Shown here: positions 1-62,967 of the stretch, one piece after another
Layout: each line of letters begins with the position of its first letter
How positions within the stretch are numbered: position 1 is the stretch's first letter
Assembly (NCBI GenBank): GCA_029287875.1
Contig: JARFQH010000087.1
Location: 1 to 62,967, forward strand
Origin: Desulfobacteraceae bacterium
GTDB lineage: Bacteria > Desulfobacterota > Desulfobacteria > Desulfobacterales > SG8-13
Direction of reading: 5' to 3'
Length of the DNA stretch: 62,967 nucleotides
Position numbers and translations under genes: made by a program
The notes under the pieces: model-generated
Told to the model about the DNA's origin: nothing
Databases searched by the model: none
What the model saw: the letters and a program-made list of their open reading frames with translations, nothing else

Positions 1-120
1 TTTTTACTTCAGACTGAGTTGAAGCTCTATCTCTGCAATCATTATAGCCTTCCTTCTGATTCCACATCTCCGCTGCAGATATCTTAGCAACAATTTTGCG
101 AAACCTTTCGGAGGTTCACC

Positions 121-1998
121 ATGGGTGCTGAAGGGTTTAAACGAAAAATCACAGCGATCATGAGTTCCGACGTTGTCGGCTACAGTAAACTCATGGGTGA
201 TGATGAGGCAGCCACTGTTAAGACTCTGGAGGTTTATAAGAGCGTAATGTCTGCGCTCATTGATCAGCATCGTGGCAGGGTTATTGATTCCCCCGGTGAC
301 AACATGCTCTCCGAGTTCGCCAGTGTCGTGGATGCGGTGCAATGTGCCGTTGCGATTCAAAAAGAGTTGAATTCCAGAAATGCTGAATTACCGGAAAATC
401 GAAAAATGCGGTTTCGTATCGGCATTAACCTTGGTGATGTCATCCAGGAAGAGGATCGAATATACGGGGATGGCGTCAACATTGCCGCTAGGCTGGAGGC
501 GCTGGCTGACCCTGCTGGGATCTGTGTCTCTAAAACAGCCTTCGACCATATCGAGACCAAGTTGCCTCTGGGATATGAGTTTCTGGGTGAACAGGAGGTC
601 AAGAATATCGCAAAACCGGTAGGGGCTTATCGAGTGGTTATGGAGCCGAGGGTAACTGTTGCTGATGTAAAGGAAAAGGAAGAGGAAAAGGTAATTCCAT
701 TTTGGCGACGGAAAGCTTCAATCACCGGTGCACTCGCAGTACTTGCCATAATCATTGGTGTAACGGTTTGGCAGTTATATTTACGCCCTCCACCGATTGA
801 GCCTGCATTGATAGAGAAAATGCCGTTTGCCTTGCCTGACAAGCCGTCTATTGCGGTATTACCATTTGATAATCTAAGCAGCGACCCTGAGCAGGAATAT
901 TTCAGTGACGGCCTCACTGACGAGATTATCGCAGTACTTAGCAAGGTTCCGAAGCTATTTGTGATTGCTCGAAACTCGACATTCACGTACAAAGGTAAAC
1001 CCGTAAAGGTCCAGCAAGTTAGCGAGGAATTAGGTGTTCGATATGTTCTGGAGGGGAGTGTTAAAAAGGCCGGAGACAAGATAAGGATAACAGCCCAGTT
1101 GATTGATGCTCTTTCGGGGCATCACTTATGGGCCGAACAGTATGACCGAAAGCTGGACGATATATTTGCCGTTCAAGACGAGATCACAAAAAGTATCATA
1201 ACGGCCATGCAAGTAAAGCTGACTGTGGGCGAGCAAGCCCGATCTGCTGCAAGAGGCACAAATAACCTTGAGGCCTATCTAAAGTACTTGCAGGCAAATG
1301 AATATATTCAACAGGGAAATATTGAGAGTTACGCTTTGGCAAGGAAATTGGCGGAGCAAGCCATTGCCTTGGACCCGGAATATGCGGCGGCTTACGGAGT
1401 TCTATCTCGACTCCACATTGGTGATTTTTGGTTTGACGCGAGCAAATCCCAAGAACAGTCTTTGACTGAGGCCATAAAGTTGTTACAAAAAGCTATCGAT
1501 TTGGACGATAGTTATGCTGAAGCCCATAGTCTTTTAGGTTGGGTATTTTCACATAAAGGGCAGCATGACAAAGCCCTCGCCCAAGTTCAAAAAGCTGTAA
1601 CACTCGATCCCAATTCGGCTGAATCACATTTTAGACTGGCTAAGGTGCTTAATTTCTCGGACAGGAACGAAGCGGCCATTCTGGAATATAAGATAGCGAT
1701 AAGACAGAATCCTATCCCGCCGAGTATTTACTTTTGGAGTTTAGGATTGGCTTACGCCGAGACGGGGCAATACGATGAAGGAATTGCCTGGTGTGAAAAA
1801 GCGATTAATTGGGAGCCTGATTCTCTGTTCGCTCGTATAATGATGGCCGTGGTTTATAGTTGGTCAGGACGGGATGCGGAAGCTCGAGCTGAAGCCGCTG
1901 AATTGCTTAGGATAAATCCCAACTTTTCACTCGAAAGATTTGCTAAAAGGGCCACACCTAAGCTTGTTGATGCGCTACGGAAAGCGGGTCTGAAATGA
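121..1998 (+). CDS. Class III adenylate/guanylate cyclase domain protein with one TM segment and C-terminal TPR repeats
   Basis: 625-aa ORF. The N-terminal ~190 aa carry nucleotidyl-cyclase hallmarks (IMSSDVVGYSKLMG, SPGDNMLSEF, RFRIGINLGDV, GDGVNIAARLE). There is one hydrophobic helix (ITGALAVLAIIIGVTVW). The C-terminal half shows TPR-like helical pairs (e.g. AEAHSLLGWVFSHKGQHDKALAQVQKAV). Confidence 0.85.
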   Translation: MGAEGFKRKITAIMSSDVVGYSKLMGDDEAATVKTLEVYKSVMSALIDQHRGRVIDSPGDNMLSEFASVVDAVQCAVAIQKELNSRNAELPENRKMRFRIGINLGDVIQEEDRIYGDGVNIAARLEALADPAGICVSKTAFDHIETKLPLGYEFLGEQEVKNIAKPVGAYRVVMEPRVTVADVKEKEEEKVIPFWRRKASITGALAVLAIIIGVTVWQLYLRPPPIEPALIEKMPFALPDKPSIAVLPFDNLSSDPEQEYFSDGLTDEIIAVLSKVPKLFVIARNSTFTYKGKPVKVQQVSEELGVRYVLEGSVKKAGDKIRITAQLIDALSGHHLWAEQYDRKLDDIFAVQDEITKSIITAMQVKLTVGEQARSAARGTNNLEAYLKYLQANEYIQQGNIESYALARKLAEQAIALDPEYAAAYGVLSRLHIGDFWFDASKSQEQSLTEAIKLLQKAIDLDDSYAEAHSLLGWVFSHKGQHDKALAQVQKAVTLDPNSAESHFRLAKVLNFSDRNEAAILEYKIAIRQNPIPPSIYFWSLGLAYAETGQYDEGIAWCEKAINWEPDSLFARIMMAVVYSWSGRDAEARAEAAELLRINPNFSLERFAKRATPKLVDALRKAGLK

Positions 1999-2115
1999 AG
2001 TTAACATAAAAATACTTCCTAAACAGTGCCCAAGCGGCCGGTGTTCAATCGTCGTTTTCGAATTCTCTCAAGGTAATCTCGGTAAAATATCTGTATCCAG
2101 CCACTGGTTACCGGA

Positions 2116-3600
2116 TCACCAGTCGTAGAGGATTTCCCAGTGGGATTGGAAGGAGGGGTCAATAAGACTGTAGCGGTAGGACATGGTTTTGCCGGAACCG
2201 GGCCCCTGGCTGCTGTCTTCTTTCCAGTACCGCAGAGAAACGGCTGGAACCAGATCCGCTATCGGTTTCTCACCCTGTGGATCGGCTGATTCCGGAAGCC
2301 AGGTTTCCTTCTCCTCGATCACCTTCCAGACCGTTCCGTAGCGTTTGCTGCGGACCCTTTCCCCTACGCGGGGCAGGTCCATTTTGCCCCGCAACTCTTT
2401 GAACCGGTAGGCTGAGCGCTCGCTGTGATCCAGTACTTTTTCACCGACGAGCATGATGCCGACGGCGCCGAGGGGAGCGGTGAGCAGAATCGAGAGGACC
2501 GCGACGGCCAGAATGACTTCTCCGGCCGGTATTCCGGCCGCCAGGGGTACGGCGCCGATGGCGGCCTGCACCGTGGCCTTGGGAATGTACGCTACGACGC
2601 AAAACAGTTTTTCCTTGACGGTCAACGGGGTGCCGATCAGCGACAGATAGGTGCCGATACTGCGAAAGACGAGTCCCGCAAGGATGACGGCGGTACCGGC
2701 CAGTCCGGCATCCCAGGCCACGTGAATGTTGACCTGGGCGCCTACCAGCACGAAAAGCAGCAGTTCGGCGAAGACCCACAATTTCTTTAATTTCTGAGAG
2801 ATCAGGTGGGCAATCGGTTCGGATTTTTCAAGGATTACGAAACCGATGGCCATCACCCCCAGTAGGCTCGCAACCGGGACCCATCTTTCGGTGACACTTT
2901 CCAGCCAGGTCAGAAATATGGCGACTCCAAGGACCACGATGGTGCGTTTGGGCGGCCGCCAGTCATACTTTTGGAAGAGTTTCAGCAAGACAAAGCCCGG
3001 CACCAGGCCCACTGCGATTCCCAGCACGATGCTCACGGGGATCTGGGCCAGTTTGGCCCAGATGTGGACATCGCCGACGCCGTACATTCCCAAAAAGATG
3101 GTGAACAGCACGATCACGAAAACATCGTCCACCGACGAGGCCCCCAGGACCAGCGTGGGGATGCCTTTACCGGTTCCCCGACCGCGGTCCATGAAATCGA
3201 TCATCAGCGGCACCACGACGGCCGGGGAAACGGCGCCCAGAACGGAACCGAGCAGCGCCGCATCCAAAAGGCTGATTCCCAGTAGGCGGGGTGCAACCCA
3301 CATCACGCCCAGGATTTCGAAAATCGCGGGTACCGCACTCATGAGCAGCGCCGCCCGCCCGACCCGGTTCAAGGTGTCGCGACGCAGTTCGAAACCGGCC
3401 CGCAGTAGGATAACGATCAGGGCGATCTTGCGAAAATCACCGGAAACCGCCATCGTGGCGGGTGAAATCAGGTTGAGGACATACGGTCCCACGAGTACGC
3501 CTACCAGCAGCATGCCGACCAGGCCGGGCAACTTCAGACGCCGGAACAGGTAGTCGCCGCCCAGGCCCAGAAGTATAATCAATGCGATGCTGAAAGCCAT
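2116..3600 (-). CDS. Cation:proton antiporter (Na+/H+ exchanger family) with ~100-aa soluble C-terminal tail
   Basis: Track ORF 2116..3828 trimmed to the ATG at 3600 (MAFSIALIILLG...), which is preceded by GGAGGTG. The product is polytopic and hydrophobic with the glycine-rich helices typical of CPA exchangers. The upstream 76 codons of the track ORF look non-coding. Confidence 0.85.
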   Translation of the reverse strand: MAFSIALIILLGLGGDYLFRRLKLPGLVGMLLVGVLVGPYVLNLISPATMAVSGDFRKIALIVILLRAGFELRRDTLNRVGRAALLMSAVPAIFEILGVMWVAPRLLGISLLDAALLGSVLGAVSPAVVVPLMIDFMDRGRGTGKGIPTLVLGASSVDDVFVIVLFTIFLGMYGVGDVHIWAKLAQIPVSIVLGIAVGLVPGFVLLKLFQKYDWRPPKRTIVVLGVAIFLTWLESVTERWVPVASLLGVMAIGFVILEKSEPIAHLISQKLKKLWVFAELLLFVLVGAQVNIHVAWDAGLAGTAVILAGLVFRSIGTYLSLIGTPLTVKEKLFCVVAYIPKATVQAAIGAVPLAAGIPAGEVILAVAVLSILLTAPLGAVGIMLVGEKVLDHSERSAYRFKELRGKMDLPRVGERVRSKRYGTVWKVIEEKETWLPESADPQGEKPIADLVPAVSLRYWKEDSSQGPGSGKTMSYRYSLIDPSFQSHWEILYDW

Positions 3601-3727
3601 GTCGGCTTCACCTCCACTCACGAAAACGATTTCAACCCCGATGTGAAACTTAAAAGACGGTCGCCGACGGCTGCACTCGGCTATCTCCGATGTTTCGGCT
3701 CGGTTAGAATGCTTGTGGCCTTGTTCG

Positions 3728-4207
3728 TCATTCTTTGGGAGACGGCGTTTTATCCTGTTCCGCGGCGCTGGCAATCTGCAGCATGTCGGCGAGTTTGCCG
3801 ATTGCCCACAGGATTTTGTCGACTTCAAGGGGATCCATCAGGCGGATTTGTTCGATGAAATGATCCTGCAGGGCTTTGGGGGCCTGCTTGATAAAACGTT
3901 TTCCCTCGTCGGTGACCTCTACGTGAATCTGCCGTCGGTCCCGGCTTTGCCTGACGCGCCGCACCAGGTTGCGCTTCTCGAGACGGTCGACGATTCCGGT
4001 TACGGTCGAGTTGTTGAGATGCAGCGAACGGGTGAGTTCCCCTAGGGAGATCGATTTGTTGTCGCAGATTTCACGGAGGCAGACCAGCTGCGGCACCGTG
4101 ATGTTGTAGTTGTCCTGGATGAACTTGGAGTGAACGGAGAGTTCACGGGCGATGTGCCGCAGGCCACTGACGATTTTCGGGATGGGATCCACCTTATTCG
4201 CTCTCAA
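3728..4207 (-). CDS. MarR family transcriptional regulator
   Basis: 159-aa ORF with a winged-helix core (ITVPQLVCLREICDNKSISLGELTRSLHLNNSTVTGIVDRLEKRNLVRRVRQSRDRRQIHVEVTDEGK). It lies directly upstream of and co-directional with the antiporter. The start is TTG at 4207 or GTG at 4192, unresolved. Confidence 0.85.
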   Translation of the reverse strand: MRANKVDPIPKIVSGLRHIARELSVHSKFIQDNYNITVPQLVCLREICDNKSISLGELTRSLHLNNSTVTGIVDRLEKRNLVRRVRQSRDRRQIHVEVTDEGKRFIKQAPKALQDHFIEQIRLMDPLEVDKILWAIGKLADMLQIASAAEQDKTPSPKE

Positions 4208-4611
4208 TTGTAAGCATGATTTTCTGAAAGGATGGCCGAACGGCCGAGTTCTCGATTAGTCGCCGTCGGTCCGCTATCGCCCTCATCTGCTTAGGGCTCG
4301 CTTAAAAATTACTTACAACATCTATTTTATGAATCGATGGACTTAGTTCCAACTCACTGGGTGATGACATAACTTCACAAAAAGTTCAATCGGTTAAATT
4401 ATTTTAAGGCCGCGGCTAAGAAATAATGACACAAAATTTCGCCTGATTTTGGTTCGTCTACAAGGCACATGCGCCGGCGCCTATCAGGATATGTGCCGGT
4501 GGATGTAAGGTGATAGACGGGTCAAAAGACAAGCAAGACGGGGAATTATCTCCTGCTGCGGTCCCTATAACCGGCGGACGTTTCAATGTCAGGAATCGGC
4601 CACGCCTGGGC

Positions 4612-4653
4612 TTGACAAATAAAGCCGGATCATATATTTTGCATACAAAATAT
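4612..4653 (+). promoter_or_regulatory. Putative sigma70-type promoter overlapped by a 20-bp palindrome (candidate MarR operator)
   Basis: TTGACA (4612-4617), 17-nt spacer, TATTTT (4635-4640). Perfect inverted repeat ATATTTTG-cata-CAAAATAT at 4634-4653. The 11-mer TATATTTTGCA recurs at 4681-4691, just before the kamA-like RBS. Confidence 0.45.
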
Positions 4654-4709
4654 TTCAACTGAAAATAATTTTTTGGCTCGTATATTTTGCAAAGAAAAGG
4701 ATATTGAGT

Positions 4710-6104
4710 ATGCCCGACACCCGGAAAATTGGAAAAGAAAAGTTTCGCCTTTACAACCGCAAAAATTTTCGGTCAATCGGCCAACTGACGTCAATACCTC
4801 GAGAAGTCACAAGAGGCATCGACATTGCGGCGGCCGTTTTTCCGTTTCGCGTCAACAACTACGTTGTGGATGAGTTGATCGACTGGCAAAAGGTCCCGGA
4901 TGATCCGATATTCCGGCTGACCTTTCCGCAACGCGGCATGCTGGAAAAAACGGACCGGGAAGGCATCGAACGGTTGTTCGCCGTCAACGCCCCACAGTCT
5001 GATATCAGACGGGCTGCCGAGCGCATCCAGATGAGGCTCAACCCCCATCCGGCCGGACAGTTGCAATTGAATGTGCCGGTCGAAAACGGTAAGGTGTACA
5101 ACGGGATGCAGCACAAGTACCGGGAGACCGTGCTTTATTTCCCCAGCCATGGTCAGAATTGTCATGCCTATTGCTCCTACTGTTTCCGCTGGGCGCAGTT
5201 TGCCGGCATCGATGGACTGAAGTTCATGAACAAGCGGCCGCAAGACCTGGCCGAATACCTCGACCGCCACCCGGAAGTGACGGACGTCCTTTACACCGGT
5301 GGGGATCCGCTCACCATGAGCACCCGGCTGATCCGGCGCTACGTCGCGCCACTGCTCGATCGAAAACGCGAGGGTCTGTCTACCATCCGCTTCGGCTCCA
5401 AGGCGCTGGCTTACTGGCCCTACCGCTTCCTCACCGACCGTGATGCGGACGACCTCTTGAGGCTCTTCGAGCAGATTGTCGCCGGAGGGCTGCACCTGGC
5501 CATAATGGCCCATTTCAGTCACCCACGCGAATTGGAAACACCGGCAGTCCAGGCGGCCATCAAGCGCATTATCGCTACCGGGGCTCAGATCCGCTGCCAG
5601 GCGCCGCTGGTTCGGCATGTAAACGACAAGCCGGAGATATGGAGCGACATGTGGCGAAAACAGGTCACCCTCGGCGCCGTGCCGTATTACATGTTCGTCC
5701 CGCGCGACACCGGTCCTCAGCATTATTTCGAGGTACCGCTGGGCGACGCATTTCGCATATTTTCCGAAGCCTACCGGAGCGTGTCCGGTCTCTGCCGAAC
5801 GGTGCGGGGGCCCTCCATGTCGGCGACGCCCGGAAAAGTGCTGATTGACGGCATTACAGACATCGGCGGGGAGCGGGTTTTCGCCCTCAAGTTCATTCAG
5901 GGGCGAGAGCCCGAATGGGTCAACCGCATTTTCTTTGCCCGCTATGACGAGACCGCTGTTTGGTTGGATGACCTGCGGCCGGCGTTCGGTGAGAAGCAGT
6001 TTTTCTTCAAGCCTGCCTTAAGGCTCTTGAAGTCCGTACATAGCGAACGGTTTTCTCAACGACAGAAAGTGGGCACCGAAGAAGCCGCCCTGGAGTGCGC
6101 CTGA
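4710..6104 (+). CDS. KamA-family radical SAM protein (lysine 2,3-aminomutase-like)
   Basis: Track ORF 4704..6104, with the ATG at 4710 following AAAGGA. It has a CX3CX2C cluster motif (CHAYCSYC) and KamA-like context (NVPVENGKVYNGMQHKYRETVLYFPS, GGDPLTM). Confidence 0.8.
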   Translation: MPDTRKIGKEKFRLYNRKNFRSIGQLTSIPREVTRGIDIAAAVFPFRVNNYVVDELIDWQKVPDDPIFRLTFPQRGMLEKTDREGIERLFAVNAPQSDIRRAAERIQMRLNPHPAGQLQLNVPVENGKVYNGMQHKYRETVLYFPSHGQNCHAYCSYCFRWAQFAGIDGLKFMNKRPQDLAEYLDRHPEVTDVLYTGGDPLTMSTRLIRRYVAPLLDRKREGLSTIRFGSKALAYWPYRFLTDRDADDLLRLFEQIVAGGLHLAIMAHFSHPRELETPAVQAAIKRIIATGAQIRCQAPLVRHVNDKPEIWSDMWRKQVTLGAVPYYMFVPRDTGPQHYFEVPLGDAFRIFSEAYRSVSGLCRTVRGPSMSATPGKVLIDGITDIGGERVFALKFIQGREPEWVNRIFFARYDETAVWLDDLRPAFGEKQFFFKPALRLLKSVHSERFSQRQKVGTEEAALECA

Positions 6105-6154
6105 TGGCCCTGTAAGGTGCAATTACACTTTTAGTGCGGAAATAAAATTTCCAT

Positions 6155-7669
6155 TCACCGTGGCGACCCGAAGGACCTTGAGTGATCAGAATCCACCGCC
6201 ATTTCGCTCCCGGTTGATTCCTGAAATTTCCACCCACCGCCGAGGGCCTTGTAGAGTCGCACAAGGTTCGAGGTCACCGTCCCTTCGCTGCGGGCCAGTT
6301 CATCCTGAAGGGAGAGCAGGGAGCGCTGAGCGATCAAGACGTTGTTGAAATCAACCAAACCCGCTGCATACTGGTCCTGTGCCAGCAAGACCGCCCGCTG
6401 GGCGGCGGCAGCGGCCGCCTTCAACGATTCCCGCCGGAGCTGTTCCTGGGCGTAAGCCACCAGGGCATTTTCCACTTCTTCCAACGCCAGGAGGATCTTG
6501 GATCCATAGTCATTCAGTACCTGTTCCCGCAGAGCGGACTGGAATTCGATGCGCTGGCGGGCGGCCCCTGCGTCGAATACGTTCCAGAGTATGCTGGGAC
6601 CGATGAGCCACGCTCGGCTGGTTGAATTGAACAGGTCACCGGCTGAAAGGGATTCGAGTCCGATGGTACCCGTCAGAAAGAACTTGGGATAAAGATCGGC
6701 CGTGGCTAAACCGATTCGAGCCGTCTGCCCCGCCAGCAGTCGCTCGAAACGGCGCACGTCGGGCCGATGTAACAGGGTATCTGCGGGCACGCCCACGGCC
6801 ACTGTTAGAGGCGGCACGGGGATGGGCCGGGGTTCGACCAACTCCCGGTTGACCGCACCCGGCTGTTCTCCCAGCAGCACCGACAGGCGATTGTTGGCTG
6901 CCGCCAGGCCGGTCCTCAGGCTCGGAATTTGGGAGCGGGTGGCTTCGAGATTGGTCAACGCCTGCTGAACGGGCAATTCGTTGCTGAGACCGGCCTCGAA
7001 CCGCGAACTGGTGTATGCAAAGGTTTCCGCTTGGGCCGCGATATTGGCTTCGGCCACGGCAAACTGGGCCTGGAATGTGCGCACCTCCATGTAGTTGAGG
7101 GCGACTTCGGCCAAAAGGCTCACCAGAACGTCGTGGAGATTCTCCCAACTGGCTTCGAGGTCCGCCTCGGCCGCCTCCACCGAACGACGCACACCACCGA
7201 ACACGTCCAACTCCCAGCCGGCATCGAAGCCCACCGAATAGAGTTCGCTTTCGGTGCTGTCGCTGCTGCTTACGGTGTTGCGACTTTTAGTGGCCGATCC
7301 CGTTGCATCTATGATGGGGAACAATCTGGCGCGATTGATGCCTCTGAGGGCGCGTGCCTCGCGAACACGGGCCCGGGCGTTTTTTAGATCGAGATTTCCG
7401 CGAACAGCCCGTTCCATAAGACTTGAGAGAGTCGGGTCCTCGAGTGTCGACCACCACTGGGCCAGGGTCTGGGGATCAATGGCGGTGTTGGTCAGACCGT
7501 CCTGGAGTTCGGAGTACCAGGCTGAAGGGAGCTCGGTTTCGGGCTTGACATAATCGGGTCCCACGGCCGAACAGCCGCAGAGAGACAAGAGCGTGCAGGT
7601 TGCGCCCAGCACACGCAGGAGCCTCTGCAGCGTTCCGTCGGCGGACGGCATTCTTTTAATGGTTTTCAT
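6155..7669 (-). CDS. RND efflux outer-membrane factor lipoprotein (NodT family)
   Basis: 504-aa ORF. It has a signal peptide with lipobox (LLSLCGCSA) and the two-repeat OMF architecture. It is the last gene of the adaptor-pump-OMF operon. Confidence 0.9.
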   Translation of the reverse strand: MKTIKRMPSADGTLQRLLRVLGATCTLLSLCGCSAVGPDYVKPETELPSAWYSELQDGLTNTAIDPQTLAQWWSTLEDPTLSSLMERAVRGNLDLKNARARVREARALRGINRARLFPIIDATGSATKSRNTVSSSDSTESELYSVGFDAGWELDVFGGVRRSVEAAEADLEASWENLHDVLVSLLAEVALNYMEVRTFQAQFAVAEANIAAQAETFAYTSSRFEAGLSNELPVQQALTNLEATRSQIPSLRTGLAAANNRLSVLLGEQPGAVNRELVEPRPIPVPPLTVAVGVPADTLLHRPDVRRFERLLAGQTARIGLATADLYPKFFLTGTIGLESLSAGDLFNSTSRAWLIGPSILWNVFDAGAARQRIEFQSALREQVLNDYGSKILLALEEVENALVAYAQEQLRRESLKAAAAAAQRAVLLAQDQYAAGLVDFNNVLIAQRSLLSLQDELARSEGTVTSNLVRLYKALGGGWKFQESTGSEMAVDSDHSRSFGSPR

Positions 7670-7687
7670 ATCGTTTTCTCTTGGGCA

Positions 7688-10600
7688 CTAACTTGTCTTC
7701 GCTTGTTCGCGCCGCCGCTTCCGCCGGGCATAAACTTTTTCCCGCGAAGTCTGGAAGGCGGCATAGAGCGCCGGAATCAGAAAGATACCGACCAGGGTTG
7801 CCGCCAGCATGCCGCTGAACACCGTGGTTCCGATGGCCCGCCGGCTGTTGGCGCCGGCGCCTGAGGCAATCACCAGGGGGAGCACCCCCAGGATGAATGA
7901 AAAGGCGGTCATCAATACAGCCCTGAAACGAATTCGAGCGCCGGCTACCGCGGCGTCGGCAATGGACAGCCCTTCTTCGCGCTGTGTTTTAGCAAACTCC
8001 ACGATAAGAATGGCGTTCTTGCTCGCCAGACCGACCAACAGCACCAGGCCGATCTGGGCGTAAATACTGAGGTCCAGATCACCGATCCACAGGCCGATCA
8101 GGGCTCCTGCGGCCGCCACCGAAATCGATATGATGACCGGCAGTGGGATGGTCCAACTCTCGTATTGACCGACCAGAAAAAGGTAGCCGAACAGCAGGGC
8201 CAGGGCCAACAGAACAGGGGCCTGGCCACTGCTCTTCTGTTCCTGAAAGGAAAGCCCCGACCATTCGTAGCCATACCCGTCGGGTAGGGTTTTAGCCGCT
8301 ATTTGTGCCATCGTTGCAATGGCATCACCCGAGCTGAATCCGGTATTGGCCTCGCCATTGACTTGGGCGGCGGCGAACTGGTTGTAGCGGGTCACCAATT
8401 GGGGTGCCAGTACCGTAGAGATGGAGGCCAAGCTGCTCATCGGCACCATTTTGCCCTCGTCACTGCGCACGTGGAGCTTTCTGATATCATCAACTGCATT
8501 ACGGTAGGGCGCGTCGGCTTGAACCTTGACCTGGAAGACCCGGCTGTAAAGGTTGAAGTCATTGACAAAGCGTGAGCCGAGCTGGGCCTGGAGGGTCGAA
8601 AAAACGCGGCTGACCGGTACGTTGAGGGATTCGGCCTTGGTGCGGTCGAGGTTGAGGAATAGTTGCGGCACGTCGGCCGAATACGTGCTGAACACCGCCC
8701 GGAGAGTCGGGTCCTGGTTGGCGGCCACCACAAGGGCGCGGGTTACGGCGGAAAGCTCCTGGGGGCTCTTGTTTCCCAGGGCCTGCAGACGGAAATCGAA
8801 CCCGCCCGTATTGCCCAGGCCCCGGATGGCCGGCGGACTGAACGCGAAGATGTTGGCCGCCGGGATCGAGGCCAACTCACGGCGCACTCGGCCCAAGAGG
8901 CCCTTGAGCTGCAGATCGGGGGTGTTGCGTTCATCCCAGGGGTCAAGCACGACGACACCCAGGCCGACGTTTTCACTGGCTCCGCTTATAATGCTGAAAC
9001 CGCTGACGGCAATCACATCCGCTACGCCGGGGGTTTTCTTGAGGCGTTCGGAAACCTGTTGCATCACCGTGTTGGTGCGCGCCAGGGCCGATGCTTCGGG
9101 CAGCTGGACATTGATAAAGAAGACACCCTGGTCCTCACTGGGCAGGAAACTGGTCGGGCGGTTGACGAACAGGAAATAGGCGGCACCGAATATCAGGATG
9201 AAGATCCCCAGAACCACCACCATCCGCCGCAACAGCCAGGTCGACGCGGTCACATAGACGTTGCGTGAGGCATTCAATGCCCGCCTGAACCAGACCAGCG
9301 GTCCCCGCCGGATGGCAGCCGGCCGGCGCAATAGGGTCGCGCACAGGGCCGGACTCAGGCTCAGTGCGTTGAGAGCCGACAGCACAACTGCAGTGGAAAG
9401 TGTCACGGCGAACTGTTTATACAGCTCGCCGGTGATGCCGGGAAGAAATCCCACCGGAACGAAAACGGCCAGAAGGACCAGGGTGGTGGCGATGATCGGT
9501 CCGATCACCTGATTCATGGCCTTGATCGCGGCGTCCTTGGGGTCGAGATCCTCCTCTTCCATGATCCGCTGAACGTTTTCCACCACCACGATGGCGTCGT
9601 CCACTACCAGGCCGATCGCCAGGATAAGTGCGAACAGGGTGATGGTGTTTGCGCTGAAGCCCAGGGCCAGGAGCACCGCGAAAGTGCCGATCAGCGACAC
9701 CGGGATTGTCAGGGTCGGAATCAGGGTCGCCCGCCAATCCTGTAAAAAGAGATAGGTAACCCCCACAACCAGGCAAAAAGTGATAAAGAGCGTCAGTACG
9801 ATTTCCTGGATCGCGGACCGGACGAACTTGGTCGTGTCGTAGACCATCCGGTACTGAATACCCTCGGGGAAACGTTTGGATAGTCGTTTGACTTCGTCAG
9901 CTACCGCCTGCACGGTTTCCAACGCGTTGGCACCGGAGGTCCGGTAAATGGCCATGTTGACTGCCGGGGAACCGTTCAGAGTCGATCTGGAGGAGTAGGA
10001 CTGAGCGCCCAGCTCGACCCGTGCAATGTCCCCTACCCGCACCAGACCCCCCTGCGGATTGGTACGAATGATGATGTTTTTGAAATCTTCGGCTTCATTG
10101 AGACGGCCCTTGGCGCGCAGCGTGTACTGGATTTGCTGCGAATCGCTGCCGGGTGCCGTGCCGATGGAGCCGGTGGCTGCCTGGGCGTTCTGCTCTCGAA
10201 TGGCGGTGACCACGTCATCAGCCGTCAGGGCCAGAGCGGTCAGCCGCTCGGGATCCATCCAGATCCGCATGCTGTAATCCAGGGCGCCGAAAATATAGGC
10301 TTCGCTGACTCCCTTGATGCGCGTCACCGCATCTTTGACATTGATGCTAATGTAATTGCTGAGAAAAAGGGCGTCGCGTGCGCCCTCGGGGGCGAAAAAA
10401 CTGATGACCGTCAGGAAGTCGGAGGAGCGCGTGCGCACCGACACTCCCTGCTCGACGACTTCGGTGGGCAGCTTGGGAACAGCCTGTTGGACGCGATTTT
10501 GGACATTGACCTGGGCGATGTCGGGGTCGGTGCCGACCTCGAAGGTGACGCTCAGGCTGTAACTGCCGTTGTCTGAGCAGGTTGAGGACATGTAGAGCAT

Positions 10601-10825
10601 GTTCTCAACGCCGTTGACTTCGGCCTCGATTGGGGCGGCCACGCTGTTGGCGACCACTTCGGCGCTGGCCCCGGGATAGGTGGTGCTGACGCGGATTTCG
10701 GGGGGCGAGATCTGAGGATACTGGGAGATCGGTATGTTCAACAGTGCAAGCACACCGGCCAGGGTGATGATAATCGACACGACCATTGCCAGCCGCGGCC
10801 TTTCGATGAAAATACGCGAAAACAT
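7688..10825 (-). CDS. RND multidrug efflux permease (AcrB/HAE1 family)
   Basis: 1045-aa ORF beginning [24 protein letters not shown]. It shows the typical 12-TM, two-large-loop organisation and conserved [11 protein letters not shown]. Confidence 0.95.
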
Positions 10826-10828
10826 TTA

Positions 10829-12091
10829 TTACTCCTTGCTCTGGCCGCTGGTGGTCACAGTTTCCACAATCTGGCCGGGGCTGACCTTCTGTACCCCCTG
10901 AACGATGATCGTCTCCCCGCTCATGATCCCTGATTCCACCGACCAATTCGTGCCAATGGCCGCCCCGGTGGTGATGCGTCGCTGCTGAACCCTGTTTTCG
11001 ACGTCGACAATGAGCACATAACGGCCTTCACGATCCTCTAGAACTGCCGACTGCGGCACAACCGGGAGACGTTTACCCTCGCTGCACCTTATGAGCACGG
11101 TGACGTACTGTCCCGGCAGAAGAATGGCGTCCCGATTGTCGAACACCGCTCGAACGGCAATCGTGCCGGTGCTGGCGTCCACCTGGTTGTCGACGAAGTC
11201 CAGTCGGCCGGTGGACGGATACATCTGTCCGCCGGGCATCTGGATGAGGGGTATGAGCCGGTTTTCGGGATTTCCGGCACATGCCCCCTCCTGAGTCATT
11301 CTGGAGTTGACAAGGTCGTTCTCGCTCATCGAATAGACCACCCGGATCGGGTCAAGCTGTACGATGCGGGCAAGTGCTTCCGAATCGGGGCCCACCAGAT
11401 TACCTTTGGTGTAAGTCGTACGGCCGATGCGCCCGCTGATGGGCGCCTTGATGATGGTGTATCCCAGGTCGAGTTCGGCTTGCTCCAGACTGGCCTTGGT
11501 TTGCTGAAGAAGGGCGTGGGCCTTTAGTTCCGCGCTGACAGCCGCCTCCAGGTCGGTCGCCGAAACCCCCCCGGAACGTACCGACTGGAGCCGTTTCAAA
11601 TACTGCCGGGCTTCGGTGAGGGAGGCCTCGGCGTCGGCCACCTTGGCCGCAGCTTCGTTGACCTTGGCTTTGTAAGGTGCCTGTTCGATAATGTAGAGGA
11701 GGTCTCCGGCTTTCACCTTACCGCCTTCCTGGAATTTTACGTGTTCGATGAATCCTTCCACGCGGGCGCGCAGGTCGACGGCTTGGATGGCTTCTACGCG
11801 GCCAACGTAATCAGACGGCGGGTTGACCTCTTGTTCGGACACCGCTTCGACGGTGACAGTCGGTGGCGGTGCATTTCGACCTTGCGGTGGAGCGGCTCCT
11901 GCAAGGCTGGTAATTTCCAAAAATAAAAAAAGGCATGCGAAAACAATCGCTGCCGTCGATGTCACGCTACAGACGCGGCCTTCCGGCTGCCGGCGGTTCG
12001 ATGCTGCGGAGGTGACCGGCGGTACGACCATGTCGCGGGATGTCGCCGAGAAAACCGGACCGGCGCATTCGGGAACGACTCGCTGCTGCAT
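10829..12091 (-). CDS. RND efflux periplasmic adaptor (membrane fusion protein)
   Basis: Track ORF 10829..12391 trimmed to the ATG at 12091 (MQQRVVPE...). The longer version would run through the divergent tetR promoter and gene. It has the MFP lipoyl/hairpin/barrel pattern (VEGFIEHVKFQEGGKVKAGDLLYIIEQAPY). Confidence 0.85.
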   Translation of the reverse strand: MQQRVVPECAGPVFSATSRDMVVPPVTSAASNRRQPEGRVCSVTSTAAIVFACLFLFLEITSLAGAAPPQGRNAPPPTVTVEAVSEQEVNPPSDYVGRVEAIQAVDLRARVEGFIEHVKFQEGGKVKAGDLLYIIEQAPYKAKVNEAAAKVADAEASLTEARQYLKRLQSVRSGGVSATDLEAAVSAELKAHALLQQTKASLEQAELDLGYTIIKAPISGRIGRTTYTKGNLVGPDSEALARIVQLDPIRVVYSMSENDLVNSRMTQEGACAGNPENRLIPLIQMPGGQMYPSTGRLDFVDNQVDASTGTIAVRAVFDNRDAILLPGQYVTVLIRCSEGKRLPVVPQSAVLEDREGRYVLIVDVENRVQQRRITTGAAIGTNWSVESGIMSGETIIVQGVQKVSPGQIVETVTTSGQSKE

Positions 12092-12160
12092 AATTTTTTC
12101 CTTCGGAGGAGAACTTGATGAATTGAAAGGCAAAGAATAGCAAAATGAATTGACAAATTC

Positions 12161-12189
12161 AAATTTAAATTTAAAAATGCGATTTAAAT
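12161..12189. promoter_or_regulatory. AT-rich palindromes in the tetR / efflux divergent intergenic (candidate TetR operators)
   Basis: AAATTTAAATTT (12161-12172) is a perfect 12-bp palindrome and ATTTAAAT (12182-12189) is a second one. Both lie between the adaptor start (12091) and the tetR start (12252). Confidence 0.4.
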
Positions 12190-12251
12190 TAAAAATTACA
12201 AAAAAATGTTGCTTCAATGATTTAATTGTCGAAAATGGAGCCGTATTGCAC

Positions 12252-12887
12252 ATGGTACAAGTGAAACGTGCCAAGAAATCCCGCAGTCGTGTGCTGGATG
12301 CGGCCTGCAAAGTTTTCGGGAAAAAAGGGTACCGCGATGCCAGGATCGCCGATATCTGCCGGCAGGCCGGAACCAACGTCGCGGCCGTCAACTACTATTT
12401 CGGCAGCAAGGCCGCCCTCTACGCGGAGGCATGGAAGCAGGCATTTGAGAAAGATATCGTCCCCGATCCGCCCGATGCCGCCGATGCGACACCTGAAGAG
12501 CGCTTGTGCGCCCGCATCCACGCTCTTGTGCGAAAGTTTTGCGACCGCGGCACCGGCGGACAGTTCACGCGCATGTACCTGATGGAGCTGGCCAATCCAA
12601 CGGGACTGATTGACGACAGCTGGCGCGAATTGATCGAGCCCCGTCGTCGGCACCTGATTGGGATCATCCGGGACCTGATCGGGCCTGCGGCGACGGATGA
12701 AGACATCTGGTTTTGTGAGTTGAGCATCATCAATCAGTGCCGGGCGTTGCTGATGCTCAATCGCAGCGATCTGGAATACCTCGTACAGCAGCCCTTGACG
12801 CCGGTTTTGATTCAGCGGCTGGCCGACCACATTACGCACTTTTCGCTGGCGGGCATACATGCCATGCGCACTAAGAAAAAGACTTGA
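12252..12887 (+). CDS. TetR/AcrR family transcriptional regulator
   Basis: Track ORF 12150..12887 trimmed to the ATG at 12252 (MVQVKRAKKSRSRVLDAACKVFGKKGYRDARIADICRQAGTNVAAVNYYFGSK is a canonical TetR HTH). It is divergent from the RND operon. Confidence 0.9.
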   Translation: MVQVKRAKKSRSRVLDAACKVFGKKGYRDARIADICRQAGTNVAAVNYYFGSKAALYAEAWKQAFEKDIVPDPPDAADATPEERLCARIHALVRKFCDRGTGGQFTRMYLMELANPTGLIDDSWRELIEPRRRHLIGIIRDLIGPAATDEDIWFCELSIINQCRALLMLNRSDLEYLVQQPLTPVLIQRLADHITHFSLAGIHAMRTKKKT

Positions 12888-13298
12888 CCCCTCGGCGGAC
12901 CGACAACACCCTTTGTTCAGTAAATAATTCCAGCGCAACTGGCTCAACCGGCCAACCGGTTAAACTTCACACACCATCTTCTTCAGAATTATCGCGAAAT
13001 TGAACGTAAATTTCCGGAATTCCCCCCACGAATTTTATCCGCTTGGCCCAAAAACGCCGTTTGAATGTGCCGGCCGGCAGGGATCTGCTCGACGGACATA
13101 AGAAGAACGGCTTCGTCATATTTCAAAAATCGAATTACGGCGGCATCCTCCTCCTGCCCTTCCGCGTGTCACATTCCATTGAGGCCTTGTGGGATGCTTT
13201 CGGCTGAAGTGGAAGAATAACTTAATTAGTATTAATTTAGTCACGTTATTAACTGTTCTATTGCTTCTCATACCCCGTGGAAAGGTACGGAAATATGA

Positions 13299-13327
13299 TT
13301 GACAATGGCAAAGGGGCACTGTAAATA
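13299..13327 (+). promoter_or_regulatory. Possible sigma70-type promoter far upstream of the E2 gene
   Basis: TTGACA (13299-13304), 17-nt spacer, TAAATA (13322-13327). It sits about 435 nt upstream of the E2 start, so the assignment is tentative. Confidence 0.25.
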
Positions 13328-13761
13328 AAAATAAATAGCGAAACCGATTAGGATCATCGTTAGATGCCATCACTGCTGATCTCTCCAGAAGCTGTTATCG
13401 ATAAACTCCTACACCTGATGATCTCACTCTCCCCCTGTCACTGGATAAACGACTGTCAACGAAAAGTATGTCATAAGTGTCGTTGTGACGATATCGGCAT
13501 TTTTCCGGCCGAGCAGACGAAATCTGATTAAAGCTCTTACCATAAAGTTGCCATCAAACAGCATACATTACCGTGTTTGACCCGAAGCGCGTTTTGGTTC
13601 TTTGGCAAAGCGCATGGCCTCGAAGCGGCACGGACGACCACAACCGATTAAATCCGATAAACAGTAGCATCAAAATGCCCACCATCATCAAATATTGCCC
13701 CAGCTTGGGATCGCGGGATAAACAGGTCAGGTTTTTTTGCAATCGAGAGGAGGGCTGAAGA

Positions 13762-15093
13762 TTGAGTGTTAAGGTGACAATGCCGAAACTGGGCATGACA
13801 ATGAAAGTGGGAAAAGTCTCGAAATGGTATAAAAATGAGGAGGATTCCGTTGAGAAAGGAGAGAAATTATTTGAAGTTGAAACGGAAAAAATTACAAACA
13901 AGATAGAAGCACCGGGATCCGGGATCCTGTTTCAAATTGTGGTTCCGGAAGGCGAAACCGTACCGGTGGGGACAATTGTGGCCGTTATTGCGCAGGCCGG
14001 TGAGCAACCTGAACGTATTGATGGAATTCAGGCCGGGGAAGTTGTGGAAATGAAAGCGGAGGCGGGAAAGCCCCAGGCCGCTGAAACAGAAACCGCGCCG
14101 GTGGAAAAAAAGCGACTATTGTCAACGCCATCCGCTCGCCGTGTGGCAAAAGAATTAGGGGTTGATTTGACATTGGTGGCAGGCACCGGTCCTGATGGAA
14201 AGATTAAAGAGGGGGACGTAATCAAATTCCATGAGGAAGGACCGCCGGCACCCAAAATTACCCCTCTGGCCGCGGAAATCGCCAAGCAGGAAGGCCTGGA
14301 CATATCCAAAATTACCGGAACCGGGGAAAATGGCAAAATCACGAAACAAGATGTTGAGCGCGCTCTTGCTGCGGCAAAAACTGTTCCGGAAGAGAAACCT
14401 TCCGAAGTCAAGGTAATCCCCTTTGAAGGAATTCGCAAGGTTATCGCAGACAACATGCAAGCCAGCTTGCAAAACGCCGCTCAGCTCACCGCCTTCACCG
14501 AGGTGGATGTCACAGAAATGGTGCGTTTTAGAAACCTTGTGAGAGAGGAATACAAAAAGGATGATTCCGTAAAAATTTCTTATAATGATATTATCATATT
14601 GGCAACAGCCCGGGCATTGTTGCAGCATCCCATCATGAACTCCACATTGATCGGTGAAGAGATTTTGGTCCATGACACCGTACACATGGGCATCGCTGTG
14701 GCTTTATCCGAAGGCCTCATTGTACCGAAGCTGAGATATGCTGAAAAGAAAAATCTATTGCAAATTGCAAAGGAGGTAAGACAACTGGCGCAAAAAGCCC
14801 GAGAGGGAGCCTTGGCAATTGAAGAAGTCACTGACGGCACGTTTACCATCACCAATGTCAGCATGCTCGGTATGGATGGATTTACACCGGTGCTCAATCC
14901 ACCGGAGACCGGAATCCTCGGTGTTGGCCGCGTGATAGAAAAACCGGCCGTATTTAAGGGAGAGATCACCATTCGTCACATGATGACCCTGAGCCTGACG
15001 TTTGATCACAGGGTCGTTGATGGTGCTCCGGCCATGACGTTCCTCAAGACGTTGGCACGATTTCTGGAACAACCCATGTTGCTTTTAACCTGA
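13762..15093 (+). CDS. acoC: Dihydrolipoamide acyltransferase, E2 component of a 2-oxoacid/acetoin dehydrogenase complex
   Basis: 443 aa. TTG start 8 nt after GGAGGG. N-terminal lipoyl domain with lysine context (FEVETEKITNKIEAPGSG), an E3-binding segment (STPSARRVAKELGVDL) and a catalytic domain (LSLTFDHRVVDGA). Confidence 0.9.
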   Translation: MSVKVTMPKLGMTMKVGKVSKWYKNEEDSVEKGEKLFEVETEKITNKIEAPGSGILFQIVVPEGETVPVGTIVAVIAQAGEQPERIDGIQAGEVVEMKAEAGKPQAAETETAPVEKKRLLSTPSARRVAKELGVDLTLVAGTGPDGKIKEGDVIKFHEEGPPAPKITPLAAEIAKQEGLDISKITGTGENGKITKQDVERALAAAKTVPEEKPSEVKVIPFEGIRKVIADNMQASLQNAAQLTAFTEVDVTEMVRFRNLVREEYKKDDSVKISYNDIIILATARALLQHPIMNSTLIGEEILVHDTVHMGIAVALSEGLIVPKLRYAEKKNLLQIAKEVRQLAQKAREGALAIEEVTDGTFTITNVSMLGMDGFTPVLNPPETGILGVGRVIEKPAVFKGEITIRHMMTLSLTFDHRVVDGAPAMTFLKTLARFLEQPMLLLT

Positions 15094-15117
15094 CAGGGCA
15101 ACTTCAAAAATCGAGGT

Positions 15118-16494
15118 ATGACGATGCGTGATGTAACTGTAATCGGAGGTGGATCCGGCGGCTATGCGGCAGCGATCCGCGCTGCCCAGCTGGGGGCGGA
15201 TGTTGTATTGGCCGAATGTGCTGAAACAGGCGGCACGTGCGTAAACCGAGGATGTATTCCCAGCAAGGTCTGGCTAAGAGCGGCAGATTTGCTTAATCGT
15301 TTAAAGACCGGAGAAGAATTCGGGATAAATGCGACTGTAAAAGAAATTGATTTTACGACCATTGTTGAAAGAAAAAGCGGTGTATCGGCTGAAATCCGCA
15401 TGGGCATGGAAGCGCTTTTACAAAATAACGGGGTGGAGGTTGTCACAGGGCGCGCTGTTTTAAAAAGCCCGCAAGAGGTGGATATTGACGGCCGTATCAT
15501 TGAAACCCAAAAAGTCATTATCGCCACAGGTAGTTCTTTATCGGTACCGGAAATACCGGGATTGGAAAAAGCCGCCATGACCACGGATGAGGTATTGGAA
15601 ATGACCGCCGTGCCGGAGTCAATCCTGGTTTGCGGGGCCGGCTATATCGAAGTCGAGATGGCTTTTTTGTTAAATACCTTCGGCTGTAAAGTCTTTATGG
15701 CGACCGCGTCGGCAAGAATTTTACCTAAGGAAGATTCAGACACCAGCCAGAGAATTGCCCAGGCGTTAAGGGAAAAGGGTGTGGATATTATTCCGCGCGC
15801 ATCTATAGAGTCGGTCAAAACGAACAAAACAGAGACGACCTGCGAACTATCAGGGCCAAAGGAGCGAAGTGTCAATGTCAAAAAGATATTGGTTTCAAAT
15901 AGGATACCGAATACTTCCGGCCTGGGTTTGAAAAAGATCGGCATTAGACTGAATGAAGACAATGGCATCCGGGTAAACGACCGACTGGAAAGCTCGGTTG
16001 AAGGGATTTATGCCATTGGTGATGCCACCGGCGGATGGATGCTCAGCCATGCGGCATCTTCCATGGCCGTTTTTGCAGCGGAAAATGCCATGGGCGCGAA
16101 GAAGCGTTATCCTTTCAATCTTATTCCCCGGTGTTTATGGACGCAACCTGAGATGGGCGCAGTGGGGCTTTCTGAAGAAGACGCCGAAAAACAGGGCTAT
16201 GATGTGGAAACGGGCGTTTTCCCGTATGCGATCAACGGGCTGGCAATGGTCCGCAATGAAGTCGATGGGGCCGTAAAAATTGTGTCGGATGCGCGTTATG
16301 GAGAAATTCTGGGTGTGCACATCGTGGGTTCAAATGCGACCGAACTTGCCGGAGAGGCGGTATTGGCCATGCAGCTGGAAGCCACAGCCCAGGAACTGGC
16401 GCGCAGTATCCGGGTTCACCCCACCTTTTCCGAGGCCGTTGTAGATGCAGCGCGGGATGCTAATAACTGGGCCTTGTATTTGCCTCGGAGCTAA
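15118..16494 (+). CDS. lpdA: Dihydrolipoyl dehydrogenase (E3)
   Basis: 458 aa. FAD fold (VIGGGSGGYAAAIRAAQLG), redox disulfide motif (GGTCVNRGCIPSK) and C-terminal interface domain (HPTFSEA). Confidence 0.93.
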   Translation: MTMRDVTVIGGGSGGYAAAIRAAQLGADVVLAECAETGGTCVNRGCIPSKVWLRAADLLNRLKTGEEFGINATVKEIDFTTIVERKSGVSAEIRMGMEALLQNNGVEVVTGRAVLKSPQEVDIDGRIIETQKVIIATGSSLSVPEIPGLEKAAMTTDEVLEMTAVPESILVCGAGYIEVEMAFLLNTFGCKVFMATASARILPKEDSDTSQRIAQALREKGVDIIPRASIESVKTNKTETTCELSGPKERSVNVKKILVSNRIPNTSGLGLKKIGIRLNEDNGIRVNDRLESSVEGIYAIGDATGGWMLSHAASSMAVFAAENAMGAKKRYPFNLIPRCLWTQPEMGAVGLSEEDAEKQGYDVETGVFPYAINGLAMVRNEVDGAVKIVSDARYGEILGVHIVGSNATELAGEAVLAMQLEATAQELARSIRVHPTFSEAVVDAARDANNWALYLPRS

Positions 16495-16507
16495 AGAAGA
16501 AAAGCAG

Positions 16508-18145
16508 ATGAAAAACAGTCCAAAAGTGCATCTTCAAATCATTGATTGGGGATTGCTCAGCTATGGCAAGGCTTATCGACGCCAGAAGAAAATGGTCGCA
16601 GAAAGAATTGCGGATAAATGTCCCGATCGATTGGTGTTCGTTGAGCACCAGCCGGTGGTAACCATCGGTCGAAGCGGCAGCCTGCAGGATCTTTGTGTGC
16701 AGCCGGAAGCACTTCGCCGGAAAAAGATCGATCTGCACCGCGTGGATCGCGGCGGCAAGGCGACTTTTCACGGCCCCGGACAACTGGTGGCCTACCCCAT
16801 ATTAAGACTGGGAGAGAAAGACCTACATGCTTTTTTAAAGCGACTGTTGGATACAATTGCCAGTGTACTGCGAAGCTACGAGCTGATCCCGGAGTTTAAA
16901 AAAGGTCACCCCGGCGTGTGGGTTGGCGGTTCCAAGATCGCCAGTGTCGGAATAGCTGTCCAAAAATGGGTGACTTACCACGGCGCGGCGCTAAACATCT
17001 CTGCGGATCCAAATTGGTTTAACTTCATTGTACCTTGTGGTCAGCCGGACGAAAAGATCACTTCAATCGAAAACGAAATTGGGAATCGAGTAAATCCATC
17101 AGAAGCAAAAAAAAGATTTATTCAATCATTTTGCCGGATATTTGGTTACGAATTATCCTCTGAAAATTTTGACGATTCTAACCGACACCCCCCCTGGCTG
17201 GTTCGACCGGCGCCGGATGCGACAGCCGTAGATCGAATGGAGACAAGCCTTCGCGACTTGCACTTGGCGACTGTGTGCCAAAGCGCCCATTGCCCCAATC
17301 TGGGTGAATGTTTTGGCAGAGGCACGGCCACCTTCATGATTTTAGGCACTCATTGCACGCGAAGGTGCCGTTTTTGTGCCGTAGACAAGGGTATTCCCGG
17401 ACCGGTAGACGAAAATGAGCCTGTTCGTGTCGCCCAAGCGGTGCAATTGCTAAGACTTAATCACGCCGTGGTCACCTCTGTAACCCGCGATGATCTGCCG
17501 GATGGGGGCGCAGCGCAATTCGTCCAGACCATTCGACAGATCAGAAAAACCTGTAAGGATGTTTATGTAGAAGTACTGGTTCCAGATTTTAACGGATCCG
17601 TCAAAGCACTTCAAAGTGTGTGTGAATCCCAACCGGAAGTCTTTAACCATAACATTGAAACAGTGGCGCGATTGTACGCTATGGTTCGTCCCGTAGCCAA
17701 ATATCGGCGCTCGTTAGCGGTTTTAAAATACGCTTTTGGCCAGGGACTTTTGGTCAAATCGGGCCTGATGTTGGGTCTTGGAGAAACGCAAAATGAGATC
17801 AAAAAAACCCTTTTGGATTTAAAACACACCGGTTGTGCAGCACTTACCCTGGGGCAGTATTTAGCACCTTCCAAAGATCACTTGCCGGTGGTGCGTTATG
17901 TGTCGCCGAAGGAATTTCAAATGTGGGCCGAAACCGCTCGGGAAATGGGCTTTAAAGCTGTGGCCGCAGGACCGCTGGTGCGCAGTTCTTATCGGGCGGA
18001 TGCCATGCTGGAAACAAAGAGATTATCGAACCACTTTTCAAATAAGGGATCCAATCGATGGAAACCAAAAGATTTATTGTCGAGATCGGAACCGGTGCCG
18101 ACCTGCATGGAGAAGACGTCACCAAGGCAGCGTGCCGGGCTGTAA
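16508..18145 (+). CDS. Bifunctional LipB-LipA fusion: octanoyltransferase plus lipoyl synthase
   Basis: Track ORF 16445..18145 trimmed to the ATG at 16508 (MKNSPKVHLQIIDWG). The N-terminal ~225 aa are LipB-like (VDRGGKATFHGPGQLVAYP, KIASVGI, PCG). It continues in frame into LipA (PPWLVRP..., CQSAHCPNLGECF, radical-SAM CTRRCRFC, RSSYRA). Confidence 0.85.
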   Translation: MKNSPKVHLQIIDWGLLSYGKAYRRQKKMVAERIADKCPDRLVFVEHQPVVTIGRSGSLQDLCVQPEALRRKKIDLHRVDRGGKATFHGPGQLVAYPILRLGEKDLHAFLKRLLDTIASVLRSYELIPEFKKGHPGVWVGGSKIASVGIAVQKWVTYHGAALNISADPNWFNFIVPCGQPDEKITSIENEIGNRVNPSEAKKRFIQSFCRIFGYELSSENFDDSNRHPPWLVRPAPDATAVDRMETSLRDLHLATVCQSAHCPNLGECFGRGTATFMILGTHCTRRCRFCAVDKGIPGPVDENEPVRVAQAVQLLRLNHAVVTSVTRDDLPDGGAAQFVQTIRQIRKTCKDVYVEVLVPDFNGSVKALQSVCESQPEVFNHNIETVARLYAMVRPVAKYRRSLAVLKYAFGQGLLVKSGLMLGLGETQNEIKKTLLDLKHTGCAALTLGQYLAPSKDHLPVVRYVSPKEFQMWAETAREMGFKAVAAGPLVRSSYRADAMLETKRLSNHFSNKGSNRWKPKDLLSRSEPVPTCMEKTSPRQRAGL

Positions 18146-18426
18146 AAGACGCCATTTCAAGGAGCTGTCTTTGCGGATTGGTGGAAATTCTGGGAATAGA
18201 GGACCTGCAGGCCATGGAGGTGGATATTCATGTCGCCTGTCCGAAACCGGAGAATGTGGATCTGGAGCAGGTAAAAGCGACCGTTCCCATCGGACGAAAA
18301 ACTGCCCAAGCGGTTGAAGGGGGAATGAAGGTCAAGGGGCTTTGTGTGCCCAATTTTGCTCCGGACTGTGATCAAATCGTCGTGGCCAATGCTGCTGTGA
18401 CTGTTTTGATTCGGATGAACCTTTAG
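18058..18426 (+). CDS. Lin0512-family conserved protein of unknown function
   Basis: 122-aa ORF (METKRFIVEIGTGADLHGEDVTKAACRAVKDAI...) resembling the small Lin0512 family, recognised from memory. AAGGGA lies upstream. It overlaps the 3' tail of the lipB-lipA ORF by 88 nt. Confidence 0.6.
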   Translation: METKRFIVEIGTGADLHGEDVTKAACRAVKDAISRSCLCGLVEILGIEDLQAMEVDIHVACPKPENVDLEQVKATVPIGRKTAQAVEGGMKVKGLCVPNFAPDCDQIVVANAAVTVLIRMNL

Positions 18427-18721
18427 GATGTTTTCATCCTGTCATCAGATTCATGGCTGGTGGCCGGCACTAAGGGCTCACTCAAAAATAGCTTCACATT
18501 TTGGAAGCCGATGCATCCCGTCCGGCTGTGTTGCAAAAACTCGGAATATCCAGATATTCCTGCGTTTTCGCGCCTTGCCGGTCGGGCGCCTCAACACCCA
18601 AAATTGCGAACTTATTTTTTCGTGAACCCTAAATAAAGGAAAGGAGGGAAAGTTCAACGCAGTACATGTAATAGTATCCTGTGAAGCTATTTCGTCGACC
18701 TCAACCATAAGGAGGAAAGCA

Positions 18722-19681
18722 ATGGACCTGACCAATGAACAACTCATAGAGATGTATATCACTATGAACAAGATTCGAACCTTTGAAAATCGTGTCGCCG
18801 AGCTTTTTGCGGACGGAAAAATTCCGGGTTTTGTCCATCTGTATGTGGGTGAAGAAGCAGTTGCAACCGGGGCTTGTGCGAATCTGACCGACAAGGATTA
18901 CATCACCAGCACCCACCGCGGCCACGGGCATCTCATTGCCAAGGGCGGCGACATCAAGCGGATGATGGCCGAGCTGTTCGGTAAAAATACAGGCTACTGT
19001 AAGGGCAAGGGCGGTTCCATGCATATCGCCGATCTTGATCTTTGCATTATGGTCGCCAACGGTATTGTGGGCGGTGGTCCGCCGCTGGCCGCGGGAGCCG
19101 CACTGGCCTGCCAGTATTTGGACACCGACAGCGTGGCGGTGTGCTTTTTCGGCGACGGCGCCTCCAACCAGGGAACCACCCACGAGGCCATGAATCTGGC
19201 CACCTGCTGGAAGCTTCCGGTGGTGTTTGTCAATGAAAATAACATGTACGGCATCTCATCCTGTACCCTTAATTCCATGTGCGTTCCCAACATCGCCGAC
19301 CGGGCCGCCGCCTATGATATGCCTGGCGTCGTTGTGGATGGAAACGATGTCATTGCGGTTTATGAAGCGGTCGGTGAAGCAATCAAACGGGCCCGCCAGA
19401 GCAAGGGACCGTCTCTGGTTGAATGTAAAACTTATCGCCACCGGGGACATTTTGAAGGCGATCCCTGTGCTTATCGCAACGATGCTGAGCTTGAGGAGTG
19501 GAAAGAAAAAGACCCGATTCCGAGGCTCGAGCAAAAGCTGCTGGAAATGAAACTGCTTACCGACGGTAAAATCAGTGAGATCAAAAGCGCCCTTCAAAAA
19601 GAGTTGGCCGAAGCTGAAAAATTTGCCGAAGAAAGCCCGCTGCCTGATGTCTCCGAACTTACAGAGGATGTTTACTCTTAA
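18722..19681 (+). CDS. acoA: TPP-dependent acetoin/pyruvate dehydrogenase E1 alpha subunit
   Basis: 319 aa. AAGGAGG RBS. TPP-binding region (GSMHI..., FFGDGASNQGTTHEAMNLA, VFVNENNMYGIS). Confidence 0.9.
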   Translation: MDLTNEQLIEMYITMNKIRTFENRVAELFADGKIPGFVHLYVGEEAVATGACANLTDKDYITSTHRGHGHLIAKGGDIKRMMAELFGKNTGYCKGKGGSMHIADLDLCIMVANGIVGGGPPLAAGAALACQYLDTDSVAVCFFGDGASNQGTTHEAMNLATCWKLPVVFVNENNMYGISSCTLNSMCVPNIADRAAAYDMPGVVVDGNDVIAVYEAVGEAIKRARQSKGPSLVECKTYRHRGHFEGDPCAYRNDAELEEWKEKDPIPRLEQKLLEMKLLTDGKISEIKSALQKELAEAEKFAEESPLPDVSELTEDVYS

Positions 19682-19736
19682 GCGCTTAACGGCTTAACAT
19701 CGGGAAAATGGGAGACCCTAAAAGGAGGATTGAAAA

Positions 19737-20711
19737 ATGCCGAATATGACTTTTGCTCAAGCGTTAAACGACGCGCATAAGGTTGAAATGGAGCGTGATC
19801 CCAAAATATATGTCGCCGGTGAGGATGTAGGGGTTTACGGCGGAATTTTTGGTGTAACGGCGGGGCTGCTGGACCAGTTCGGCGACAAGCGGGTGAAGGA
19901 CACCCCCATTACCGAAAGTGCGATCGTCGGGACAGCGGTAGGAGCTGCTACCGTCGGTCTCAGACCGGTCATTGAACTGATGTTTGTCGATTTTATCGGG
20001 GTTGCCCTGGATCAGCTTTATAATCAGGCCGCCAAGATGAAATACATGTTCGGCGGCAAAGCCAGGATCCCCATGGTTATGCGCGCATCCTGCGGTGCCG
20101 GCATCGGGGCCGCGGCCCAGCACTCCCAGTGCCTGGAGGCACTGTTCATGCATCTTCCCGGGCTGAAGGTGGTTATGCCCAGCACACCGTATGACGCCAA
20201 AGGGCTTCTGATCGAAGCGATTCGCGACGACAACCCGGTGGTCTTCCTGGAGCATAAATTACTTTATGCCCTCGAGGGGGAGGTTCCCGACGGCACTTAC
20301 ACCATCCCCTTTGGCCAGGTCGATATCAAGCGCGAGGGCAAGGACGTCACCGTCGTGGCTACGGCCAAAATGGTCCATACCGCGTTGAGCGCTGCCGAAA
20401 AGCTTGCCGCAGACGGGATCAGCGTGGAGGTGGTGGACCCGCGTACGCTTTGCCCCCTGGATGAAGAGGGTATTATCGAATCCGTCAAAAAGACCCACCG
20501 GCTGGTCATCGTGCACGAAGAGGTGAAATTCGCCGGATCAGGCGCTGAAATTTCAGCTATGGTGGCCGAAAAGGCCTTTGATTATCTGGATGCACCAATC
20601 CTGCGGGTGGCCGCACCTTTTTGCCCGGTTCCTTTTTCAGCTCCACTCGAGCAAGCCTTCATACCGAGCGAAGAAAAGATTATTGAAGCGGTCAGAAAGG
20701 TAAGAGAGTGA
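19737..20711 (+). CDS. acoB: Acetoin/pyruvate dehydrogenase E1 beta subunit
   Basis: 324 aa. AAGGAGG RBS. Transketolase-like pyrimidine-binding and C-terminal domains (RVKDTPITESAIVGTAVGAA, DPRTLCPLD). Confidence 0.9.
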   Translation: MPNMTFAQALNDAHKVEMERDPKIYVAGEDVGVYGGIFGVTAGLLDQFGDKRVKDTPITESAIVGTAVGAATVGLRPVIELMFVDFIGVALDQLYNQAAKMKYMFGGKARIPMVMRASCGAGIGAAAQHSQCLEALFMHLPGLKVVMPSTPYDAKGLLIEAIRDDNPVVFLEHKLLYALEGEVPDGTYTIPFGQVDIKREGKDVTVVATAKMVHTALSAAEKLAADGISVEVVDPRTLCPLDEEGIIESVKKTHRLVIVHEEVKFAGSGAEISAMVAEKAFDYLDAPILRVAAPFCPVPFSAPLEQAFIPSEEKIIEAVRKVRE

Positions 20712-20813
20712 TTTGTCCGGTTGGGCGTTCCAACTGGATGGCGCCTTGGAAAGCGGAATTTTACCAGGCCCTAAAATCCAGGTATAAAGAGTTTGAACAA
20801 TAAGGAGAACATC

Positions 20814-20979
20814 ATGAAAGCTGCTGTATGGGTATGGCAGAAAAGATGTCAGGGTAGAAAATGTAACCGAACCCTCTGCACTGACAGACGACACTCTGAG
20901 GAAGTTGCCATATTGTATAAGCTGCCGTTTCTGGTGTGATGCCGTGCTTGATTTTAAACAACCAAAAAGAAAGGCTTGA
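20814..20979 (+). pseudogene. Remnant of a Zn-dependent (MDR) alcohol / 2,3-butanediol dehydrogenase gene, frameshifted and truncated
   Basis: AAGGAGA RBS plus ATG at 20814 gives MKAAVW. After a +1 shift the reading continues YGRKDVRVENVTEPSALTDDTL..YC.SC, the typical N-terminus of MDR dehydrogenases. It terminates after ~50 codons, immediately before acoX. Confidence 0.45.
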
Positions 20980-20981
20980 CG

Positions 20982-22028
20982 ATGTCACTGGTAGGCATTG
21001 TTGCCAATCCAGCCTCCGGGACGGATATTCGCAGGCTGGTTGCATACGGCAGCGTTTTTAACAACCAGGAGAAGGTTAGAATCGTACGGCGTATTCTGCT
21101 TGGCCTGGAGGCGGCAGGTGTGAAGCAGATAAGCTATATGCCAGACTACTACGGCATTGTGGAGCGAGCACTTGATGGCGTGAAAATCGGTTTGGATATT
21201 TCACCGTTGGTGTTTGACACCAAGGCGGATCAAAGGGACTCTGTGCGTGCAGCCGAGATATTGGCGCAAAAGGGCGTCGGCTGTATTGTTACCCTGGGCG
21301 GCGATGGAACCAATCGTGTGGTTGCCAAAGGCACTTGCCAAGTCCCGATTCTTCCTGTCTCAACCGGCACCAACAATGTATTTCCTTACATGATTGAAGG
21401 AACAATTGCAGGGCTGGCAGCCGGCCTGATCGCCACCGGAAAAGTCTCCCGAAAAGACGGTGCTTTTACTTCTACCCGGCTTGAAGTTTTCGTCGAAGGA
21501 CAGCTCGTCGATATCGCTATTGTCGATGCAGTGATTTGTGATGATATTTTCGTCGGCTCACGCGCGGTGTGGAAAATGGATAAAATCAGACAGGTGTTTT
21601 TAAATCGCGCCAGGCCGGCATGCATCGGTTTTTCCTCAATCGGCGGTATGATCCGTATCATCGCTCCTGAGGAGCCTTTCGGTATGCATCTGAAATTAGG
21701 AAAAAATGGACAGCCGATTACGGCGCCCATCGCCCCCGGGATAGTTGAAACCGTGTATGTTGAAAACATGAAGGTGATGGCGCCGGGTGAAGAAGTCGAT
21801 ATCATCTTCAAGCCTTCTGTGGTCGCTCTGGATGGCGAACGGGAAGTGGAAATCAAAAGGGATCAGAAGGCGACCATCCGTCTTTCGGCCTCCGGTCCTT
21901 TGGTTGTGGATGTTGAGCGGACCATGGCATTTGCAATGAAAAGAAAAGTTTTTGCCCCTGAGTTCAGCAGTAGTTCAGAAACATCCCAAAAGGAAAAATA
22001 TAGATTAAAAAACAACGAGCCCAACTGA
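20982..22028 (+). CDS. acoX: ATP-NAD kinase-like protein (AcoX-type acetoin catabolism protein)
   Basis: Track ORF 20976..22028, with the ATG at 20982 (MSLVGIVANPASG). It has the NAD-kinase/DAG-kinase GGDGT motif (IVTLGGDGTNRVV) and follows the E1 genes as acoX does in aco clusters. Confidence 0.7.
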   Translation: MSLVGIVANPASGTDIRRLVAYGSVFNNQEKVRIVRRILLGLEAAGVKQISYMPDYYGIVERALDGVKIGLDISPLVFDTKADQRDSVRAAEILAQKGVGCIVTLGGDGTNRVVAKGTCQVPILPVSTGTNNVFPYMIEGTIAGLAAGLIATGKVSRKDGAFTSTRLEVFVEGQLVDIAIVDAVICDDIFVGSRAVWKMDKIRQVFLNRARPACIGFSSIGGMIRIIAPEEPFGMHLKLGKNGQPITAPIAPGIVETVYVENMKVMAPGEEVDIIFKPSVVALDGEREVEIKRDQKATIRLSASGPLVVDVERTMAFAMKRKVFAPEFSSSSETSQKEKYRLKNNEPN

Positions 22029-22279
22029 AAGAATGTTAGAAAAGAATCTGCGTCAGATGTCGCTTCGCACAGGCGATTATAGCGAAAAGACATCTTTCTT
22101 TATATAGAAATCCTGCCGTTACACACCATATGAGAGCCGGCGCATATTGGCGAAGAGATTGGCGCCGAACCGCGGATGTTTCCCGAATAGCTTTCATGAG
22201 CTATCGTTCTCAACAAAACATGACCTCATATCAAGTATTAATGGTGAAATTTTTGACCAATCCCCCGCGAAATTTGTAT

Positions 22280-23545
22280 ATGAAAGTATTCATTGTTCAG
22301 ATCGTCATTCTTCTCATTCTAATCGGAAGCTCACCGATGGCTGCAGCACAAAACGATGCAGGTGAAGGCTACACCAATTCCCAATGCGCGGAGTGCCATG
22401 AAGAAATGGCGGATGATCATGCGGCGTCGGTCCACAAAGACGTTCAGTGCCTGGAATGTCACGTTCAGGCGGTTGAGGAAAACCATGAAGCGCTGGCGGC
22501 TGTCAATTGTCGTCAATGCCATGCGCCACACGATGAAAAGGTCATTCACGACGCCCACACACGGGTCGCTTGCAAAGCATGCCATCAGAAAGACGGCATC
22601 CCGGTCGCAGAACCTGAAACAGGGTTGGTGATCTTCAGCGGTAACATACTGTCGGGACGAAAATTGTCGCCACATCAAATGGTTGCAGAAAGGGGGGATT
22701 CTCTCTGCCAAAAATGTCATTTTAAGGGCAACGCCTTGGGCGCATCATCCATGATACTGCCCCCTAAAGGCATCCTGTGCATGCCTTGTCATGCCGCCAC
22801 GTTTTCCATCGGGGATCGAACAACCTTTTTGTCCTTGTTGATTTTTGGTGTGGGTATGAGCGGCATGTGCGTCGTCTGGTTCTCGGGAGGCCGCATTAGA
22901 CAAAGTGCGCATGCGCTTCAAGGCGGCTTATCACCGTTGATGGTTGCGATGGTCGCAGATGTGCTTTTCCTTAGACGGCTATTTCGTTTGTCCCCGTGCC
23001 GGTGGCTCATCCATGCGCTGATCTTTTATCCGATTCTCATACGATTCGCATTCGGGGCGTTGACGCTCAGTCTGTCACTGATTGTGCCGGACACGGATCT
23101 GGCCAGAGCCATGCTGGATAAAAACAATCCGTTGCAGGGAATGCTGTTCGACTTGACCGGCCTGATGATTTTCACCGGTGTGGCGGCGGTGCTCTTTCGC
23201 CCCAAAGAAGGCCTACAAACGATCGCCAATCTGCCTAAGCCCGGCCGTACCATGACGGTGCTGCTTGGGCTCATCGTCTTGGTCGGGTTTATCTTGGAAA
23301 GCCTGCGGATTGCCATGACCGGGTGGCCCAGCGGTGCTCAGTATGCCTTTATCGGGTACGGTTTGAGCTTACTGCTGAAAAGCGTGCCAGAAATAACGAC
23401 CATTTACGGCTATGTATGGTATGTTCATACGATTTTGACAGGTGTTTTTATAGCGCTGATCCCTTTTACCCGCATGCTTCATATAATCACTTCGCCGGTG
23501 GTGCTGATGGCCGATGTGCGATCACGAATTCAAGCCAATAACTGA
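22280..23545 (+). CDS. Fusion protein: periplasmic hexahaem cytochrome c plus NarI/DsrM/TmcC-like integral membrane (cytochrome b-type) domain
   Basis: Track ORF 22130..23545 trimmed to the ATG at 22280 (MKVFIVQIVILLILIGSSPMAAAQ is a signal peptide). It has six CXXCH motifs (CAECH, CLECH, CRQCH, CKACH, CQKCH, CMPCH). About 6-7 hydrophobic helices follow, ending in a NarI-family-like PFTRMLHIITSP. Confidence 0.8.
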   Translation: MKVFIVQIVILLILIGSSPMAAAQNDAGEGYTNSQCAECHEEMADDHAASVHKDVQCLECHVQAVEENHEALAAVNCRQCHAPHDEKVIHDAHTRVACKACHQKDGIPVAEPETGLVIFSGNILSGRKLSPHQMVAERGDSLCQKCHFKGNALGASSMILPPKGILCMPCHAATFSIGDRTTFLSLLIFGVGMSGMCVVWFSGGRIRQSAHALQGGLSPLMVAMVADVLFLRRLFRLSPCRWLIHALIFYPILIRFAFGALTLSLSLIVPDTDLARAMLDKNNPLQGMLFDLTGLMIFTGVAAVLFRPKEGLQTIANLPKPGRTMTVLLGLIVLVGFILESLRIAMTGWPSGAQYAFIGYGLSLLLKSVPEITTIYGYVWYVHTILTGVFIALIPFTRMLHIITSPVVLMADVRSRIQANN

Positions 23546-23562
23546 CACGGAGGAAAGATTAC

Positions 23563-23985
23563 ATGGAAATTCAAGGATACAACCTGCCCGAAGATCTGCA
23601 CTATGAAAAAAACCATTACTGGGTGAAAGTCGAGGGCGACATACTAGTGATGGGGATGGACGACTTTGCCCAGCAAATGGCCGGAGATATTGTTTTTGTT
23701 CAGATCCCCTTTTCCGGGAAAAAGCTGAAGGCCGGTAAAAAATTCGCCCAGGTGGAATCGGGCAAATGGTTGGGGAAGGTCTATGCGCCGGTCAATGGCG
23801 AACTGATTGAGGGAAATGAAGCGCTCGAGGCGGAGCCCTCACTCATTAACCGGGATTGCTATGGCAAGGGGTGGATGTTCAAGATAAAGCCTTCAGACAT
23901 GGCCGAACTGAACAACCTGATCCATGACCCTGCGGACATCGAAAAATGGCTTCTGGAAGATATTGAAAAATACAAGCAGGATTAA
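23563..23985 (+). CDS. GcvH-fold lipoyl-carrier protein (LbpA-like; not linked to gcvT/gcvP)
   Basis: 140 aa. H-protein pattern (HYWVKVEGD..., FAQVESGKWLGKVYAPVNGELIEGNEAL, GKGWMFKIK). The lysine in VESGK sits at the lipoyl-lysine position. Confidence 0.85.
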   Translation: MEIQGYNLPEDLHYEKNHYWVKVEGDILVMGMDDFAQQMAGDIVFVQIPFSGKKLKAGKKFAQVESGKWLGKVYAPVNGELIEGNEALEAEPSLINRDCYGKGWMFKIKPSDMAELNNLIHDPADIEKWLLEDIEKYKQD

Positions 23986-23986
23986 C

Positions 23987-25195
23987 ATGGTGAATCGGAA
24001 CTACAGCCTCGGCCAGCTTTTTCAGATAAAGTCGTGTACGAACTGTCAGACTTGCGCTCAAGTGTGCCCGGCGGTTGCAGGCAGCCTTGATGGAAAGCTG
24101 TCGGCCATTTACCGCATCACGACACTTGACCGTATCGTTAAGGCGCGAACGGCATTTTGGCGTAAACTTTTCCGTATCAAAGAACCTACGGCAGAAGAAT
24201 TGCGCGCTTTCAGCGATACGGTTTTCCGCTGCACTTTATGCGGGAACTGCCGTCAGGTTTGTCCGGTGGGGATAGACCTGACGCAACTCTGGCATTCCGC
24301 TCGCAGGGACCTTGTGGACTCTGATGCATATCCCGAAAAAATTGACATAATCCGGGAAAATTTGGATGAAAGCCACAACGTATTTGGAGAGGACAACGAA
24401 GACCGGGCCGAATGGGTGGAAGATATTCCCGATGCTCCGGAACACGGCTATATAAAGGACCGGGCAGACCTGATCTATTTTACCGGTTGCGTATCATCCT
24501 TTTTCCCGATGGCCCAGCAGATTCCCATGGCTCTGGTAAAAATCTTCGATGCGGCCCGGATCGATTTTACCCTGCTGGGCGAAGATGAGTGGTGCTGCGG
24601 CTTTCCCCTGCTCGGTGCCGGGCTCGGCGGCCGACTCGATGGTTTGATTTCAAACAACATCAATGCCGTAAGGGCCAAAGGGGCAACACAGGTGGTATTT
24701 GCCTGCCCTTCTTGTTATCGGATGTGGCAGGAGCATTACCCGTGTGAATTTGAGGTCACTCATGTCACCGAGTTTTTAAGCCGGCTGATCAAATCGGGCC
24801 GCCTTTTGCTTAAAGAACTCGATTTGACGGTGACCTACCATGATCCTTGCGATCTTGGGAGAGGCTCTGGAGAGTACGACGCCCCACGGGATATCATACA
24901 ATCCATTCCAGGAGTGCGATTCGTGGAAATGTCTAACAATCGTGAGCGCTGTAGTTGCTGCGGCGGGGGCGGCAACTTGGAGATGATCGACTCCAAACTG
25001 TCCGCAGATATTGCCGCCAATAAGATGAAAGAAGTAAAAGCAACCGGCGCACAGGTTGTGGTGACTGCTTGCCAGCAGTGCGTGCGCACCATGACCACTT
25101 ATGCCAAAAGGAACAAAATTCCCATCGAAGTCATGGATATCACCCAACTCATACACAAGGCGCTTGCCGGTAAAGATCGCCCGGATAGCGACTAA
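23987..25195 (+). CDS. HdrD/DsrK/TmcB/GlpC-like iron-sulfur protein with two CCG domains
   Basis: Track ORF 23924..25195 trimmed to the ATG at 23987, 1 nt after the gcvH-like stop. It has two ferredoxin motifs (CTNCQTCAQVCP, CTLCGNCRQVCP) and two cysteine-rich CCG modules (FTGCVSSFF...EWCCGFPL; ACPSCYRMW...HDPCDLGRG...CSCCGGGG). There is no signal peptide. Confidence 0.85.
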   Translation: MVNRNYSLGQLFQIKSCTNCQTCAQVCPAVAGSLDGKLSAIYRITTLDRIVKARTAFWRKLFRIKEPTAEELRAFSDTVFRCTLCGNCRQVCPVGIDLTQLWHSARRDLVDSDAYPEKIDIIRENLDESHNVFGEDNEDRAEWVEDIPDAPEHGYIKDRADLIYFTGCVSSFFPMAQQIPMALVKIFDAARIDFTLLGEDEWCCGFPLLGAGLGGRLDGLISNNINAVRAKGATQVVFACPSCYRMWQEHYPCEFEVTHVTEFLSRLIKSGRLLLKELDLTVTYHDPCDLGRGSGEYDAPRDIIQSIPGVRFVEMSNNRERCSCCGGGGNLEMIDSKLSADIAANKMKEVKATGAQVVVTACQQCVRTMTTYAKRNKIPIEVMDITQLIHKALAGKDRPDSD

Positions 25196-25244
25196 GTTGA
25201 TTTTGAATTAAAACGTCTGAGATCGCTTTTAAAAAGGAAGACCG

Positions 25245-25679
25245 ATGGGAGAGTATTACACGACCGTTCGATTGACAGATAAAGGCGCCGATGTCCGCCT
25301 GGGGCAGGTAAACTTTATAGTATCCCGCCGTGATGGCATCGGAACCGGCCATGGTTGTCCAATGGCGTATATGGCCGGCGCACTGGGCAGCTGAGTCGTG
25401 CTGACCCTGTCTGCGGTCGCAGATCACAAGAAGATCACCATGGAAAAACTTGAAGTGCAGGTGGGTTGCATAACCGAAAATGGCATTTCTCCATCAACAC
25501 GCTTTAAGATCAGAATCGATGTCGGCGACGGCTTGACTCAAAGAGAGCGGGCAATTCTTTTTAACTCTGCCCGCAACTGTGAAGTGGGCAAAATCATAGA
25601 CGGGAAAGTTGATATCGATTATTCTTTAAATTCCATCGCATACTTGCAACCATACTGCGAAGATATTAACGATGAATAA
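25245..25679 (+). CDS. OsmC/Ohr-fold peroxiredoxin-like protein with in-frame TGA (candidate selenocysteine) at codon 50
   Basis: AAGGAAG RBS plus ATG at 25245 opens 49 codons (…GHGCPMAYMAGALGS). A TGA follows at 25392-25394. The same frame continues as track ORF 25398..25679 (VVLTLSAVADHKKI...NSARNCEVGKI). The joined product is 144 aa, OsmC size. The TGA falls exactly where OsmC proteins carry the first conserved Cys (..aaLgsC..), and the second conserved Cys is present (ARNCEV). Confidence 0.65.
25410..25423 (+). promoter_or_regulatory. Short SECIS-like hairpin downstream of the in-frame TGA
   Basis: UCUGC-GGUC-GCAGA forms a 5-bp stem, plus a flanking G.U pair, with a GGUC apical loop. The loop starts 21 nt after the UGA. 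The loop sequence and spacing resemble bacterial SECIS apices such as E. coli fdhF, but the stem is short. Confidence 0.4.
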
Positions 25680-25709
25680 GATAGTCCAACTCAATTACTG
25701 AAGTATGCT

Positions 25710-27302
25710 ATGCAAACCTGGAGACTATTAGACACACCGCCCATGACAGCGGCAGAAAACATGGCCATGGACGAAACCCTGCTGGAACTTAAAGGCAAAG
25801 GGAAAAGCCTCAACACCATCCGTTTCCTGCAGTTTTCGCCAAGGGCTGTTTTGGTGGGCTTTCACCAGGCCATTGACGAGGAGATACGCACCGATTATTG
25901 CAGGGCGAACCGGATTGATGTGAACCGTCGCATTACTGGTGGCGGGGCCATCTTTTTCGATGAGAACCAGTTGGGCTGGGAAGTATTCTGTAACAAGTCC
26001 TTTTTTAATACTGCCATCCCCAACGTACATCTCTTCAAAGCCCTGTGTGATCCGGTGGTCACGGCCCTTGCGCTGTTGAACATCAACGCCGAGTTCAGGC
26101 CGCGCAACGACATTGAGGTCAACGGCCGCAAGATTTCGGGCACCGGCGGTACTGAGGCAGACGACGCCTTTATGTTTCAGGGCACCATGCTGGTTGATTT
26201 CGATGTAAACACCATGTTAAGGGCGCTGCGGATTCCGGTGGAAAAGCTCAAGGCCAAGGAGATCAACTCGGTCAAGGATCGTGTCACCTGCCTGAAATGG
26301 GAACTGGGTGATGCCCCGGCCCTTGCGAGCATCAAACAGGCCATCAAGCTCGGATTTGAAAAATGTCTGGATATAAAACTTGAACTGGGAGGATTAACCA
26401 CCCAGGAACAAAAGCGGTTCGAGGAGAAACTGACCCATTTTCGGTCTGCCCGGTGGGTCGACACCGTCAAACCGCGTTTTCAGAAGCGTGAGGCGGTGCA
26501 CGCGTCCTACAAGGCGCCAACGGGCATGGTGCGCTTTACCCTGGTGGTCAACCTGCCTCAAAAGCGTTTGAAAGATATCTATATCACCGGCGATTTTCTC
26601 TCCTTTCCAGGCCGGGCCCTTTACGACCTGGAAGCCGAACTGAGGGGCGCACCCCTTGACCGCGACCATCTGCATGGGATCATCCGCAACTATTTTAACC
26701 AGGGGCGCATCATCATTCCGGGATTGTCCCTCGAAGATTTTGTCAAACCCCTGGATCAGTGTCTTGAGAAGGTTGAAATTTCAAACTACGGCATCCCTTT
26801 GGCGCATTGCAACCTGATCTCCGTTGCCAACGGGTCGTTTGAAGAGGTGATTCGCCGGCGGCCGTCGGTTCTGTTGCTGCCGTATTGCGCCAAACTCACC
26901 GGATGTGATTTAAGATATGAAAAAGGGTGTAAGGTTTGCGGAGAAGCCGGCTGCTCCATCGGACCGGCCTGGGCCATGGGCCGGAGCAAGAAAATGGAAG
27001 TCATCAGCATTATCAGTTTCGAAGACCTTTGGGATGAATTGATGCGGATGAAAGCGACCGGGGTTTCGGCATACATCGGTTGCTGTTGTCAGCCTTTTTT
27101 TTCTAAGCACGTGGATGAGTTCAAAAGATCCGGGTTGCCGGGGATCCTGCTGGATATCGACAATACCACCTGCTATGAGCTGGATCAGGCAAAACAGGCG
27201 TATGCCGGACAGTTCGAAAGCCAGACCAACTTGGATCTGGAACTATTGGAAACGGTACTTCAAACAATTGTAAATGCGCGCGGCAGCAGTGTGACGGCAT
27301 GA
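25710..27302 (+). CDS. Lipoate-protein ligase (LplA catalytic plus accessory domain) fused to a C-terminal Cys-rich DUF116-like domain
   Basis: 530 aa. LplA motifs (NRRITGGGAIFFD, VNGRKISGTGG) and an LplA C-terminal/LplB-like region (YITGDFLSFPGRALYDLE). The last ~155 aa are cysteine-rich (LLLPYCAKLTGCDLRYEKGCKVCGEAGCSIG...IGCCCQPFF), matching my recollection of DUF116. Confidence 0.8.
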   Translation: MQTWRLLDTPPMTAAENMAMDETLLELKGKGKSLNTIRFLQFSPRAVLVGFHQAIDEEIRTDYCRANRIDVNRRITGGGAIFFDENQLGWEVFCNKSFFNTAIPNVHLFKALCDPVVTALALLNINAEFRPRNDIEVNGRKISGTGGTEADDAFMFQGTMLVDFDVNTMLRALRIPVEKLKAKEINSVKDRVTCLKWELGDAPALASIKQAIKLGFEKCLDIKLELGGLTTQEQKRFEEKLTHFRSARWVDTVKPRFQKREAVHASYKAPTGMVRFTLVVNLPQKRLKDIYITGDFLSFPGRALYDLEAELRGAPLDRDHLHGIIRNYFNQGRIIIPGLSLEDFVKPLDQCLEKVEISNYGIPLAHCNLISVANGSFEEVIRRRPSVLLLPYCAKLTGCDLRYEKGCKVCGEAGCSIGPAWAMGRSKKMEVISIISFEDLWDELMRMKATGVSAYIGCCCQPFFSKHVDEFKRSGLPGILLDIDNTTCYELDQAKQAYAGQFESQTNLDLELLETVLQTIVNARGSSVTA

Positions 27303-28363
27303 AGAGAATGGTATCGTGCGACATCCTGGTTGTGGGGGCCGGACCCGCCGGCGGAGCCACGGCATTGGCAGCCACCAGTAGGGGTATGCGGGTGTTGCTT
27401 GTTGATCGCAGGCAGGTTGTTGGGGTGCCTGTCCAATGTGCCGAATACATTCCGGCCATGCTGATGGGCCATCTGGATCTTGACAATTCTTTCATCGTTC
27501 AGCAGATCCGGGGAATGAGGACCTACCTTCCGGATGAACCGGTGACGAAAACACGCGCTCCTGGGTTTACTATCGACAGAGAACTTTTCGATCAGGCCTT
27601 GATCCAAGCGGCTTCAGATGTCGGTGCCAAACTGATGCTCTCCACACGGGCAGTTCAACGGATTGATGATGAAACCATACTGCTCAAACGAAAAAGCGGA
27701 CAGTATCTTACTGTTGGCGCAAAAATAATTGTGGGCGCCGACGGTCCCCGCTCAACGGTCGGTCGCTGGGTGGGGGCCGTCAACCACAACCTGCTGCCGG
27801 GCGTACAGGCCACGCTGCCGCTGACGGAACCAATGGATTGGACCGAAGTTTACTTTGACCCGGAAATTTCTGCTGGCTACGGATGGCTGTTTCCGAAGAA
27901 CCATATAGCCAACGTCGGAATCGGACTAAAGAATATGCCTCGGAGTCAAACCAAAATCGGAGTTGTACTGAATCGATTCATTGCCCGGCTCCGGGCCGCA
28001 GGCAAAGTGACGGGAAATCCGGTGAGGTATGCCGCCGGCTGGATACCCGCGGAACCGGTGCGGCAAGCGGTTCACGGTAACGTGGCGCTGGTTGGCGATG
28101 CCGCCGGCCATACCCATCCCATCACAGGCGCAGGGATATCTAACGCGGTCCTTTGCGGGAAAATGGCGGGTACATGGGCTGCCCGGGCCGTCGAAGAAGG
28201 CGATATGAGTGTGCTTAAACATTATGACCACCAGTGGCAGGATCTTTTCAAAAACACCCTTGACCGTGCCCACAAGCGCCGCCAAACGATGGAATCCGAT
28301 TGGCGAGATTTTTCGCGCACGGTCAAGATGTGTTGGATTGGATTTCGCGAATATTATGCCTAG
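27299..28363 (+). CDS. Geranylgeranyl-reductase-family FAD-dependent oxidoreductase
   Basis: 354 aa. The start overlaps the ligase stop (ATGA). Dinucleotide fold CDILVVGAGPAGGATALAA plus GGR-like VQCAEYIP and GDAAGHTHPITGAGI. Confidence 0.8.
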   Translation: MKRMVSCDILVVGAGPAGGATALAATSRGMRVLLVDRRQVVGVPVQCAEYIPAMLMGHLDLDNSFIVQQIRGMRTYLPDEPVTKTRAPGFTIDRELFDQALIQAASDVGAKLMLSTRAVQRIDDETILLKRKSGQYLTVGAKIIVGADGPRSTVGRWVGAVNHNLLPGVQATLPLTEPMDWTEVYFDPEISAGYGWLFPKNHIANVGIGLKNMPRSQTKIGVVLNRFIARLRAAGKVTGNPVRYAAGWIPAEPVRQAVHGNVALVGDAAGHTHPITGAGISNAVLCGKMAGTWAARAVEEGDMSVLKHYDHQWQDLFKNTLDRAHKRRQTMESDWRDFSRTVKMCWIGFREYYA

Positions 28364-29330
28364 CGTCTCAGCGCTTGCCGATCGATTGCAAGCAGCCCGA
28401 GAACTTTCCTGGCGGCACCTCGGTAAAACCATTGTTTTTTATCTGCCGGGCATGATCAGGCTTGACAGGACCAATGGAAAATATCCGGCACTCTCGATAA
28501 CTGGCGGCGATTGCATCCTTGGGTGCGATCATTGCCAAGGGACGATTCTGAACGGTATGATGCATGTTAAATCCCCTGGCCAACTGGTGTCCCGATGCCG
28601 CCGGTTGGCCGAAAAAGGGCATCACGGCGTGTTGATCAGCGGTGGTTGCAATGCCGGGGGGCAGTTACCGTGGGATCGCTTCATACCGGCGATTCAAGAG
28701 ATCAAAGCCGAAACGGACTTGTTCATCTCAATACACAGCGGTCTGGTCAATGATCCGGACGCCTTCAGGCTGAAACAGGCAGGCGTGGACCAGGCTTTGA
28801 TCGATGTCATCGGCGATGACGAAACGTTTAAAACCGTCTGTCATGTCCCCTTTGGGGTGAATCGTATTGAAGCGGCGATGGCTTCCTTGCATCGGGCCAG
28901 AATTCCAATTGTACCTCATATTGTGTGTGGTGTTCGTTACGGCAAGACACGAGGGGAAAAAAATGCGGTTGCCATGATTTCTCGATTCAAGTTGCAGCAG
29001 GTGGTAATCGTTTCTCTGATGCCCATTCCGGGTACACGGATGGAGAAAGCCCGGCCCCCTGCGCCGGAGACGGTAGCAGATATCATTGCCGAAGTGCGTT
29101 TTGCGATGCCGCATACGCCCATCAGTTTAGGTTGCGCCCGTCAGAGAGGCAACAGCCGCATGGAGGTGATGGCCATCGAAGCCGGGGTCAACCGCCTGGC
29201 CCTGCCCTCCGAAAAGGCCGTGGAAAAGGCCGTGGCTTACGGACTAAGTATTCGGTATCAAAAAACGTGCTGCAGCGTTTCCCGGGACCTTTCAACCCCC
29301 AGCTGGGACGCCCAATTTAGTAGTGAATAA
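28356..29330 (+). CDS. Radical SAM protein, LipS1/LipS2-type (two-component lipoyl synthase family)
   Basis: Track ORF 28209..29330 trimmed to the ATG at 28356, an 8-nt overlap with the upstream stop. It has a CX3CX2C motif (CILGCDHC). It is co-encoded with the LplA-type ligase, the GGR-like protein and a second radical SAM gene, as in LbpA maturation clusters. Confidence 0.7.
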   Translation: MPSVSALADRLQAARELSWRHLGKTIVFYLPGMIRLDRTNGKYPALSITGGDCILGCDHCQGTILNGMMHVKSPGQLVSRCRRLAEKGHHGVLISGGCNAGGQLPWDRFIPAIQEIKAETDLFISIHSGLVNDPDAFRLKQAGVDQALIDVIGDDETFKTVCHVPFGVNRIEAAMASLHRARIPIVPHIVCGVRYGKTRGEKNAVAMISRFKLQQVVIVSLMPIPGTRMEKARPPAPETVADIIAEVRFAMPHTPISLGCARQRGNSRMEVMAIEAGVNRLALPSEKAVEKAVAYGLSIRYQKTCCSVSRDLSTPSWDAQFSSE

Positions 29331-29402
29331 GGCTGCGCATCACGGGGAATCCAGCATCAATTCTGGACGCAGAAAACAGTTGCCATAAAAAAAGACGCCT
29401 TA

Positions 29403-30515
29403 ATGGATCAACACACCTCCAACATTCTCGAAAGTCCGGAATATCTGCGCATGAGTCTGGCTGCGGCCATGACCTTAGGTTTTAAGCCGGGCGTCTTTTA
29501 TAGAAACGCCAGACTATATTGCATCAACCTGTTGCTGACATACCGGGGCGGCTGTGCGGCACGTTGTGCATACTGCGGCCTGTCCAATAGCCGCTCCGGA
29601 AAATATCAGGAAAAGAGCTTTATCCGTGTGACCTGGCCCACCTACCCGACGGCCGAGGTCATCGAAGGGATAGCCGAGCGGCAGCACCGTGTGAAACGGG
29701 TCTGCATCTCCCAGATTACCAACAGGCGCGCGGTCGGAGACACCTTAACGATTTGCCGGCAACTGCGATCCAGTTTCGACATTCCCGTATCCCTGCTAAT
29801 TTCCCCAACCATCGTCAACCAGCGCGATTTGATGGACTTTAAAACCGCTGGAGCCGATAAAATCGGCGTGGCAATCGATCTGGCCACCCCGACCCTGTTC
29901 GACCGATATCGCGGCAGCGGAGTCGACGGACCGCATTGCTGGGACATTTACATGAATCGCTTGGCCGAAGCCATCAAGATCTTCGGGACGCGTAATGCCG
30001 GCTCCCATTTCCTTACGGGAATGGGGGAAACCGAAAAGCAGATGGTGGACATCATCCAAAAGATTCAGGACATGGGGGGCTGGACCCACCTTTTCTCTTT
30101 TTGTCCCGAACCCGGCTCACAGATGGTCGATCATCCCATGCCGGCCATGGATCACTACCGCAGGATTCAGCTTGCTCGATATCTTATCGATAAAAACCTC
30201 AGTCATGCCAAGTTTTTTGTCTATGATAAGAAACAAAAGATTATCGATTTTGGTTTACCGGCGGGCAAACTCGATGCGGTGATCTCGTCCGGCGAACCCT
30301 TTAGAACCAGTGGGTGCGAAGGCTATGACGGTCAGGTCGCCTGCAATCGCCCATTTGCCAATTCAAGACCCGGTCCCGAGATGCGTAACTATCCTTTTCC
30401 ACCGACACAAGCCGATATTGAATTGATTCGCAAACAGTTGCATTTGAAGCCTGTTCGCCCTGAAATGAGTCACCCTCTAAACAGACAGGGCGGAAACTCA
30501 GAAGTTATAAATTGA
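29403..30515 (+). CDS. Radical SAM protein, biotin-synthase-like, LipS1/LipS2-type
   Basis: 370 aa with a CX3CX2C motif (CAARCAYC). It is the second radical SAM gene of the cluster. Confidence 0.7.
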   Translation: MDQHTSNILESPEYLRMSLAAAMTLGFKPGVFYRNARLYCINLLLTYRGGCAARCAYCGLSNSRSGKYQEKSFIRVTWPTYPTAEVIEGIAERQHRVKRVCISQITNRRAVGDTLTICRQLRSSFDIPVSLLISPTIVNQRDLMDFKTAGADKIGVAIDLATPTLFDRYRGSGVDGPHCWDIYMNRLAEAIKIFGTRNAGSHFLTGMGETEKQMVDIIQKIQDMGGWTHLFSFCPEPGSQMVDHPMPAMDHYRRIQLARYLIDKNLSHAKFFVYDKKQKIIDFGLPAGKLDAVISSGEPFRTSGCEGYDGQVACNRPFANSRPGPEMRNYPFPPTQADIELIRKQLHLKPVRPEMSHPLNRQGGNSEVIN

Positions 30516-30564
30516 AATTGAAAGATTGATGAACAAAATTTAAAACTAGTAGGAAGTGGTTAAT

Positions 30565-31275
30565 ATGCCGAAAACAGAAGTGTTTGATAAATATTACAAG
30601 GATTACGACAGCTGGTTTTTTAAGCACGAATTGGCATATAAGGCGGAAATAAATCTAATCAAAAGACTGATTCCAAAGGGAAAGGGAATGGAAGTTGGCG
30701 TCGGGACAGGGAAATTTGCCATCCCGTTTGGCATAAAAGACGGCGTTGAGCCATCTGATAAGATGGGTGAAATTGCTGAAGAAAAAGGCATAAGAGTTGT
30801 TAAAGGTGTTGCGGAATATCTTCCATATAATGACAATATTTTTGATTTTGTTTTGCTTGTTACCACAATCTGTTTTGTAGATGATCCTTTGAAAACATTA
30901 AAAGAAGCACGAAGAGTCATTAAACCAGATGGGTATATAATAATAGGATTTGTGGATAGAGAAAGCATGATCGGTCAAGAATATGAAAAATATAAAGATA
31001 AGAGTAAATTTTACAGTCCCGCCATATTTTATTCATCAAAACAGATAGAGGATTTTCTTGAAAAATCAGGCTTTATCCAGATAGAATCCTATCAAACGCT
31101 CTTCCATCCGCTCAATAAGATAAAAGAGATTGAACCGGTTACAAAAGGTTATGGAAAAGGAGCATTTATCGGAATGAGGGGAAAAAAGAGATCTGGGCTC
31201 GCCAAGTTAAGCCACTTACATAAAATAGAAAAAGAAGAAAAGATTGATAATAATGTCTTAGCCGATCAGTTTTGA
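30565..31275 (+). CDS. Class I SAM-dependent methyltransferase
   Basis: Track ORF 30556..31275, with the ATG at 30565 9 nt after AGGAAG. SAM-binding motif I is MEVGVGTGKF. The stretch is visibly AT-richer than the flanking genes. Confidence 0.8.
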   Translation: MPKTEVFDKYYKDYDSWFFKHELAYKAEINLIKRLIPKGKGMEVGVGTGKFAIPFGIKDGVEPSDKMGEIAEEKGIRVVKGVAEYLPYNDNIFDFVLLVTTICFVDDPLKTLKEARRVIKPDGYIIIGFVDRESMIGQEYEKYKDKSKFYSPAIFYSSKQIEDFLEKSGFIQIESYQTLFHPLNKIKEIEPVTKGYGKGAFIGMRGKKRSGLAKLSHLHKIEKEEKIDNNVLADQF

Positions 31276-31309
31276 GACCAAAATCGACATTCTAAGCGAA
31301 TTATCGGCA

Positions 31310-31435
31310 ATGGCGCGAGCAAACAGACATTTCAGTCCGGGGCAATGCTGGCATCTGACCCACCGATGCCGTGAGCAAGGGTTTCTACTGAATCTTTCCA
31401 AAGACATCATGTTGTATTTACGTCACACTTGACAC
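31310..31435 (+). pseudogene. N-terminal stub of an IS200/RAYT-like (Y1) transposase
   Basis: The 41-codon ORF MARANRHFSPGQCWHLTHRCREQGFLLNLSKDIMLYLRHT* matches the characteristic N-terminus of COG1943-type transposases (R..R.f.PG..wH.T.RC....FLL). It stops long before the HUH and Tyr motifs. Confidence 0.4.
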
Positions 31436-31565
31436 ACAAATAACGCTTTGAAATACTCATTTTATTGATATGCGATTTTCTATCTGTTATGAACTACTAA
31501 ACCGGCAGCCAGAATCCGCCGTTCAGGTTTCACTGACCTGCGACGGCTCGCTAAAGTGAGGCAAG

Positions 31566-31955
31566 ATGAGGAGCAAAGAAACTTATGCGGTCGCTGTTCG
31601 ACGTGAATTCGCCGCTCTGCACTACCTGATCGGCGGCGACTGGGGCGCGGAAAATGAACTCCACGAGCACCACTACCTTGTGGAAATCCGTCTCGAAGGC
31701 ACTCAATTGGATCGGCACGGTTACCTGATCGACATCGATGTCGTTACGGCCGCCCTTGAAGGACAGGTCGATCGCTACCGGGGCCAGACGCTCAATTCCC
31801 TGCCCGAATTCGCCGGTCTCAATCCGAGCCTGGAGCACCTGGCCCGGATTATGGGCATGTCGCTGGCCACAACCATCGATACTCACCTACAGGTCCTCAC
31901 GGTCAGAATCTGGGAAAACGAATTCGCCTGGGCCGAATATCGAAAAGAGTTCTGA
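31566..31955 (+). CDS. 6-pyruvoyl-tetrahydropterin synthase / QueD-like protein
   Basis: 129 aa. PTPS-family pattern (FAALHYL...ELHEHHYLVEIRLEG..LDRHGYLIDIDV...VRIWENEFAWAEY). Confidence 0.7.
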   Translation: MRSKETYAVAVRREFAALHYLIGGDWGAENELHEHHYLVEIRLEGTQLDRHGYLIDIDVVTAALEGQVDRYRGQTLNSLPEFAGLNPSLEHLARIMGMSLATTIDTHLQVLTVRIWENEFAWAEYRKEF

Positions 31956-31956
31956 T

Positions 31957-32512
31957 GCGGGTTGGACTGGTAATCACCGGCGATTTGAAAACCCTGACCA
32001 GGTCCCTTGGCCTTCCACGATTTCAGCATCGATGAATCCTATTGCCAATTGCCGCAAACCGATGACTGGCCGACCACATTACGACTTCTCGTTGGCCGGC
32101 ATCCGTGCTATCCACAGCCAGAAAAATACCTGACTTATCGACCAACCGGCACCACCCCTCTACCGACAGACGCCCGTAACAAGGCAGTGCCCATCCACGG
32201 TTCTATTAAAAGGATTGATCAGTTTCCGATCCAGAATTGGCTATTGGGCCGTGAGCCGCACCTGTCGGTCACTCTTGCCATCCTTTCCTCCATAACCAGA
32301 TTGGGTGCACTGTTTACTTCATCGACAACGTATCGGAATCGATTCATTTGTGGGACACCATCGCGAATCAGGCCTACTGCAAAAAAGATCGTGGCGTCAT
32401 TTTGGCGCATGGCATAATGGTTTTGGACGGCTGCATCGACAAGCCTGAGGTTGAGCGCGACCGAAGGGATATCGAAGAGCGGTATGAAGCCGTTGTCAAG
32501 GCATGCCAATGA
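31957..32512 (+). pseudogene. Decayed coding stretch (multiple frames, no intact ORF)
   Basis: ATG at 31957 gives MRVGLVITGDL..., then a stop after 26 codons. A different frame, open from 32255 to the stop at 32510-32512, reads like a genuine protein C-terminus (…VYFIDNVSESIHLWDTIANQAYCKKDRGVILAHGIMVLDGCIDKPEVERDRRDIEERYEAVVKACQ*) but has no start codon. The family was not identified. Confidence 0.3.
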
Positions 32513-32540
32513 AAATTATGCCCGCTCATCGTGAAAATCC

Positions 32541-32575
32541 ACAAAAAATGGGGCTAAAGCCGAAGCTTTAGCCCC
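32541..32575 (-). terminator. Rho-independent terminator after the glycerol ABC operon
   Basis: Perfect 11-bp stem GGGGCTAAAGC-cgaa-GCTTTAGCCCC (32550-32575). On the minus strand it is followed by a UUUUUU tract (complement of 32543-32548). It lies 37 nt past the binding-protein stop. Confidence 0.75.
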
Positions 32576-32611
32576 TTAATGATCTCTTGGCTTTTTCGAA
32601 CAGAGGTGCAG

Positions 32612-34345
32612 TTATTTCACGCGCCCCTCGCGCCAGGCCTTGATCAGATCGTCGTAGTTGACCGTCTCGCCTTTCGGCTTCTCGTTGGCCAGCTTCGCCT
32701 TGGGGGCGCCGGGCTGGTTCAGCCAGTAGGCTTCGTCCTTTTCGGGGTTCAGTTTCGGTCCGCACTCGCCCTGGGTCTTCGAACGGGCGATGCGCTCCAT
32801 CACCCTGTCCATCTCTTTAGCCAGATTGTCCATGGCCGTGTCCACGGACACTTCACCGGAAACCGCCTCGCCGATATTCTGCCACCACAGCTGGGCCAGC
32901 TTCGGATAATCGGGTACGTTGGTGCCCGTCGGCGTCCAGGCCACGCGGGCCGGGCTGCGGTAGAATTCCACCAGACCGCCGAGCTTAGGCGCCCGTTCGG
33001 TAAAGGACTTGTCCCGAATATCGCTGTCGCGGACGGGTGTCAGACCGACGTGAGCCTTTTTCAGGGAGGTCGTTTTTGCCACGCAGAACTGCGCAAAGAG
33101 CCAGGCGGCCTTGCGGCGCTCGAGCGGCGTGCTTTTCATGAACGTCCAGGAGCCGCAATCTTGATAGCCCAGTTTCATGCCTTCTTCCCAGTACGGGCCA
33201 TGAGGCGAGGGGGCCATGCGCCATTTGGGGGTGCCGTCCGCATTGACCGTGGGCCCCGGTTCGACCATGCTGGGAAGAAAGGCGGTATACCAGAAGATCT
33301 GCTGGGCCACACTGCCGTTGGCCAGAAAGGGCAGGTAGGTATAAAAATCCATGCCCAGACTGCCCGGGGGAGCGTATTTTCGTAACCACTCCATATATTT
33401 ACGAAGGGAATACTTGGCCGCCGGGCCGTTGGCGGCCCCGCCGCGGGCCACGGTTGCGCCCACCGGACGGCACCCTTCCACGCGAATGCCCCATTCGTCC
33501 ACCGGCTTGCCATTGGGAAGCCCCTTGTCGCCGGCACCGGCCATGGACAACCAGGCATCGGTAAAGCGCCAGCCCAAATCGGGGGATTTCTTGCCGTAGT
33601 CGTTATGTCCGAAAATGGCCTTACCGTCGATTTCGCGGACATGTTCGGTGAAAAACTCGGCGATATCCTCATAGGCCGACCAGTTGACCGGCACGCCCAG
33701 TTCATAGCCGTAAAGCTCCTTGAACTTTTTCTTGAAGTCCGGGCGGCTGAACCAGTCGTAGCGGAACCAGTAGAGGTTGGCGAACTGCTGATCCGGCAGT
33801 TGATAGAGCTTACCGTCCGGTCCCGTGGTGAAGGATTTGCCCATGAAGTCGTCTACATCCAGGGTCGGCAGGGTCACATCCTTGCCTTCACCGGCCATGA
33901 AGTCCGACAAGGGCACGACATACCCATAGCGGGCGTGGGTGCCGATCAGATCGGAATCGTTGATCCAGCCGTCATAGATGTTTTCGCCCGACGCCCACTG
34001 CGTTTGCAACTTTTCGATCACGTCACCTTCCTGGATCAGGTCGAATGAAACCTGGATGCCGGTGATCTCTTCGAAGGCCTTGGCCAGGACCTTGGCCTCG
34101 TACTCGTGGGTCGCGATGGTCTCGGAGACGACCTTGATGTTCATGCCTTTAAATGGCTTGGCGGCATTGATAAACCACTCCATCTCCTTGAGCTGTTCCT
34201 GCTTGGTCAGGGTCGAGGGCTGGAACTCTTGGTCGACCCATTTCTTGGCGGCCGCCATGTCCGCCATGGCCGGAGCTGCCGCTACGGCCAGCATGACCGT
34301 CACTGCAACGCAAAGAAACATCGTTTTTTGCACTTTCACGTTCAT
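32612..34345 (-). CDS. ABC transporter periplasmic substrate-binding protein (large, ~577 aa; glycerol-transporter type)
   Basis: Track ORF 32612..34534 trimmed to the ATG at 34345 after GGAGGAG. Signal peptide MNVKVQKTMFLCVAVTVMLAVAAAPAMA. It is the last gene of the ATPase-ATPase-permease-permease-DUF2160-SBP operon, next to glpR/glpAB/glpK. Confidence 0.85.
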   Translation of the reverse strand: MNVKVQKTMFLCVAVTVMLAVAAAPAMADMAAAKKWVDQEFQPSTLTKQEQLKEMEWFINAAKPFKGMNIKVVSETIATHEYEAKVLAKAFEEITGIQVSFDLIQEGDVIEKLQTQWASGENIYDGWINDSDLIGTHARYGYVVPLSDFMAGEGKDVTLPTLDVDDFMGKSFTTGPDGKLYQLPDQQFANLYWFRYDWFSRPDFKKKFKELYGYELGVPVNWSAYEDIAEFFTEHVREIDGKAIFGHNDYGKKSPDLGWRFTDAWLSMAGAGDKGLPNGKPVDEWGIRVEGCRPVGATVARGGAANGPAAKYSLRKYMEWLRKYAPPGSLGMDFYTYLPFLANGSVAQQIFWYTAFLPSMVEPGPTVNADGTPKWRMAPSPHGPYWEEGMKLGYQDCGSWTFMKSTPLERRKAAWLFAQFCVAKTTSLKKAHVGLTPVRDSDIRDKSFTERAPKLGGLVEFYRSPARVAWTPTGTNVPDYPKLAQLWWQNIGEAVSGEVSVDTAMDNLAKEMDRVMERIARSKTQGECGPKLNPEKDEAYWLNQPGAPKAKLANEKPKGETVNYDDLIKAWREGRVK

Positions 34346-34508
34346 GGTCTCCTCCTTTTCGCCTTCAGGGATAGGGTGGGTCGCCCGGACGGCATCGCGG
34401 ACGTGAAGGCTGAGCGCCCGACGATGACAACCCGTCCTTTTTGTAACCATTTGGAATCCAAGGTGGTGCGTATGGTGGTTTTCCGACAGCTTGCCGGCGG
34501 CTTTTTCT

Positions 34509-34787
34509 TCACCCCCAGCGCATGACGACAACAATCCATGCCAATGAAACGGGAAGAGCGAACCACAGATTCACATCGGTCAATCCGAGCCAGGCCAAAT
34601 GGATATAGGCGCTGCCCAGCAAGCCGACAAAAAATCGCGTGCCCCTGGTGGTGGGGATCTTTAAGAATCCGCGACGTTCGACGGTCGGTGACACCAGTTC
34701 CCAGACGAGCATGCCGCAGATCATCAGAAAGATGGTGATAAAAAATATCGCCGTCGGCACGGTCCAGTACATCCATTCGAAACTCAT
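34509..34787 (-). CDS. Small integral membrane protein, DUF2160-like
   Basis: 92 aa with 2-3 TM helices (MSFEWMYWTVPTAIFFITIFLMICGMLVW...). Its position between the permease and binding-protein genes matches the glpU-type gene of glycerol ABC operons as I recall them. Confidence 0.65.
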   Translation of the reverse strand: MSFEWMYWTVPTAIFFITIFLMICGMLVWELVSPTVERRGFLKIPTTRGTRFFVGLLGSAYIHLAWLGLTDVNLWFALPVSLAWIVVVMRWG

Positions 34788-34844
34788 GCTGATGCCCTAT
34801 TTTGCCTTATTCTGCTTGGGTTCATGACGTTTTTCTTCGCTCCA

Positions 34845-35644
<800 letters not shown>

Positions 35645-35648
<4 letters not shown>

Positions 35649-36529
35649 ACGGACTTTTCTCCTTTGCCGACATTCAGGAGTGCCTGGTAGAAGATAAAGC
35701 TGAACAGCAGGACGATGAGAAAGTAGATCAGCGAAAAAGCCGCCGCCGGACCCAGGTCGAACTGCCCGGTGGCCAGTTTGACCAGATAAATGGACAGAAA
35801 GGTGGTCGAGTTCCCCGGTCCCCCGCCGGTCAGCGCAAAGGGTTCGGCATAGATCAGAAAGCTGTCCATCCATCTGAGCAGAACCGCGATCGTGAGCACG
35901 CCGCGCATTTTGGGCAGCTGGATATAGCGAAAGACCGCCCAGGACGAGGCGCCGTCAATTCTGGCGGCCTGGTAATAAGCCTCCGGGATAGCGCGCAGCC
36001 CTGCGTAACACAGCAGCGCCACCAGTGGGGTCCAATGCCAAACTTCCATGGCCATCAGGGTGACCCAGGCGTAGGAAGGCCGGGCGGTGTGGTCGAAGGG
36101 GACATCGAGAAGATCCAGACTGTTGATCCCGACGCCGAACAGCCCGATATCCGGCCGGGTAAAGATGATCCAGATCGTGCCGATCACATTCCATGGAATC
36201 AACAGGGGGATGGCCAGCGTCACCAGGCTGGCGGAGGCTTTCCAGCCCTTTTTGGGCATGGCCAAGGCGATGAGGATGCCAAGGGGGATTTCGATCAGCA
36301 GAACCAGGCCCGAAAAAATAAACTGACGGCCCAGCGCATCGTGCAGGCGCTTGTCGGTCAACATCTCCTTGAACCACTCCATGCCCACGAACACGGCATT
36401 TCCCGGACCGAAGATGTCCTGGATCGAGTAGTTGACCACAGTCATCAGAGGTATGATGGCGCTGAAGGCAACGATGACGAAAACCGGTAGAACCAGAAAC
36501 CAGGCCCGGTTGTTTTCCCATTTTTCCAT
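35645..36529 (-). CDS. ABC transporter permease (carbohydrate uptake type)
   Basis: Track ORF 35645..36547. The ATG at 36529 (MEKWENNRAWFLVLPV) is preferred because AGGAG lies 8 nt upstream. It has an EAA loop (YYQAARIDGASSWAVFRYIQLP). Confidence 0.88.
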
Positions 36530-36539
36530 AACGACGCTC

Positions 36540-37628
36540 CTATTCACTCACCAGCCGGTCATCGGCAAACAGCTTGGTCCAATGCGGCGGGAACCGCAGC
36601 CAGACGTCGGTTTGGGTAACGCTGTGATCTTCAGGCAGCCGGGCACGCAGCGTGTGGCCGGCCAGCTTGACCGTGAGGATTTTAAAGCTTCCCTGGTCTT
36701 CCATCGTATAGACCCGTGCCGGCACGCCACCGGCCACCGTTTCGGCGTGCACCTCTAAACCCATCGGCCGTATTCCCAGCTCCAGCCGGCCCCGCGCTTT
36801 TTGTCCCATCGCAGCCATCTTGTCGTCCAGCGGGATGCCGACACCATCCACCCGTGCCATATTTCCATCCAGTGTGCAGGGTAAAAAGTTCATTCCGGGG
36901 CTGCCGATGAAATATCCGACGAACTTATGCTGCGGGTTTTCGAAAAGCTCCTGCGGGGTGCCGATTTGAACCAGTTCGCCTTCATACATGACCAGGACTT
37001 GTTCGGCAAAGGTCAGGGCTTCCACCTGGTCGTGAGTGACGTAAATCATGGTCAGCTTCAGTTGTTCATGGATCTCTTTGAGCTTGCGCCTCAGGTCCCA
37101 CTTCAATTGCGGGTCGATAACCGTCAACGGTTCATCGAAAAGAATGGCGGCAACATCGCTTCTGACCAACCCGCGGCCCAGGGAGATCTTCTGTTTGGCA
37201 TCGGCGGCCAGTCCGGCGGCTTTTTTCTTGAGGAAAGGCGTCAGATCGAGTATTTCGGCGACTTCGAGCACGCGCCGTTTGACTTCGTCGGGCGCCACCC
37301 GTCGATTTCGCAAAGGAAAAGCCAGATTGTCGAAAACACTCATGGTGTCGTAAAGAACGGGAAACTGGAAAACCTGGGCGATGTTGCGCTTTTCCGGCGG
37401 TAGATCCGTGACGTCCTGGCCGTCATAGAGCACGCGTCCCTTGCTGGGCGTCAACAGCCCGGAAATAACGTTCAGCAATGTCGTCTTGCCGCAGCCCGAT
37501 GGGCCCAGTAAAGCATAGGCACCCCCGTCATCCCAGGTGTTGTGGATGCGTTTCAGGGCATAGTCGGATTCTTGTTCGGGCTGGGCGACGTAGCTGTGGG
37601 CAATCTCCTGCATGTCGATTCGGGCCAT
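36540..37628 (-). CDS. ABC transporter ATP-binding protein (MalK/UgpC-like)
   Basis: Track ORF 36540..37841 trimmed to the ATG at 37628 after AGGAG. Walker A is GPSGCGKTT, the signature-like sequence is ISLGRG, and Walker B is ILFDEP. Confidence 0.9.
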   Translation of the reverse strand: MARIDMQEIAHSYVAQPEQESDYALKRIHNTWDDGGAYALLGPSGCGKTTLLNVISGLLTPSKGRVLYDGQDVTDLPPEKRNIAQVFQFPVLYDTMSVFDNLAFPLRNRRVAPDEVKRRVLEVAEILDLTPFLKKKAAGLAADAKQKISLGRGLVRSDVAAILFDEPLTVIDPQLKWDLRRKLKEIHEQLKLTMIYVTHDQVEALTFAEQVLVMYEGELVQIGTPQELFENPQHKFVGYFIGSPGMNFLPCTLDGNMARVDGVGIPLDDKMAAMGQKARGRLELGIRPMGLEVHAETVAGGVPARVYTMEDQGSFKILTVKLAGHTLRARLPEDHSVTQTDVWLRFPPHWTKLFADDRLVSE

Positions 37629-37683
37629 ATCGGACTCCTGTTGCCGCTGTCGCAGACGGCATCTTTCGGCCTGTTCCGGACGA

Positions 37684-38778
37684 TCACTGTCGATTCGACG
37701 GGCTTCTGACCGGGCAGGCGACCAGTTTACCCGCGTCATCATAGACGAACAAGTTGGTGGGATCGACATAGATGGCGATTTCTTTGCCGATCTTGCGGCT
37801 GTGAATACCGGTTTCCTGGACCACCAGCGGGGTGCCGGCATGACGGACGTGGATAAAGGTTTCGGACCCGTTGATCTCCGACAGTTCGACGGCGGCTCTA
37901 ATTTCGATATCCTGATTTCCGGTTTTTGAGAGAAAAAGATGATGCGCCCGCACGCCGAATTGGTAGCTGCCCTCCGACAGTCCTTGCATGTGACCTGTCA
38001 AGGGCACCCGAACATCCCGACCCGCCTCGGCCACATTCCCCTGCACCCTGGCGCTGATGTAGTTAATGGGAGGGTCACTGAAAACCTCCGCAACCCGCAG
38101 TGTTGACGGACAATGATACACTTCGGCAGTCGCCCCGTTCTGAAGGATGCGACCTTCATCCATTACGACGATGTTGCCGCCCAGCAGTAATGCTTCGGCC
38201 GGCTCCGTGGTCGTGTAGACGACAATGGCTTCACGCTGTTTAAAAATATCCTGAAGCTCTTCCCGCAGTTCCTCGCGCAATTTATAATCCAAGTTGACCA
38301 GGGGTTCATCCAGCAGCAGAAGATCGGTATTTTTTACCAGGGACCGGGCGATGGCGATGCGCTGCTGCTGGCCGCCGGAAAGCTCGGCCGGCAGGCGGTC
38401 GAGTAAATCATCGATCCTGAGCATGGCAGCGGTATCGCGAACGCGCCGGTCGATCTCTTTTTTATCCATGCCGGCCAGTCTTAAAGGCGAGGCGATATTT
38501 TTATAGACATTTAAAGAAGGGTAATTGATGAATTGCTGGTAGACCATGGCGACGTTGCGCTTGCGGACGGAAGTGCCGGTAACATCCTGTCCATTCACCA
38601 GCACCCGGCCCCGGGTCGGTCGATCGAGACCGGCCATAATCCGAAGCAGGGAGGTCTTGCCGGCCAGCGTGCGGCCTAAAATGATATTGCGGGATCCGGG
38701 CGCGAGTTCGAGGTCGATGGCCTTGAGGTGGGTTTCGCGGCCAACAATCTTATCGATCTTTTCAAGGGATAAGGCCAT
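37684..38778 (-). CDS. ABC transporter ATP-binding protein (MalK/UgpC-like, degenerate Walker A)
   Basis: 364 aa. The Walker A-like sequence GRTLAGKTS is atypical. The signature is LSGGQQQR and Walker B is LLLDEP. It is the first gene of the operon. Confidence 0.88.
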   Translation of the reverse strand: MALSLEKIDKIVGRETHLKAIDLELAPGSRNIILGRTLAGKTSLLRIMAGLDRPTRGRVLVNGQDVTGTSVRKRNVAMVYQQFINYPSLNVYKNIASPLRLAGMDKKEIDRRVRDTAAMLRIDDLLDRLPAELSGGQQQRIAIARSLVKNTDLLLLDEPLVNLDYKLREELREELQDIFKQREAIVVYTTTEPAEALLLGGNIVVMDEGRILQNGATAEVYHCPSTLRVAEVFSDPPINYISARVQGNVAEAGRDVRVPLTGHMQGLSEGSYQFGVRAHHLFLSKTGNQDIEIRAAVELSEINGSETFIHVRHAGTPLVVQETGIHSRKIGKEIAIYVDPTNLFVYDDAGKLVACPVRSPSNRQ

Positions 38779-38812
38779 GAGCTGTCTCCCGGCAATCTAT
38801 AGGCTTTAGGGT

Positions 38813-39037
38813 AAAGGTTTTGGGCTGCGTTATCGGTCGTCGGCGTATTACAATACAGCCTCCTCCCTCTGGCCTTGCCCAAACCATTATCTTAAAGCCT
38901 ACGTGCAAATGGAACCTTGAGCTTTGAGATAAAGGTACTGGACTGCGTTATCGGTCGTCGGCGTATTAGAATACAGCCTTCTCCCTCTGGCCTTTCCAAA
39001 ACCATTACCTTAGAGCCTATGTGCAAATGGAACCTTG
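38813..39037. repeat. Tandem direct repeat, two ~107-bp near-identical units with 118-bp period, in the leader/promoter region of the glycerol ABC operon
   Basis: Unit 1 (38813-38919) and unit 2 (38931-39037) align base for base with only a few substitutions (…CTGCGTTATCGGTCGTCGGCGTATTA[C/G]AATACAGCC[T/-]…GTGCAAATGGAACCTTG). A partial third start (ATAAAGG) follows at ~39053. Confidence 0.85.
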
Positions 39038-39113
39038 GCTGTGAAACTGTGCATAAAGGCGACGATGCTCCCCATTAGCGCGTATAGACATCAGCCATAG
39101 CACTGCCCTTCGA

Positions 39114-39129
39114 TTTTCACAAGCGAAAA
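39114..39129. promoter_or_regulatory. Candidate GlpR (DeoR-family) operator, site 1
   Basis: TTTTCAC-AA-GCGAAAA has 6 of 7 arm positions palindromic. It lies between glpR and the ABC operon. Confidence 0.45.
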
Positions 39130-39160
39130 TATAGCTCCGTTTATTTTCTGTTGACCGGCT

Positions 39161-39937
39161 TTACAGGTCGGCTTTATCGGTTTTGGACGCTACGTAGAGC
39201 TCAATATCCGCTGCTCCCAACACCTCCGAAAGAGCTTGGGGGGGCGGCCGGTCTGTAAACAGGGCATCGATCTCATCGATACTGCCCAGTCGGACCATGG
39301 CATTGCGCCCGAATTTGGTATGATCGGTTGCCAGAAAAATCCGCCGAGAATTGTCGATGATGGCTCGCGAGACACGGACTTCACGGTAATCGAAATCGAG
39401 AAGCGTGCCGTCCATATCGATGCCGCTGATGCCGATGATGCCGAAATCGACGCGAAACTGCTGGATAAAGTCGATCGTGAGCGGGCCGATGATGCCGCCG
39501 TCGCGATGTCTTACCAAGCCGCCGGCCACAATGACTTCGAAATTTTCGTTGCCGCTTAAAATGGAGGCGACATTGAGGTTGTTCGTGATCACTTTGAGAC
39601 GCTGATGGTTGCACAGCGCCTTGGCAATTTCCTCCGTCGTGGTGCCGATATTGATAAAAAGAGACGCATTGTTCGGGATTTTATCCGCAACCATTGCGGC
39701 GATTTGCTGCTTTTCTCTGAGGCACAACACTTTTCGTTGTGTGTAGGCAACGTTCTCGGTGCTGGAGGCAACCCCGGCGCCACCATGATACCGGTTGATC
39801 GACCCCTCTTCACACAGGGTGTTGATGTCACGCCGAATCGTCTGGGGGGTCACCTTGAATGCTTGTGACAGAGACTCGATCGTTACAAATCCCCTGCTTT
39901 GAACCAGCTCGCGGATTTTTTCATGCCGCGTGCGCAT
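39161..39937 (-). CDS. glpR: DeoR-family transcriptional repressor (glycerol-3-phosphate regulon type)
   Basis: Track ORF 39161..40048 trimmed to the ATG at 39937 ([41 protein letters not shown] is a DeoR HTH). It has a C-terminal sugar-phosphate sensor domain and sits between the glp transporter and glpAB. Confidence 0.85.
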
Positions 39938-40096
39938 CGGCGCCGTTTTTTTACGCGACGCGCCGTCATTCCGGCAAAAATTTTGTTTGTCGCTGCGTCC
40001 TGCCGGACCGGATCGCCCATTGCCAGCCCTCATATGTCCTCCATCCAACCGGATTCGGGTATAATACTTTCTTTTATGAAAATTAATAGAAAGAAA

Positions 40097-40112
40097 AATT
40101 CACAAACGAAAA
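40097..40112. promoter_or_regulatory. Candidate GlpR operator, site 2 (degenerate)
   Basis: AATTCAC-AA-ACGAAAA lies in the glpR/glpA divergent intergenic. It matches sites 1 and 3 at 13 of 16 positions. Confidence 0.35.
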
Positions 40113-40206
40113 TTTATCGTGACACGATATTCCGGTTGTGCTACGGCTGAGAAGAGAAATATGGTTGCACTTGCATGTCTATCCTTCGTTTAACAGCCCG
40201 GCTGTG

Positions 40207-40222
40207 TTTTCACAAGTGAAAA
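40207..40222. promoter_or_regulatory. Candidate GlpR operator, site 3 (perfect palindrome)
   Basis: TTTTCAC-AA-GTGAAAA has perfect 7-bp arms. It ends 39 nt upstream of the glpA ATG. Confidence 0.5.
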
Positions 40223-40261
40223 TAAAAGAATTTCTTCGGCCGTTAATTTAACGTGGCCTCA

Positions 40262-41839
40262 ATGACTCAGCCAAAACCACATTTGTTGAAAACCGGTGTA
40301 CTCATCATCGGTGCCGGCGTGACGGGGACTGGTCTCGCCCGTGATCTATCGCTGCGCGGCATTCCCTGCATTCTGGCCGAAAGAAAGGATTTCAACGCCG
40401 GCGCGTCAGGTGGCAATCACGGTTTGCTCCATTCCGGCGCCCGCTATGTTGTATCCGATCCGTCGGCGGCTGTGGAATGCCAAAAGGAAAACCGGCTGCT
40501 TAAAAAACTGGCACCGCAGTGCATCGAGGAAACCGGCGGACTTTTTGTTGCCGTAGAAGGTGATGACGAGAACTACGTGGCTGACTTTGCCGCTTTGTGC
40601 GCACGATTAGGCATAGAATCTCAAGCGTTGGAAGCCTCGGAAGCCCGCGACGCAGAACCGGCTTTGTCGGAAAAGATCATCGCGGCCTTCAAGGTAAACG
40701 ATGCCGCGATAGACCCCTTTAAGCTCAGCCTGGAAAACATCTCGCATGCCCGGCAGCACGGGGCGGTGTTTCTGCCCCACAGCCGGGCGGTTCAGTTCGA
40801 CTGCCGCAATCATCGCGTTCGAACGGTTCTGCTGACCGATATCAAAACCGGACGGCACACCACAATCGAAACCGATTTCGTTGTCAACGCTTCCGGGGCC
40901 TGGTCCGGAGAAGTGGCGGCCCTGGCCGGTATTCGGCTCCGCATGGTCTACTCCAAGGGCAGTCTGCTGGTGACACAGAGCCGGATGGCCGGTCAGGTCA
41001 TCAACCGGCTGCGTCGTCCGACCGATGGTGATATTCTCGTACCGGGCGGGACGGTTTCCATCCTCGGCACGACCTCCGTGCGCATCGAATCACTGACCGA
41101 TTATCGTCCTACCGTGGAAGAGGTGGATCAGATTATTTCCGAAGGCGCCTTGATGATTCCCGCGTTAGAAAACACCCGTTTCATTCGCGCTTATTCCGGC
41201 ATACGGCCGCTGCTCGATGCACCGGCCACCGACGATGATCGCAGCGTCAGTCGGGGATTTGCTCTGATCGATCATGCAGCGGAAGGCGTTGACAATTTTG
41301 CCACCATTACCGGCGGAAAACTAACCACATACCGGTTGATGGCCGAAAAAACGGCCGATTTCATCTGCCGTCGATTCGGCACACCGCGTCCCTGTCGGAC
41401 ACAAACCGAACCTCTTCCGGTGACCTCCGACGGGCGGTGGACCGAGCCGGGTCTGGCGCCACGATTCTGGCTGAAAAATCGCAATCCAGACGACGTTATC
41501 CTGTGCGAATGCGAAATGATACCGCAGAGCGTGGTCGACAGCATCGTTCAAAGTATCCGCAATCAGGGTGCGCGGACGGACCTCAAATCGATCGGCTTGC
41601 GCAGCCGGATCGGGAAAGGTCCCTGCCAGGGAGCCTTCTGCAGCGCGCGCCTGACGGCCTATCTGTATGATCAAGGGCTGCTGGATGCCCGGCACGGCAT
41701 CGAAGACCTGAAAACCTTTCTCGATGCGCGCTGGCGAGGACAAAAACCCCTGATGTGGGGAGGTCCGCTCATTCAGGCTGAACTGCAGGAGGCCATGCAC
41801 TGCGGGCTTCTCGGGCTTGAGCTCGAAGAAGAGTCCTGA
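40262..41839 (+). CDS. glpA: Anaerobic glycerol-3-phosphate dehydrogenase subunit A
   Basis: Track ORF 40253..41839, ATG at 40262. FAD fold VLIIGAGVTGTGLARDL. C-terminal BFD-like [2Fe-2S] cysteines (CECEMIP...CQGAFC). It is followed by glpB. Confidence 0.88.
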   Translation: MTQPKPHLLKTGVLIIGAGVTGTGLARDLSLRGIPCILAERKDFNAGASGGNHGLLHSGARYVVSDPSAAVECQKENRLLKKLAPQCIEETGGLFVAVEGDDENYVADFAALCARLGIESQALEASEARDAEPALSEKIIAAFKVNDAAIDPFKLSLENISHARQHGAVFLPHSRAVQFDCRNHRVRTVLLTDIKTGRHTTIETDFVVNASGAWSGEVAALAGIRLRMVYSKGSLLVTQSRMAGQVINRLRRPTDGDILVPGGTVSILGTTSVRIESLTDYRPTVEEVDQIISEGALMIPALENTRFIRAYSGIRPLLDAPATDDDRSVSRGFALIDHAAEGVDNFATITGGKLTTYRLMAEKTADFICRRFGTPRPCRTQTEPLPVTSDGRWTEPGLAPRFWLKNRNPDDVILCECEMIPQSVVDSIVQSIRNQGARTDLKSIGLRSRIGKGPCQGAFCSARLTAYLYDQGLLDARHGIEDLKTFLDARWRGQKPLMWGGPLIQAELQEAMHCGLLGLELEEES

Positions 41840-41870
41840 GGTCGACGCCGTCACGGCACACAGGAAAAAA

Positions 41871-43148
41871 ATGGCTCAATCGGAAACCATCCATTGCGAA
41901 CTGATGGTGATCGGCGCCGGAATGGCCGGAATGGCCGCGGCCCTTTTCGCCGCTCGCCACCATGTTTCCACCGTCCAGGTCGGGCTATCCGCCGAAATCA
42001 TTTATGCCAGCGGCCTGATCGACCTGCTGGGGGTTCATCCGATCGAGAAGGGCCGACGCTGGCGAAATCCCTGGGCGGCCATAGCGGCGGTGTCCAAGTC
42101 GTGCCCGAATCATCCCTTTGCCCGTCTGCCCCGAAGTGATATCCGGGCCGCTTTGGATGAATTTATCGACTTTTTGGCAACCGCCGGATTGCCGTATCGG
42201 TGCTACAAGGATCGCAATGCGGATGTCGTCACCCCGGTCGGAAGCATCAAGCGAACATATGCCGTGCCTCAAAGCATGTGGAGAGGTGTGCTGGCCTGGC
42301 ACCGTAAATGTCCCTGCCTGATCGTCGATTTTCACGGCTTGAAAGGCTTCAGTGCACGGCAGATCCAGTCTGTTCTGAAGGACAGATGGCCGGCACTGCG
42401 GGCCGTCCGCTTGGCTTTTCCCGATTTGCCGGCCGAGCTCTATCCCGAACGCATGGCCCATGCCCTGGAACTCAGCCGCACCCGCGAGCAATTGGCTGCC
42501 GCGGTGAGGCCGCTGATCAAGGACGCAAAAATGTTGGGGTTGCCGGCGATTTGTGGTACCTACCAGACATCGAGCGTGGTGGCAGACCTGCAGAAGAAGA
42601 TCGGGATTCCGGTATTTGAGATCCCCACCTTGCCGCCGGCCATCTCCGGGTTGCGTCTGAAGAACGCCCTTGAGCAATCCCTTCCGTCCCTCGGGGTCAC
42701 CACACTTTACAACAAAAAGGTGATCCGGGTGCAGATAGACGGCCGCGGCCATCTCATTTTTGACGTCGGGGCCCGGGAAAAAGAGATCACCGTCCAGGCG
42801 CAAGCGGCGATATTGGCCAGCGGCCGGTTTATCGGTCAGGGCTTGACCGCTGATCGCAAACGCATCCGTGAAACGCTTTTCGATTTGACCATATCTCAAC
42901 CGTCGAGCCGGCGGCACTGGCACCGTGAGCATTTTCTGGATCTCAAGGGTCACGCCATCAATCGAGCCGGTCTTGAAATCGACGAGTGTTTTCGACCATT
43001 GACGGCTGACGGCCGCCCGGCTTTTGAAAATCTCTATGCCGCCGGATCCATCCTGGCCCATTGTGATTGGATGCGAATGAAATGCGGCTCGGGTCTTGCG
43101 ATCGCCACGGCCTATGGCGCCGTCAAGGCCTATCTGAAAAACCGTTGA
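41871..43148 (+). CDS. glpB: Anaerobic glycerol-3-phosphate dehydrogenase subunit B
   Basis: Track ORF 41817..43148 trimmed to the ATG at 41871 (MAQSETIHCELMVIGAGMAGMAAALFAA). The FAD fold, size and position after glpA fit GlpB. Confidence 0.8.
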   Translation: MAQSETIHCELMVIGAGMAGMAAALFAARHHVSTVQVGLSAEIIYASGLIDLLGVHPIEKGRRWRNPWAAIAAVSKSCPNHPFARLPRSDIRAALDEFIDFLATAGLPYRCYKDRNADVVTPVGSIKRTYAVPQSMWRGVLAWHRKCPCLIVDFHGLKGFSARQIQSVLKDRWPALRAVRLAFPDLPAELYPERMAHALELSRTREQLAAAVRPLIKDAKMLGLPAICGTYQTSSVVADLQKKIGIPVFEIPTLPPAISGLRLKNALEQSLPSLGVTTLYNKKVIRVQIDGRGHLIFDVGAREKEITVQAQAAILASGRFIGQGLTADRKRIRETLFDLTISQPSSRRHWHREHFLDLKGHAINRAGLEIDECFRPLTADGRPAFENLYAAGSILAHCDWMRMKCGSGLAIATAYGAVKAYLKNR

Positions 43149-43286
43149 GTCGGTCGCTTCCGTTAGGTCTCCCGAATTTCTTCGGGTGGCGATCCCGGAC
43201 CGAATGTGGGTTCGTGTCCGGCGTCAGGTTGAAATGTTGGTTCTTCGCTCATACTCATAAATGACATCTCAGTTGCGCGTTTCACA

Positions 43287-43298
43287 TTTTCAAGAAAA
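43287..43298. promoter_or_regulatory. Candidate GlpR operator, site 4 (short form)
   Basis: TTTTC-AA-GAAAA is a palindrome about 105 nt upstream of the glpK ATG. It shares the outer arms of sites 1-3. Confidence 0.3.
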
Positions 43299-43402
43299 TG
43301 GGACCTCAGTTATGAGTGCTCATCCAGCTATCGCAACGGCGGATGTTGATCGATTGCGGACTCACGGTCAACTTGCCGCAACCGCGGAAGGGAGGTAAAA
43401 CA

Positions 43403-44914
43403 ATGGCCAAATATATCGGTGCCTTGGATCTGGGAACCACGAGCAATCGGTTTATCGTCTTCGACCACCAGGGCCGGATCATCGGCTTTGACCAGATGGA
43501 GCACGAACAGATTTTACCTCGGCCGGGCTGGGTGGAGCACGACCCAATGGAGATCTGGCGCAATTCTCAGGCCGTTATCAAAGGGGCTTTGGGAAAAAGC
43601 GGCATCAGCGGCGGCGACCTGGTCGCAATCGGTATCACCAATCAGCGTGAAACGGCCGTGCTGTGGGACAAAAATTCCGGCCGTCCCCTTTACAATGCGA
43701 TTGTCTGGCAGTGCACCCGGTCCAATGACATCTGTCGGCGGCTGTCGGCCGGGCACGGACAGGACCGGTTTCGAGAAAAGACCGGACTGCCCATCGCGAC
43801 CTATTTTTCAGGACCCAAGGTCCGCTGGATATTGGACGAGGTCCCGGAGGCCCGCACGGCGGCCCAAAAGGGTTCGGCCCTTTTCGGTACCATCGAATCC
43901 TGGATTATCTGGTGGCTGACAGGCGGGCCGAACGGCGGGGCGCACGTGACCGATGTCACCAATGCCAGCCGAACGCTCATGATGAATTTGAACACCCTCG
44001 ATTGGGATGATGAGATTCTGAATGTGCTGGACATTCCCCGCCGGATCCTGCCGCGCATCGTCCCGTCCAGCGATCGGAATACCTGGGGTCATACGGCCAA
44101 AGACGGTGCCTTTAATTCAACCATTCCGGTGTGCGGTGCTCTGGGCGATCAGCAGGCTGCACTGGTGGGGCAGACGTGTTTTGAAGTCGGCGAGGCCAAG
44201 AACACTTACGGGACCGGATGCTTTCTGCTGTTGAATACCGGCAACGAACCCGTGGCTTCCCGACACGGTCTCCTGACGACCGTCGCTTACCAGGTCCGGG
44301 GGGAGAAACCGGTCTATTGTCTCGAAGGCTCGATTGCCATTGCCGGTGCCCTGGTGCAATGGCTGCGGGACAATCTCGGTTTGATTGACGCGGCACCGGA
44401 TGTCGAAACCCTGGCCCGCACGGTGCCGAACAATGGCGGCGCCTACATCGTGCCGGCTTTTTCGGGGTTGTTCGCCCCTTACTGGCGCTCCGACGCGCGC
44501 GGTGTCATCGCCGGCCTGACCCGATTCGTCAACAAGGGTCATCTGGCGCGTGCCGTTTTAGAGGCCAGCGCCTACCAGACCCTCGAGATCGTCGAGGCCA
44601 TGAACAAGGACTCGGGAGTGGCTCTGACTAGTCTCAAGGTCGACGGCGGGATGGTGGCCAACGAGCTGCTCATGCAATTTCAGGCGGACATCCTGGACGT
44701 TCCGGTCATTCGTCCGGCTGTCACCGAAACCACCGCTTTGGGGGCGGCTTACGCGGCCGGGCTTGCAGTGGGCTACTGGTCCGATAGTGACGAACTCCGG
44801 CACAACTGGGCGGTCGACAAAACCTGGGAGCCGCAAATGGATCCGGCCGAGCGGCAAAAGGGGATCGGTGACTGGAAAAAAGCAGTCGCGAGAACATTTA
44901 ACTGGGTAGAATAA
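43403..44914 (+). CDS. glpK: Glycerol kinase
   Basis: Track ORF 43316..44914 trimmed to the ATG at 43403 after [26 protein letters not shown] and [13 protein letters not shown] are canonical FGGY/GlpK motifs. Confidence 0.95.
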
Positions 44915-46092
44915 TGCTTTTCGAATTCGGCACGGCGAACCGCATCATCTTTGGTGCCGGTGCGATCGAACGCGTGGGACGGCTGGCTGCAGATCTGGGG
45001 CGACGCGCCTTGGTGGTCACCGGCCGCTCACCCGAGCGTGCCGATGCGCTCGTGCAACAGTTGAAAAAACACGATGTCCTCGTCGGTCGTTTCAGCGTAA
45101 CCGGCGAACCGACATTGGGGCTGTTGACGGAAGGATTGTCTCAGGCGCGAGCTCATGGTGCCGATGTGGTCATCGGTTTTGGTGGCGGCAGTGTCATCGA
45201 TACCGGCAAGGCTTTGGCCGCGCTGGTTAACAATCCCGGTGACATAATGGACTATCTGGAAGTCATCGGTCGGGGCCGGCCGCTGACGAATGTTCCGGCG
45301 CCTTGTATCGCCGTTCCGACCACGGCTGGCACCGGGGCCGAGGTCACCTGCAACGCTGTTTTGAAATCGACCGAACACGACGTAAAGGTCAGCCTGCGCA
45401 GCCCGATGATGTTCCCGCGTTTTGCGGTCGTCGACCCTGAGGTGACGCTGTCGCTGCCACCGCCAGTTACGGCCGCCACAGGCATGGACGCCCTGACCCA
45501 GCTCATCGAAGCCTTCGTGTCGAAGAGATCGAATCCCCTGACCGACAGTTTGTGCCGCGGTGGAATCAAAAGGGTCGCCCGCTCTTTGAGAACAGTCTAT
45601 TTTCAGCCGGACGACGCGGAAGCCCGCAGCGACATGTCCCTGGCCAGCTTGTTCAGCGGCCTGGCGCTGGCCAATGCCGGGCTCGGTGCGGTTCACGGCA
45701 TAGCCGGACCGCTGGGCGGTCTGTGCGACGCACCCCACGGTGCGATTTGTGCAAAACTACTGCCGACCGTCGTGAAGGCCAACGTGCAGGCCCTGCAGAT
45801 TCGAGAGCCGACTTCGGCGGCCCTGGTCCGGTACCAAGAGGTATTTCGTTGGTTGACCGGCTCCCGGACCGCAACCGCAACCGACGGCATCGAATGGCTC
45901 CATCAATTGGTCAGGGATTTGCAGATCCCACCACTTAGCGATTACGGGTTGCAGCCAAGTGACACGGCGAGATTGGTGCCTCAGGCTCAGAAGGCCAGCA
46001 GCATGCAGACCAACCCGGTTTCTCTGACCGCCGCGGAACTGGCGGAGATTTTGTCCGAGGCCATCACAGCGAGGGGTTTGGTACGAAAATAG
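44914..46092 (+). CDS. Iron-containing (group III) alcohol dehydrogenase
   Basis: 392 aa. The start overlaps the glpK stop (TAATG). Fe-ADH motifs are GFGGGSVIDTGKA and PTTAGTGAEVT. The substrate is unknown; a glycerol- or propanediol-related one is plausible from context. Confidence 0.85.
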   Translation: MLFEFGTANRIIFGAGAIERVGRLAADLGRRALVVTGRSPERADALVQQLKKHDVLVGRFSVTGEPTLGLLTEGLSQARAHGADVVIGFGGGSVIDTGKALAALVNNPGDIMDYLEVIGRGRPLTNVPAPCIAVPTTAGTGAEVTCNAVLKSTEHDVKVSLRSPMMFPRFAVVDPEVTLSLPPPVTAATGMDALTQLIEAFVSKRSNPLTDSLCRGGIKRVARSLRTVYFQPDDAEARSDMSLASLFSGLALANAGLGAVHGIAGPLGGLCDAPHGAICAKLLPTVVKANVQALQIREPTSAALVRYQEVFRWLTGSRTATATDGIEWLHQLVRDLQIPPLSDYGLQPSDTARLVPQAQKASSMQTNPVSLTAAELAEILSEAITARGLVRK

Positions 46093-46109
46093 AATCAGAG
46101 CCGCAAATA

Positions 46110-46144
46110 GAAACTTGAAACTTGAAACTCGAAAAGCGGAAACA
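46110..46144. repeat. Five tandem heptamers GAAACTT-like
   Basis: GAAACTT GAAACTT GAAACTC GAAAAGC GGAAACA, immediately downstream of the ADH stop. Confidence 0.7.
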
Positions 46145-46483
46145 GTGGTGGTTTAAGGGCCATGAGCGTTTAATCGATAAAATCGATGATGCCCTTTAAC
46201 TGACCAAACTGACTTAGCCGACTCAATCCCGCCGCGTCGGGACTAAACCGGCTCAACGGACTCAACTGACACAACCGAAAAAGGTTTGCACCTCCGCCCG
46301 GATGAACGGTTTCGAAAGACGGCTTAAACTCGCCGCTAACGGGCTCAGACAGTCAGCCGCTGTTCGCAACCGCTCATCCGGGCTCCGGCGCGTCATTTTC
46401 ATGCACCGTGGCGGCCCAAAGGACGCGTCATTTTGTTAACGTTATTGAGATCACGATCCTAAAAAATGCAGAAGGGAAACAAG

Positions 46484-48265
46484 ATGCCGAGCGCGAACCC
46501 GGTGACCACTTTCGACGAATACCAGCTCAGGGCTCGCGGGCGCCTTTCAACTGCCCGGGAAACCATCAAAGTTTACCGGGACATGGCCGGCGCGGCCCCC
46601 CATTGGAATCCGGCGCATGTTCTGCAAGCGGAATGCCGGGCGGCGATCGACCTGCTCGACAAAATGACGGAGAGATTGGACCGCAAGCTGGTCGTCACCC
46701 TGATCGGACCCAGTGGGGCCGGCAAATCGACCCTCTTGAACGCCCTGTCCGGTGACGACAGGCTCTCGCGGGCCGGCGACGACCGGCCGACGACCAAAGA
46801 AGTGGTTGTTTTTTGCCGGTCTCGATCCGATGCCGACCTTCTGCTCTCAGGCCTCACACCCGATACGGTTTCCGTGGCCCAGCGTCCGGGCGCCGCCGGG
46901 CTTGAGCACGTCATTCTGGTGGACACCCCCGACATGGACAGCACGGAAAGCGAAAAGTTCCACCCGGTCCTGGAGAAAACCCTTGGGCTGACAGATGTGC
47001 TGGTGTGCGTGTTGAACGCCGAGAACCCGAAACGCCGCGACACGATCGTTTTCCTGAAGCGTTTCGTCGACCTCTTCCCCGGCAGTGCGCTTTACGTGGT
47101 CTTGAACCGCTGCGATCGCCTTCCGGAAGACGAATTGAAGGCCACCATTTTGCCGGATCTCCGAAACCACCTCGAGGCTTCATGGCAAAGAGAGGTCGAC
47201 CACATTTTCTGCATCAGCGCCCGCAGCCACCTCAATGACCCCCGCTGGCCCGAGGATGAAAAACCGTTCCACGACTTCGACCAGTACCCGCAGCTACGGG
47301 ACCTGATTTATGGAACCCTGAGCCGGGGCGGTCGCTTCGTCAATACCCGCGTGGAGCGAGCCGATCACTTGGTGGAGTTGGTCCGGCGGTCTGTCCGCTC
47401 AAATGTTGCGGAGGTGAAGGACCGGCTGATCGGCGTGCGCAGGGATGTTCTCGTGCTGGAGCAAAAGGCGACGACGGCTGCAACGGCCGCCTTTAAAGAG
47501 AGCGGCACGCAGATGATGACCGGCGTTCAGGCCATGTTCTATCAGAATCTCGCCGGGCGGTGGTGGGGTCCGGTCGGATGGCTGGTGGCCCTCTGGGCCC
47601 GGTTTCTCATGGCCGGTGCCGGGGTGGTGGCCACGCTGCGTTTCGGCAACCCGGTGCTTCAACTCTGGGGGCTCGTCTCCTCTCTGGTGCGCTACCGTAA
47701 AACCCGTAGCGCGGTCGAAGAGGCCGCTACCGGTGGAGAAATGGCGCCGGTGATGCTTAAGTACCGCTTCACGCTCCAGCAGGCCTGGCCGGATATTGCC
47801 GATAAATTGATTGCCCTGGGATTCAACGGCGGGGTACGGGACGCCGCCGCCGTTCTGCCGGACGAAAAGGCGCTGCAACAGCACCTGTCGGCTTCATGGA
47901 AATCCAAAATGGAGGCGGTGATGGAGCAAAGGGCTGCTTCCGTGTCGGGCTTTTTTTTGCAGCTGGTCTTCAACCTTCCGACCCTTGCGGTCATGGGACT
48001 CTTTGCCTTTCAGAGCGTTAAGAGTTTTCTTTTTCAGTCGACCCTTTCATCCGGATACTTTCTGCATGCGGCGGTCAGTGTCCTGATGGTGTGGTTGCTC
48101 TCCTTTGTTCTATTTCAAGTCATCGTGCGGTTCGCCAGCGGTCGGAATCTGCTCGACAGGACCTTCAGGCGGTTGGTCGACGGGGTCGACCCCGACGGCA
48201 GTGAACTGCTGAGTCGCTCGATCGTGACAGAAATCGACGCCGTTCTGAGGTTGAATGACGTGTAG
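46484..48265 (+). CDS. Membrane-anchored P-loop GTPase (dynamin/YfjP-like G domain plus C-terminal TM region)
   Basis: Track ORF 46466..48265. The ATG at 46484 is preferred because AAGGGA lies upstream. G1 is GPSGAGKSTLLNALSG, G3-like is LVDTPDMDS, and G4-like is LNRCD. The C-terminal third has several hydrophobic helices (WWGPVGWLVALWARFLMAGAGVVATL; FLHAAVSVLMVWLLSFVLFQVIV). Confidence 0.7.
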   Translation: MPSANPVTTFDEYQLRARGRLSTARETIKVYRDMAGAAPHWNPAHVLQAECRAAIDLLDKMTERLDRKLVVTLIGPSGAGKSTLLNALSGDDRLSRAGDDRPTTKEVVVFCRSRSDADLLLSGLTPDTVSVAQRPGAAGLEHVILVDTPDMDSTESEKFHPVLEKTLGLTDVLVCVLNAENPKRRDTIVFLKRFVDLFPGSALYVVLNRCDRLPEDELKATILPDLRNHLEASWQREVDHIFCISARSHLNDPRWPEDEKPFHDFDQYPQLRDLIYGTLSRGGRFVNTRVERADHLVELVRRSVRSNVAEVKDRLIGVRRDVLVLEQKATTAATAAFKESGTQMMTGVQAMFYQNLAGRWWGPVGWLVALWARFLMAGAGVVATLRFGNPVLQLWGLVSSLVRYRKTRSAVEEAATGGEMAPVMLKYRFTLQQAWPDIADKLIALGFNGGVRDAAAVLPDEKALQQHLSASWKSKMEAVMEQRAASVSGFFLQLVFNLPTLAVMGLFAFQSVKSFLFQSTLSSGYFLHAAVSVLMVWLLSFVLFQVIVRFASGRNLLDRTFRRLVDGVDPDGSELLSRSIVTEIDAVLRLNDV

Positions 48266-48385
48266 TGTCGCCGTCGGATCAGCGAATATAAAAAAAGAGA
48301 AAAGAGTACACCTCTGCAGAGACAGTGGCCCAACTGACGAAAAAGCGGCGCAATCTCCCGGCGGTGTCGACCTTGTTTGTTTTCC

Positions 48386-48414
48386 TTGACACCCTTAATT
48401 CATGTAATTACAAT
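48386..48414 (+). promoter_or_regulatory. Near-consensus sigma70 promoter of mazEF
   Basis: TTGACA (48386-48391), 17-nt spacer, TACAAT (48409-48414). It lies 32 nt upstream of the antitoxin ATG. Confidence 0.6.
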
Positions 48415-48445
48415 GTGACCACAATAAACCTTTAGGAGACCATCC

Positions 48446-48700
48446 ATGAGAGCGCGCATCGTAAAAATCGGTAATTCCCAAGGAATACGCATCCCAAAGC
48501 CGCTCCTTGAACAGCTTGAAATTAAGGAGGATGTCGATATCGAAGTTGAAAACAACCAAATCATCATACGGCCGGTTTCAAAACCAAGATTTGGATGGGA
48601 AGAGCTATTCAGAGAAATGGCCAAAAATGACGATGATGCTCTCATCGATGGCGAGTCATCCATTAATAATACCTGGGATGAAACAGAATGGCAGTGGTAG
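48446..48700 (+). CDS. mazE: AbrB/MazE/SpoVT-family antitoxin
   Basis: 84 aa. MRARIVKIGNSQGIRIPKPLLEQLEI is the swapped-hairpin SpoVT/AbrB motif. It has an acidic C-terminus and overlaps the toxin start by 13 nt. Confidence 0.85.
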   Translation: MRARIVKIGNSQGIRIPKPLLEQLEIKEDVDIEVENNQIIIRPVSKPRFGWEELFREMAKNDDDALIDGESSINNTWDETEWQW

Positions 48701-49017
48701 CCCAACGTTTTGACGTCTTTCTGGTTAATTTAGATCCTACGATGGGCTCGGAAATTAAGAAAACGAGACCTTGCCTGATCATATCACCTGATGAAATGAA
48801 CCGGCATATCCGGACTGTTATTGTTGCTCCGATGACAACTGCAGGAAAAAACTATCCCACTCGGATTTCTTGCACATTTCAAAATAAAAAGGGGCAGATC
48901 GTATTGGATCAAATCCGCACGATTGACAAGGCGCGATTCATCAAAAAGCTCGGTTCAATCGATGCTCAAGTTCAGGTTGAAGTGATTTCCACGCTTCAGA
49001 GGTTGTTTGCTTTTTAA
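48688..49017 (+). CDS. mazF: PemK/MazF-family endoribonuclease toxin
   Basis: 109 aa. FDVFLVNLDPTMGSEIKKTRPCLIISPDEMN and VIVAPMTT are typical MazF/PemK motifs. Confidence 0.88.
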   Translation: MAVVAQRFDVFLVNLDPTMGSEIKKTRPCLIISPDEMNRHIRTVIVAPMTTAGKNYPTRISCTFQNKKGQIVLDQIRTIDKARFIKKLGSIDAQVQVEVISTLQRLFAF

Positions 49018-49141
49018 TCGCATCATCGGCACCCTTCTTTGTTTTCCGATTGAATTGCAGCAAAAGGGCCGCTCATTGACGCATCTTGACAAGTAGTCGT
49101 CGGTCGGCACTTCCTTCATACAGGTCCATCGGATCAGTGCA

Positions 49142-50341
49142 TTACTCGAGCCGGTAGCCCGCAGCCAGCAGGGCGGTTTCGATCTCCTTGAGGTGTGTCG
49201 GTCCCCGGGTTTCGAGTTCCAGTTCGACATGGGTCACGTAAAGGGGAATGCCCCTGACATTGCGGTCGTGATAGATGTGCAGCACGTTGGCTTTCAGATC
49301 TGCGACCAGCACCAGGAGCCGGGCCAAAGCGCCCGGAACGTCCGCCATCCGGACCCGGATGCGCATTACCCGGCCGCTCTTGATGAGGCCCTGGCTGATG
49401 ATCCGGCCCAGGAGCGGGCTGTCGACATTGCCGCCGCTAATCACCAGAACGGTCTTTCCTCCTTGGGGAACCCCCACGGCACCGTTCATTACCGCCGCCA
49501 GGGGTGCCGCTCCAGCACCTTCGGCCAGAATCTTTTCCCGTTCCAGCAACAGCAGTATGGCGGCCGCGATTTGTTCCTCTTCGACCAGTACCACCTCGTC
49601 GACGCATTCCTGGATGATGTCGAATGTCAGTTGGCCCACTTTTCTGACGCTGATGCCGTCGGCGATGGACGATCTTCCGTCGACTTGGGTGATGCGGCCT
49701 TTCATGATCGCATCATAGGTCGAAGGACAGCCCGCTGTCTGGACCCCGATGACTTGCGTATCGGGGGCCATTGCCCTGGCTACCGCAGCGATGCCGGATA
49801 TCAGGCCGCCGCCGCCCACCGGTACCACGACGACGTCAGGATTCGGCATATCGTCGAAAATTTCGAGACCCACGGTTCCCTGCCCGGTAATGACGTCCGC
49901 GTCATCAAAGGGGTGGATAAAAAGACGGCCTTCAAGAGAAAGACGCTGCGCTTCGTCAAGGCACTCGCCGATACTCTGTCCGGAGATGACCACTTGTCCT
50001 CCGTACATGAGGGTGGCCTCTTCCTTCGAGATGGACACCCACTCGGGCATGACGATGGTTGCCGGTATTCCGAGTTGCCTGGCCGCCAGGGCCACTCCCT
50101 GGGCATGATTGCCGGCAGAAGCCGCCACAACCCCCCCGGGACCGATCTTATCCATGCATTTGAGCAGTTTGAACGTGGCTCCGCGAATTTTGAACGATCC
50201 GGTCTTCTGCAAGTTCTCGAGTTTGAGGTAAATCTCCCCGCCGAACATGCGGCTGAGGGCCGGCGAATTGACCAGGGGAGTCTTGAGGATTTTGTCTTCG
50301 ATCAGGGCCGCTGCCTGCCGGAACTGCTCGATGGGCATCAT
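49142..50341 (-). CDS. ilvA: Threonine ammonia-lyase (threonine dehydratase), PLP-dependent with one C-terminal ACT-like domain
   Basis: 399 aa. PLP-lysine motif (TGSFKIRGA), glycine loop (VPVGGGGLISG), and a regulatory C-terminal ~80 aa. Confidence 0.85.
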   Translation of the reverse strand: MMPIEQFRQAAALIEDKILKTPLVNSPALSRMFGGEIYLKLENLQKTGSFKIRGATFKLLKCMDKIGPGGVVAASAGNHAQGVALAARQLGIPATIVMPEWVSISKEEATLMYGGQVVISGQSIGECLDEAQRLSLEGRLFIHPFDDADVITGQGTVGLEIFDDMPNPDVVVVPVGGGGLISGIAAVARAMAPDTQVIGVQTAGCPSTYDAIMKGRITQVDGRSSIADGISVRKVGQLTFDIIQECVDEVVLVEEEQIAAAILLLLEREKILAEGAGAAPLAAVMNGAVGVPQGGKTVLVISGGNVDSPLLGRIISQGLIKSGRVMRIRVRMADVPGALARLLVLVADLKANVLHIYHDRNVRGIPLYVTHVELELETRGPTHLKEIETALLAAGYRLE

Positions 50342-50596
50342 GCTCCATTCCTTTTTTAGGGGGGGACGCTGCTGTGATTTTACCTCGAAAAAGAGGCGAC
50401 TCTGAAACGATTGACGTGAAACTGCCCGAAACGGCGTCCGATTTACGAGACCCCGGTGTGACTGAGAGAAGGTCCCGCGAAATCGTGGGCTTGATCATCC
50501 GGAACGAATGGTCTAATAATGAAAAATTGATGCCGCTACCAGCGGTATCTTGTCGGCCCCCCTTTTTTACAACAACCGAAACCACGGAGGCATGTT

Positions 50597-51691
50597 ATGG
50601 CATTTGTTCTTCCTTCCTACAAGTCGCCGGATCTGGAGCCTTTCAAGAGGTCACCCACCGTGGTTTTCAAACCGGTGGCGACTACCGGCGTGGCACCTGA
50701 TGATTATCATGCCACCTCGGTTTATCCGGAATACTTCCACCTTCAGCCTGCGGAGTGGCGCCTTCTGGAAGAGTCGCGCATGGACTGCGTCGTGGTTCGC
50801 ATGGAAGACGACCGGCTGCAGGTGACGGAATTCAGGAACCTCAAACCCGGGGACCAGGTTGCCTGCGGCCGACGGGAAAACGGTGAAGACGGTATTTACG
50901 TCCACACCGAAGCCTTCGAGTTTCCACCACACGTCAAGGAGAAGTTCGCTTTCCGCTCGCACTTGACCCGTGAGACCTCTTTTTCTATCGATTACGACGA
51001 ACTCTACGATCTTCTCGGACACGAGCGCGAGCACGGGTTCATCCTGTGGGTTCTGGGCCCCGCCGTCGTCTTCGATCACGATTCGCGCCAGGCATTCGGC
51101 AAGCTGATCGATAACGGATTCGTGCACGGGTTAATGGCCGGAAACGCTCTGGCCACTCACGACCTGGAAGGGACCCTGTTCGGAACGGCCCTGGGGCAGG
51201 AACTCTACGCGAAGCGGACATTGGCTCTGGGGCATTACCGGCACCTGGACGCGCTCAACAAAATCCGCGGTATCGGTTCGATCGAAACCGCCGTTGCAAA
51301 AGGCGCCATCAAAGACGGGGTCATGCACGCCGTGATCCGGAAAAAGATTCCGTACGTGCTGGCAGGCTCCATTCGCGACGACGGCCCCATGCCCGAGGTG
51401 ATCGCCGATGTCTACCGGGCCCAAGACCGGATGCGGAATTTGACCCGCAAGGCCACTACCATTGTCTGCCTGGCGACCCAACTGCACTCCATTGCCACCG
51501 GCAACATGACGCCTTCCTACACGGTGGCGGGCGGCGTGGTCCGGCCGGTCTACTTTTATACGGTGGACATGTCCGAGTTTGCGGTCAGCAAGCTGGCCGA
51601 CCGGGGTTCGCTGACGGCCCGTTCGATTCTGACCAACGTCCAAGATTTCGTGGTGACCGTCGAACGGGGCCTCAGCAAGCGCTGCGCCTGA
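50597..51691 (+). CDS. LOR/SDH-like (TIGR00300-type) protein, possible ornithine cyclodeaminase/ornithine-ammonia cyclase relative
   Basis: 364-aa ORF. The central region (GFILWVLGPAVVFDHDSRQAFGKLIDNGFVHGLMAGNALATHDLEGTLFGTALG) resembles my recollection of the TIGR00300 family, which also forms the C-terminal half of cyanobacterial ArgZ/AgrE. The family assignment is unverified. Confidence 0.45.
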   Translation: MAFVLPSYKSPDLEPFKRSPTVVFKPVATTGVAPDDYHATSVYPEYFHLQPAEWRLLEESRMDCVVVRMEDDRLQVTEFRNLKPGDQVACGRRENGEDGIYVHTEAFEFPPHVKEKFAFRSHLTRETSFSIDYDELYDLLGHEREHGFILWVLGPAVVFDHDSRQAFGKLIDNGFVHGLMAGNALATHDLEGTLFGTALGQELYAKRTLALGHYRHLDALNKIRGIGSIETAVAKGAIKDGVMHAVIRKKIPYVLAGSIRDDGPMPEVIADVYRAQDRMRNLTRKATTIVCLATQLHSIATGNMTPSYTVAGGVVRPVYFYTVDMSEFAVSKLADRGSLTARSILTNVQDFVVTVERGLSKRCA

Positions 51692-51697
51692 AGCCTG

Positions 51698-52633
51698 TTA
51701 CTTAACGATCTGCGTTCCCGCCTTGCCCCGCATGGCCGCTTCAATGTCTACGATGGAGCAGATCACAGCCCGTTTGCTCCGGTTCTCGACGAACTGCATG
51801 GCAGCCTCGATCTTGGGCCCCATCGAACCGGCCGGAAATTGCCCTTGCCGAAGATACTCTCGGGCTTCTGCCGTCGTCATTACCGGCAAGAGTTCCTGGC
51901 CGGGCTGCCCGTAGTTGAGCATCGCTCCGTTTTCGTCGGTAGCGATAATAAAGACGTCCACCCTCGCCTCCTCGGCGAGCCTGACGCTGGCCAGGTCCTT
52001 GTCGATGACTGCATCCACACCGCAGAAAGTGCGCCCTTCGCGTATCACCGGAATGCCGCCGCCGCCGCAGCAGATGACGATGAAGTCAAGCTCGATCAGC
52101 CGGACGATTTCCCGCTTCTCGACGATGGTCACGGGGCGGGGGGATGTCACCACCCGTCGCCAGCCTTTGGCCGTTAACCGCGTCTGATAAGGTGCTCGGT
52201 TTGCACGGGTCCGGGTCAGAATCGGGCCGATGGGCTTGCTGGGGTCACGGAAGGCGGGATCGTTTTCGTCCACGACCACATAGCTGATGAGGCTCACAAT
52301 TGGTTTGGCGTGAATTCCAAGTTCCATCAGCTGGCTGTCCAGTGTGGACTCGATCATGTAACCGATCTGCCCCTGAGTCTGGGCCACCAGGATCTCCAGC
52401 GGCAGCTGCGGCACCTTCTTGCAGCTTTCCTGCTGGAGTAACAGGTTACCCACCTGGGGACCGTTGCCGTGGGTGATGATAATCCGGTGTTCGTGCGAGA
52501 GCCGGGCGATCTGCCGGATCGGCACCTTGAGGTTCTCGAACTGTTCCTCGATGGTGCCTTTCTGCCCCTTGCGGATCAGGGCGTTGCCGCCCAGCGCCAC
52601 CAATAAAATCGGTTTTGGATTGGGTGTCTTCAT
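51698..52633 (-). CDS. arcC: Carbamate kinase
   Basis: 311 aa. ILLVALGGNAL and ITHGNGPQVG are canonical amino-acid-kinase/carbamate-kinase motifs. Confidence 0.9.
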   Translation of the reverse strand: MKTPNPKPILLVALGGNALIRKGQKGTIEEQFENLKVPIRQIARLSHEHRIIITHGNGPQVGNLLLQQESCKKVPQLPLEILVAQTQGQIGYMIESTLDSQLMELGIHAKPIVSLISYVVVDENDPAFRDPSKPIGPILTRTRANRAPYQTRLTAKGWRRVVTSPRPVTIVEKREIVRLIELDFIVICCGGGGIPVIREGRTFCGVDAVIDKDLASVRLAEEARVDVFIIATDENGAMLNYGQPGQELLPVMTTAEAREYLRQGQFPAGSMGPKIEAAMQFVENRSKRAVICSIVDIEAAMRGKAGTQIVK

Positions 52634-52646
52634 GGCGGCCTTGCGG

Positions 52647-53972
52647 CTACTGCATGGGTCTCTGCAGTTTCTCCATCAGGACTTCTTCAAGTGTTGGCGA
52701 GCCGTGGTCATGATATTCGTAGCGCACTCGCAGGTTCGGTTTTTCGATGTTGAGGATGCGGGGCAGATGGATCGGCGTGGCAAACAGCACCAAGTCGCAG
52801 TCGGCATTGGCGATGGTTTGCTCCAGGTCTCGGATCTGAGCGGGGCCGTATCCCATGGCCGGCAACACCTTGCCCATGTGGGGATACTTGGTATATGTGG
52901 CGATGATGGAACCCACTGCATACGGGCGGGGATCGATGATTTCGGCTGCACGGTGCTGCCCGGCAGCGATCAGGCCGGCACCAAAGGGCATCTCGCCGTG
53001 GGTTAACGTGGGGCCGTCCTCCACCACCAGCACCCTTTTCCCGCTGATTCGTTCCGGCTGGCTTACCAGGACCGACGACTCGGCCAACACGGTCTTCGCT
53101 TTGGAGGCATAGCGGTCAATGTTACCGCGGACCTGCTCCACCTTCTCGGGGGGTGCGGTGTCCACCTGGTTGATCACGGCAATGTCGGCCATCAGCATGT
53201 TGGTTTCCCCCGGGTAATACAGCCGTTCGTGACCGGCGCGGTGGGGGTCGAAGAGCACGATGTGCACATCCGGGAAATAGAACGGTGTGTCGTTATTGCC
53301 GCCGTCCCAGACGATGACGTCGGCTTCGGTTTCCGCTGCTTTGAGGATTTTGCCGTAGTCGATTCCGGCATATACCACAATGTCCTGGTCTACCAGTGGC
53401 TCGTACTCTTCCCGCTCTTCGATGGTGCAGTGGTGGGTATCGAAGTCCGCGTAACTGGAAAACCGCTGAACCTCCTGTAGCCGAAGGTCACCGTAGGGCA
53501 TGGGGTGTCGAACCGCTACGACCCGGCGTCCGCGGGCTTTCATGATTTCGCAGACCTTGCGCGTGGTCTGCGACTTGCCGCAGCCGGTGCGCACGGCGCA
53601 GACGGCGACCACCGGCTTGGAAGCCCGCAGCATGGTGTAGGTGGCGCCGATCAGAGTGAAATCCGCACCACCGGCCATGACGACGGAGGCCTTGTGCATG
53701 ACCTCCGTATGAGGCACGTCACTGTAGGAGAAGGCGACCAGGTCGGCCCTATGCTGTTGGATAAGTTCGCGCAACTGCTCCTCGGGAAAAATGGGGATGC
53801 CGGTCGGGTACATCTTTCCGGCTAGTTCGGGTGGGTAGCGGCGGTCTTCGATATCGGGGATCTGGGTGGCCGTGAAAGCGATGACCGCATAGCGGGGATT
53901 GTCCTTGAAATAGACGTTGAAATTGTGAAAATCCCGTCCGGCGGCCCCCATGATAATGACTTTTTCTATCAT
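52647..53972 (-). CDS. COG2403-type protein (predicted GTPase / cyclic 2,3-diphosphoglycerate synthetase-like family)
   Basis: 441 aa. KVIIMGAAGRDFHNFNVYFKDNPRYAVIAFTATQIP and a P-loop-like CAVRTGCGKSQTT. It lies upstream of and co-directional with the carbamate kinase, separated by a 13-nt gap. Confidence 0.6.
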   Translation of the reverse strand: MIEKVIIMGAAGRDFHNFNVYFKDNPRYAVIAFTATQIPDIEDRRYPPELAGKMYPTGIPIFPEEQLRELIQQHRADLVAFSYSDVPHTEVMHKASVVMAGGADFTLIGATYTMLRASKPVVAVCAVRTGCGKSQTTRKVCEIMKARGRRVVAVRHPMPYGDLRLQEVQRFSSYADFDTHHCTIEEREEYEPLVDQDIVVYAGIDYGKILKAAETEADVIVWDGGNNDTPFYFPDVHIVLFDPHRAGHERLYYPGETNMLMADIAVINQVDTAPPEKVEQVRGNIDRYASKAKTVLAESSVLVSQPERISGKRVLVVEDGPTLTHGEMPFGAGLIAAGQHRAAEIIDPRPYAVGSIIATYTKYPHMGKVLPAMGYGPAQIRDLEQTIANADCDLVLFATPIHLPRILNIEKPNLRVRYEYHDHGSPTLEEVLMEKLQRPMQ

Positions 53973-54137
53973 TTGATATCTCCATTACGCGATGAACGGC
54001 ATCGAAAGATACGATCGTCGACCGCCAATCGACACCGGGGCGACGAGCGGTGCGATCGTTTGGAACCCCCCTCGCCGAATCATGGGGCATGCAGGTCTTT
54101 CTGAACTCTGCTGATCTCTGCCCGGATCGTTACGGTT

Positions 54138-54905
54138 TCATCCTTCTGAATGAACAAGCGGCGGGTTTTCTTCTTTTCGTGCCTGGTTCGAATAGTACTG
54201 GTGATATTCGAGAACTTTTTTGATGTAGATCTGGGTCGTACTGAAGGGCGGTATGCCATTATACTCCTGAACGCGCTGAATGCCGGCATTGTAGGCAGCC
54301 AGTGCCAGGCTGACATCTTGTTTGAAGAATTTCATGAGCTTTTTGAAATACCTGACGCCGGCGTTGATGTTTTGAACCGGATCGAAAATATCGTCGACGC
54401 CCATCGATTCGGCCGTGAGGGGCATCAGCTGCATCAGGCCGCTTGCACCCATCGGTGAGATGGCATGCGGGTCGTATCCGGATTCGGCGCGGATGATGGC
54501 CTTGATCATGGCCGTATCGACATTGTAACGGGCCGATGCCGCCGCGATAATGGTTTGAAAAGTTTGTTCGTGCTTGAACTTGGGAAGGTCCATCGGCGGC
54601 TTTTCAGGCGGCGGCCGCAATGTTGGACTCATTGCCTTGTCTGCCGATTGAAACGGTTGAAGAGAAAACCGCTGATTGATCTGCTGAATTTTCATCAGAA
54701 CCCGAAAGGGGTCGAATGAATTGAGTTCCTGCGGGAACAACGATGGTATGGGGGGATAGCGGAAGGAAGCGGCAACTCCCGGTAAAACGTTACGGTTCAT
54801 GACATCCATGGGCGGGAAGAACGCCACATAAAGGAGTGCCGCACCACAGATGAACCACATGGCCAGCATGTTGAGCGACCAGTTTTTACAGAACTCGGGT
54901 TTCAT
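54138..54905 (-). CDS. Lytic transglycosylase (SLT domain) with N-terminal membrane anchor
   Basis: 255 aa. SLT catalytic motif (IIRAESGYDPHAISPMGASGLMQLMP, AYNAG). Confidence 0.88.
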   Translation of the reverse strand: MKPEFCKNWSLNMLAMWFICGAALLYVAFFPPMDVMNRNVLPGVAASFRYPPIPSLFPQELNSFDPFRVLMKIQQINQRFSLQPFQSADKAMSPTLRPPPEKPPMDLPKFKHEQTFQTIIAAASARYNVDTAMIKAIIRAESGYDPHAISPMGASGLMQLMPLTAESMGVDDIFDPVQNINAGVRYFKKLMKFFKQDVSLALAAYNAGIQRVQEYNGIPPFSTTQIYIKKVLEYHQYYSNQARKEENPPLVHSEG

Positions 54906-55215
54906 ATTTTTTATTGGTCTGCAAAAATTCGATGCACATTATACTCTCTGATAACCGTATTCGGCCCGATGGTCAACACCCAAAATCGATCTATCGTACA
55001 AAAACAGGACCTGGAGGCTTCGACCGAAATGATCATGTGGCCGCATTCCAATATATCGATATTAAAGCATAAAATGCAATAAACATGCAAAGACGACCAA
55101 TTTATGATTCGATGTAATATCAACCATTTAAGAAAATTGCCATTTTTCGTTTGCCCTGAATTAAGAAAACGGTGTTATATTGATCGGTACAGAAATCCAT
55201 GAACAGGACCACGAC

Positions 55216-55974
55216 ATGCCCCTGCTGCGACGCCACAGGAAAATTATTTTTATCTCCACTGCCGTTCTTTTGATTCTCTTGACAGCCGGTGCCTACCTGC
55301 TCCCGAAACTCACTCTGATCATTCCGATCAAGGTCGATTATTCGCGCGTTGGCGCTCCCAGGGTTTACCTTCTGCCGGTCGACCGGCTTATTGAGGTCTC
55401 TGAGAATAAACGGGTCGGCGGCGTTCGCCACGCCGGTGCTTGGTTCTCATTTGCGACACCGTTCGACCTTGAGAAAAACTATGATTCCGAACACGCTCAA
55501 GCCTTTTTGTTTGGCAATCGAAAGTCATTTGTCGTCTCCCCGCAGCTGGAAACGGAAAGGATCGTAAAGAAGCTGTTGGCAGGGGGAACCGCTGAAACCC
55601 GCAAGATGAAACGCCTGCTGGGAGAGGAAAACATCGCATCCGAGTATGCCGCCTTGGACCTGTGTCTGACAACAACACCGGAGCCCGTCGGGCTGTCTTC
55701 CTCAATAAGGGAACTGTCGCGAACCAGTCTTATGCTGATTCTCAAAAAAGCGTTCAGTGGGCTCGGCGATGTGATCTACCGGTTCAGTCTCGGAGAGTCG
55801 AAAGGGTTTCAGTTCGGCAATCCGGCCACGGCATCAGACGTCTATGTTTATTTATTCAGCCCTTCCGACCGTATGTTCCGCATGAAATTTACGTCGATGA
55901 CACAGGGGGTGATCGATTTTTTCCTCACCTCGATTGAATTTTCGGCACCGCCGAACCGCACCCAGACCGGTTGA
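55216..55974 (+). CDS. Hypothetical membrane-anchored protein
   Basis: Track ORF 55180..55974. The ATG at 55216 (MPLLRRHRKIIFISTAVLLILLTAGAYLL) gives an N-terminal TM anchor. No family was recognised. Confidence 0.55.
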   Translation: MPLLRRHRKIIFISTAVLLILLTAGAYLLPKLTLIIPIKVDYSRVGAPRVYLLPVDRLIEVSENKRVGGVRHAGAWFSFATPFDLEKNYDSEHAQAFLFGNRKSFVVSPQLETERIVKKLLAGGTAETRKMKRLLGEENIASEYAALDLCLTTTPEPVGLSSSIRELSRTSLMLILKKAFSGLGDVIYRFSLGESKGFQFGNPATASDVYVYLFSPSDRMFRMKFTSMTQGVIDFFLTSIEFSAPPNRTQTG

Positions 55975-56025
55975 CCAAGTGCTGCCACGCGCCGGGAAAG
56001 CTAATAGCGCATCACAGGAGTGTAT

Positions 56026-56211
56026 ATGCAATATTTATTTCGTCAAAGATTGAAGAACAAGAGACCCTGCATCGGCACGATTGTCGGCGTCCCTTCGCCT
56101 GAAACCGCAGAGGTTCTGTCACTTGTTGGCTTTGATTGGATGGATGTCAAATCGGTCGACCCTATAGGCAGTTTACTTTTTAACGTACGGGAGATGAGAT
56201 GGAACTTTTAA
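56026..56211 (+). pseudogene. N-terminal fragment of an HpcH/HpaI-family aldolase gene
   Basis: MQYLFRQRLKNKRPCIGTIVGVPSPETAEVLSLVGFDWM matches the N-terminus of HpcH/HpaI aldolases (…L..g.p.iG.w...psp...E.l...GfDw). The similarity ends there and the ORF stops after 61 codons, overlapping the SDR start. Confidence 0.4.
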
Positions 56212-56933
56212 ACGGCAAGGTTGCCGTAGTTACCGGTGCCAGCAAGGGCATAGGGCGGGCGACGGCACTCCGGCTGGCACGCGAAGGTGTCGCCCTGGTT
56301 GCCGGTGCCACCGGTTTGGAACGATTGGAGACAATGAGGGAGGAAGCCGAAAGCCTGGGAGCAGCAATCCTCGTGCAGGCATGCGTCGTCACCCGCCTGT
56401 CGGATTGCGAAGAGTTGGTCAAATCTGCCGTGAAACAGTTCGGGGGAGTCGATATTTTGATCAACAATGCCGGCATCGGGTACTCGGGACGTGTGGTTGA
56501 CTCTAATCCACGGGAGGCGGACCGAATGGTGAGGGTCAATGTTCTGGGCGTCTATTACATGGCCCGTTCGGTTCTACCAGTCATGATAGACCGGAAAAAA
56601 GGCGACATCGTGAACATCGCCTCAGTCGCCGGTTTGAAATATTCACCCAATTTTGCCCTTTACTCGGCTACCAAATTTGCCGTGCGGGCCTTTTCGGAAG
56701 GGTTGCGCAATGAGGTGCAGGCACACAATATACGCGTGGCCACCGTGAACCCCGGCATGGTCGCTACCCATTTTTTCGATGCGTTCTCCGCAGAAGGTGT
56801 TGTCCTGCCGACAGATAAGGGCGATCTGCTAAAACCGGAGGACATCGCCGACGCCATTCACTTCGCCCTGACGCGGCCGCGCTCCGTGGCTCTAAATGAG
56901 GTAACGATACGGCCTTACTGGCAGGAGCGATGA
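56199..56933 (+). CDS. Short-chain dehydrogenase/reductase (SDR)
   Basis: 244 aa. Cofactor motif VTGASKGIGRA, plus NNAG and the catalytic YSATK. Confidence 0.92.
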   Translation: MELLNGKVAVVTGASKGIGRATALRLAREGVALVAGATGLERLETMREEAESLGAAILVQACVVTRLSDCEELVKSAVKQFGGVDILINNAGIGYSGRVVDSNPREADRMVRVNVLGVYYMARSVLPVMIDRKKGDIVNIASVAGLKYSPNFALYSATKFAVRAFSEGLRNEVQAHNIRVATVNPGMVATHFFDAFSAEGVVLPTDKGDLLKPEDIADAIHFALTRPRSVALNEVTIRPYWQER

Positions 56934-57004
56934 TGAGATAGCGACGGTTGAGAAGATGGCGGCTGCCGGTTTTAGAACCAAGGTATATGAAAGATATTTT
57001 TACA

Positions 57005-57511
57005 TCAAATTACATTTCCGAGCAAACACCTGAGATAAGATTCCTTGAGGGGGCCATCGGGGATTTCCTGCAAGCGCCGGTGGCAATTAGGACACAAAAA
57101 AAGGGGGCCGTCCATTTTGCGGATGTCACAACTGATGATCTCTGCCTCGCAGGCGTCACAGCGGCAAAAAATTTTCTGAATCTCGGAGCTTTCCATAGAG
57201 CGGCACCAGCCGTCGAGTTGAACACCGATACCAAAAGCAGGTTGCGGGGTCGTCGGCAGGGGAATGCACCTCTTGACCGTTGCATTGCAGAGCTTGAAAT
57301 CCGGCGGGCAGGTCAACGCCTCCGAATTCTTCTCGATAAGGACTCGGCAGGCATTGCCGTCCTTTATCGCGTTGCCGCCGACGAAATACAAACCGTCGAT
57401 GCTGCTGTTGTGTATGGTGGCAGGGTAAAACTGCTCCTTGCGGCCGATACAGTACATCACCGGCATTTCACAGGTGGTGCGAGGCCATCTTCTCCGGTCG
57501 GTCGGGTTCAT
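57005..57511 (-). CDS. PilZ domain protein with C-terminal zinc-ribbon-like cysteines
   Basis: 168 aa. c-di-GMP-binding motifs RRRWPR (RRxxxR) and NSSIDG (D/NxSxxG). The C-terminus carries CRCDAC...CPNC. Confidence 0.7.
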   Translation of the reverse strand: MNPTDRRRWPRTTCEMPVMYCIGRKEQFYPATIHNSSIDGLYFVGGNAIKDGNACRVLIEKNSEALTCPPDFKLCNATVKRCIPLPTTPQPAFGIGVQLDGWCRSMESSEIQKIFCRCDACEAEIISCDIRKMDGPLFLCPNCHRRLQEIPDGPLKESYLRCLLGNVI

Positions 57512-57983
57512 CTTCTCATACCCTTATTGTGAAGGCTGTCATGCTGACGTCTGGCCTTTGCCGGGATTGGCGACTGATGGCCCGCGAGCGCCGTGTCTCC
57601 TGCTGGTTTCAGTCGTCACCCAAATGCTTTCCATGTTGTTGAATTGCGAATCAATTGTTAAGTTCCTTAAAATTATAATTAAAATTAGCTATAGTCAATA
57701 CTTTTTCATCCTGCTGAGGTCACGCTTTTCTGTCAGCAGTTGCAGACCACGGCCATTAACGTCCTTTTTACACTGTGTTACATATGAATTACTTTAACAA
57801 GCCTGTCTATAGGGGAAGAGCTTCAATTTATTTGGGGGAATACCATAATATGGGGATTTTTTCCCGGACGTGCAGGCGGCAGTGCCGTCATGCAGGAGGA
57901 TAAAAAGAAAAATCCGAGCTACGCGCGTGCTTAGGTCGTGTGCGACATACCTTTCAGAATCTGACCACGCTTTTTGTCGTTGT

Positions 57984-58943
57984 TCAGATCGATGTCGGTT
58001 CGCGTTCGATAATCCCCGTCAGGCAGCCGACCGCGCCGGCAGCCTTGGCCAGTTCGCCGACCTCGATCGTCAGACAGCAGATACCGAGGTCCTCATAAAA
58101 GGCCTGGGTGTTGGGGTTCCCGGCCGGCATGAGGATTTTTCGCGGGCCGATGGTGACAAAGTTCAATGCAAATCCCCGAATCGCTTCGACCTCATCCGGA
58201 ATGAAATGAACGGTGTAGCCATGGTTGCGCAAAGCCTCCACCGCAACGTGGGACAGCTGGCGCGGCCAGGCGAGGGCCAGGCTGCGGTCGACCAACCGCA
58301 GCATTCCCATCAAATGCATGGTGCCGAACGGCAGGTCGACCTGGATGACCCGAACATTCATCTCCAGCAGCAGCGCGGTCACTTGGGATGCCCCTTCGGC
58401 GTTGGTGCGGAGCCCTCTGCCTAACATAACAGTTGACGGATCGATCCAGGCGGCATCGGCACCTTCGAAGGTTCCCCGACCCCGAACGGACTTCAGTATC
58501 GGCACACCCAGTTCGGCCAGTCGCCGGGCGACCCAGCGTTCTTCACCCGCCCGGACCGTTGACGCCGGCCGAGCCAGGACGGCGCCCTCCGGTGTCATGA
58601 ACATCAAATCGGAAACAAACATCTGGTTTGGTAAACTGGCCACTCCAGGCTCGACATAAAAGACCTTGATGCCGGCCTGGATGTACGCCTGAGCGAGCGT
58701 CTCGTGCTGACGACAGGATTTTTCCACATCCAGTCGAGCGAGCATCTGGACCGTGTCCGGGTTTTGCGTGGTTCGAAGTTCCGGACCCGGCCGGTGAAGA
58801 AGGACCGCTTTCAGTGCGGCCCATTCGTTTGACTGACCGTAATGGCCCCAGATGCGACCGGCTTCTTCTCGCAATGAACTTCTTCGCGGAGACCAACCGC
58901 GGCCGCCGTAAGCCGACGTGTTGTGCAGGAAATCTAAATTCAC
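57984..58943 (-). CDS. Amidinotransferase-fold guanidino-group-modifying enzyme (arginine deiminase / DDAH-like)
   Basis: 319 aa. The C-terminal active-site Cys context GAVGCLTGIIER and the overall pentein-like pattern (FVSDLMFMTPEGAV, MHLMGMLRLVD) support the call. Confidence 0.7.
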   Translation of the reverse strand: MNLDFLHNTSAYGGRGWSPRRSSLREEAGRIWGHYGQSNEWAALKAVLLHRPGPELRTTQNPDTVQMLARLDVEKSCRQHETLAQAYIQAGIKVFYVEPGVASLPNQMFVSDLMFMTPEGAVLARPASTVRAGEERWVARRLAELGVPILKSVRGRGTFEGADAAWIDPSTVMLGRGLRTNAEGASQVTALLLEMNVRVIQVDLPFGTMHLMGMLRLVDRSLALAWPRQLSHVAVEALRNHGYTVHFIPDEVEAIRGFALNFVTIGPRKILMPAGNPNTQAFYEDLGICCLTIEVGELAKAAGAVGCLTGIIEREPTSI

Positions 58944-59215
58944 CGACCCACCTCGATTTCTTTATATGGATTACAGCCCATGATCCACCTGCCGGACTGC
59001 CAGCCGAACCATTAGATCATCTAAACGGAATATTCAAGCCTATATGTCGTCATTGCGGTTTCGTCCCAATAAGGGCAAAAATTGACATTTCCGGCCGATA
59101 CAGTACAATTAACAATCATCGCTACTCTGCCCGATCAGCGGCGGTCGATTTGCCGGCGAACGTGTCGAGGTTGAGACCGCGAGTCACCGTAATCACTGAA
59201 TGAACAGGAGGGAAA

Positions 59216-59779
59216 ATGAAGCTATCGGCTATCGCAGCGATTGCAGTCATCGGTTTAGGTCTCGTTGGATTCAGCGGGTGTGCCCCCCGTACCCAAGTTG
59301 CGTTAAAATACCAACCGGCGCTCATCAAACAATTTCCCTGCCGCAAGAGCGTTTCAATCGTCACTTTTAAAGACGCTCGCAATAAAACTACAATCGGTGA
59401 AACGCAAAAGGGCGAGCCGATTTATGCGACCACCTCCGTCTCCGAATGGATATCCAGGGCACTCTACGATGAACTCAGGCGTGCCGGATGTCGGGTCGAA
59501 TATCACGACGCGGCTTATGCTTTCGATACCGATGTCACGCTCACTGGCGAAATCAAGGCCCTCAACCTAATTCAGATGACGTACACTGAATACGATTCCG
59601 ACATGCGCGTAAACATTATCCTCGAGAAGCACGGCCAACGGGAATTCAGCAAGGAGTATTACAGCACCTTCACGAAGAAGACGCTCCCATCTTCCGGTGT
59701 GTCCGAGGAGGTTCTCACCGAACTGCTGCAGGGAATGGTTCAGGAAATCGTACCGGACCTGCGCAGCCGTCTCGAGTGA
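59216..59779 (+). CDS. Lipoprotein of unknown function
   Basis: 187 aa. Signal peptide with lipobox (LVGFSGC). GGAGGG RBS. Confidence 0.7.
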   Translation: MKLSAIAAIAVIGLGLVGFSGCAPRTQVALKYQPALIKQFPCRKSVSIVTFKDARNKTTIGETQKGEPIYATTSVSEWISRALYDELRRAGCRVEYHDAAYAFDTDVTLTGEIKALNLIQMTYTEYDSDMRVNIILEKHGQREFSKEYYSTFTKKTLPSSGVSEEVLTELLQGMVQEIVPDLRSRLE

Positions 59780-59828
59780 AAAAGACTAAACTTCTTGTTC
59801 CCTTGATGCCGAAAATAAAACCTGTCAT

Positions 59829-60233
59829 TTGAAAGGACTTCTCGGCGTGGCCATTCAACAAAAGCGCGGTCCGGCAACAATCATCGGTGTCATGCAGCAG
59901 AAGGTGTTCGGACTACCAGTCGATCTTGCAGTCATTTTCAGCAACTATAAGAATGCCTACAAGAAGAGAATTGAAAAACGTCAGCGCTGGTTCATTGTTA
60001 GACTATCGTTCTTAAAGCCTTTCCTCGATTTGGACGAAAAAATCCTGCAGGTTACCACCGGGCACTCGCCCACAACCATTTTCGAGAAAATGGGCCTCGG
60101 TTGGCTTTTCGTTTATCTAAAACGATCGCTGCTGGTGTTTACCGACCGGCGTATCTTTCATGCAGCCTTTTCTTGGTGCCATGTCGGCCATCTTAGAAAT
60201 CTCCTTACTGGCTGTGGTCGGCACCGCCTATAG
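59829..60233 (+). CDS. Hypothetical protein (possibly frameshifted; continues in another frame to 60396)
   Basis: The 134-aa ORF has a TTG start and no recognised family. The overlapping ORF 60160..60396 encodes two hydrophobic helices and may be the displaced C-terminus. Confidence 0.35.
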   Translation: MKGLLGVAIQQKRGPATIIGVMQQKVFGLPVDLAVIFSNYKNAYKKRIEKRQRWFIVRLSFLKPFLDLDEKILQVTTGHSPTTIFEKMGLGWLFVYLKRSLLVFTDRRIFHAAFSWCHVGHLRNLLTGCGRHRL

Positions 60234-60486
60234 CAACCTGGTCCACGGCGAAAAATCGTTCTTGTTGGCCGGTGCCGTAACCCTTTTTATTCTCGAAAAA
60301 ATAGCCGTTGCCGTTCATGCCGGTGTTTTCATTAGAGAGTTTGTACTTCGCCAGAAAAAGTCAGACTTTCAATCAGTTAGCGATCAGGCCGGCTAATAAG
60401 ATCGTTCCAGGCGCTTGGCGTTCGGTGCGTTGCGATCGGTGATGCCGACCGATGCCGAAGCCCCCAGAAACCCTTTCGAAACCGCT

Positions 60487-61536
60487 CTACCGGTTCCAGG
60501 AAAAAAGCCACGCGCCAATCGCCAGGAAGGCAAGGGTCATCAAAGCCAGAACGGCCAGCTCAGGGCCCACGTCGATCAGCCCGGCGCCATCGTTCATGAT
60601 CTTTCTGACGGCCTTCAGGAGGTGGGTAAGGGGAAAAATATTTGCAAAGCTTTTGACCCAGTACGGCGCTCCTTCTATCGAGAACCAGACCTCGGACAGA
60701 AACATCATCGGCCAGGCGATGAAGTTCAATAATCCGGTGGCAAATTCCTCGCTGGTTCCCCGCGATGCGATCACCAACCCGAGTGCGGTCAAACTGAGGC
60801 TGCCGACGAAAAAAACGACCGCCAGATCCACATATGAGCCTTCAACGTGAAATGAAAAGATCAAATCGCAACCGATCCAAACCACCGCAAGGGTGAACAT
60901 CAGCAGAAAGATGCGCGAGAGCATCTGGGCGCTCAGATATTCGAAGGCCGTCAGCGGTGTCGCCTTCAAGCGCTTCAGTACGCCGTTTTTGCGGTAGCGG
61001 ACGACCACGTAACCCACCCCCCACAGTGCGCTGAACATCATGTTCATGGTCAGAATACCCGGAAAAAACCAGTCGACATAACGGATCTGCCGTCCGCTGA
61101 TTTCATTCTTTTGGGCCGGCAGACTCTGGCCCGGCGGGAGCAGGCTGCTGCGGAAGATTTTTTCCACGATATAGCCCTTGGGAGATGTATTGTTGAGCCA
61201 GTACGGGTAGGGTGGCGGACCGGCCTTTATCAGGAAATCGATTCTGTAGTGTTTGAGCTTGTCGAAGGCCTCGTCGGCGGTTTTGAACCCGACGAACTGG
61301 ATGTATTGTGTCCGACGAAACTGTTCGGGAATGTCCAAAGATGCCGGAACCGCGTTTTCGGTTTCAACGGGAAAGACGCCGACCTTGTATTCGGCATAGC
61401 GGTCGCCGCCGAAAATCAGGCCGAATCCGCCAATGATCAGGAACGGGAACAGGAAGTTCCAGCCGAAGGCGGCCCGATCACGTAAAAATTCACGATTTCT
61501 GGCGACAAAAAGCGTCCAGAGCCTGTTAAACTGCAT
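60487..61536 (-). CDS. ABC-2 type exporter permease
   Basis: 349 aa, with 6 TM helices after a large first loop. It lies directly downstream of the ATPase gene, separated by a 2-nt gap. Confidence 0.85.
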   Translation of the reverse strand: MQFNRLWTLFVARNREFLRDRAAFGWNFLFPFLIIGGFGLIFGGDRYAEYKVGVFPVETENAVPASLDIPEQFRRTQYIQFVGFKTADEAFDKLKHYRIDFLIKAGPPPYPYWLNNTSPKGYIVEKIFRSSLLPPGQSLPAQKNEISGRQIRYVDWFFPGILTMNMMFSALWGVGYVVVRYRKNGVLKRLKATPLTAFEYLSAQMLSRIFLLMFTLAVVWIGCDLIFSFHVEGSYVDLAVVFFVGSLSLTALGLVIASRGTSEEFATGLLNFIAWPMMFLSEVWFSIEGAPYWVKSFANIFPLTHLLKAVRKIMNDGAGLIDVGPELAVLALMTLAFLAIGAWLFSWNR

Positions 61537-61538
61537 GA

Positions 61539-62420
61539 CTATTCTCTCAGCTGACGTCCGGTCAATGTGAGGAAGACATCTTCGAGGTTCGGTGACCGCA
61601 CCGCCATGTCCTTCAGGTTGACATTCTTGGCGACGAGTTCCGCCACAAAGCCGTTGAGATCATCGGTCATCATCTCGATTCTGTCCTGAACAACTTGGAA
61701 GGGAACGGAAAGCGGCGGCAGTGACGGATTAAAACTCGTCGCCGGCAGCTCTACGGTGACACCGCCACAGTGGCGTTTGATCAGCTCCGCGGGAGATCCC
61801 CGGGCGATGATGCGGCCGTAATCCATAATGGCAATCTCGTCACACAAAGCCTGTGCTTCTTCCATGTTGTGGGTGGTCAGAACAATGGTTCGGCCGCCAG
61901 CCTTGATTTTCTGAACGACCTCCCAGAGATTGCGGCGCGCTTGGGGATCGAGACCGGTGGACGGTTCGTCGAGAAAAACCAGTTCGGGTTTGTTGACCAG
62001 TGCCAGAGCCAGCATAAAGCGCTGCCGCTGCCCGCCGGATATGCGGTCGTTGTATTGGTTCAGAAAGTCCTGCAGGTGACACATGGCGATCAGTTCCTGC
62101 AGATCGGCTGTTTTCGTATAAAGGTTTTGAAAAGTGGCCAGGGTTTCATGGACCGTCAGAAACGACAGCAGGGCGGTTTGCTGAAACAAAATTCCCACCT
62201 CTGCCCGAAACGTATCGGTCCGCGGTCGGCCCTTGTAGAGGATTTCGCCTTTCGTCGGAGCGATGATGTCCTCGATGACCTCTATGGTCGTCGTTTTGCC
62301 GGCACCGTTCGGACCCAACAAGCCGAAACAGGTTCCCTGCGGAATGGCAAAGGATACGCCCCTGACTGCCTCCGTACGGCCGTACTTCTTAATCAGGTTT
62401 TTTACTTCGAGAAGAGCCAT
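61539..62420 (-). CDS. ABC transporter ATP-binding protein (DrrA/CcmA-like exporter ATPase)
   Basis: 293 aa. Walker A is GPNGAGKTT, the signature is ISGGQRQR, and Walker B is VFLDEP. Confidence 0.92.
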   Translation of the reverse strand: MALLEVKNLIKKYGRTEAVRGVSFAIPQGTCFGLLGPNGAGKTTTIEVIEDIIAPTKGEILYKGRPRTDTFRAEVGILFQQTALLSFLTVHETLATFQNLYTKTADLQELIAMCHLQDFLNQYNDRISGGQRQRFMLALALVNKPELVFLDEPSTGLDPQARRNLWEVVQKIKAGGRTIVLTTHNMEEAQALCDEIAIMDYGRIIARGSPAELIKRHCGGVTVELPATSFNPSLPPLSVPFQVVQDRIEMMTDDLNGFVAELVAKNVNLKDMAVRSPNLEDVFLTLTGRQLRE

Positions 62421-62654
62421 CGATTATCACTTACAGGCTGTCGCTTTAGCACAAAACGGTCTAAATTTTAGCTACTATAACCATTCAAGCGAGGTTATCA
62501 ATCGGCATTTGGCTTGACAACAGTGACCACGGGGGTTAATTTCCCCTCGTTTCGCCGGCCCCCGTCGGCAGGGGTGCCGATCGCTGCGAACCGGCGAGGA
62601 ATGATTTTCACTGCGAAGCTATTTCGGGTGCACATGCAGTTATCTGGAGGAAGG

Positions 62655-62967
62655 ATGCCGGTTATTCTGTCGATCGTGGGTAAATCCGGAAGCGGGAAAA
62701 CGACGTTGATCGAAAAATTGGTCCCGGAGTTAAAGCGCCGGGGCATGCGGATCGGCACGATCAAGCATTCGGCTCACAAAATCGAGATGGACAAGCCCGG
62801 AAAGGACAGCTGGCGGCACAAGCAGGCCGGGGCCGATACCGTTCTGGTGGTGGCACCCCAAACCATCGCCATGGTCAAGAGCTTGCCTTCACCGAAGCTG
62901 GATGGACTCGAAAAATATTTCGACGACCTCGACCTGGTCCTGACCGAAGGGTTCAAATCCGGTCCCA
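62655..62967 (+). CDS. mobB: Molybdopterin-guanine dinucleotide biosynthesis adaptor protein MobB (3' end outside window)
   Basis: ATG at 62655 after GGAGGAAGG. MPVILSIVGKSGSGKTTLIEKLVPELKRRGMRIGTIKHSAHKIEMDKPGKDSWRH...VLTEGFK is the canonical MobB pattern. The ORF is absent from the track because it runs off the window. Confidence 0.85.
   Translation, partial: MPVILSIVGKSGSGKTTLIEKLVPELKRRGMRIGTIKHSAHKIEMDKPGKDSWRHKQAGADTVLVVAPQTIAMVKSLPSPKLDGLEKYFDDLDLVLTEGFKSGP

Follow-up and report, generated by a model that had tools for sequence, protein, structure and literature searches.

An eight-gene unit on the forward strand of the window (the whole 62,967-nt stretch of DNA analyzed) encodes a predicted membrane redox complex, with the gene for a lipoyl carrier set between the genes for its two subunits. 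We give about an even chance to the explanation that this complex, a split relative of HdrDE and EtfD, oxidizes a dedicated dihydrolipoyl-GcvH, with menaquinone or a cytochrome c of the periplasm as electron acceptor. The genes code, in order, for a cytochrome-NarI fusion, GcvH, a CCG protein, an OsmC-like protein, an Lpl(AB)-DUF116 ligase, a LipT-like protein, and two radical SAM proteins. ORF coordinates reproduced exactly the junctions (+17, +1, +49, +30, −4, −8, and +72 nt) that an earlier note on this DNA had given for eight co-directional genes, and the motifs described there for haem, CCG, and the lipoyl lysine are present, along with the in-frame TGA. Pfam and NCBIfam searches matched the expected families, several below curated cut-offs. 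The methyltransferase gene behind the LipS2-like gene occupies the same position in two other loci (L013 and L018, 79–89% identity) and is possibly a ninth member of the unit. No published description of this lipoyl-GcvH membrane redox module was found.

Table 1. Features of the module and of the dehydrogenase cluster upstream of it (window coordinates)
Feature	Position	Strand	Basis and remarks
E2 dihydrolipoyl acyltransferase: lipoyl, E3-binding, catalytic domains	13762..15093	+	Pfam Biotin_lipoyl, E3_binding, 2-oxoacid_dh
E3 dihydrolipoyl dehydrogenase	15118..16494	+	NCBIfam TIGR01350 lipoamide_DH (444 bits vs cut-off 408.8); Pfam Pyr_redox_2, Pyr_redox_dim
LipB-LipA fusion (octanoyltransferase + lipoyl synthase)	16445..18145	+	NCBIfam lipA 357 bits, lipB 134 bits, both above cut-off; start uncertain, gene callers also place it at 16508
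Small Lin0512-family ORF	18214..18426	+	Precomputed Pfam PF09585 on called genes of L001-L009
E1 alpha, TPP-dependent dehydrogenase	18722..19681	+	Pfam E1_dh, E 1e-88
E1 beta	19737..20711	+	Pfam Transket_pyr, Transketolase_C; NCBIfam PRK09212 409 bits vs cut-off 321
AcoX-like protein, NAD-kinase fold	20982..22028	+	Pfam NAD_kinase
Membrane subunit: signal peptide, periplasmic hexahaem cytochrome c, five-helix NarI/HdrE/EtfD-like cytochrome b domain	22280..23545	+	Pfam, motifs, fold search
GcvH-type lipoyl carrier, lipoyl-Lys68 in VESGKW	23563..23985	+	Pfam GCV_H, E 8e-40
Cytoplasmic HdrD-type Fe-S protein: two CX2CX2CX3CP and two complete five-Cys CCG motifs	23987..25195	+	Pfam CCG x2, Fer4_8
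OsmC-like selenoprotein: Sec50 at first, Cys112 at second catalytic Cys position	25245..25679	+	Pfam OsmC 45.4 bits vs cut-off 27.5
In-frame UGA read as selenocysteine, codon 50	25392..25394	+	TGA/Cys-codon comparison
SECIS-like hairpin GUCUGC-GGUC-GCAGAU	25409..25424	+	Starts 14 nt after UGA
Lpl(AB)-type lipoate-protein ligase with C-terminal Cys-rich DUF116	25710..27302	+	Pfam LplA-B_cat, Lip_prot_lig_C, DUF116
LipT-like FAD oxidoreductase, geranylgeranyl-reductase family	27299..28363	+	NCBIfam GG-red-SF 204.8 vs cut-off 158.8
LipS1-like radical SAM lipoyl synthase subunit	28356..29330	+	NCBIfam LipS1 218.6 bits, E 1e-64, just below curated cut-off 230
LipS2-like radical SAM lipoyl synthase subunit	29403..30515	+	NCBIfam LipS2 217 bits, E 4e-64, below curated cut-off 270
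Class I SAM methyltransferase	30556..31275	+	Pfam Methyltransf_11; 40 nt downstream of LipS2-like gene

The comparison covered 81 distinct loci, all labeled as or resembling Desulfobacterota, and 224 species genomes contain a relative of the membrane protein. The conserved core order is cytochrome-NarI, GcvH, CCG protein, and lipoate ligase. In 43 of the 48 loci long enough to judge, the cytochrome-NarI gene is followed by both gcvH and the CCG ortholog, an order kept across several Desulfobacterota orders, and the ligase gene follows in 29 of 38. The gap between the GcvH and CCG genes has a median of 2 nt (35 of 54 gaps fall between −17 and +9 nt). The cytochrome-gcvH-CCG-osmC order that had been put forward for a survey thus holds for its first three members and fails for the last: an OsmC-like gene is present in 11 of 38 informative loci and absent from 27. 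It is an accessory, optional add-on, and the suggestion that OsmC provides the module's output does not apply generally.

The carrier passes both NCBIfam cut-offs for GcvH (gcvH, 119 vs 115.85; PRK01202, 144 vs 117), and the GcvH fold with a lipoyl-lysine context that had been read from the letters was borne out. All 61 orthologs whose alignment extends to the motif have the lipoyl lysine in its [VIML]ESGKW context. Together with the ligase gene that commonly follows, this invariant lysine argues for a carrier meant to be lipoylated, and its lipoylation would fall either to that ligase or to the full Lpl(AB)-LipT-LipS1-LipS2 set. The predicted LplA-type ligase, geranylgeranyl-reductase-like flavoprotein, and two radical SAM proteins were supported by family matches, with the ligase scoring 22.5 bits against Pfam Lip_prot_lig_C (cut-off 24) and below cut-off for NCBIfam lipoyltrans and LplAB. 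Its fusion to DUF116 recurs in L007-L009, and the role of LipT has been described (PMC10332631). The link drawn from this gene set to the LbpA carriers of sHdr sulfur oxidizers needs correcting: the sLpl(AB)/LipT/LipS1/LipS2 set is not specific to them (PMC10332631), and GcvH here lacks the two cysteines that define LbpA (PMC6067878).

The genes on either side of gcvH are predicted to encode a core built like methanogen HdrDE and mycobacterial EtfD, but split into two polypeptides. In the membrane subunit, the signal peptide, six CXXCH motifs, and NarI-like domain reported earlier were confirmed, with Cytochrom_c3_2 (26.2 vs cut-off 25) and Nitrate_red_gam (23.7 vs 22.9) both just above cut-off. 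A NarI-type domain has its N terminus in the periplasm, and it is at this end that the cytochrome c domain is attached; a fold search returned EtfD (9ojn, probability 1.00) and NarI (1q16_C, 0.87). All six CXXCH motifs are invariant (15 homologs), as are H245, H383, and H401. These are the only three invariant histidines found in the membrane domain, where the haem b count and the quinone site are putative; this counts against the main reading.

The CCG protein (two CCG domains and a Fer4 dicluster in Pfam) has 18 cluster cysteines that are invariant across the window protein and 48 orthologs, with C362 and C365 falling in a gap in one partial ortholog sequence. It had been described as HdrD/DsrK/TmcB-like, of which the HdrD assignment stands; a DsrK/TmcB-type subunit is ruled out by the two complete five-Cys motifs and by NCBIfam DsrK, TmcB, and HmcF scores far below cut-offs. 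DsrK, TmcB, and HmcF have one CCG motif plus T/GECGH, and a pair of CCG motifs marks HdrD and HdrB with their homolytic disulfide chemistry (PMC10861901). The best sequence match in the PDB was EtfD (9ojn_A, E 1e-37), with HdrB next. Mycobacterial EtfD, the closest solved relative of both subunits, is reduced by a soluble carrier protein of the cytoplasm and in turn reduces menaquinone (PMC13083937). In alignment, the CCG protein retains a cysteine that EtfD has swapped for threonine and lacks the histidine that makes the EtfD cluster non-catalytic (PMC13083937). Two-CCG proteins that do not act on disulfides include GlcF, GlpC, LutA, and the D-lactate dehydrogenase partner, which in the lactate loci keeps all ten cysteines of its two motifs. 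As such proteins are many, the motif count permits the proposed substrate and does not prove it.

The adjoining dehydrogenase genes, including E3, are the most informative context and point to dihydrolipoyl oxidation. An E2-E3-LipB/LipA-E1alpha-E1beta-AcoX cluster (13762-22028) lies directly upstream and co-directional; the earlier note had omitted it, and its presence changes how the module is interpreted. The best NCBIfam matches of E2 were PDH/OGDH E2 models, below cut-off, and E1 alpha scored 372 bits with PDH_E1_alph_y, just under the cut-off of 394. The Lin0512-family ORF keeps its position in relatives, and acoX is typical of aco (acetoin dehydrogenase) clusters (PMC3543383). Three gaps of 251–295 nt occur between and within the aco genes of the window, and no promoter or terminator could be assigned, so co-transcription with the module is only putative in this organism. 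In Desulfotignum phosphitoxidans, the DUF6506 gene follows AcoX at +25 nt and is itself followed by the cytochrome gene at −4 nt.

Three settings of the core were distinguished, each with a cytoplasmic dehydrogenase as its context. Aco-type E2-E3-LipBA-E1ab-AcoX clusters are found in the window, D. phosphitoxidans, and about a dozen other loci, and a second type of E1a-E1b-E2-E3 cluster, in other loci, is accompanied by a TRAP transporter and an SDR. The third setting consists of D-/L-lactate dehydrogenase clusters, where genes for a GlcD-type FAD dehydrogenase and for a CCG subunit belonging to it separate gcvH from the membrane gene, with LutB/LdhH-like, TRAP, and LarA genes nearby. By inference, these intervening dehydrogenase genes suggest an anchor fed with electrons from the cytoplasm.

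In the reading we favor, the membrane part would comprise five NarI-type helices with haem b and the periplasmic hexahaem cytochrome c. The CCG subunit would hold [4Fe-4S] clusters at two ferredoxin-type sites, beside its two complete CCG motifs, which in Hdr bind two non-cubane clusters acting on a disulfide. Its substrate would be the dedicated lipoylated GcvH-type protein encoded between both subunits. Lipoyl-dependent dehydrogenase complexes encoded alongside (acetoin/pyruvate-type E1-E2-E3 here, second-type E1E2E3 in other genomes) would generate dihydrolipoyl groups, and the co-encoded E3, the natural partner of H protein, would equilibrate E2-dihydrolipoyl, NADH, and lipoyl-GcvH. Dihydrolipoyl-GcvH would then be oxidized to the disulfide by the CCG subunit. 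From there, the [4Fe-4S] clusters and haem b would carry electrons to menaquinone, the hexahaem domain would hand them to the periplasmic pool of cytochrome c, or both routes would operate. Lipoamide has a potential of about −290 mV and menaquinone of about −75 mV; paired with a quinone, the reaction is favorable only as an oxidation of the lipoyl group. Lactate, at about −190 mV, is a poor reductant for lipoyl groups; the GcvH of lactate clusters must therefore be fed from elsewhere, which counts against this reading. So does the presence of E3, since NAD+ could take all the electrons and it is then hard to see why a bypass would be needed. There are precedents: CCG clusters work together with a lipoyl carrier and E3 in the sHdr-LbpA model (PMC6067878), and a like link was proposed for lipoyl-'LarG' and the Act complex in the Pelobacter carbinolicus genome paper (PMC3543383). 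The earlier proposal of a membrane-coupled lipoyl dithiol/disulfide oxidoreductase is supported by comparative genomics (conserved order, short gap, ligase), short of proof.

For the OsmC-like protein, the fold with TGA at the peroxidatic cysteine position was upheld. At this column, ten species-level loci read TGA and six read TGT/TGC, and the second cysteine and an RE motif are invariant in the family. The SECIS-like hairpin is present in all TGA forms and degenerate in Cys forms; 96.7% of its cells are paired, two pairs are changed at both positions, and values at least as high came up in 3 of 500 shuffles. Because its relatives fall into Sec and Cys versions and this hairpin goes with the TGA forms, the gene is, judged from sequence, a genuine selenoprotein gene. 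The product would most likely use the same dihydrolipoyl-GcvH as reductant for hydroperoxides.

The same complex could instead work inward, which we consider unlikely: periplasmic cytochrome c3 (H2/formate) or a low-potential quinol would reduce lipoyl-GcvH, which would serve E3/NADH and the OsmC-like protein and hydroperoxides. HdrDE and Tmc, which the complex resembles in architecture, do send electrons inward, from membrane or periplasm, to reduce a disulfide in the cytoplasm (PMC10861901, PMC4046663), and this counts against the main reading, whereas EtfD, the nearest characterized homolog, works outward. Docking of cytochrome c3 would suit the periplasmic hexahaem domain, but the module is embedded in catabolic dehydrogenase clusters, producers rather than consumers of reducing equivalents, and menaquinol is thermodynamically unable to reduce a lipoyl group. 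In the sHdr model, CCG clusters reduce lipoyl-LbpA and E3 then makes NADH (PMC6067878). Lipoylated proteins reduce Ohr/OsmC enzymes, a peroxidase system of OsmC, H-protein, and L-protein is mentioned for Trichomonas (PMC5384416), and the window has E3, GcvH, and OsmC together; with OsmC missing from most informative loci, however, hydroperoxide reduction cannot be the main purpose.

Less probable still is adjacency without a shared function, in which GcvH with the ligase and LipS proteins would be a lipoyl-assembly relay for E2, and cytochrome-NarI and the CCG protein an independent respiratory module, such as an anchor for lactate or another dehydrogenase. A GcvH-dependent relay is established in Bacillus subtilis (summarized in PMC10332631), and two lipoylation systems lie beside one E2 gene, but a LipB-LipA fusion for E2 is already in the cluster and the gcvH/CCG pair persists in class C loci with no E2 within 10 kb. 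The dehydrogenase and its CCG subunit come first after the membrane protein in lactate clusters, and a few loci (L038, L048) have the membrane gene with neither gcvH nor the CCG gene nearby. Against this, gcvH here stands between both redox genes, 17 nt behind one and 1 nt ahead of the other, and nearly abuts the CCG gene in most genomes. The nearest CCG paralog with a readable upstream flank (~44% identity) adjoins a NarI-like gene with no gcvH, and insertion of gcvH may, on this one flank, be specific to this CCG family. An ordinary H protein of glycine cleavage or the reductive glycine system, incidentally placed or belonging to a complex that feeds glycine synthesis with reducing power, would agree with the GcvH scores and the missing LbpA cysteines but is very improbable, given that no gcvT or gcvP was found among the scanned long ORFs of the window (nor hdrA/B/C, as had been noted) or in the called genes of loci from four organisms with gene lists, and that the invariant ESGKW and constant linkage to the CCG gene extend over >40 genomes.

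Outward oxidation of dihydrolipoyl-GcvH would make the module a respiratory dihydrolipoyl-protein dehydrogenase, whose electrons would end up in the membrane instead of in NADH. Because the lipoyl carrier sits between the subunits of the complex and beside dehydrogenase genes, electrons from the neighboring dehydrogenases probably enter the membrane through this module, by a previously undescribed route.

Eight co-directional genes, running from a cytochrome-NarI fusion to a second radical SAM gene, follow one another with junctions of +17, +1, +49, +30, -4, -8 and +72 nt. Their coordinates and spacing are those reported in an earlier note on this DNA, and Pfam and NCBIfam profile searches of each product agree with the family assignments made there (see table). 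The absence of gcvT, gcvP and hdrABC genes was likewise borne out among the long open reading frames scanned in the window. The earlier note read the eight genes as one operon; the genes were right, but a co-directional cluster reaching from E2 to AcoX immediately upstream was overlooked. The acoX gene is typical of acetoin dehydrogenase clusters (PMC3543383), and the whole array in relatives closes with an AcoR-type sigma-54 activator. Because a co-directional cluster with AcoX lies directly upstream and relatives have the AcoR-type activator, the eight genes make up the distal end of a dehydrogenase locus of acetoin/pyruvate type. The unit may also extend past 30515, the end coordinate in the earlier note, into the genes that follow LipS2; GC content falls to 0.447 at 30-32 kb, whereas the cluster has about 0.50-0.55.

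Genes of the dehydrogenase locus and the membrane module (window, plus strand), with selected homologues in other genomes (L-numbered loci)
Feature	Location	Remarks
E2	13762-15093	co-directional, upstream of the eight genes
E3	15118-16494	over the lipoamide dehydrogenase equivalog cut-off
LipB-LipA fusion (octanoyltransferase and lipoyl synthase)	16445-18145	start codon ambiguous; long form overlaps E3 by 50 nt, 545-aa form also called
Lin0512-family small ORF	18214-18426	between LipBA and E1 alpha; conserved, travels with the cluster
E1 alpha	18722-19681	co-directional, upstream cluster
E1 beta	19737-20711	co-directional, upstream cluster
AcoX-like protein	20982-22028	last gene of the upstream cluster
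Cytochrome-NarI fusion	22280-23545	Cytochrom_c3_2 and Nitrate_red_gam, both barely over Pfam cut-offs
GcvH carrier	23563-23985	GCV_H E 8e-40; NCBIfam TIGR00527 119 vs 115.85, NF002270 144.2 vs 117
CCG protein	23987-25195	Pfam: two CCG domains and Fer4 dicluster (Fer4_8)
OsmC-like gene	25245-25679	Pfam OsmC 45.4 vs 27.5; in-frame TGA 25392-25394
Lpl(AB)-DUF116	25710-27302	LplA-B_cat, DUF116; Lip_prot_lig_C slightly under Pfam cut-off
GGR-like flavoprotein (LipT-type)	27299-28363	GG-red-SF 204.8 vs cut-off 158.8 (NCBIfam)
Radical SAM gene 1	28356-29330	best match LipS1, E ~1e-64, 218.6 vs curated cut-off 230
Radical SAM gene 2	29403-30515	best match LipS2, E ~1e-64, 217 vs curated cut-off 270
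Class I SAM methyltransferase	30556-31275	40 nt past LipS2; also after LipS2 in L013 and L018
6-pyruvoyl-tetrahydropterin-synthase-like gene	31566-31955	follows the methyltransferase
Lpl(AB)-DUF116 in relatives	L007 13471-15075; L008 13468-15069	
Longer membrane-protein form	L050 9371-11287; L031 9443-11284; L048 795-2597; L063 9377-11146	

Gene callers give 471, 434 or 421 aa for the cytochrome gene, depending on the start chosen between 22130 and 22280; homologue alignment favours the MK at 22280, which precedes a segment resembling a signal peptide. In relatives an ORF of family DUF6506 lies directly upstream of the cytochrome gene and overlaps it (9699-10004 in both L007 and L008), and it is missing from the 251-nt gap of the window. 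A scan for sigma-70 promoters and intrinsic terminators across 12.8-32.6 kb gave counts no higher than in shuffled sequence, with no convincing plus-strand terminator inside the cluster. A sigma-54 consensus search returned fewer matches than expected by chance, and inspection by eye of the three larger intergenic gaps yielded nothing firm.

Two other loci flank the array. An RND efflux system (7688-12887) with AcrB-like, HlyD-like and outer membrane factor genes precedes the dehydrogenase cluster and is encoded on the other strand, accompanied by a divergent TetR/CecR-type regulator. Downstream is a locus of glycerol/glycerol-3-phosphate type (32612-46092) with a solute-binding protein, ABC transporter genes, a DeoR regulator, a glycerol kinase and an Fe-alcohol dehydrogenase. 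It includes two FAD oxidoreductases (40253-43148) that Pfam assigns to generic FAD families only and that we take to be GlpA/GlpB-like; no GlpC-type CCG subunit was seen in this locus.

The membrane subunit joins a haem c domain to five helices with NarI topology, an arrangement in which the N-terminal cytochrome lies on the periplasmic side. All six CXXCH motifs and their matching distal histidines are invariant among homologues. The Pfam match to Nitrate_red_gam is a marginal pass (23.7 against a cut-off of 22.9). Invariant histidines are found at H245 in TM2 and at H383 and H401 in TM5, the latter pair 18 residues apart as in NarI; a second TM2 histidine is missing from the homologue alignment, and a fourth haem b ligand is not evident there. 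In an AF2 model the membrane part has pLDDT values of 65-88, and the haem c domain is poor (mean pLDDT 53.9). A fold search with the membrane domain returned EtfD, a mycobacterial membrane oxidoreductase, first (probability 1.00), then NarI.

The CCG protein has two ferredoxin-type CX2CX2CX3CP motifs (C17/20/23/27 and C82/85/88/92) and two complete five-cysteine CCG motifs of the form CXnCCGXnCX2C (C168/203/204/240/243 and C288/324/325/362/365). These cysteines are invariant in the window protein and 48 orthologues, with C362 and C365 falling in a gap in one partial orthologue sequence. Two CCG motifs mark HdrD and HdrB, where two non-cubane clusters split a disulfide, and DsrK, TmcB and HmcF have one CCG motif and a T/GECGH cysteine (PMC10861901). 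The window protein sequence contains no ECGH motif and scores far under the NCBIfam cut-offs for DsrK (105 against 400), TmcB (91.5 against 735) and HmcF (79 against 750). Membership of the TmcB/DsrK families was rejected on these grounds, and the label "Tmc/DsrMK-like", under which the complex had been introduced, proved imprecise: by its motifs, the CCG subunit is HdrD-like. A caveat for the motif argument is that the two-CCG proteins GlcF, GlpC and LutA have, as far as known, no disulfide substrate, and that the lactate dehydrogenase partner encoded in class C loci likewise has ten CCG cysteines.

Among solved structures, Mycobacterium smegmatis EtfD (PDB 9ojn) comes nearest to both subunits, and the CCG protein matches it in sequence with an E value of 1e-37. 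EtfD has haem b in a bundle of five TM helices together with two domains each of the [4Fe-4S] and CCG kind, and it moves electrons to menaquinone from ETF, a soluble carrier of the cytoplasm (PMC13083937). In EtfD the CCG clusters are shielded and take no part in catalysis, since a threonine replaces one cysteine (CTG at the second cysteine of CCG-1) and a histidine completes the other cluster (CPHC; PMC13083937). The alignment gives CCG and CPSC for the window protein at these two positions, so that it keeps an Hdr-like, potentially substrate-reactive state. With these motifs and no etfAB among the called genes of L001-L009, it was not assigned to the EtfD-type class with shielded clusters.

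The carrier encoded between the two subunits is a GcvH by profile, passing both NCBIfam cut-offs, and its lipoyl Lys68 is invariant among orthologues within the motif [VIML]ESGKW. Its only cysteine is C98, and there is none near either terminus. LbpA, the lipoyl carrier of sHdr sulfur oxidisers, is defined by two strictly conserved cysteines near the N and C termini and by linkage to shdr genes (PMC6067878). Assignment to LbpA/sHdr was rejected because the defining cysteines and shdr genes are absent, and the window holds no hdrA/B/C.

A LipB-LipA fusion lies inside the dehydrogenase cluster with the E2 and E3 genes, and the Lpl(AB) set, with ligase, LipT, LipS1 and LipS2 genes all adjacent, lies with gcvH, so the locus would hold two complete lipoylation systems. 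This gene placement fits a role of the Lpl(AB) set as a dedicated maturation route for the carrier. The best matches of the set are to the families first proposed, with LipS1, LipS2 and LplAB scores below the curated cut-offs (126 against 550 for LplAB); the link to sHdr systems drawn from them proved not to be specific. The sLpl(AB)-LipS1/S2-LipT pathway is not confined to sHdr sulfur oxidisers (PMC10332631). The ligase ends in a Cys-rich DUF116 domain (residues about 381-490), a fusion conserved in relatives and one of which no mention was found in the available part of the sLpl(AB) paper. The membrane complex was also considered as an electron source for LipS1/S2 and was rejected in this role, since the core persists with a ligase only.

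Relatives of the membrane protein were surveyed using one genome per species and were found in 224 genomes, from which 80 loci were retrieved and the window proteins mapped onto them. The window matches sediment-type metagenome contigs (L001-L006), and the named relatives are Desulfobacterales and other Desulfobacterota. The conserved core order is cytochrome-NarI, GcvH and an orthologous CCG protein (53-82% identity). GcvH is adjacent in 44 of 48 distinct loci that have at least 4.5 kb of downstream sequence, and GcvH and the CCG gene are both there in 43, so the cytochrome-gcvH-CCG order seen in the earlier note is kept in 43/48 informative loci. The gap between GcvH and the CCG gene has a median of 2 nt. 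A lipoate-protein ligase gene comes next in 29 of 38 informative loci, either as the Lpl(AB)-DUF116/LipT/LipS1/LipS2 set or as a stand-alone LplA/LplB-type ligase. The membrane gene occurs by itself in a few loci, among them L038 and L048, where its neighbours are hisS/aspS-like genes and there is no gcvH or CCG gene. The nearest CCG paralogues (~44% identity) are on contigs shorter than 3 kb with a single readable flank, and one of them adjoins a NarI-like gene with no gcvH between, which suggests from this one flank that the gcvH insertion may be a trait of this CCG family. Another paralogue at ~44% has ~670 residues and, at its N terminus, a hydrophobic extension that resembles NarI on visual inspection.

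The core occurs in three genomic settings. Class A is the aco-type E2-E3-LipBA-E1ab-AcoX array, found in the window, Desulfotignum phosphitoxidans, a 7.85-Mb "Desulfobacterium" chromosome, a Desulfomonilaceae genome and others, as well as in Syntrophobacteraceae and Desulfovibrionaceae MAGs. In D. phosphitoxidans, AcoX, DUF6506 and the cytochrome gene follow one another with junctions of +25 and -4 nt, a spacing that favours co-transcription in that organism. Class B has another E1a-E1b-E2-E3 set (~50% identity) with a TRAP transporter and an SDR upstream. Class C has genes inserted between the membrane gene and gcvH for a GlcD-type FAD dehydrogenase and for the two-CCG Fe-S subunit that belongs to it, the latter also with all ten CCG cysteines; LarA, a TRAP transporter and L-lactate dehydrogenase genes of the LUD-domain type are found in the vicinity. 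Class C loci, like the class B locus examined, encode a longer, paralogous form of the membrane protein (about 590-640 aa); three such longer forms (L031, L048 and the N-terminally cut L038) have 11 CXXCH motifs. A Desulfomonilaceae genome (L009/L024, 13874-16527) has ligase and LipT genes with no LipS1/LipS2 after them and no OsmC-like ORF detected, and its CCG gene was called short (344 aa).

The in-frame TGA of the OsmC-like gene falls in a column that is TGA in ten species-level loci and TGT/TGC in six. Across these 16 homologues, this Sec/Cys column at position 50 is accompanied by an invariant Cys112 and an RE motif. Every TGA form has a hairpin downstream of the UGA (GUCUGC-GGUC-GCAGAU, 25409-25424 in the window), whereas in the Cys forms this hairpin is degenerate. 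With ten sequences aligned, 96.7% of the cells are paired and two of the pairs have changed on both sides; only 3 of 500 shuffles reach these values. The TGA/Cys column and the covariation of the hairpin after the UGA indicate that the OsmC-like protein is a genuine selenoprotein. The GGUC loop of the hairpin resembles that of the E. coli fdhF SECIS; Rfam gave no matching family in the window or at the SECIS region. Lipoylated proteins act as reductants of Ohr/OsmC enzymes, and a system of OsmC, H-protein and L-protein is mentioned for Trichomonas hydrogenosomes (PMC5384416). A lipoyl-linked peroxidase, proposed earlier as the output of the module, is reasonable for the OsmC gene itself. It does not hold as the module's purpose, and the gene is better seen as an accessory, because it occurs in just 11 of 38 loci.

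We propose, at roughly even odds, that the two subunits would form a split HdrDE/EtfD-like complex that oxidises dihydrolipoyl-GcvH and delivers the electrons to menaquinone, to the cytochrome c pool of the periplasm, or to both. H proteins have E3 as their natural partner, and this enzyme would link E2-bound dihydrolipoyl, NADH and GcvH. We infer the outward direction from the catabolic contexts, the outward operation of EtfD and the redox potentials, which are about -290 mV for lipoamide and about -75 mV for menaquinone. These considerations make the main rival unlikely, in which the complex would work in the inward direction and use electrons of periplasmic cytochrome c3 to produce dihydrolipoyl-GcvH, either for making NADH or for reducing peroxide. 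It is more doubtful still that GcvH serves only as a lipoyl relay for E2; E1E2E3 genes accompany the core in two of its settings and lactate-type genes in the third. That the carrier is the ordinary glycine-cleavage H protein is very improbable and was rejected, since its GcvH profile match comes with constant linkage to the CCG gene, no gcvT/gcvP among the long ORFs scanned in the window or the called genes of L001-L009, and no adjacency of gcvH to either gene in the loci examined.

Beyond the proposed oxidation of dihydrolipoyl-GcvH, and somewhat more tentatively, lipoyl-GcvH might be a free-standing dithiol/disulfide carrier of anaerobic respiration in the role of DsrC or CoM-S-S-CoB, loaded by several cytoplasmic dehydrogenases and unloaded by the HdrDE-like complex. 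The E1E2E3 complexes would load it through E3, as possibly would the CCG-containing D-lactate dehydrogenase, and its electrons would leave through the dedicated HdrDE-like, cytochrome-c-fused complex for menaquinone or cytochromes of the periplasm. Lipoate bound to proteins would then have a sixth, quite different role.

Among known systems, HdrDE of Methanosarcina has the same two-subunit plan, a NarI/HdrE-type b-cytochrome anchor and a cytoplasmic subunit with two [4Fe-4S] ferredoxin and two complete five-Cys CCG motifs (PMC10861901). Its substrate is a disulfide, as is presumed for the window complex. HdrDE, however, reduces its disulfide, whereas the window complex likely oxidises a thiol; the window host is a bacterium in which CoM/CoB are not known, a lipoyl dithiolane bound to a protein is presumed as substrate, and the membrane subunit adds a periplasmic hexahaem cytochrome c. 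CoM-S-S-CoB as substrate, with methanophenazine electrons as in the HdrDE reaction, is unlikely because the host is a Desulfobacterota-type bacterium. EtfD and the ETF:(methyl)menaquinone oxidoreductases are the best solved match for both subunits, but EtfD is one polypeptide without a cytochrome c domain, whereas the window complex is split and has one. The partner gene in the window is gcvH rather than etfAB, and no etfAB appears in the gene lists of the L001-L009 loci.

TmcABCD, HmcABCDEF and DsrMK(JOP) likewise combine a periplasmic multihaem cytochrome c, a NarI-like cytochrome b and a cytoplasmic CCG protein, and thiol/disulfide chemistry on the small protein DsrC is presumed for them. 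In the window the partner is GcvH, the cytochrome is fused to the membrane subunit, and TmcD was not seen. The sHdr-LbpA system also couples a CCG-cluster enzyme genetically to a GcvH-like lipoyl carrier, with E3 proposed as the NAD link (PMC6067878). It shares the dedicated set of ligase, radical-SAM lipoyl synthase and LipT (PMC10332631). It differs in that the window has no sHdrA/B/C, DsrE, TusA or rhodanese genes, its carrier has no LbpA cysteine pair and scores as GcvH, its CCG enzyme is membrane-bound and of HdrDE type, its ligase has the extra DUF116 domain, and its context is carbon catabolism in Desulfobacterota. With the lipoyl-dependent OsmC/Ohr peroxidases, the OsmC-like protein shares the fold, both catalytic Cys positions and a co-encoded H protein and E3, but its first catalytic residue is selenocysteine and its gene is optional in the module. 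The lipoyl-"LarG"/dihydrolipoamide dehydrogenase/Act hypothesis for Pelobacter carbinolicus also places a GcvH-like disulfide carrier between a membrane complex and NAD; that complex is an alternative complex III, not NarI/CCG, and the proposal is a genome-based hypothesis only (PMC3543383).

No published description of the module was found in the literature searched, including the D. phosphitoxidans genome paper. The building blocks all belong to known families; the combination and the implied substrate are new, with conceptual precedents in the sHdr-LbpA system (PMC6067878) and the lipoyl-"LarG" hypothesis in P. carbinolicus (PMC3543383). For sulfate reducers and their syntrophic relatives, there is only a partial understanding of how electrons released by substrate oxidation in the cytoplasm reach the membrane, and few HdrD-like CCG proteins have a known physiological partner. 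The placement of gcvH, encoding a putatively lipoylated carrier between the two subunits with its own maturation genes behind, names a likely one. Desulfotignum phosphitoxidans, which carries the module, is available as a cultured host, and the interest for the field of anaerobic energy metabolism is considerable. If the proposal is true, lipoate would gain a new function beyond the five classical complexes and sHdr, the large family of "Hdr-like" membrane complexes would gain a substrate, and a lipoyl-linked OsmC selenoprotein would join the known selenoproteome contexts. Sulfate reducers and syntrophs would have a new entry point to their electron-transport chains, and E3 would have a respiratory alternative or addition.

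Follow-up and report, generated by a model that had tools for sequence, protein, structure and literature searches.

A candidate OsmC-fold selenoprotein gene linked to lipoyl-carrier genes in a Desulfobacteraceae bacterium

The stretch of Desulfobacteraceae DNA analyzed here (62,967 nucleotides, hereafter the window) carries on its forward strand a candidate gene for an OsmC-fold selenoprotein, at positions 25245-25679. The in-frame TGA of this gene (25392-25394) is very probably a genuine selenocysteine (Sec) codon. The region as a whole is likely to represent one selenoprotein gene, which would be decoded with the help of a SECIS-like hairpin and would have a lipoyl-linked redox role. As we infer from the fold, the residue positions and the neighboring genes, its most likely function is that of a lipoyl-H-protein-dependent selenoperoxidase or oxidoreductase.

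Gene Layout and the In-Frame TGA

The candidate gene is a single frame of 144 codons on the forward strand, broken solely by the TGA. Direct reading of the sequence places a Shine-Dalgarno-like AGGAAG (25235-25240, forward strand) 4 nt upstream of the ATG at 25245. The N-terminal 49 codons (25245-25391), which end in ...GCPMAYMAGALGS, contain the invariant pair C38-P39 (codons 25356-25361). The UGA corresponds to residue U50, where the Ohr/OsmC fold has its first catalytic Cys, and the residues around it read GALGS-U-VVLTLSAVADHK. The C-terminal 94 codons and the TAA stop (25677-25679) occupy 25395-25679 and include the invariant K62, R100, E101 and N107-S108-A109 as well as the partner Cys, C112 (codon 25578-25580). 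The ribosome binding site, the ATG, the 49 codons, the TGA and the 94 further codons described in the earlier note are all present in the sequence, and the second conserved Cys that it reported within NSARNCEV is retained as C112. A third Cys, C38 (codon 25356-25358), was absent from that note and is invariant within the family. The ORF finder splits the locus into 25245-25394 (49 aa) and 25398-25679 (93 aa, with a GTG start). Other split ORFs around a TGA were screened across the window and yielded no further convincing selenoprotein, being ordinary gene ends or non-coding frames.

Our analysis revealed TGA at the same column in 41 distinct homologues from at least four phyla, and never TAA or TAG. 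The internal codon was TGA in all 46 Sec-form genes, to which loci L060 and L061 add two more. The true stops of these Sec-form genes were 23 TGA, 14 TAA and 8 TAG; under that stop usage the chance of an all-TGA column is approximately 1e-14, for sequences that are not fully independent. Conservation is in frame on both sides of the UGA, with C38 and P39 upstream and L53, T54, A57, V58, K62 and further residues up to C112 downstream. The 49-residue N-terminal half is conserved at the protein level in all loci, and in 47 of 47 sequences Sec is preceded by C at -12 and P at -11. When the joined protein was aligned with its homologues, column 50 was Sec or Cys, in line with the earlier proposal that a redox residue belongs there. 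Cys occurs at this column in loci L003, L031 and L056-L059 and in full-length Cys relatives. Furthermore, four full-length relatives (P0001, P0051, P0036 and P0056) show W; in the first three, the DNA of which was checked, the W stems from a TGA translated under a different genetic code.

A rival interpretation is that the TGA is an ordinary stop, due to a pseudogene or a sequencing error, or separating two small proteins of 49 and 93 aa. This would match the annotation by gene callers, the window does have a GTG two codons past the TGA, and the Sec machinery was not seen in the DNA searched. However, the recurrence of TGA in 41 distinct sequences of several phyla, with no other disruption and never as TAA or TAG, speaks against it. 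In addition, no ATG, GTG or TTG lies within six codons downstream of the TGA in 11 of 46 genes, so that a restart codon is unavailable there, the Cys homologues are single polypeptides, and termination would split the helix that holds the active-site residue. Taken with the conserved N-terminal half, the missing restart codons also bear out the earlier claim that neither half is a gene alone. The ordinary-stop interpretation is effectively refuted. The recoding signature itself is a plain feature of the alignment, and actual insertion of selenium at this codon would be its expected consequence.

A SECIS-Like Hairpin Downstream of the TGA

A SECIS-like hairpin was located at 25409-25424 on the forward strand. 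It has a 6-bp stem (G25409-C25414 with G25419-U25424) and a GGUC loop (25415-25418), and its core comprises 4 bp, formed by 25411-25414 with 25419-25422. Counted from the U of the UGA, the G of the loop is at +25 and its U at +26. A hairpin with a GGUC loop had been placed at 25410-25423 in the earlier note; the hairpin and its loop stand, while those limits describe a 5-bp version of the 6-bp stem. In characterized bacterial SECIS elements, the G-U of the apical loop is the dinucleotide recognized by SelB.

The folding energy of the single window sequence was not better than that of shuffled sequences (z = 0.28 and -0.92), so that the significance of the hairpin derives from the comparative data and not from its stability. 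Among the homologues it keeps a single register, and neither the G nor the U of the loop varies. The loop conforms to purine-G-U-pyrimidine (RGUY) in 38 of 39 sequences, and the core 4 bp are paired in 38/39. The pair 27:36 involves two four-fold degenerate third positions and is maintained in 39/39 sequences, as UA in 31, GC in five, AU in two and CG in one. The covariation score of the hairpin was 0.251 versus 0.094 for shuffles (none of 500 reached 0.251), and all slid controls were lower. The entropy of four-fold sites is also lower in the hairpin codons (0.56-1.07 bits) than upstream of them (1.5-1.9 bits).

The four distant Cys forms have 2, 4, 3 and 2 of the 4 core pairs left, and three of them fold at -0.7 to -1.2 kcal/mol, the fourth (L057) reaching -5.8 kcal/mol in a different register. 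The hairpin region of the Sec forms folds at -7.3 to -12.2 kcal/mol. The loop consensus is lost in Cys forms (Fisher p = 7e-4). With a fixed register, compensatory changes and decay in distant Cys forms, the hairpin behaves as the SECIS-like element that it had been taken for. Against the SECIS interpretation, the close Cys forms L003 and L031 retain it. It should also be considered that the amino acid sequence S/A-A-V-A-D/A forces part of the hairpin, that the stem is short (4-6 bp) and without the bulged U seen in the fdhF element of E. coli, and that Rfam returned no SECIS or other relevant family, either at gathering thresholds over the whole window or at permissive settings on 25300-25550.

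We propose that the mini-hairpin at 25409-25424 would direct decoding of the UGA as Sec, its apical loop offering G-U to SelB. The element would represent a compact, well-supported minimal bacterial SECIS, with a 4-6-bp stem, an RGUY tetraloop and no bulged U, located within a conserved helix-coding segment.

The hairpin also bears on a further possibility, namely that the UGA is read through as an amino acid other than Sec, i.e., Trp or Gly under an alternative code, or Cys by a near-cognate or mis-charged tRNA. Such read-through would account for database entries P0001, P0036 and P0051, in which W stands at the codon, but this W is a gene-caller code artefact on short contigs. Moreover, TGA ends neighboring genes of the window, for example at 15091 and 27300, and only Cys, never a genomically encoded Trp or Gly, replaces Sec at the column (the W of P0056 being seen in a protein entry only). 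Since a SECIS-like element is, in addition, specifically conserved, we consider non-Sec read-through very improbable.

Selenocysteine Machinery

No selA, selB, selC or selD was found within the 63-kb window or the flanks searched. ARAGORN detected no tRNA-Sec in the window and 27 loci, Pfam revealed no Sec machinery among 40 window ORFs, and tblastn with an approximate E. coli SelD query gave no SelD match in the DNA of the window and the collected loci. Sec competence of the source genome would be expected from its taxon. Desulfobacteria and Chloroflexota rank among the most selenoprotein-rich bacteria, with 39 selenoproteins in Desulfosarcina widdelii and 57 in one Desulfobacterales metagenome-assembled genome (PMC13326102), and the selenoprotein richness of Desulfobacteria has also been described elsewhere (PMC8318568).

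Fold and Active-Site Residues

The joined 144-aa product, with C at residue 50, matched Pfam OsmC (PF02566) with 45.4 bits against a cutoff of 27.5 over residues 38-126. A single-sequence phmmer search of the PDB returned no match. The profile-PDB alignment places Sec at the first Cys of 2pn2, 9wo1 and 2bjo and C112 at their second, and the earlier statement that the TGA aligns with the first conserved (peroxidatic) Cys is confirmed for OhrB and OsmC-like structures. The structure was modeled with AF2 on the Cys-form orthologue P0004, using an alignment of 27 full-length Cys relatives (pLDDT 83.2); an earlier run with a shallow alignment (pLDDT 63) was discarded. With this model, the top 50 Foldseek matches in the PDB were OsmC/Ohr structures without exception (TM up to 0.78) and included Ohr with bound dihydrolipoamide (6ebg, 6ebd). 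The U50-C112 spacing is 62 residues (62-64 across the family), and these two are the only invariant columns in the wider alignment. A redox Cys pair approximately 60 residues apart is the hallmark of the Ohr/OsmC superfamily (PMC5384416).

The similarity to Ohr/OsmC peroxidases (Xylella, Chromobacterium and Pseudomonas Ohr; E. coli OsmC) concerns both the fold (TM 0.6-0.7) and the redox residue pair, ~60 residues apart on two long helices. Ohr has also been crystallized with dihydrolipoamide (6ebg, 6ebd). The window protein differs in having Sec for the peroxidatic Cys, in the absence of the canonical Glu and in only partial conservation of the Arg. The position of the catalytic Glu (-10) never holds Glu, since 47 of 47 sequences have V, I, M, T or L there; the position that follows it is E in 28, A in 15 (the window included), D in three and S in one. 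A candidate for the catalytic Arg is offered by an RRD motif before helix 1, found in ~68% of the members, the window among them (R28, R29). The assignment of U50 to the peroxidatic Cys position made in the earlier note holds in the alignment, whereas, with the canonical Glu absent, a peroxidatic role of this residue can only be suggested.

Placement in the OsmC-Like Selenoprotein Family

OsmC-like selenoproteins have been known since 2005, and their prediction from metagenomic data, mentioned in the earlier note, is borne out by the literature (Zhang et al., 2005; PMC1088965). Against the NCBIfam model NF041052, the window protein scored 22.5 bits for a cutoff of 95, with residues 37-74 alone being aligned, and none of the 27 members examined came near the cutoff (best E-value 2e-5). 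A score so far under the cutoff indicates a separate, uncatalogued subfamily. The cutoffs of TIGR03561 (Ohr) and TIGR03562 (OsmC) were likewise unmet by the 27 members, with best E-values of 9e-4 and 5e-7, respectively. No member reaches the cutoff for Ohr, for OsmC or for SACOL1771 peroxiredoxins, and peroxidase chemistry is accordingly not assured. On sequence grounds, the window protein is outside NF041052 and outside the Ohr and OsmC subfamilies proper, in a separate subfamily of a known selenoprotein kind that no curated model names.

The protein shares with the OsmC-like selenoprotein family (Zhang, Fomenko & Gladyshev, 2005; COG1765/PF02566; NF041052) the OsmC fold, a single Sec in place of the first redox Cys, the existence of Cys homologues and a SECIS element (here, the proposed one) immediately downstream, and both are known from computational prediction alone. 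They differ in the motif, which is U-[VIM]-x-L-T, with T at +4, in the window family and UxxT in the OsmC-like selenoprotein family, as well as in the invariant C-P at -12/-11, a trait of the window family. The sources differ too, being anaerobes (Desulfobacterales, Thermodesulfobacteriota and Chloroflexota) for the window family and surface-ocean bacteria of the Sargasso Sea for the family of Zhang et al. (2005).

A search of 1.84 billion representative proteins yielded ~120 clusters at 50% identity, mostly Sec forms. Most database entries are fragments of 80-93 aa that start just past the TGA, and a few carry a spurious Trp. The family is routinely mis-annotated as two fragments, and a model made for this family, in which residue 50 is U, would fix the gene calls and enlarge selenoprotein catalogues by one subfamily.

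Genomic Neighborhood

The gene lies in a block of forward-strand genes. At 22130-23545, Pfam and synteny indicate a gene in which a multihaem cytochrome c is fused to a NarI-like membrane cytochrome b. It is followed by a GcvH-type lipoyl carrier (23563-23985), our proposed redox partner, which matches Pfam GCV_H with 136 bits and passes the NCBIfam GcvH equivalog cutoffs. Domain matches and synteny identify an HdrD/TfrB/DsrK-like iron-sulfur protein with two CCG domains at 23924-25195, the true start of which is probably downstream of the GcvH stop. Directly downstream of the OsmC gene is a lipoate-protein ligase with LplA/B catalytic and LplB-like domains and a C-terminal DUF116 (25710-27302). 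Next come a geranylgeranyl-reductase (GGR)-family flavoprotein (27299-28363) and two radical SAM lipoyl synthases, one LipS1-like (28209-29330; 218 bits for a cutoff of 230) and one LipS2-like (29403-30515; 217 bits for a cutoff of 270). LipS1 and LipS2 are their best matches by far, both under cutoff. The lipoate assembly pathway with LipS1/LipS2 has been described previously (PMC10332631).

Among 52 distinct loci, many on short contigs, linkage was found to LplA in 33, to the CCG protein in 28, to the NarI-like cytochrome in 22 and to GcvH in 19, the ligase being the commonest linked neighbor of the OsmC(U) gene. The linkage spans Desulfobacterales, Thermodesulfobacteriota, Chloroflexota, Anaerolineae and Propionibacteriaceae, with differing gene orders. 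The NarI-like gene adjoins the CCG gene in L016, and one Cys form is found in a PyrK-like-GcvH-LplA-OsmC locus. Linkage to the lipoyl H-protein, the ligase and the HdrD-like/NarI-like pair holds across at least four phyla, which suggests that anaerobes have a selenoenzyme system dependent on lipoyl groups. This neighborhood is unmentioned in the OsmC-like selenoprotein literature surveyed. The earlier note regarded a lipoyl-carrier operon as an unusual setting; in hindsight it is not odd, since lipoylated proteins are known as the physiological reductants of Ohr/OsmC (PMC5384416). The difference is that a dedicated lipoyl carrier is encoded alongside the window gene, while Ohr/OsmC rely on E2 subunits of 2-oxoacid dehydrogenases.

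Two known systems resemble parts of this locus. The Staphylococcus aureus GcvH-L/LplA2 operon, which has been tied to oxidant resistance (PMC12440151), likewise combines a dedicated H-protein paralogue outside glycine cleavage with its own lipoate ligase. However, it is without an OsmC-fold protein, a selenoprotein or an HdrD-like component, and it is under ADP-ribosylation control (SirTM/Macro). In the sHdr-LbpA system of sulfur oxidizers with sLpl(AB)-LipS1/LipS2 (Tanabe et al., 2023; PMC10332631), as in the window, a GcvH-like lipoate-binding protein is encoded together with its specific ligase, two radical SAM lipoyl synthases, a flavoprotein of the GGR family and a CCG protein related to Hdr. 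This Hdr component differs between the two, the window having one HdrD-like protein accompanied by a NarI-like cytochrome and sHdr-LbpA an sHdrABC-type complex. In addition, no OsmC-fold selenoprotein is described for the sHdr-LbpA system (PMC10332631), and the window-type cluster in Desulfobacterales, unlike sHdr-LbpA, adjoins acetoin/2-oxoacid dehydrogenase genes.

Proposed Function

In the proposed mechanism, Sec50 would act at the peroxidatic-Cys position and Cys112 at the resolving-Cys position of Ohr/OsmC. The Sec50 selenolate would be oxidized to selenenic acid, most plausibly by an organic or lipid hydroperoxide, and the selenenic acid would react with Cys112 to form a selenenylsulfide. 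The latter would be reduced back by the dihydrolipoyl arm of the co-encoded GcvH-type carrier, which may be lipoylated by the adjacent ligase together with the LipS1/LipS2-like genes, and may be joined in its redox cycle to the membrane via the HdrD-like CCG protein and the NarI-like cytochrome. Lipoyl-GcvH is the probable redox partner, whereas for peroxide reduction as the reaction we see about an even chance. The oxidant, and the direction in which electrons would pass through the HdrD-like module, are those that we infer for such a system.

A biochemical precedent is TvOsmC of Trichomonas vaginalis, which reportedly has as its partners the H and L proteins of a glycine cleavage system that is incomplete (Nyvltova et al., 2016, as cited in PMC10332631 and PMC5384416). 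TvOsmC is an Ohr-like OsmC-fold protein without the canonical Arg and Glu, as is the window protein with respect to Glu and, in part, Arg; its reported peroxidase activity needs a lipoylated H-protein, the partner type adjoining the window gene, and was not reproduced with small dithiols (PMC5384416). Unlike the window protein, TvOsmC is eukaryotic and hydrogenosomal and has Cys instead of Sec. Its H-protein is recycled by an NADH-dependent L-protein, where the window system has an HdrD-like/NarI-like membrane module.

It is also conceivable, though distinctly less likely, that the protein is a real selenoprotein but not a peroxidase. It would then act as a selenol/thiol-disulfide relay between dihydrolipoyl-GcvH and the HdrD-like CCG protein or another disulfide, i.e., as an adaptor within a membrane-linked lipoyl redox chain. 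The missing Glu, the variable Arg and the scores under all peroxiredoxin-type NCBIfam cutoffs would fit such a role, and Ohr-like proteins without Arg and Glu have been called poorly characterized (PMC5384416). The tight association with the genes for the CCG protein and NarI-like cytochrome, with the OsmC gene directly downstream of the cytochrome gene in L013, L036 and L041, favors a relay as well, and the family-specific invariant C38 suggests extra thiol chemistry. On the other hand, in minimal loci (GcvH, LplA and OsmC with a soluble flavoprotein) OsmC looks like a terminal consumer. HdrD-type CCG domains reduce disulfides directly, and to our knowledge they have no need of an adaptor. 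The peroxidase activity reported for TvOsmC also argues for the selenoperoxidase over the relay.

A role in lipoate assembly, in which the protein would be a persulfide or selenosulfide sulfur donor for the LipS1/LipS2-like enzymes or a redox keeper of the dithiolane, is improbable. In Desulfobacterales the gene does immediately precede the ligase-GGR-LipS1-LipS2 block, and no neighbor is more frequent than the ligase. Nevertheless, no LipS1 match was found in the Chloroflexota/Actinomycetota loci searched (L014-L016, L054), and the only LipS2 match in the loci searched (L017) was ~6.9 kb away on the opposite strand. We know of no OsmC-fold sulfur carrier. Furthermore, the sLpl(AB)-LipS1/S2 pathway was established without OsmC, which appears only in the reference list of that article (PMC10332631).

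Returning to the lipoyl-H-protein-dependent selenoenzyme, lipoyl-GcvH becomes a concrete candidate substrate for one group of orphan HdrD-like CCG proteins. More tentatively, the conserved set of five parts, i.e., the NarI-like cytochrome, the HdrD-like CCG protein, the dedicated lipoyl H-protein, the ligase belonging to it and the OsmC-fold protein with Sec, might form an undescribed antioxidant or redox module of anaerobes, in which an HdrD-type membrane enzyme would cycle the lipoyl group and the selenoprotein would be the terminal catalyst. If so, lipoyl-GcvH and quinone would be a new physiological substrate pair for H-protein paralogues and HdrD-like proteins. In such a module, a membrane enzyme of the heterodisulfide reductase type would take the place of dihydrolipoamide dehydrogenase.

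Probable Selenocysteine at an In-Frame TGA

The sequence features that the earlier note described at 25245-25679 (forward strand) were confirmed. A ribosome-binding site (AGGAAG, 25235-25240) precedes the ATG at 25245, 49 codons lead up to ...GCPMAYMAGALGS and a TGA at 25392-25394, and the frame then stays open for 94 more codons up to a TAA at 25677-25679; the ORF finder output consists of two ORFs of 49 and 93 aa. The joined 144-aa protein, with Cys at residue 50, matches Pfam OsmC (PF02566) at 45.4 bits (cutoff 27.5), and a downstream hairpin of 6 bp is predicted (G25409-C25414 with G25419-U25424, GGUC loop at 25415-25418).

A protein-database search with the joined sequence returned three kinds of relatives: full-length proteins (P0004, P0005, and P0007) reading ALGS-C-IVLTLSAVADHK, about 12 proteins starting exactly at V/MLTLSAVADHK, i.e., gene calls cut off just past the TGA, and P0001, with W at the Sec column and TGA in the underlying DNA. 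A profile search of 1.84 billion representative proteins yielded 122 clusters, most of them fragments of 80-93 aa whose first residue lies right after the TGA. Every full-length cluster in this search has Cys, or W, at the column that the earlier note had proposed to inspect. W was found in four full-length proteins (P0001, P0051, P0036, and P0056); the DNA was inspected for the first three and reads TGA in each. These three (loci L005, L060, and L061, respectively) are gene calls from short contigs of ENA metagenomes with the Sec TGA rendered as Trp, apparently because the gene caller picked genetic code 4 or 25. Protein collections thus contain spurious full-length "W" versions.

The DNA sample comprised 12 loci from GTDB species representatives, 38 metagenome loci and several targeted look-ups. 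TGA occupied the same column in 41 distinct Sec-form sequences from Desulfobacterales (Desulfosarcina, Desulfococcus, "Desulfobacterium," and Desulfocicer), other Thermodesulfobacteriota, Chloroflexota, Anaerolineae and one Propionibacteriaceae MAG. All 46 Sec-form genes carry TGA as the internal codon, their own true stops being TGA (23), TAA (14), or TAG (8); given this stop usage, and ignoring the relatedness of the sequences, the probability of an all-TGA outcome is ~1e-14. These homologue, codon and stop-usage results rule out a pseudogene and a sequencing error at the TGA. The N-terminal half is conserved at the protein level in all Sec forms (...RRD...C-P-[VIM]-[EA]-...-A-L-G-S-U), and 11 of the 46 genes have no ATG, GTG or TTG within 6 codons after the TGA, so that a separately started C-terminal protein is not viable and a split gene is ruled out. 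An alternative genetic code is likewise ruled out, since neighbouring genes in the window end in TGA as a normal stop (e.g., 15091 and 27300). The UGA at 25392-25394 almost certainly encodes Sec, and the selenoprotein interpretation is supported.

None of selA, selB, selD, or tRNA-Sec was found within the window or the flanking DNA examined. Support for Sec machinery in the source genome is at the taxon level only: Desulfobacteria and Chloroflexota are among the richest selenoprotein users in BSepDB, with 39 selenoproteins in Desulfosarcina widdelii and 57 in one Desulfobacterales MAG (PMC13326102), and one marine Desulfobacterales genome has the complete machinery (PMC8318568).

A SECIS-Like Hairpin

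Judged by folding energy alone, the hairpin (25409-25424) does not stand out from shuffled sequence. When 39 distinct Sec-form segments are aligned without gaps, the register of the hairpin is fixed, the 4-bp core is paired in 38 segments, and the loop has an invariant G and U, conforming to R-G-U-Y in 38/39. Pair 27:36 (U25412:A25421) connects two four-fold degenerate sites, the third base of a Ser/Ala codon and that of an Ala codon. Base pairing between these sites holds in all 39 segments (UA 31, GC 5, AU 2, and CG 1) and is the key evidence for the hairpin as a putative SECIS. The change of the outer pair from U-A to G-C is coupled with the residue changes Ser to Ala and Asp to Ala. The covariation score was 0.251 vs. 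0.094 in shuffles (0/500 as high) and exceeded every slid control. Four-fold sites had an entropy of 1.5-1.9 bits in the codons preceding the TGA and of 0.56-1.07 bits in those of the hairpin.

The encoded S/A-A-V-A-D/A itself partly favours a hairpin; for this reason the comparison was extended to Cys-form genes, for which SelB should be dispensable. In four distant Cys forms, 2, 4, 3, and 2 of the four core pairs remain, with loops AGUA, CGUU, UGUA, and UGUC. Three of them reach folding energies of just -0.7 to -1.2 kcal/mol, compared with -7.3 to -12.2 kcal/mol for Sec forms; the fourth (L057) reaches -5.8 kcal/mol, but in a different register. Sec and distant Cys forms differ at pair 27:36 (Fisher p ~7e-4), and likewise at the loop purine. 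Close Cys forms (L003/L004 and L031) retain the hairpin with a GGUG loop, which would fit a recent Sec-to-Cys change. The GGUC loop is shared with the E. coli fdhF element, in which SelB contacts the G-U; this lies at +23/+24 in fdhF and at +25/+26 here, counted from the U of UGA. No Rfam model matched the hairpin in searches covering the whole window. Its resemblance to bacterial SECIS elements, suspected in the earlier note, is borne out by the fixed register, the covariation at degenerate sites and the loss in distant Cys forms.

Fold, Redox Residues and Relation to Known OsmC-Like Selenoproteins

A 27-sequence profile matched OsmC-fold structures in the PDB, namely 2pn2 (8e-9), 9wo1 (OsmC), and 2bjo (OhrB). 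As claimed from the sequence, the Sec column falls on the first conserved Cys of all three and Cys112 on the second. These are the sole invariant columns of the wider alignment, 62-64 residues apart, and a Cys pair at such spacing typifies the Ohr/OsmC family (Meireles et al., 2017; PMC5384416). Modelled with AlphaFold (pLDDT 83), the Cys-form orthologue P0004 retrieved only OsmC/Ohr structures from the PDB (TM ≤0.78), including dihydrolipoamide-bound Ohr. Cys38 (25356-25358; C-P at -12/-11 from Sec, before the helix-1 Pro) is invariant in 47/47 members, and OsmC-like relatives further away have G, S, N, T, or A in its place; Cys38 may serve as a third redox residue, bind a metal or make a contact between subunits.

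Lists of prokaryotic selenoprotein families have included OsmC-like proteins ever since the Sargasso Sea analysis (COG1765, motif UxxT, three sequences; PMC1088965), the kind of metagenomic prediction to which the earlier note alluded, and reviews of 2022 and 2026 still give them as one PF02566 entry. A curated NCBIfam model, NF041052 "OsmC-related (seleno)protein," also exists. The window protein scores 22.5 bits on it (cutoff 95; 38 residues aligned), and the best of 27 family members reaches E = 2e-5. Given this sub-cutoff score, a different motif (U-x-x-L-T) and anaerobic hosts, unlike those of the listed proteins, sequence comparison places the predicted protein in a distinct subfamily within the known kind. 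Sec in an OsmC fold would not surprise a specialist; the value lies in a large mis-annotated family, a clean minimal candidate SECIS and a testable link joining selenium, protein-bound lipoate and an HdrD-type enzyme.

Gene Neighbourhood

The gene sits in a long same-strand cluster (13762-30515). Upstream lie genes for E2 (13762-15093), E3 (15118-16494), an LplA-radical SAM fusion (16445-18145), E1 alpha (18722-19681), E1 beta (19737-20711), an NAD-kinase-like (AcoX-like) protein (20976-22028), a multihaem cytochrome c/NarI-like fusion (22130-23545), GcvH (23563-23985), and an HdrD/TfrB/DsrK-like CCG protein (23924-25195). The selenoprotein gene (25245-25679) is followed by a lipoate ligase with C-terminal DUF116 (25710-27302), a GGR-family flavoprotein (27299-28363), and LipS1-like (28209-29330) and LipS2-like (29403-30515) radical SAM proteins.

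Linkage to lipoate/CCG genes persists despite rearrangement. The order is Cyt/NarI-GcvH-CCG-OsmC(U)-ligase-GGR-LipS1-LipS2 in Desulfobacterales. In Thermodesulfobacteriota OsmC(U) comes right after the Cyt/NarI gene, GcvH-CCG-ligase lying ~3 kb downstream, and in Anaerolineae and Propionibacteriaceae the order is NarI-CCG-GcvH-ligase-OsmC(U), then a TrxR-like flavoprotein. One Cys form occurs in a locus with the order PyrK-like-GcvH-ligase-OsmC. Across the 52 distinct loci, many of which are short, neighbours include the ligase (33), CCG (28), Cyt/NarI (22), and GcvH (19); the context is missing only from two very distant Cys forms, L057 and L058. No mention of this neighbourhood (dedicated lipoyl H-protein, ligase and HdrD-like/NarI-like pair) was found in the literature covered.

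Proposed Function

The physiological reductant of Ohr/OsmC is the protein-bound lipoyl group (PMC5384416), and a Trichomonas OsmC-fold protein without Arg/Glu reportedly reduces peroxides with the H and L proteins (cited in PMC10332631 and PMC5384416). On these grounds, the most economical reading is that Sec50 would attack a hydroperoxide, Cys112 would resolve the selenenic acid, and dihydrolipoyl-GcvH would regenerate the enzyme. Lipoyl-GcvH is probably the redox partner. Peroxide reduction itself we consider an even call on mixed evidence: the canonical Glu never occurs at the aligned position in the family, the window protein has Ala in place of the neighbouring Glu, a candidate Arg is present in only ~68% of members, and the family does not reach the cutoffs of the Ohr, OsmC, and SACOL1771 models. 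These features lend weight to a serious alternative, a non-peroxidase selenol/disulfide relay towards the HdrD-like protein, the Trichomonas precedent standing on the side of the peroxidase.

Additional Observations on the Loci

The Cyt/NarI gene (22130-23545) is one ORF with a c3/c7-type CXXCH multihaem region and a NarI-like (nitrate reductase gamma) membrane domain, for which NCBIfam has no model. Its position directly upstream of GcvH and CCG resembles HdrED or DsrMK, and a lipoyl protein is a possible substrate of such an arrangement. The longest CCG ORF overlaps the GcvH 3' end by 62 nt (23924-23985); translation probably starts at a codon further inside this ORF, close to where GcvH stops.

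Two separate lipoylation systems occur in the cluster, an LplA-catalytic-domain/radical-SAM fusion adjoining E2 and E3 (16445-18145), and the DUF116 ligase, GGR flavoprotein, LipS1-like and LipS2-like proteins by the GcvH-type carrier (25710-30515), which suggests that E2 and the H-protein paralogue are supplied with cofactor separately. The genes at 13762-22028 have the look of an acetoin-type 2-oxoacid dehydrogenase. In L001 (986-4132) and L002, E1 beta and AcoX are separated by SDR and Zn-ADH genes, and the cluster is followed by a sigma-54 activator gene; an acetoin/butanediol catabolic operon fits. In L013 (5576-13132; also L036 and L041, Thermodesulfobacteriota), OsmC(U) lies between a Cyt/NarI-like gene and a GlcD-type FAD oxidase, with a second CCG protein and a LarA-N-domain protein upstream, and the module looks embedded in a lactate or hydroxy-acid oxidation cluster, not an acetoin cluster. 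In L019/L021 (P0009) and P0018, the OsmC(U) ORF continues into ...LETIRHPGHDGG..., resembling the N-terminus of the downstream ligase (…YANLETIRY…), which suggests a lost stop codon or two overlapping genes. Finally, an unrelated glycerol/glycerol-3-phosphate cluster (39161-46092), downstream of an ABC sugar-type transporter, contains a DeoR regulator, a DAO-family FAD dehydrogenase, an FAD_binding_2 protein, an FGGY kinase and an iron-containing alcohol dehydrogenase.
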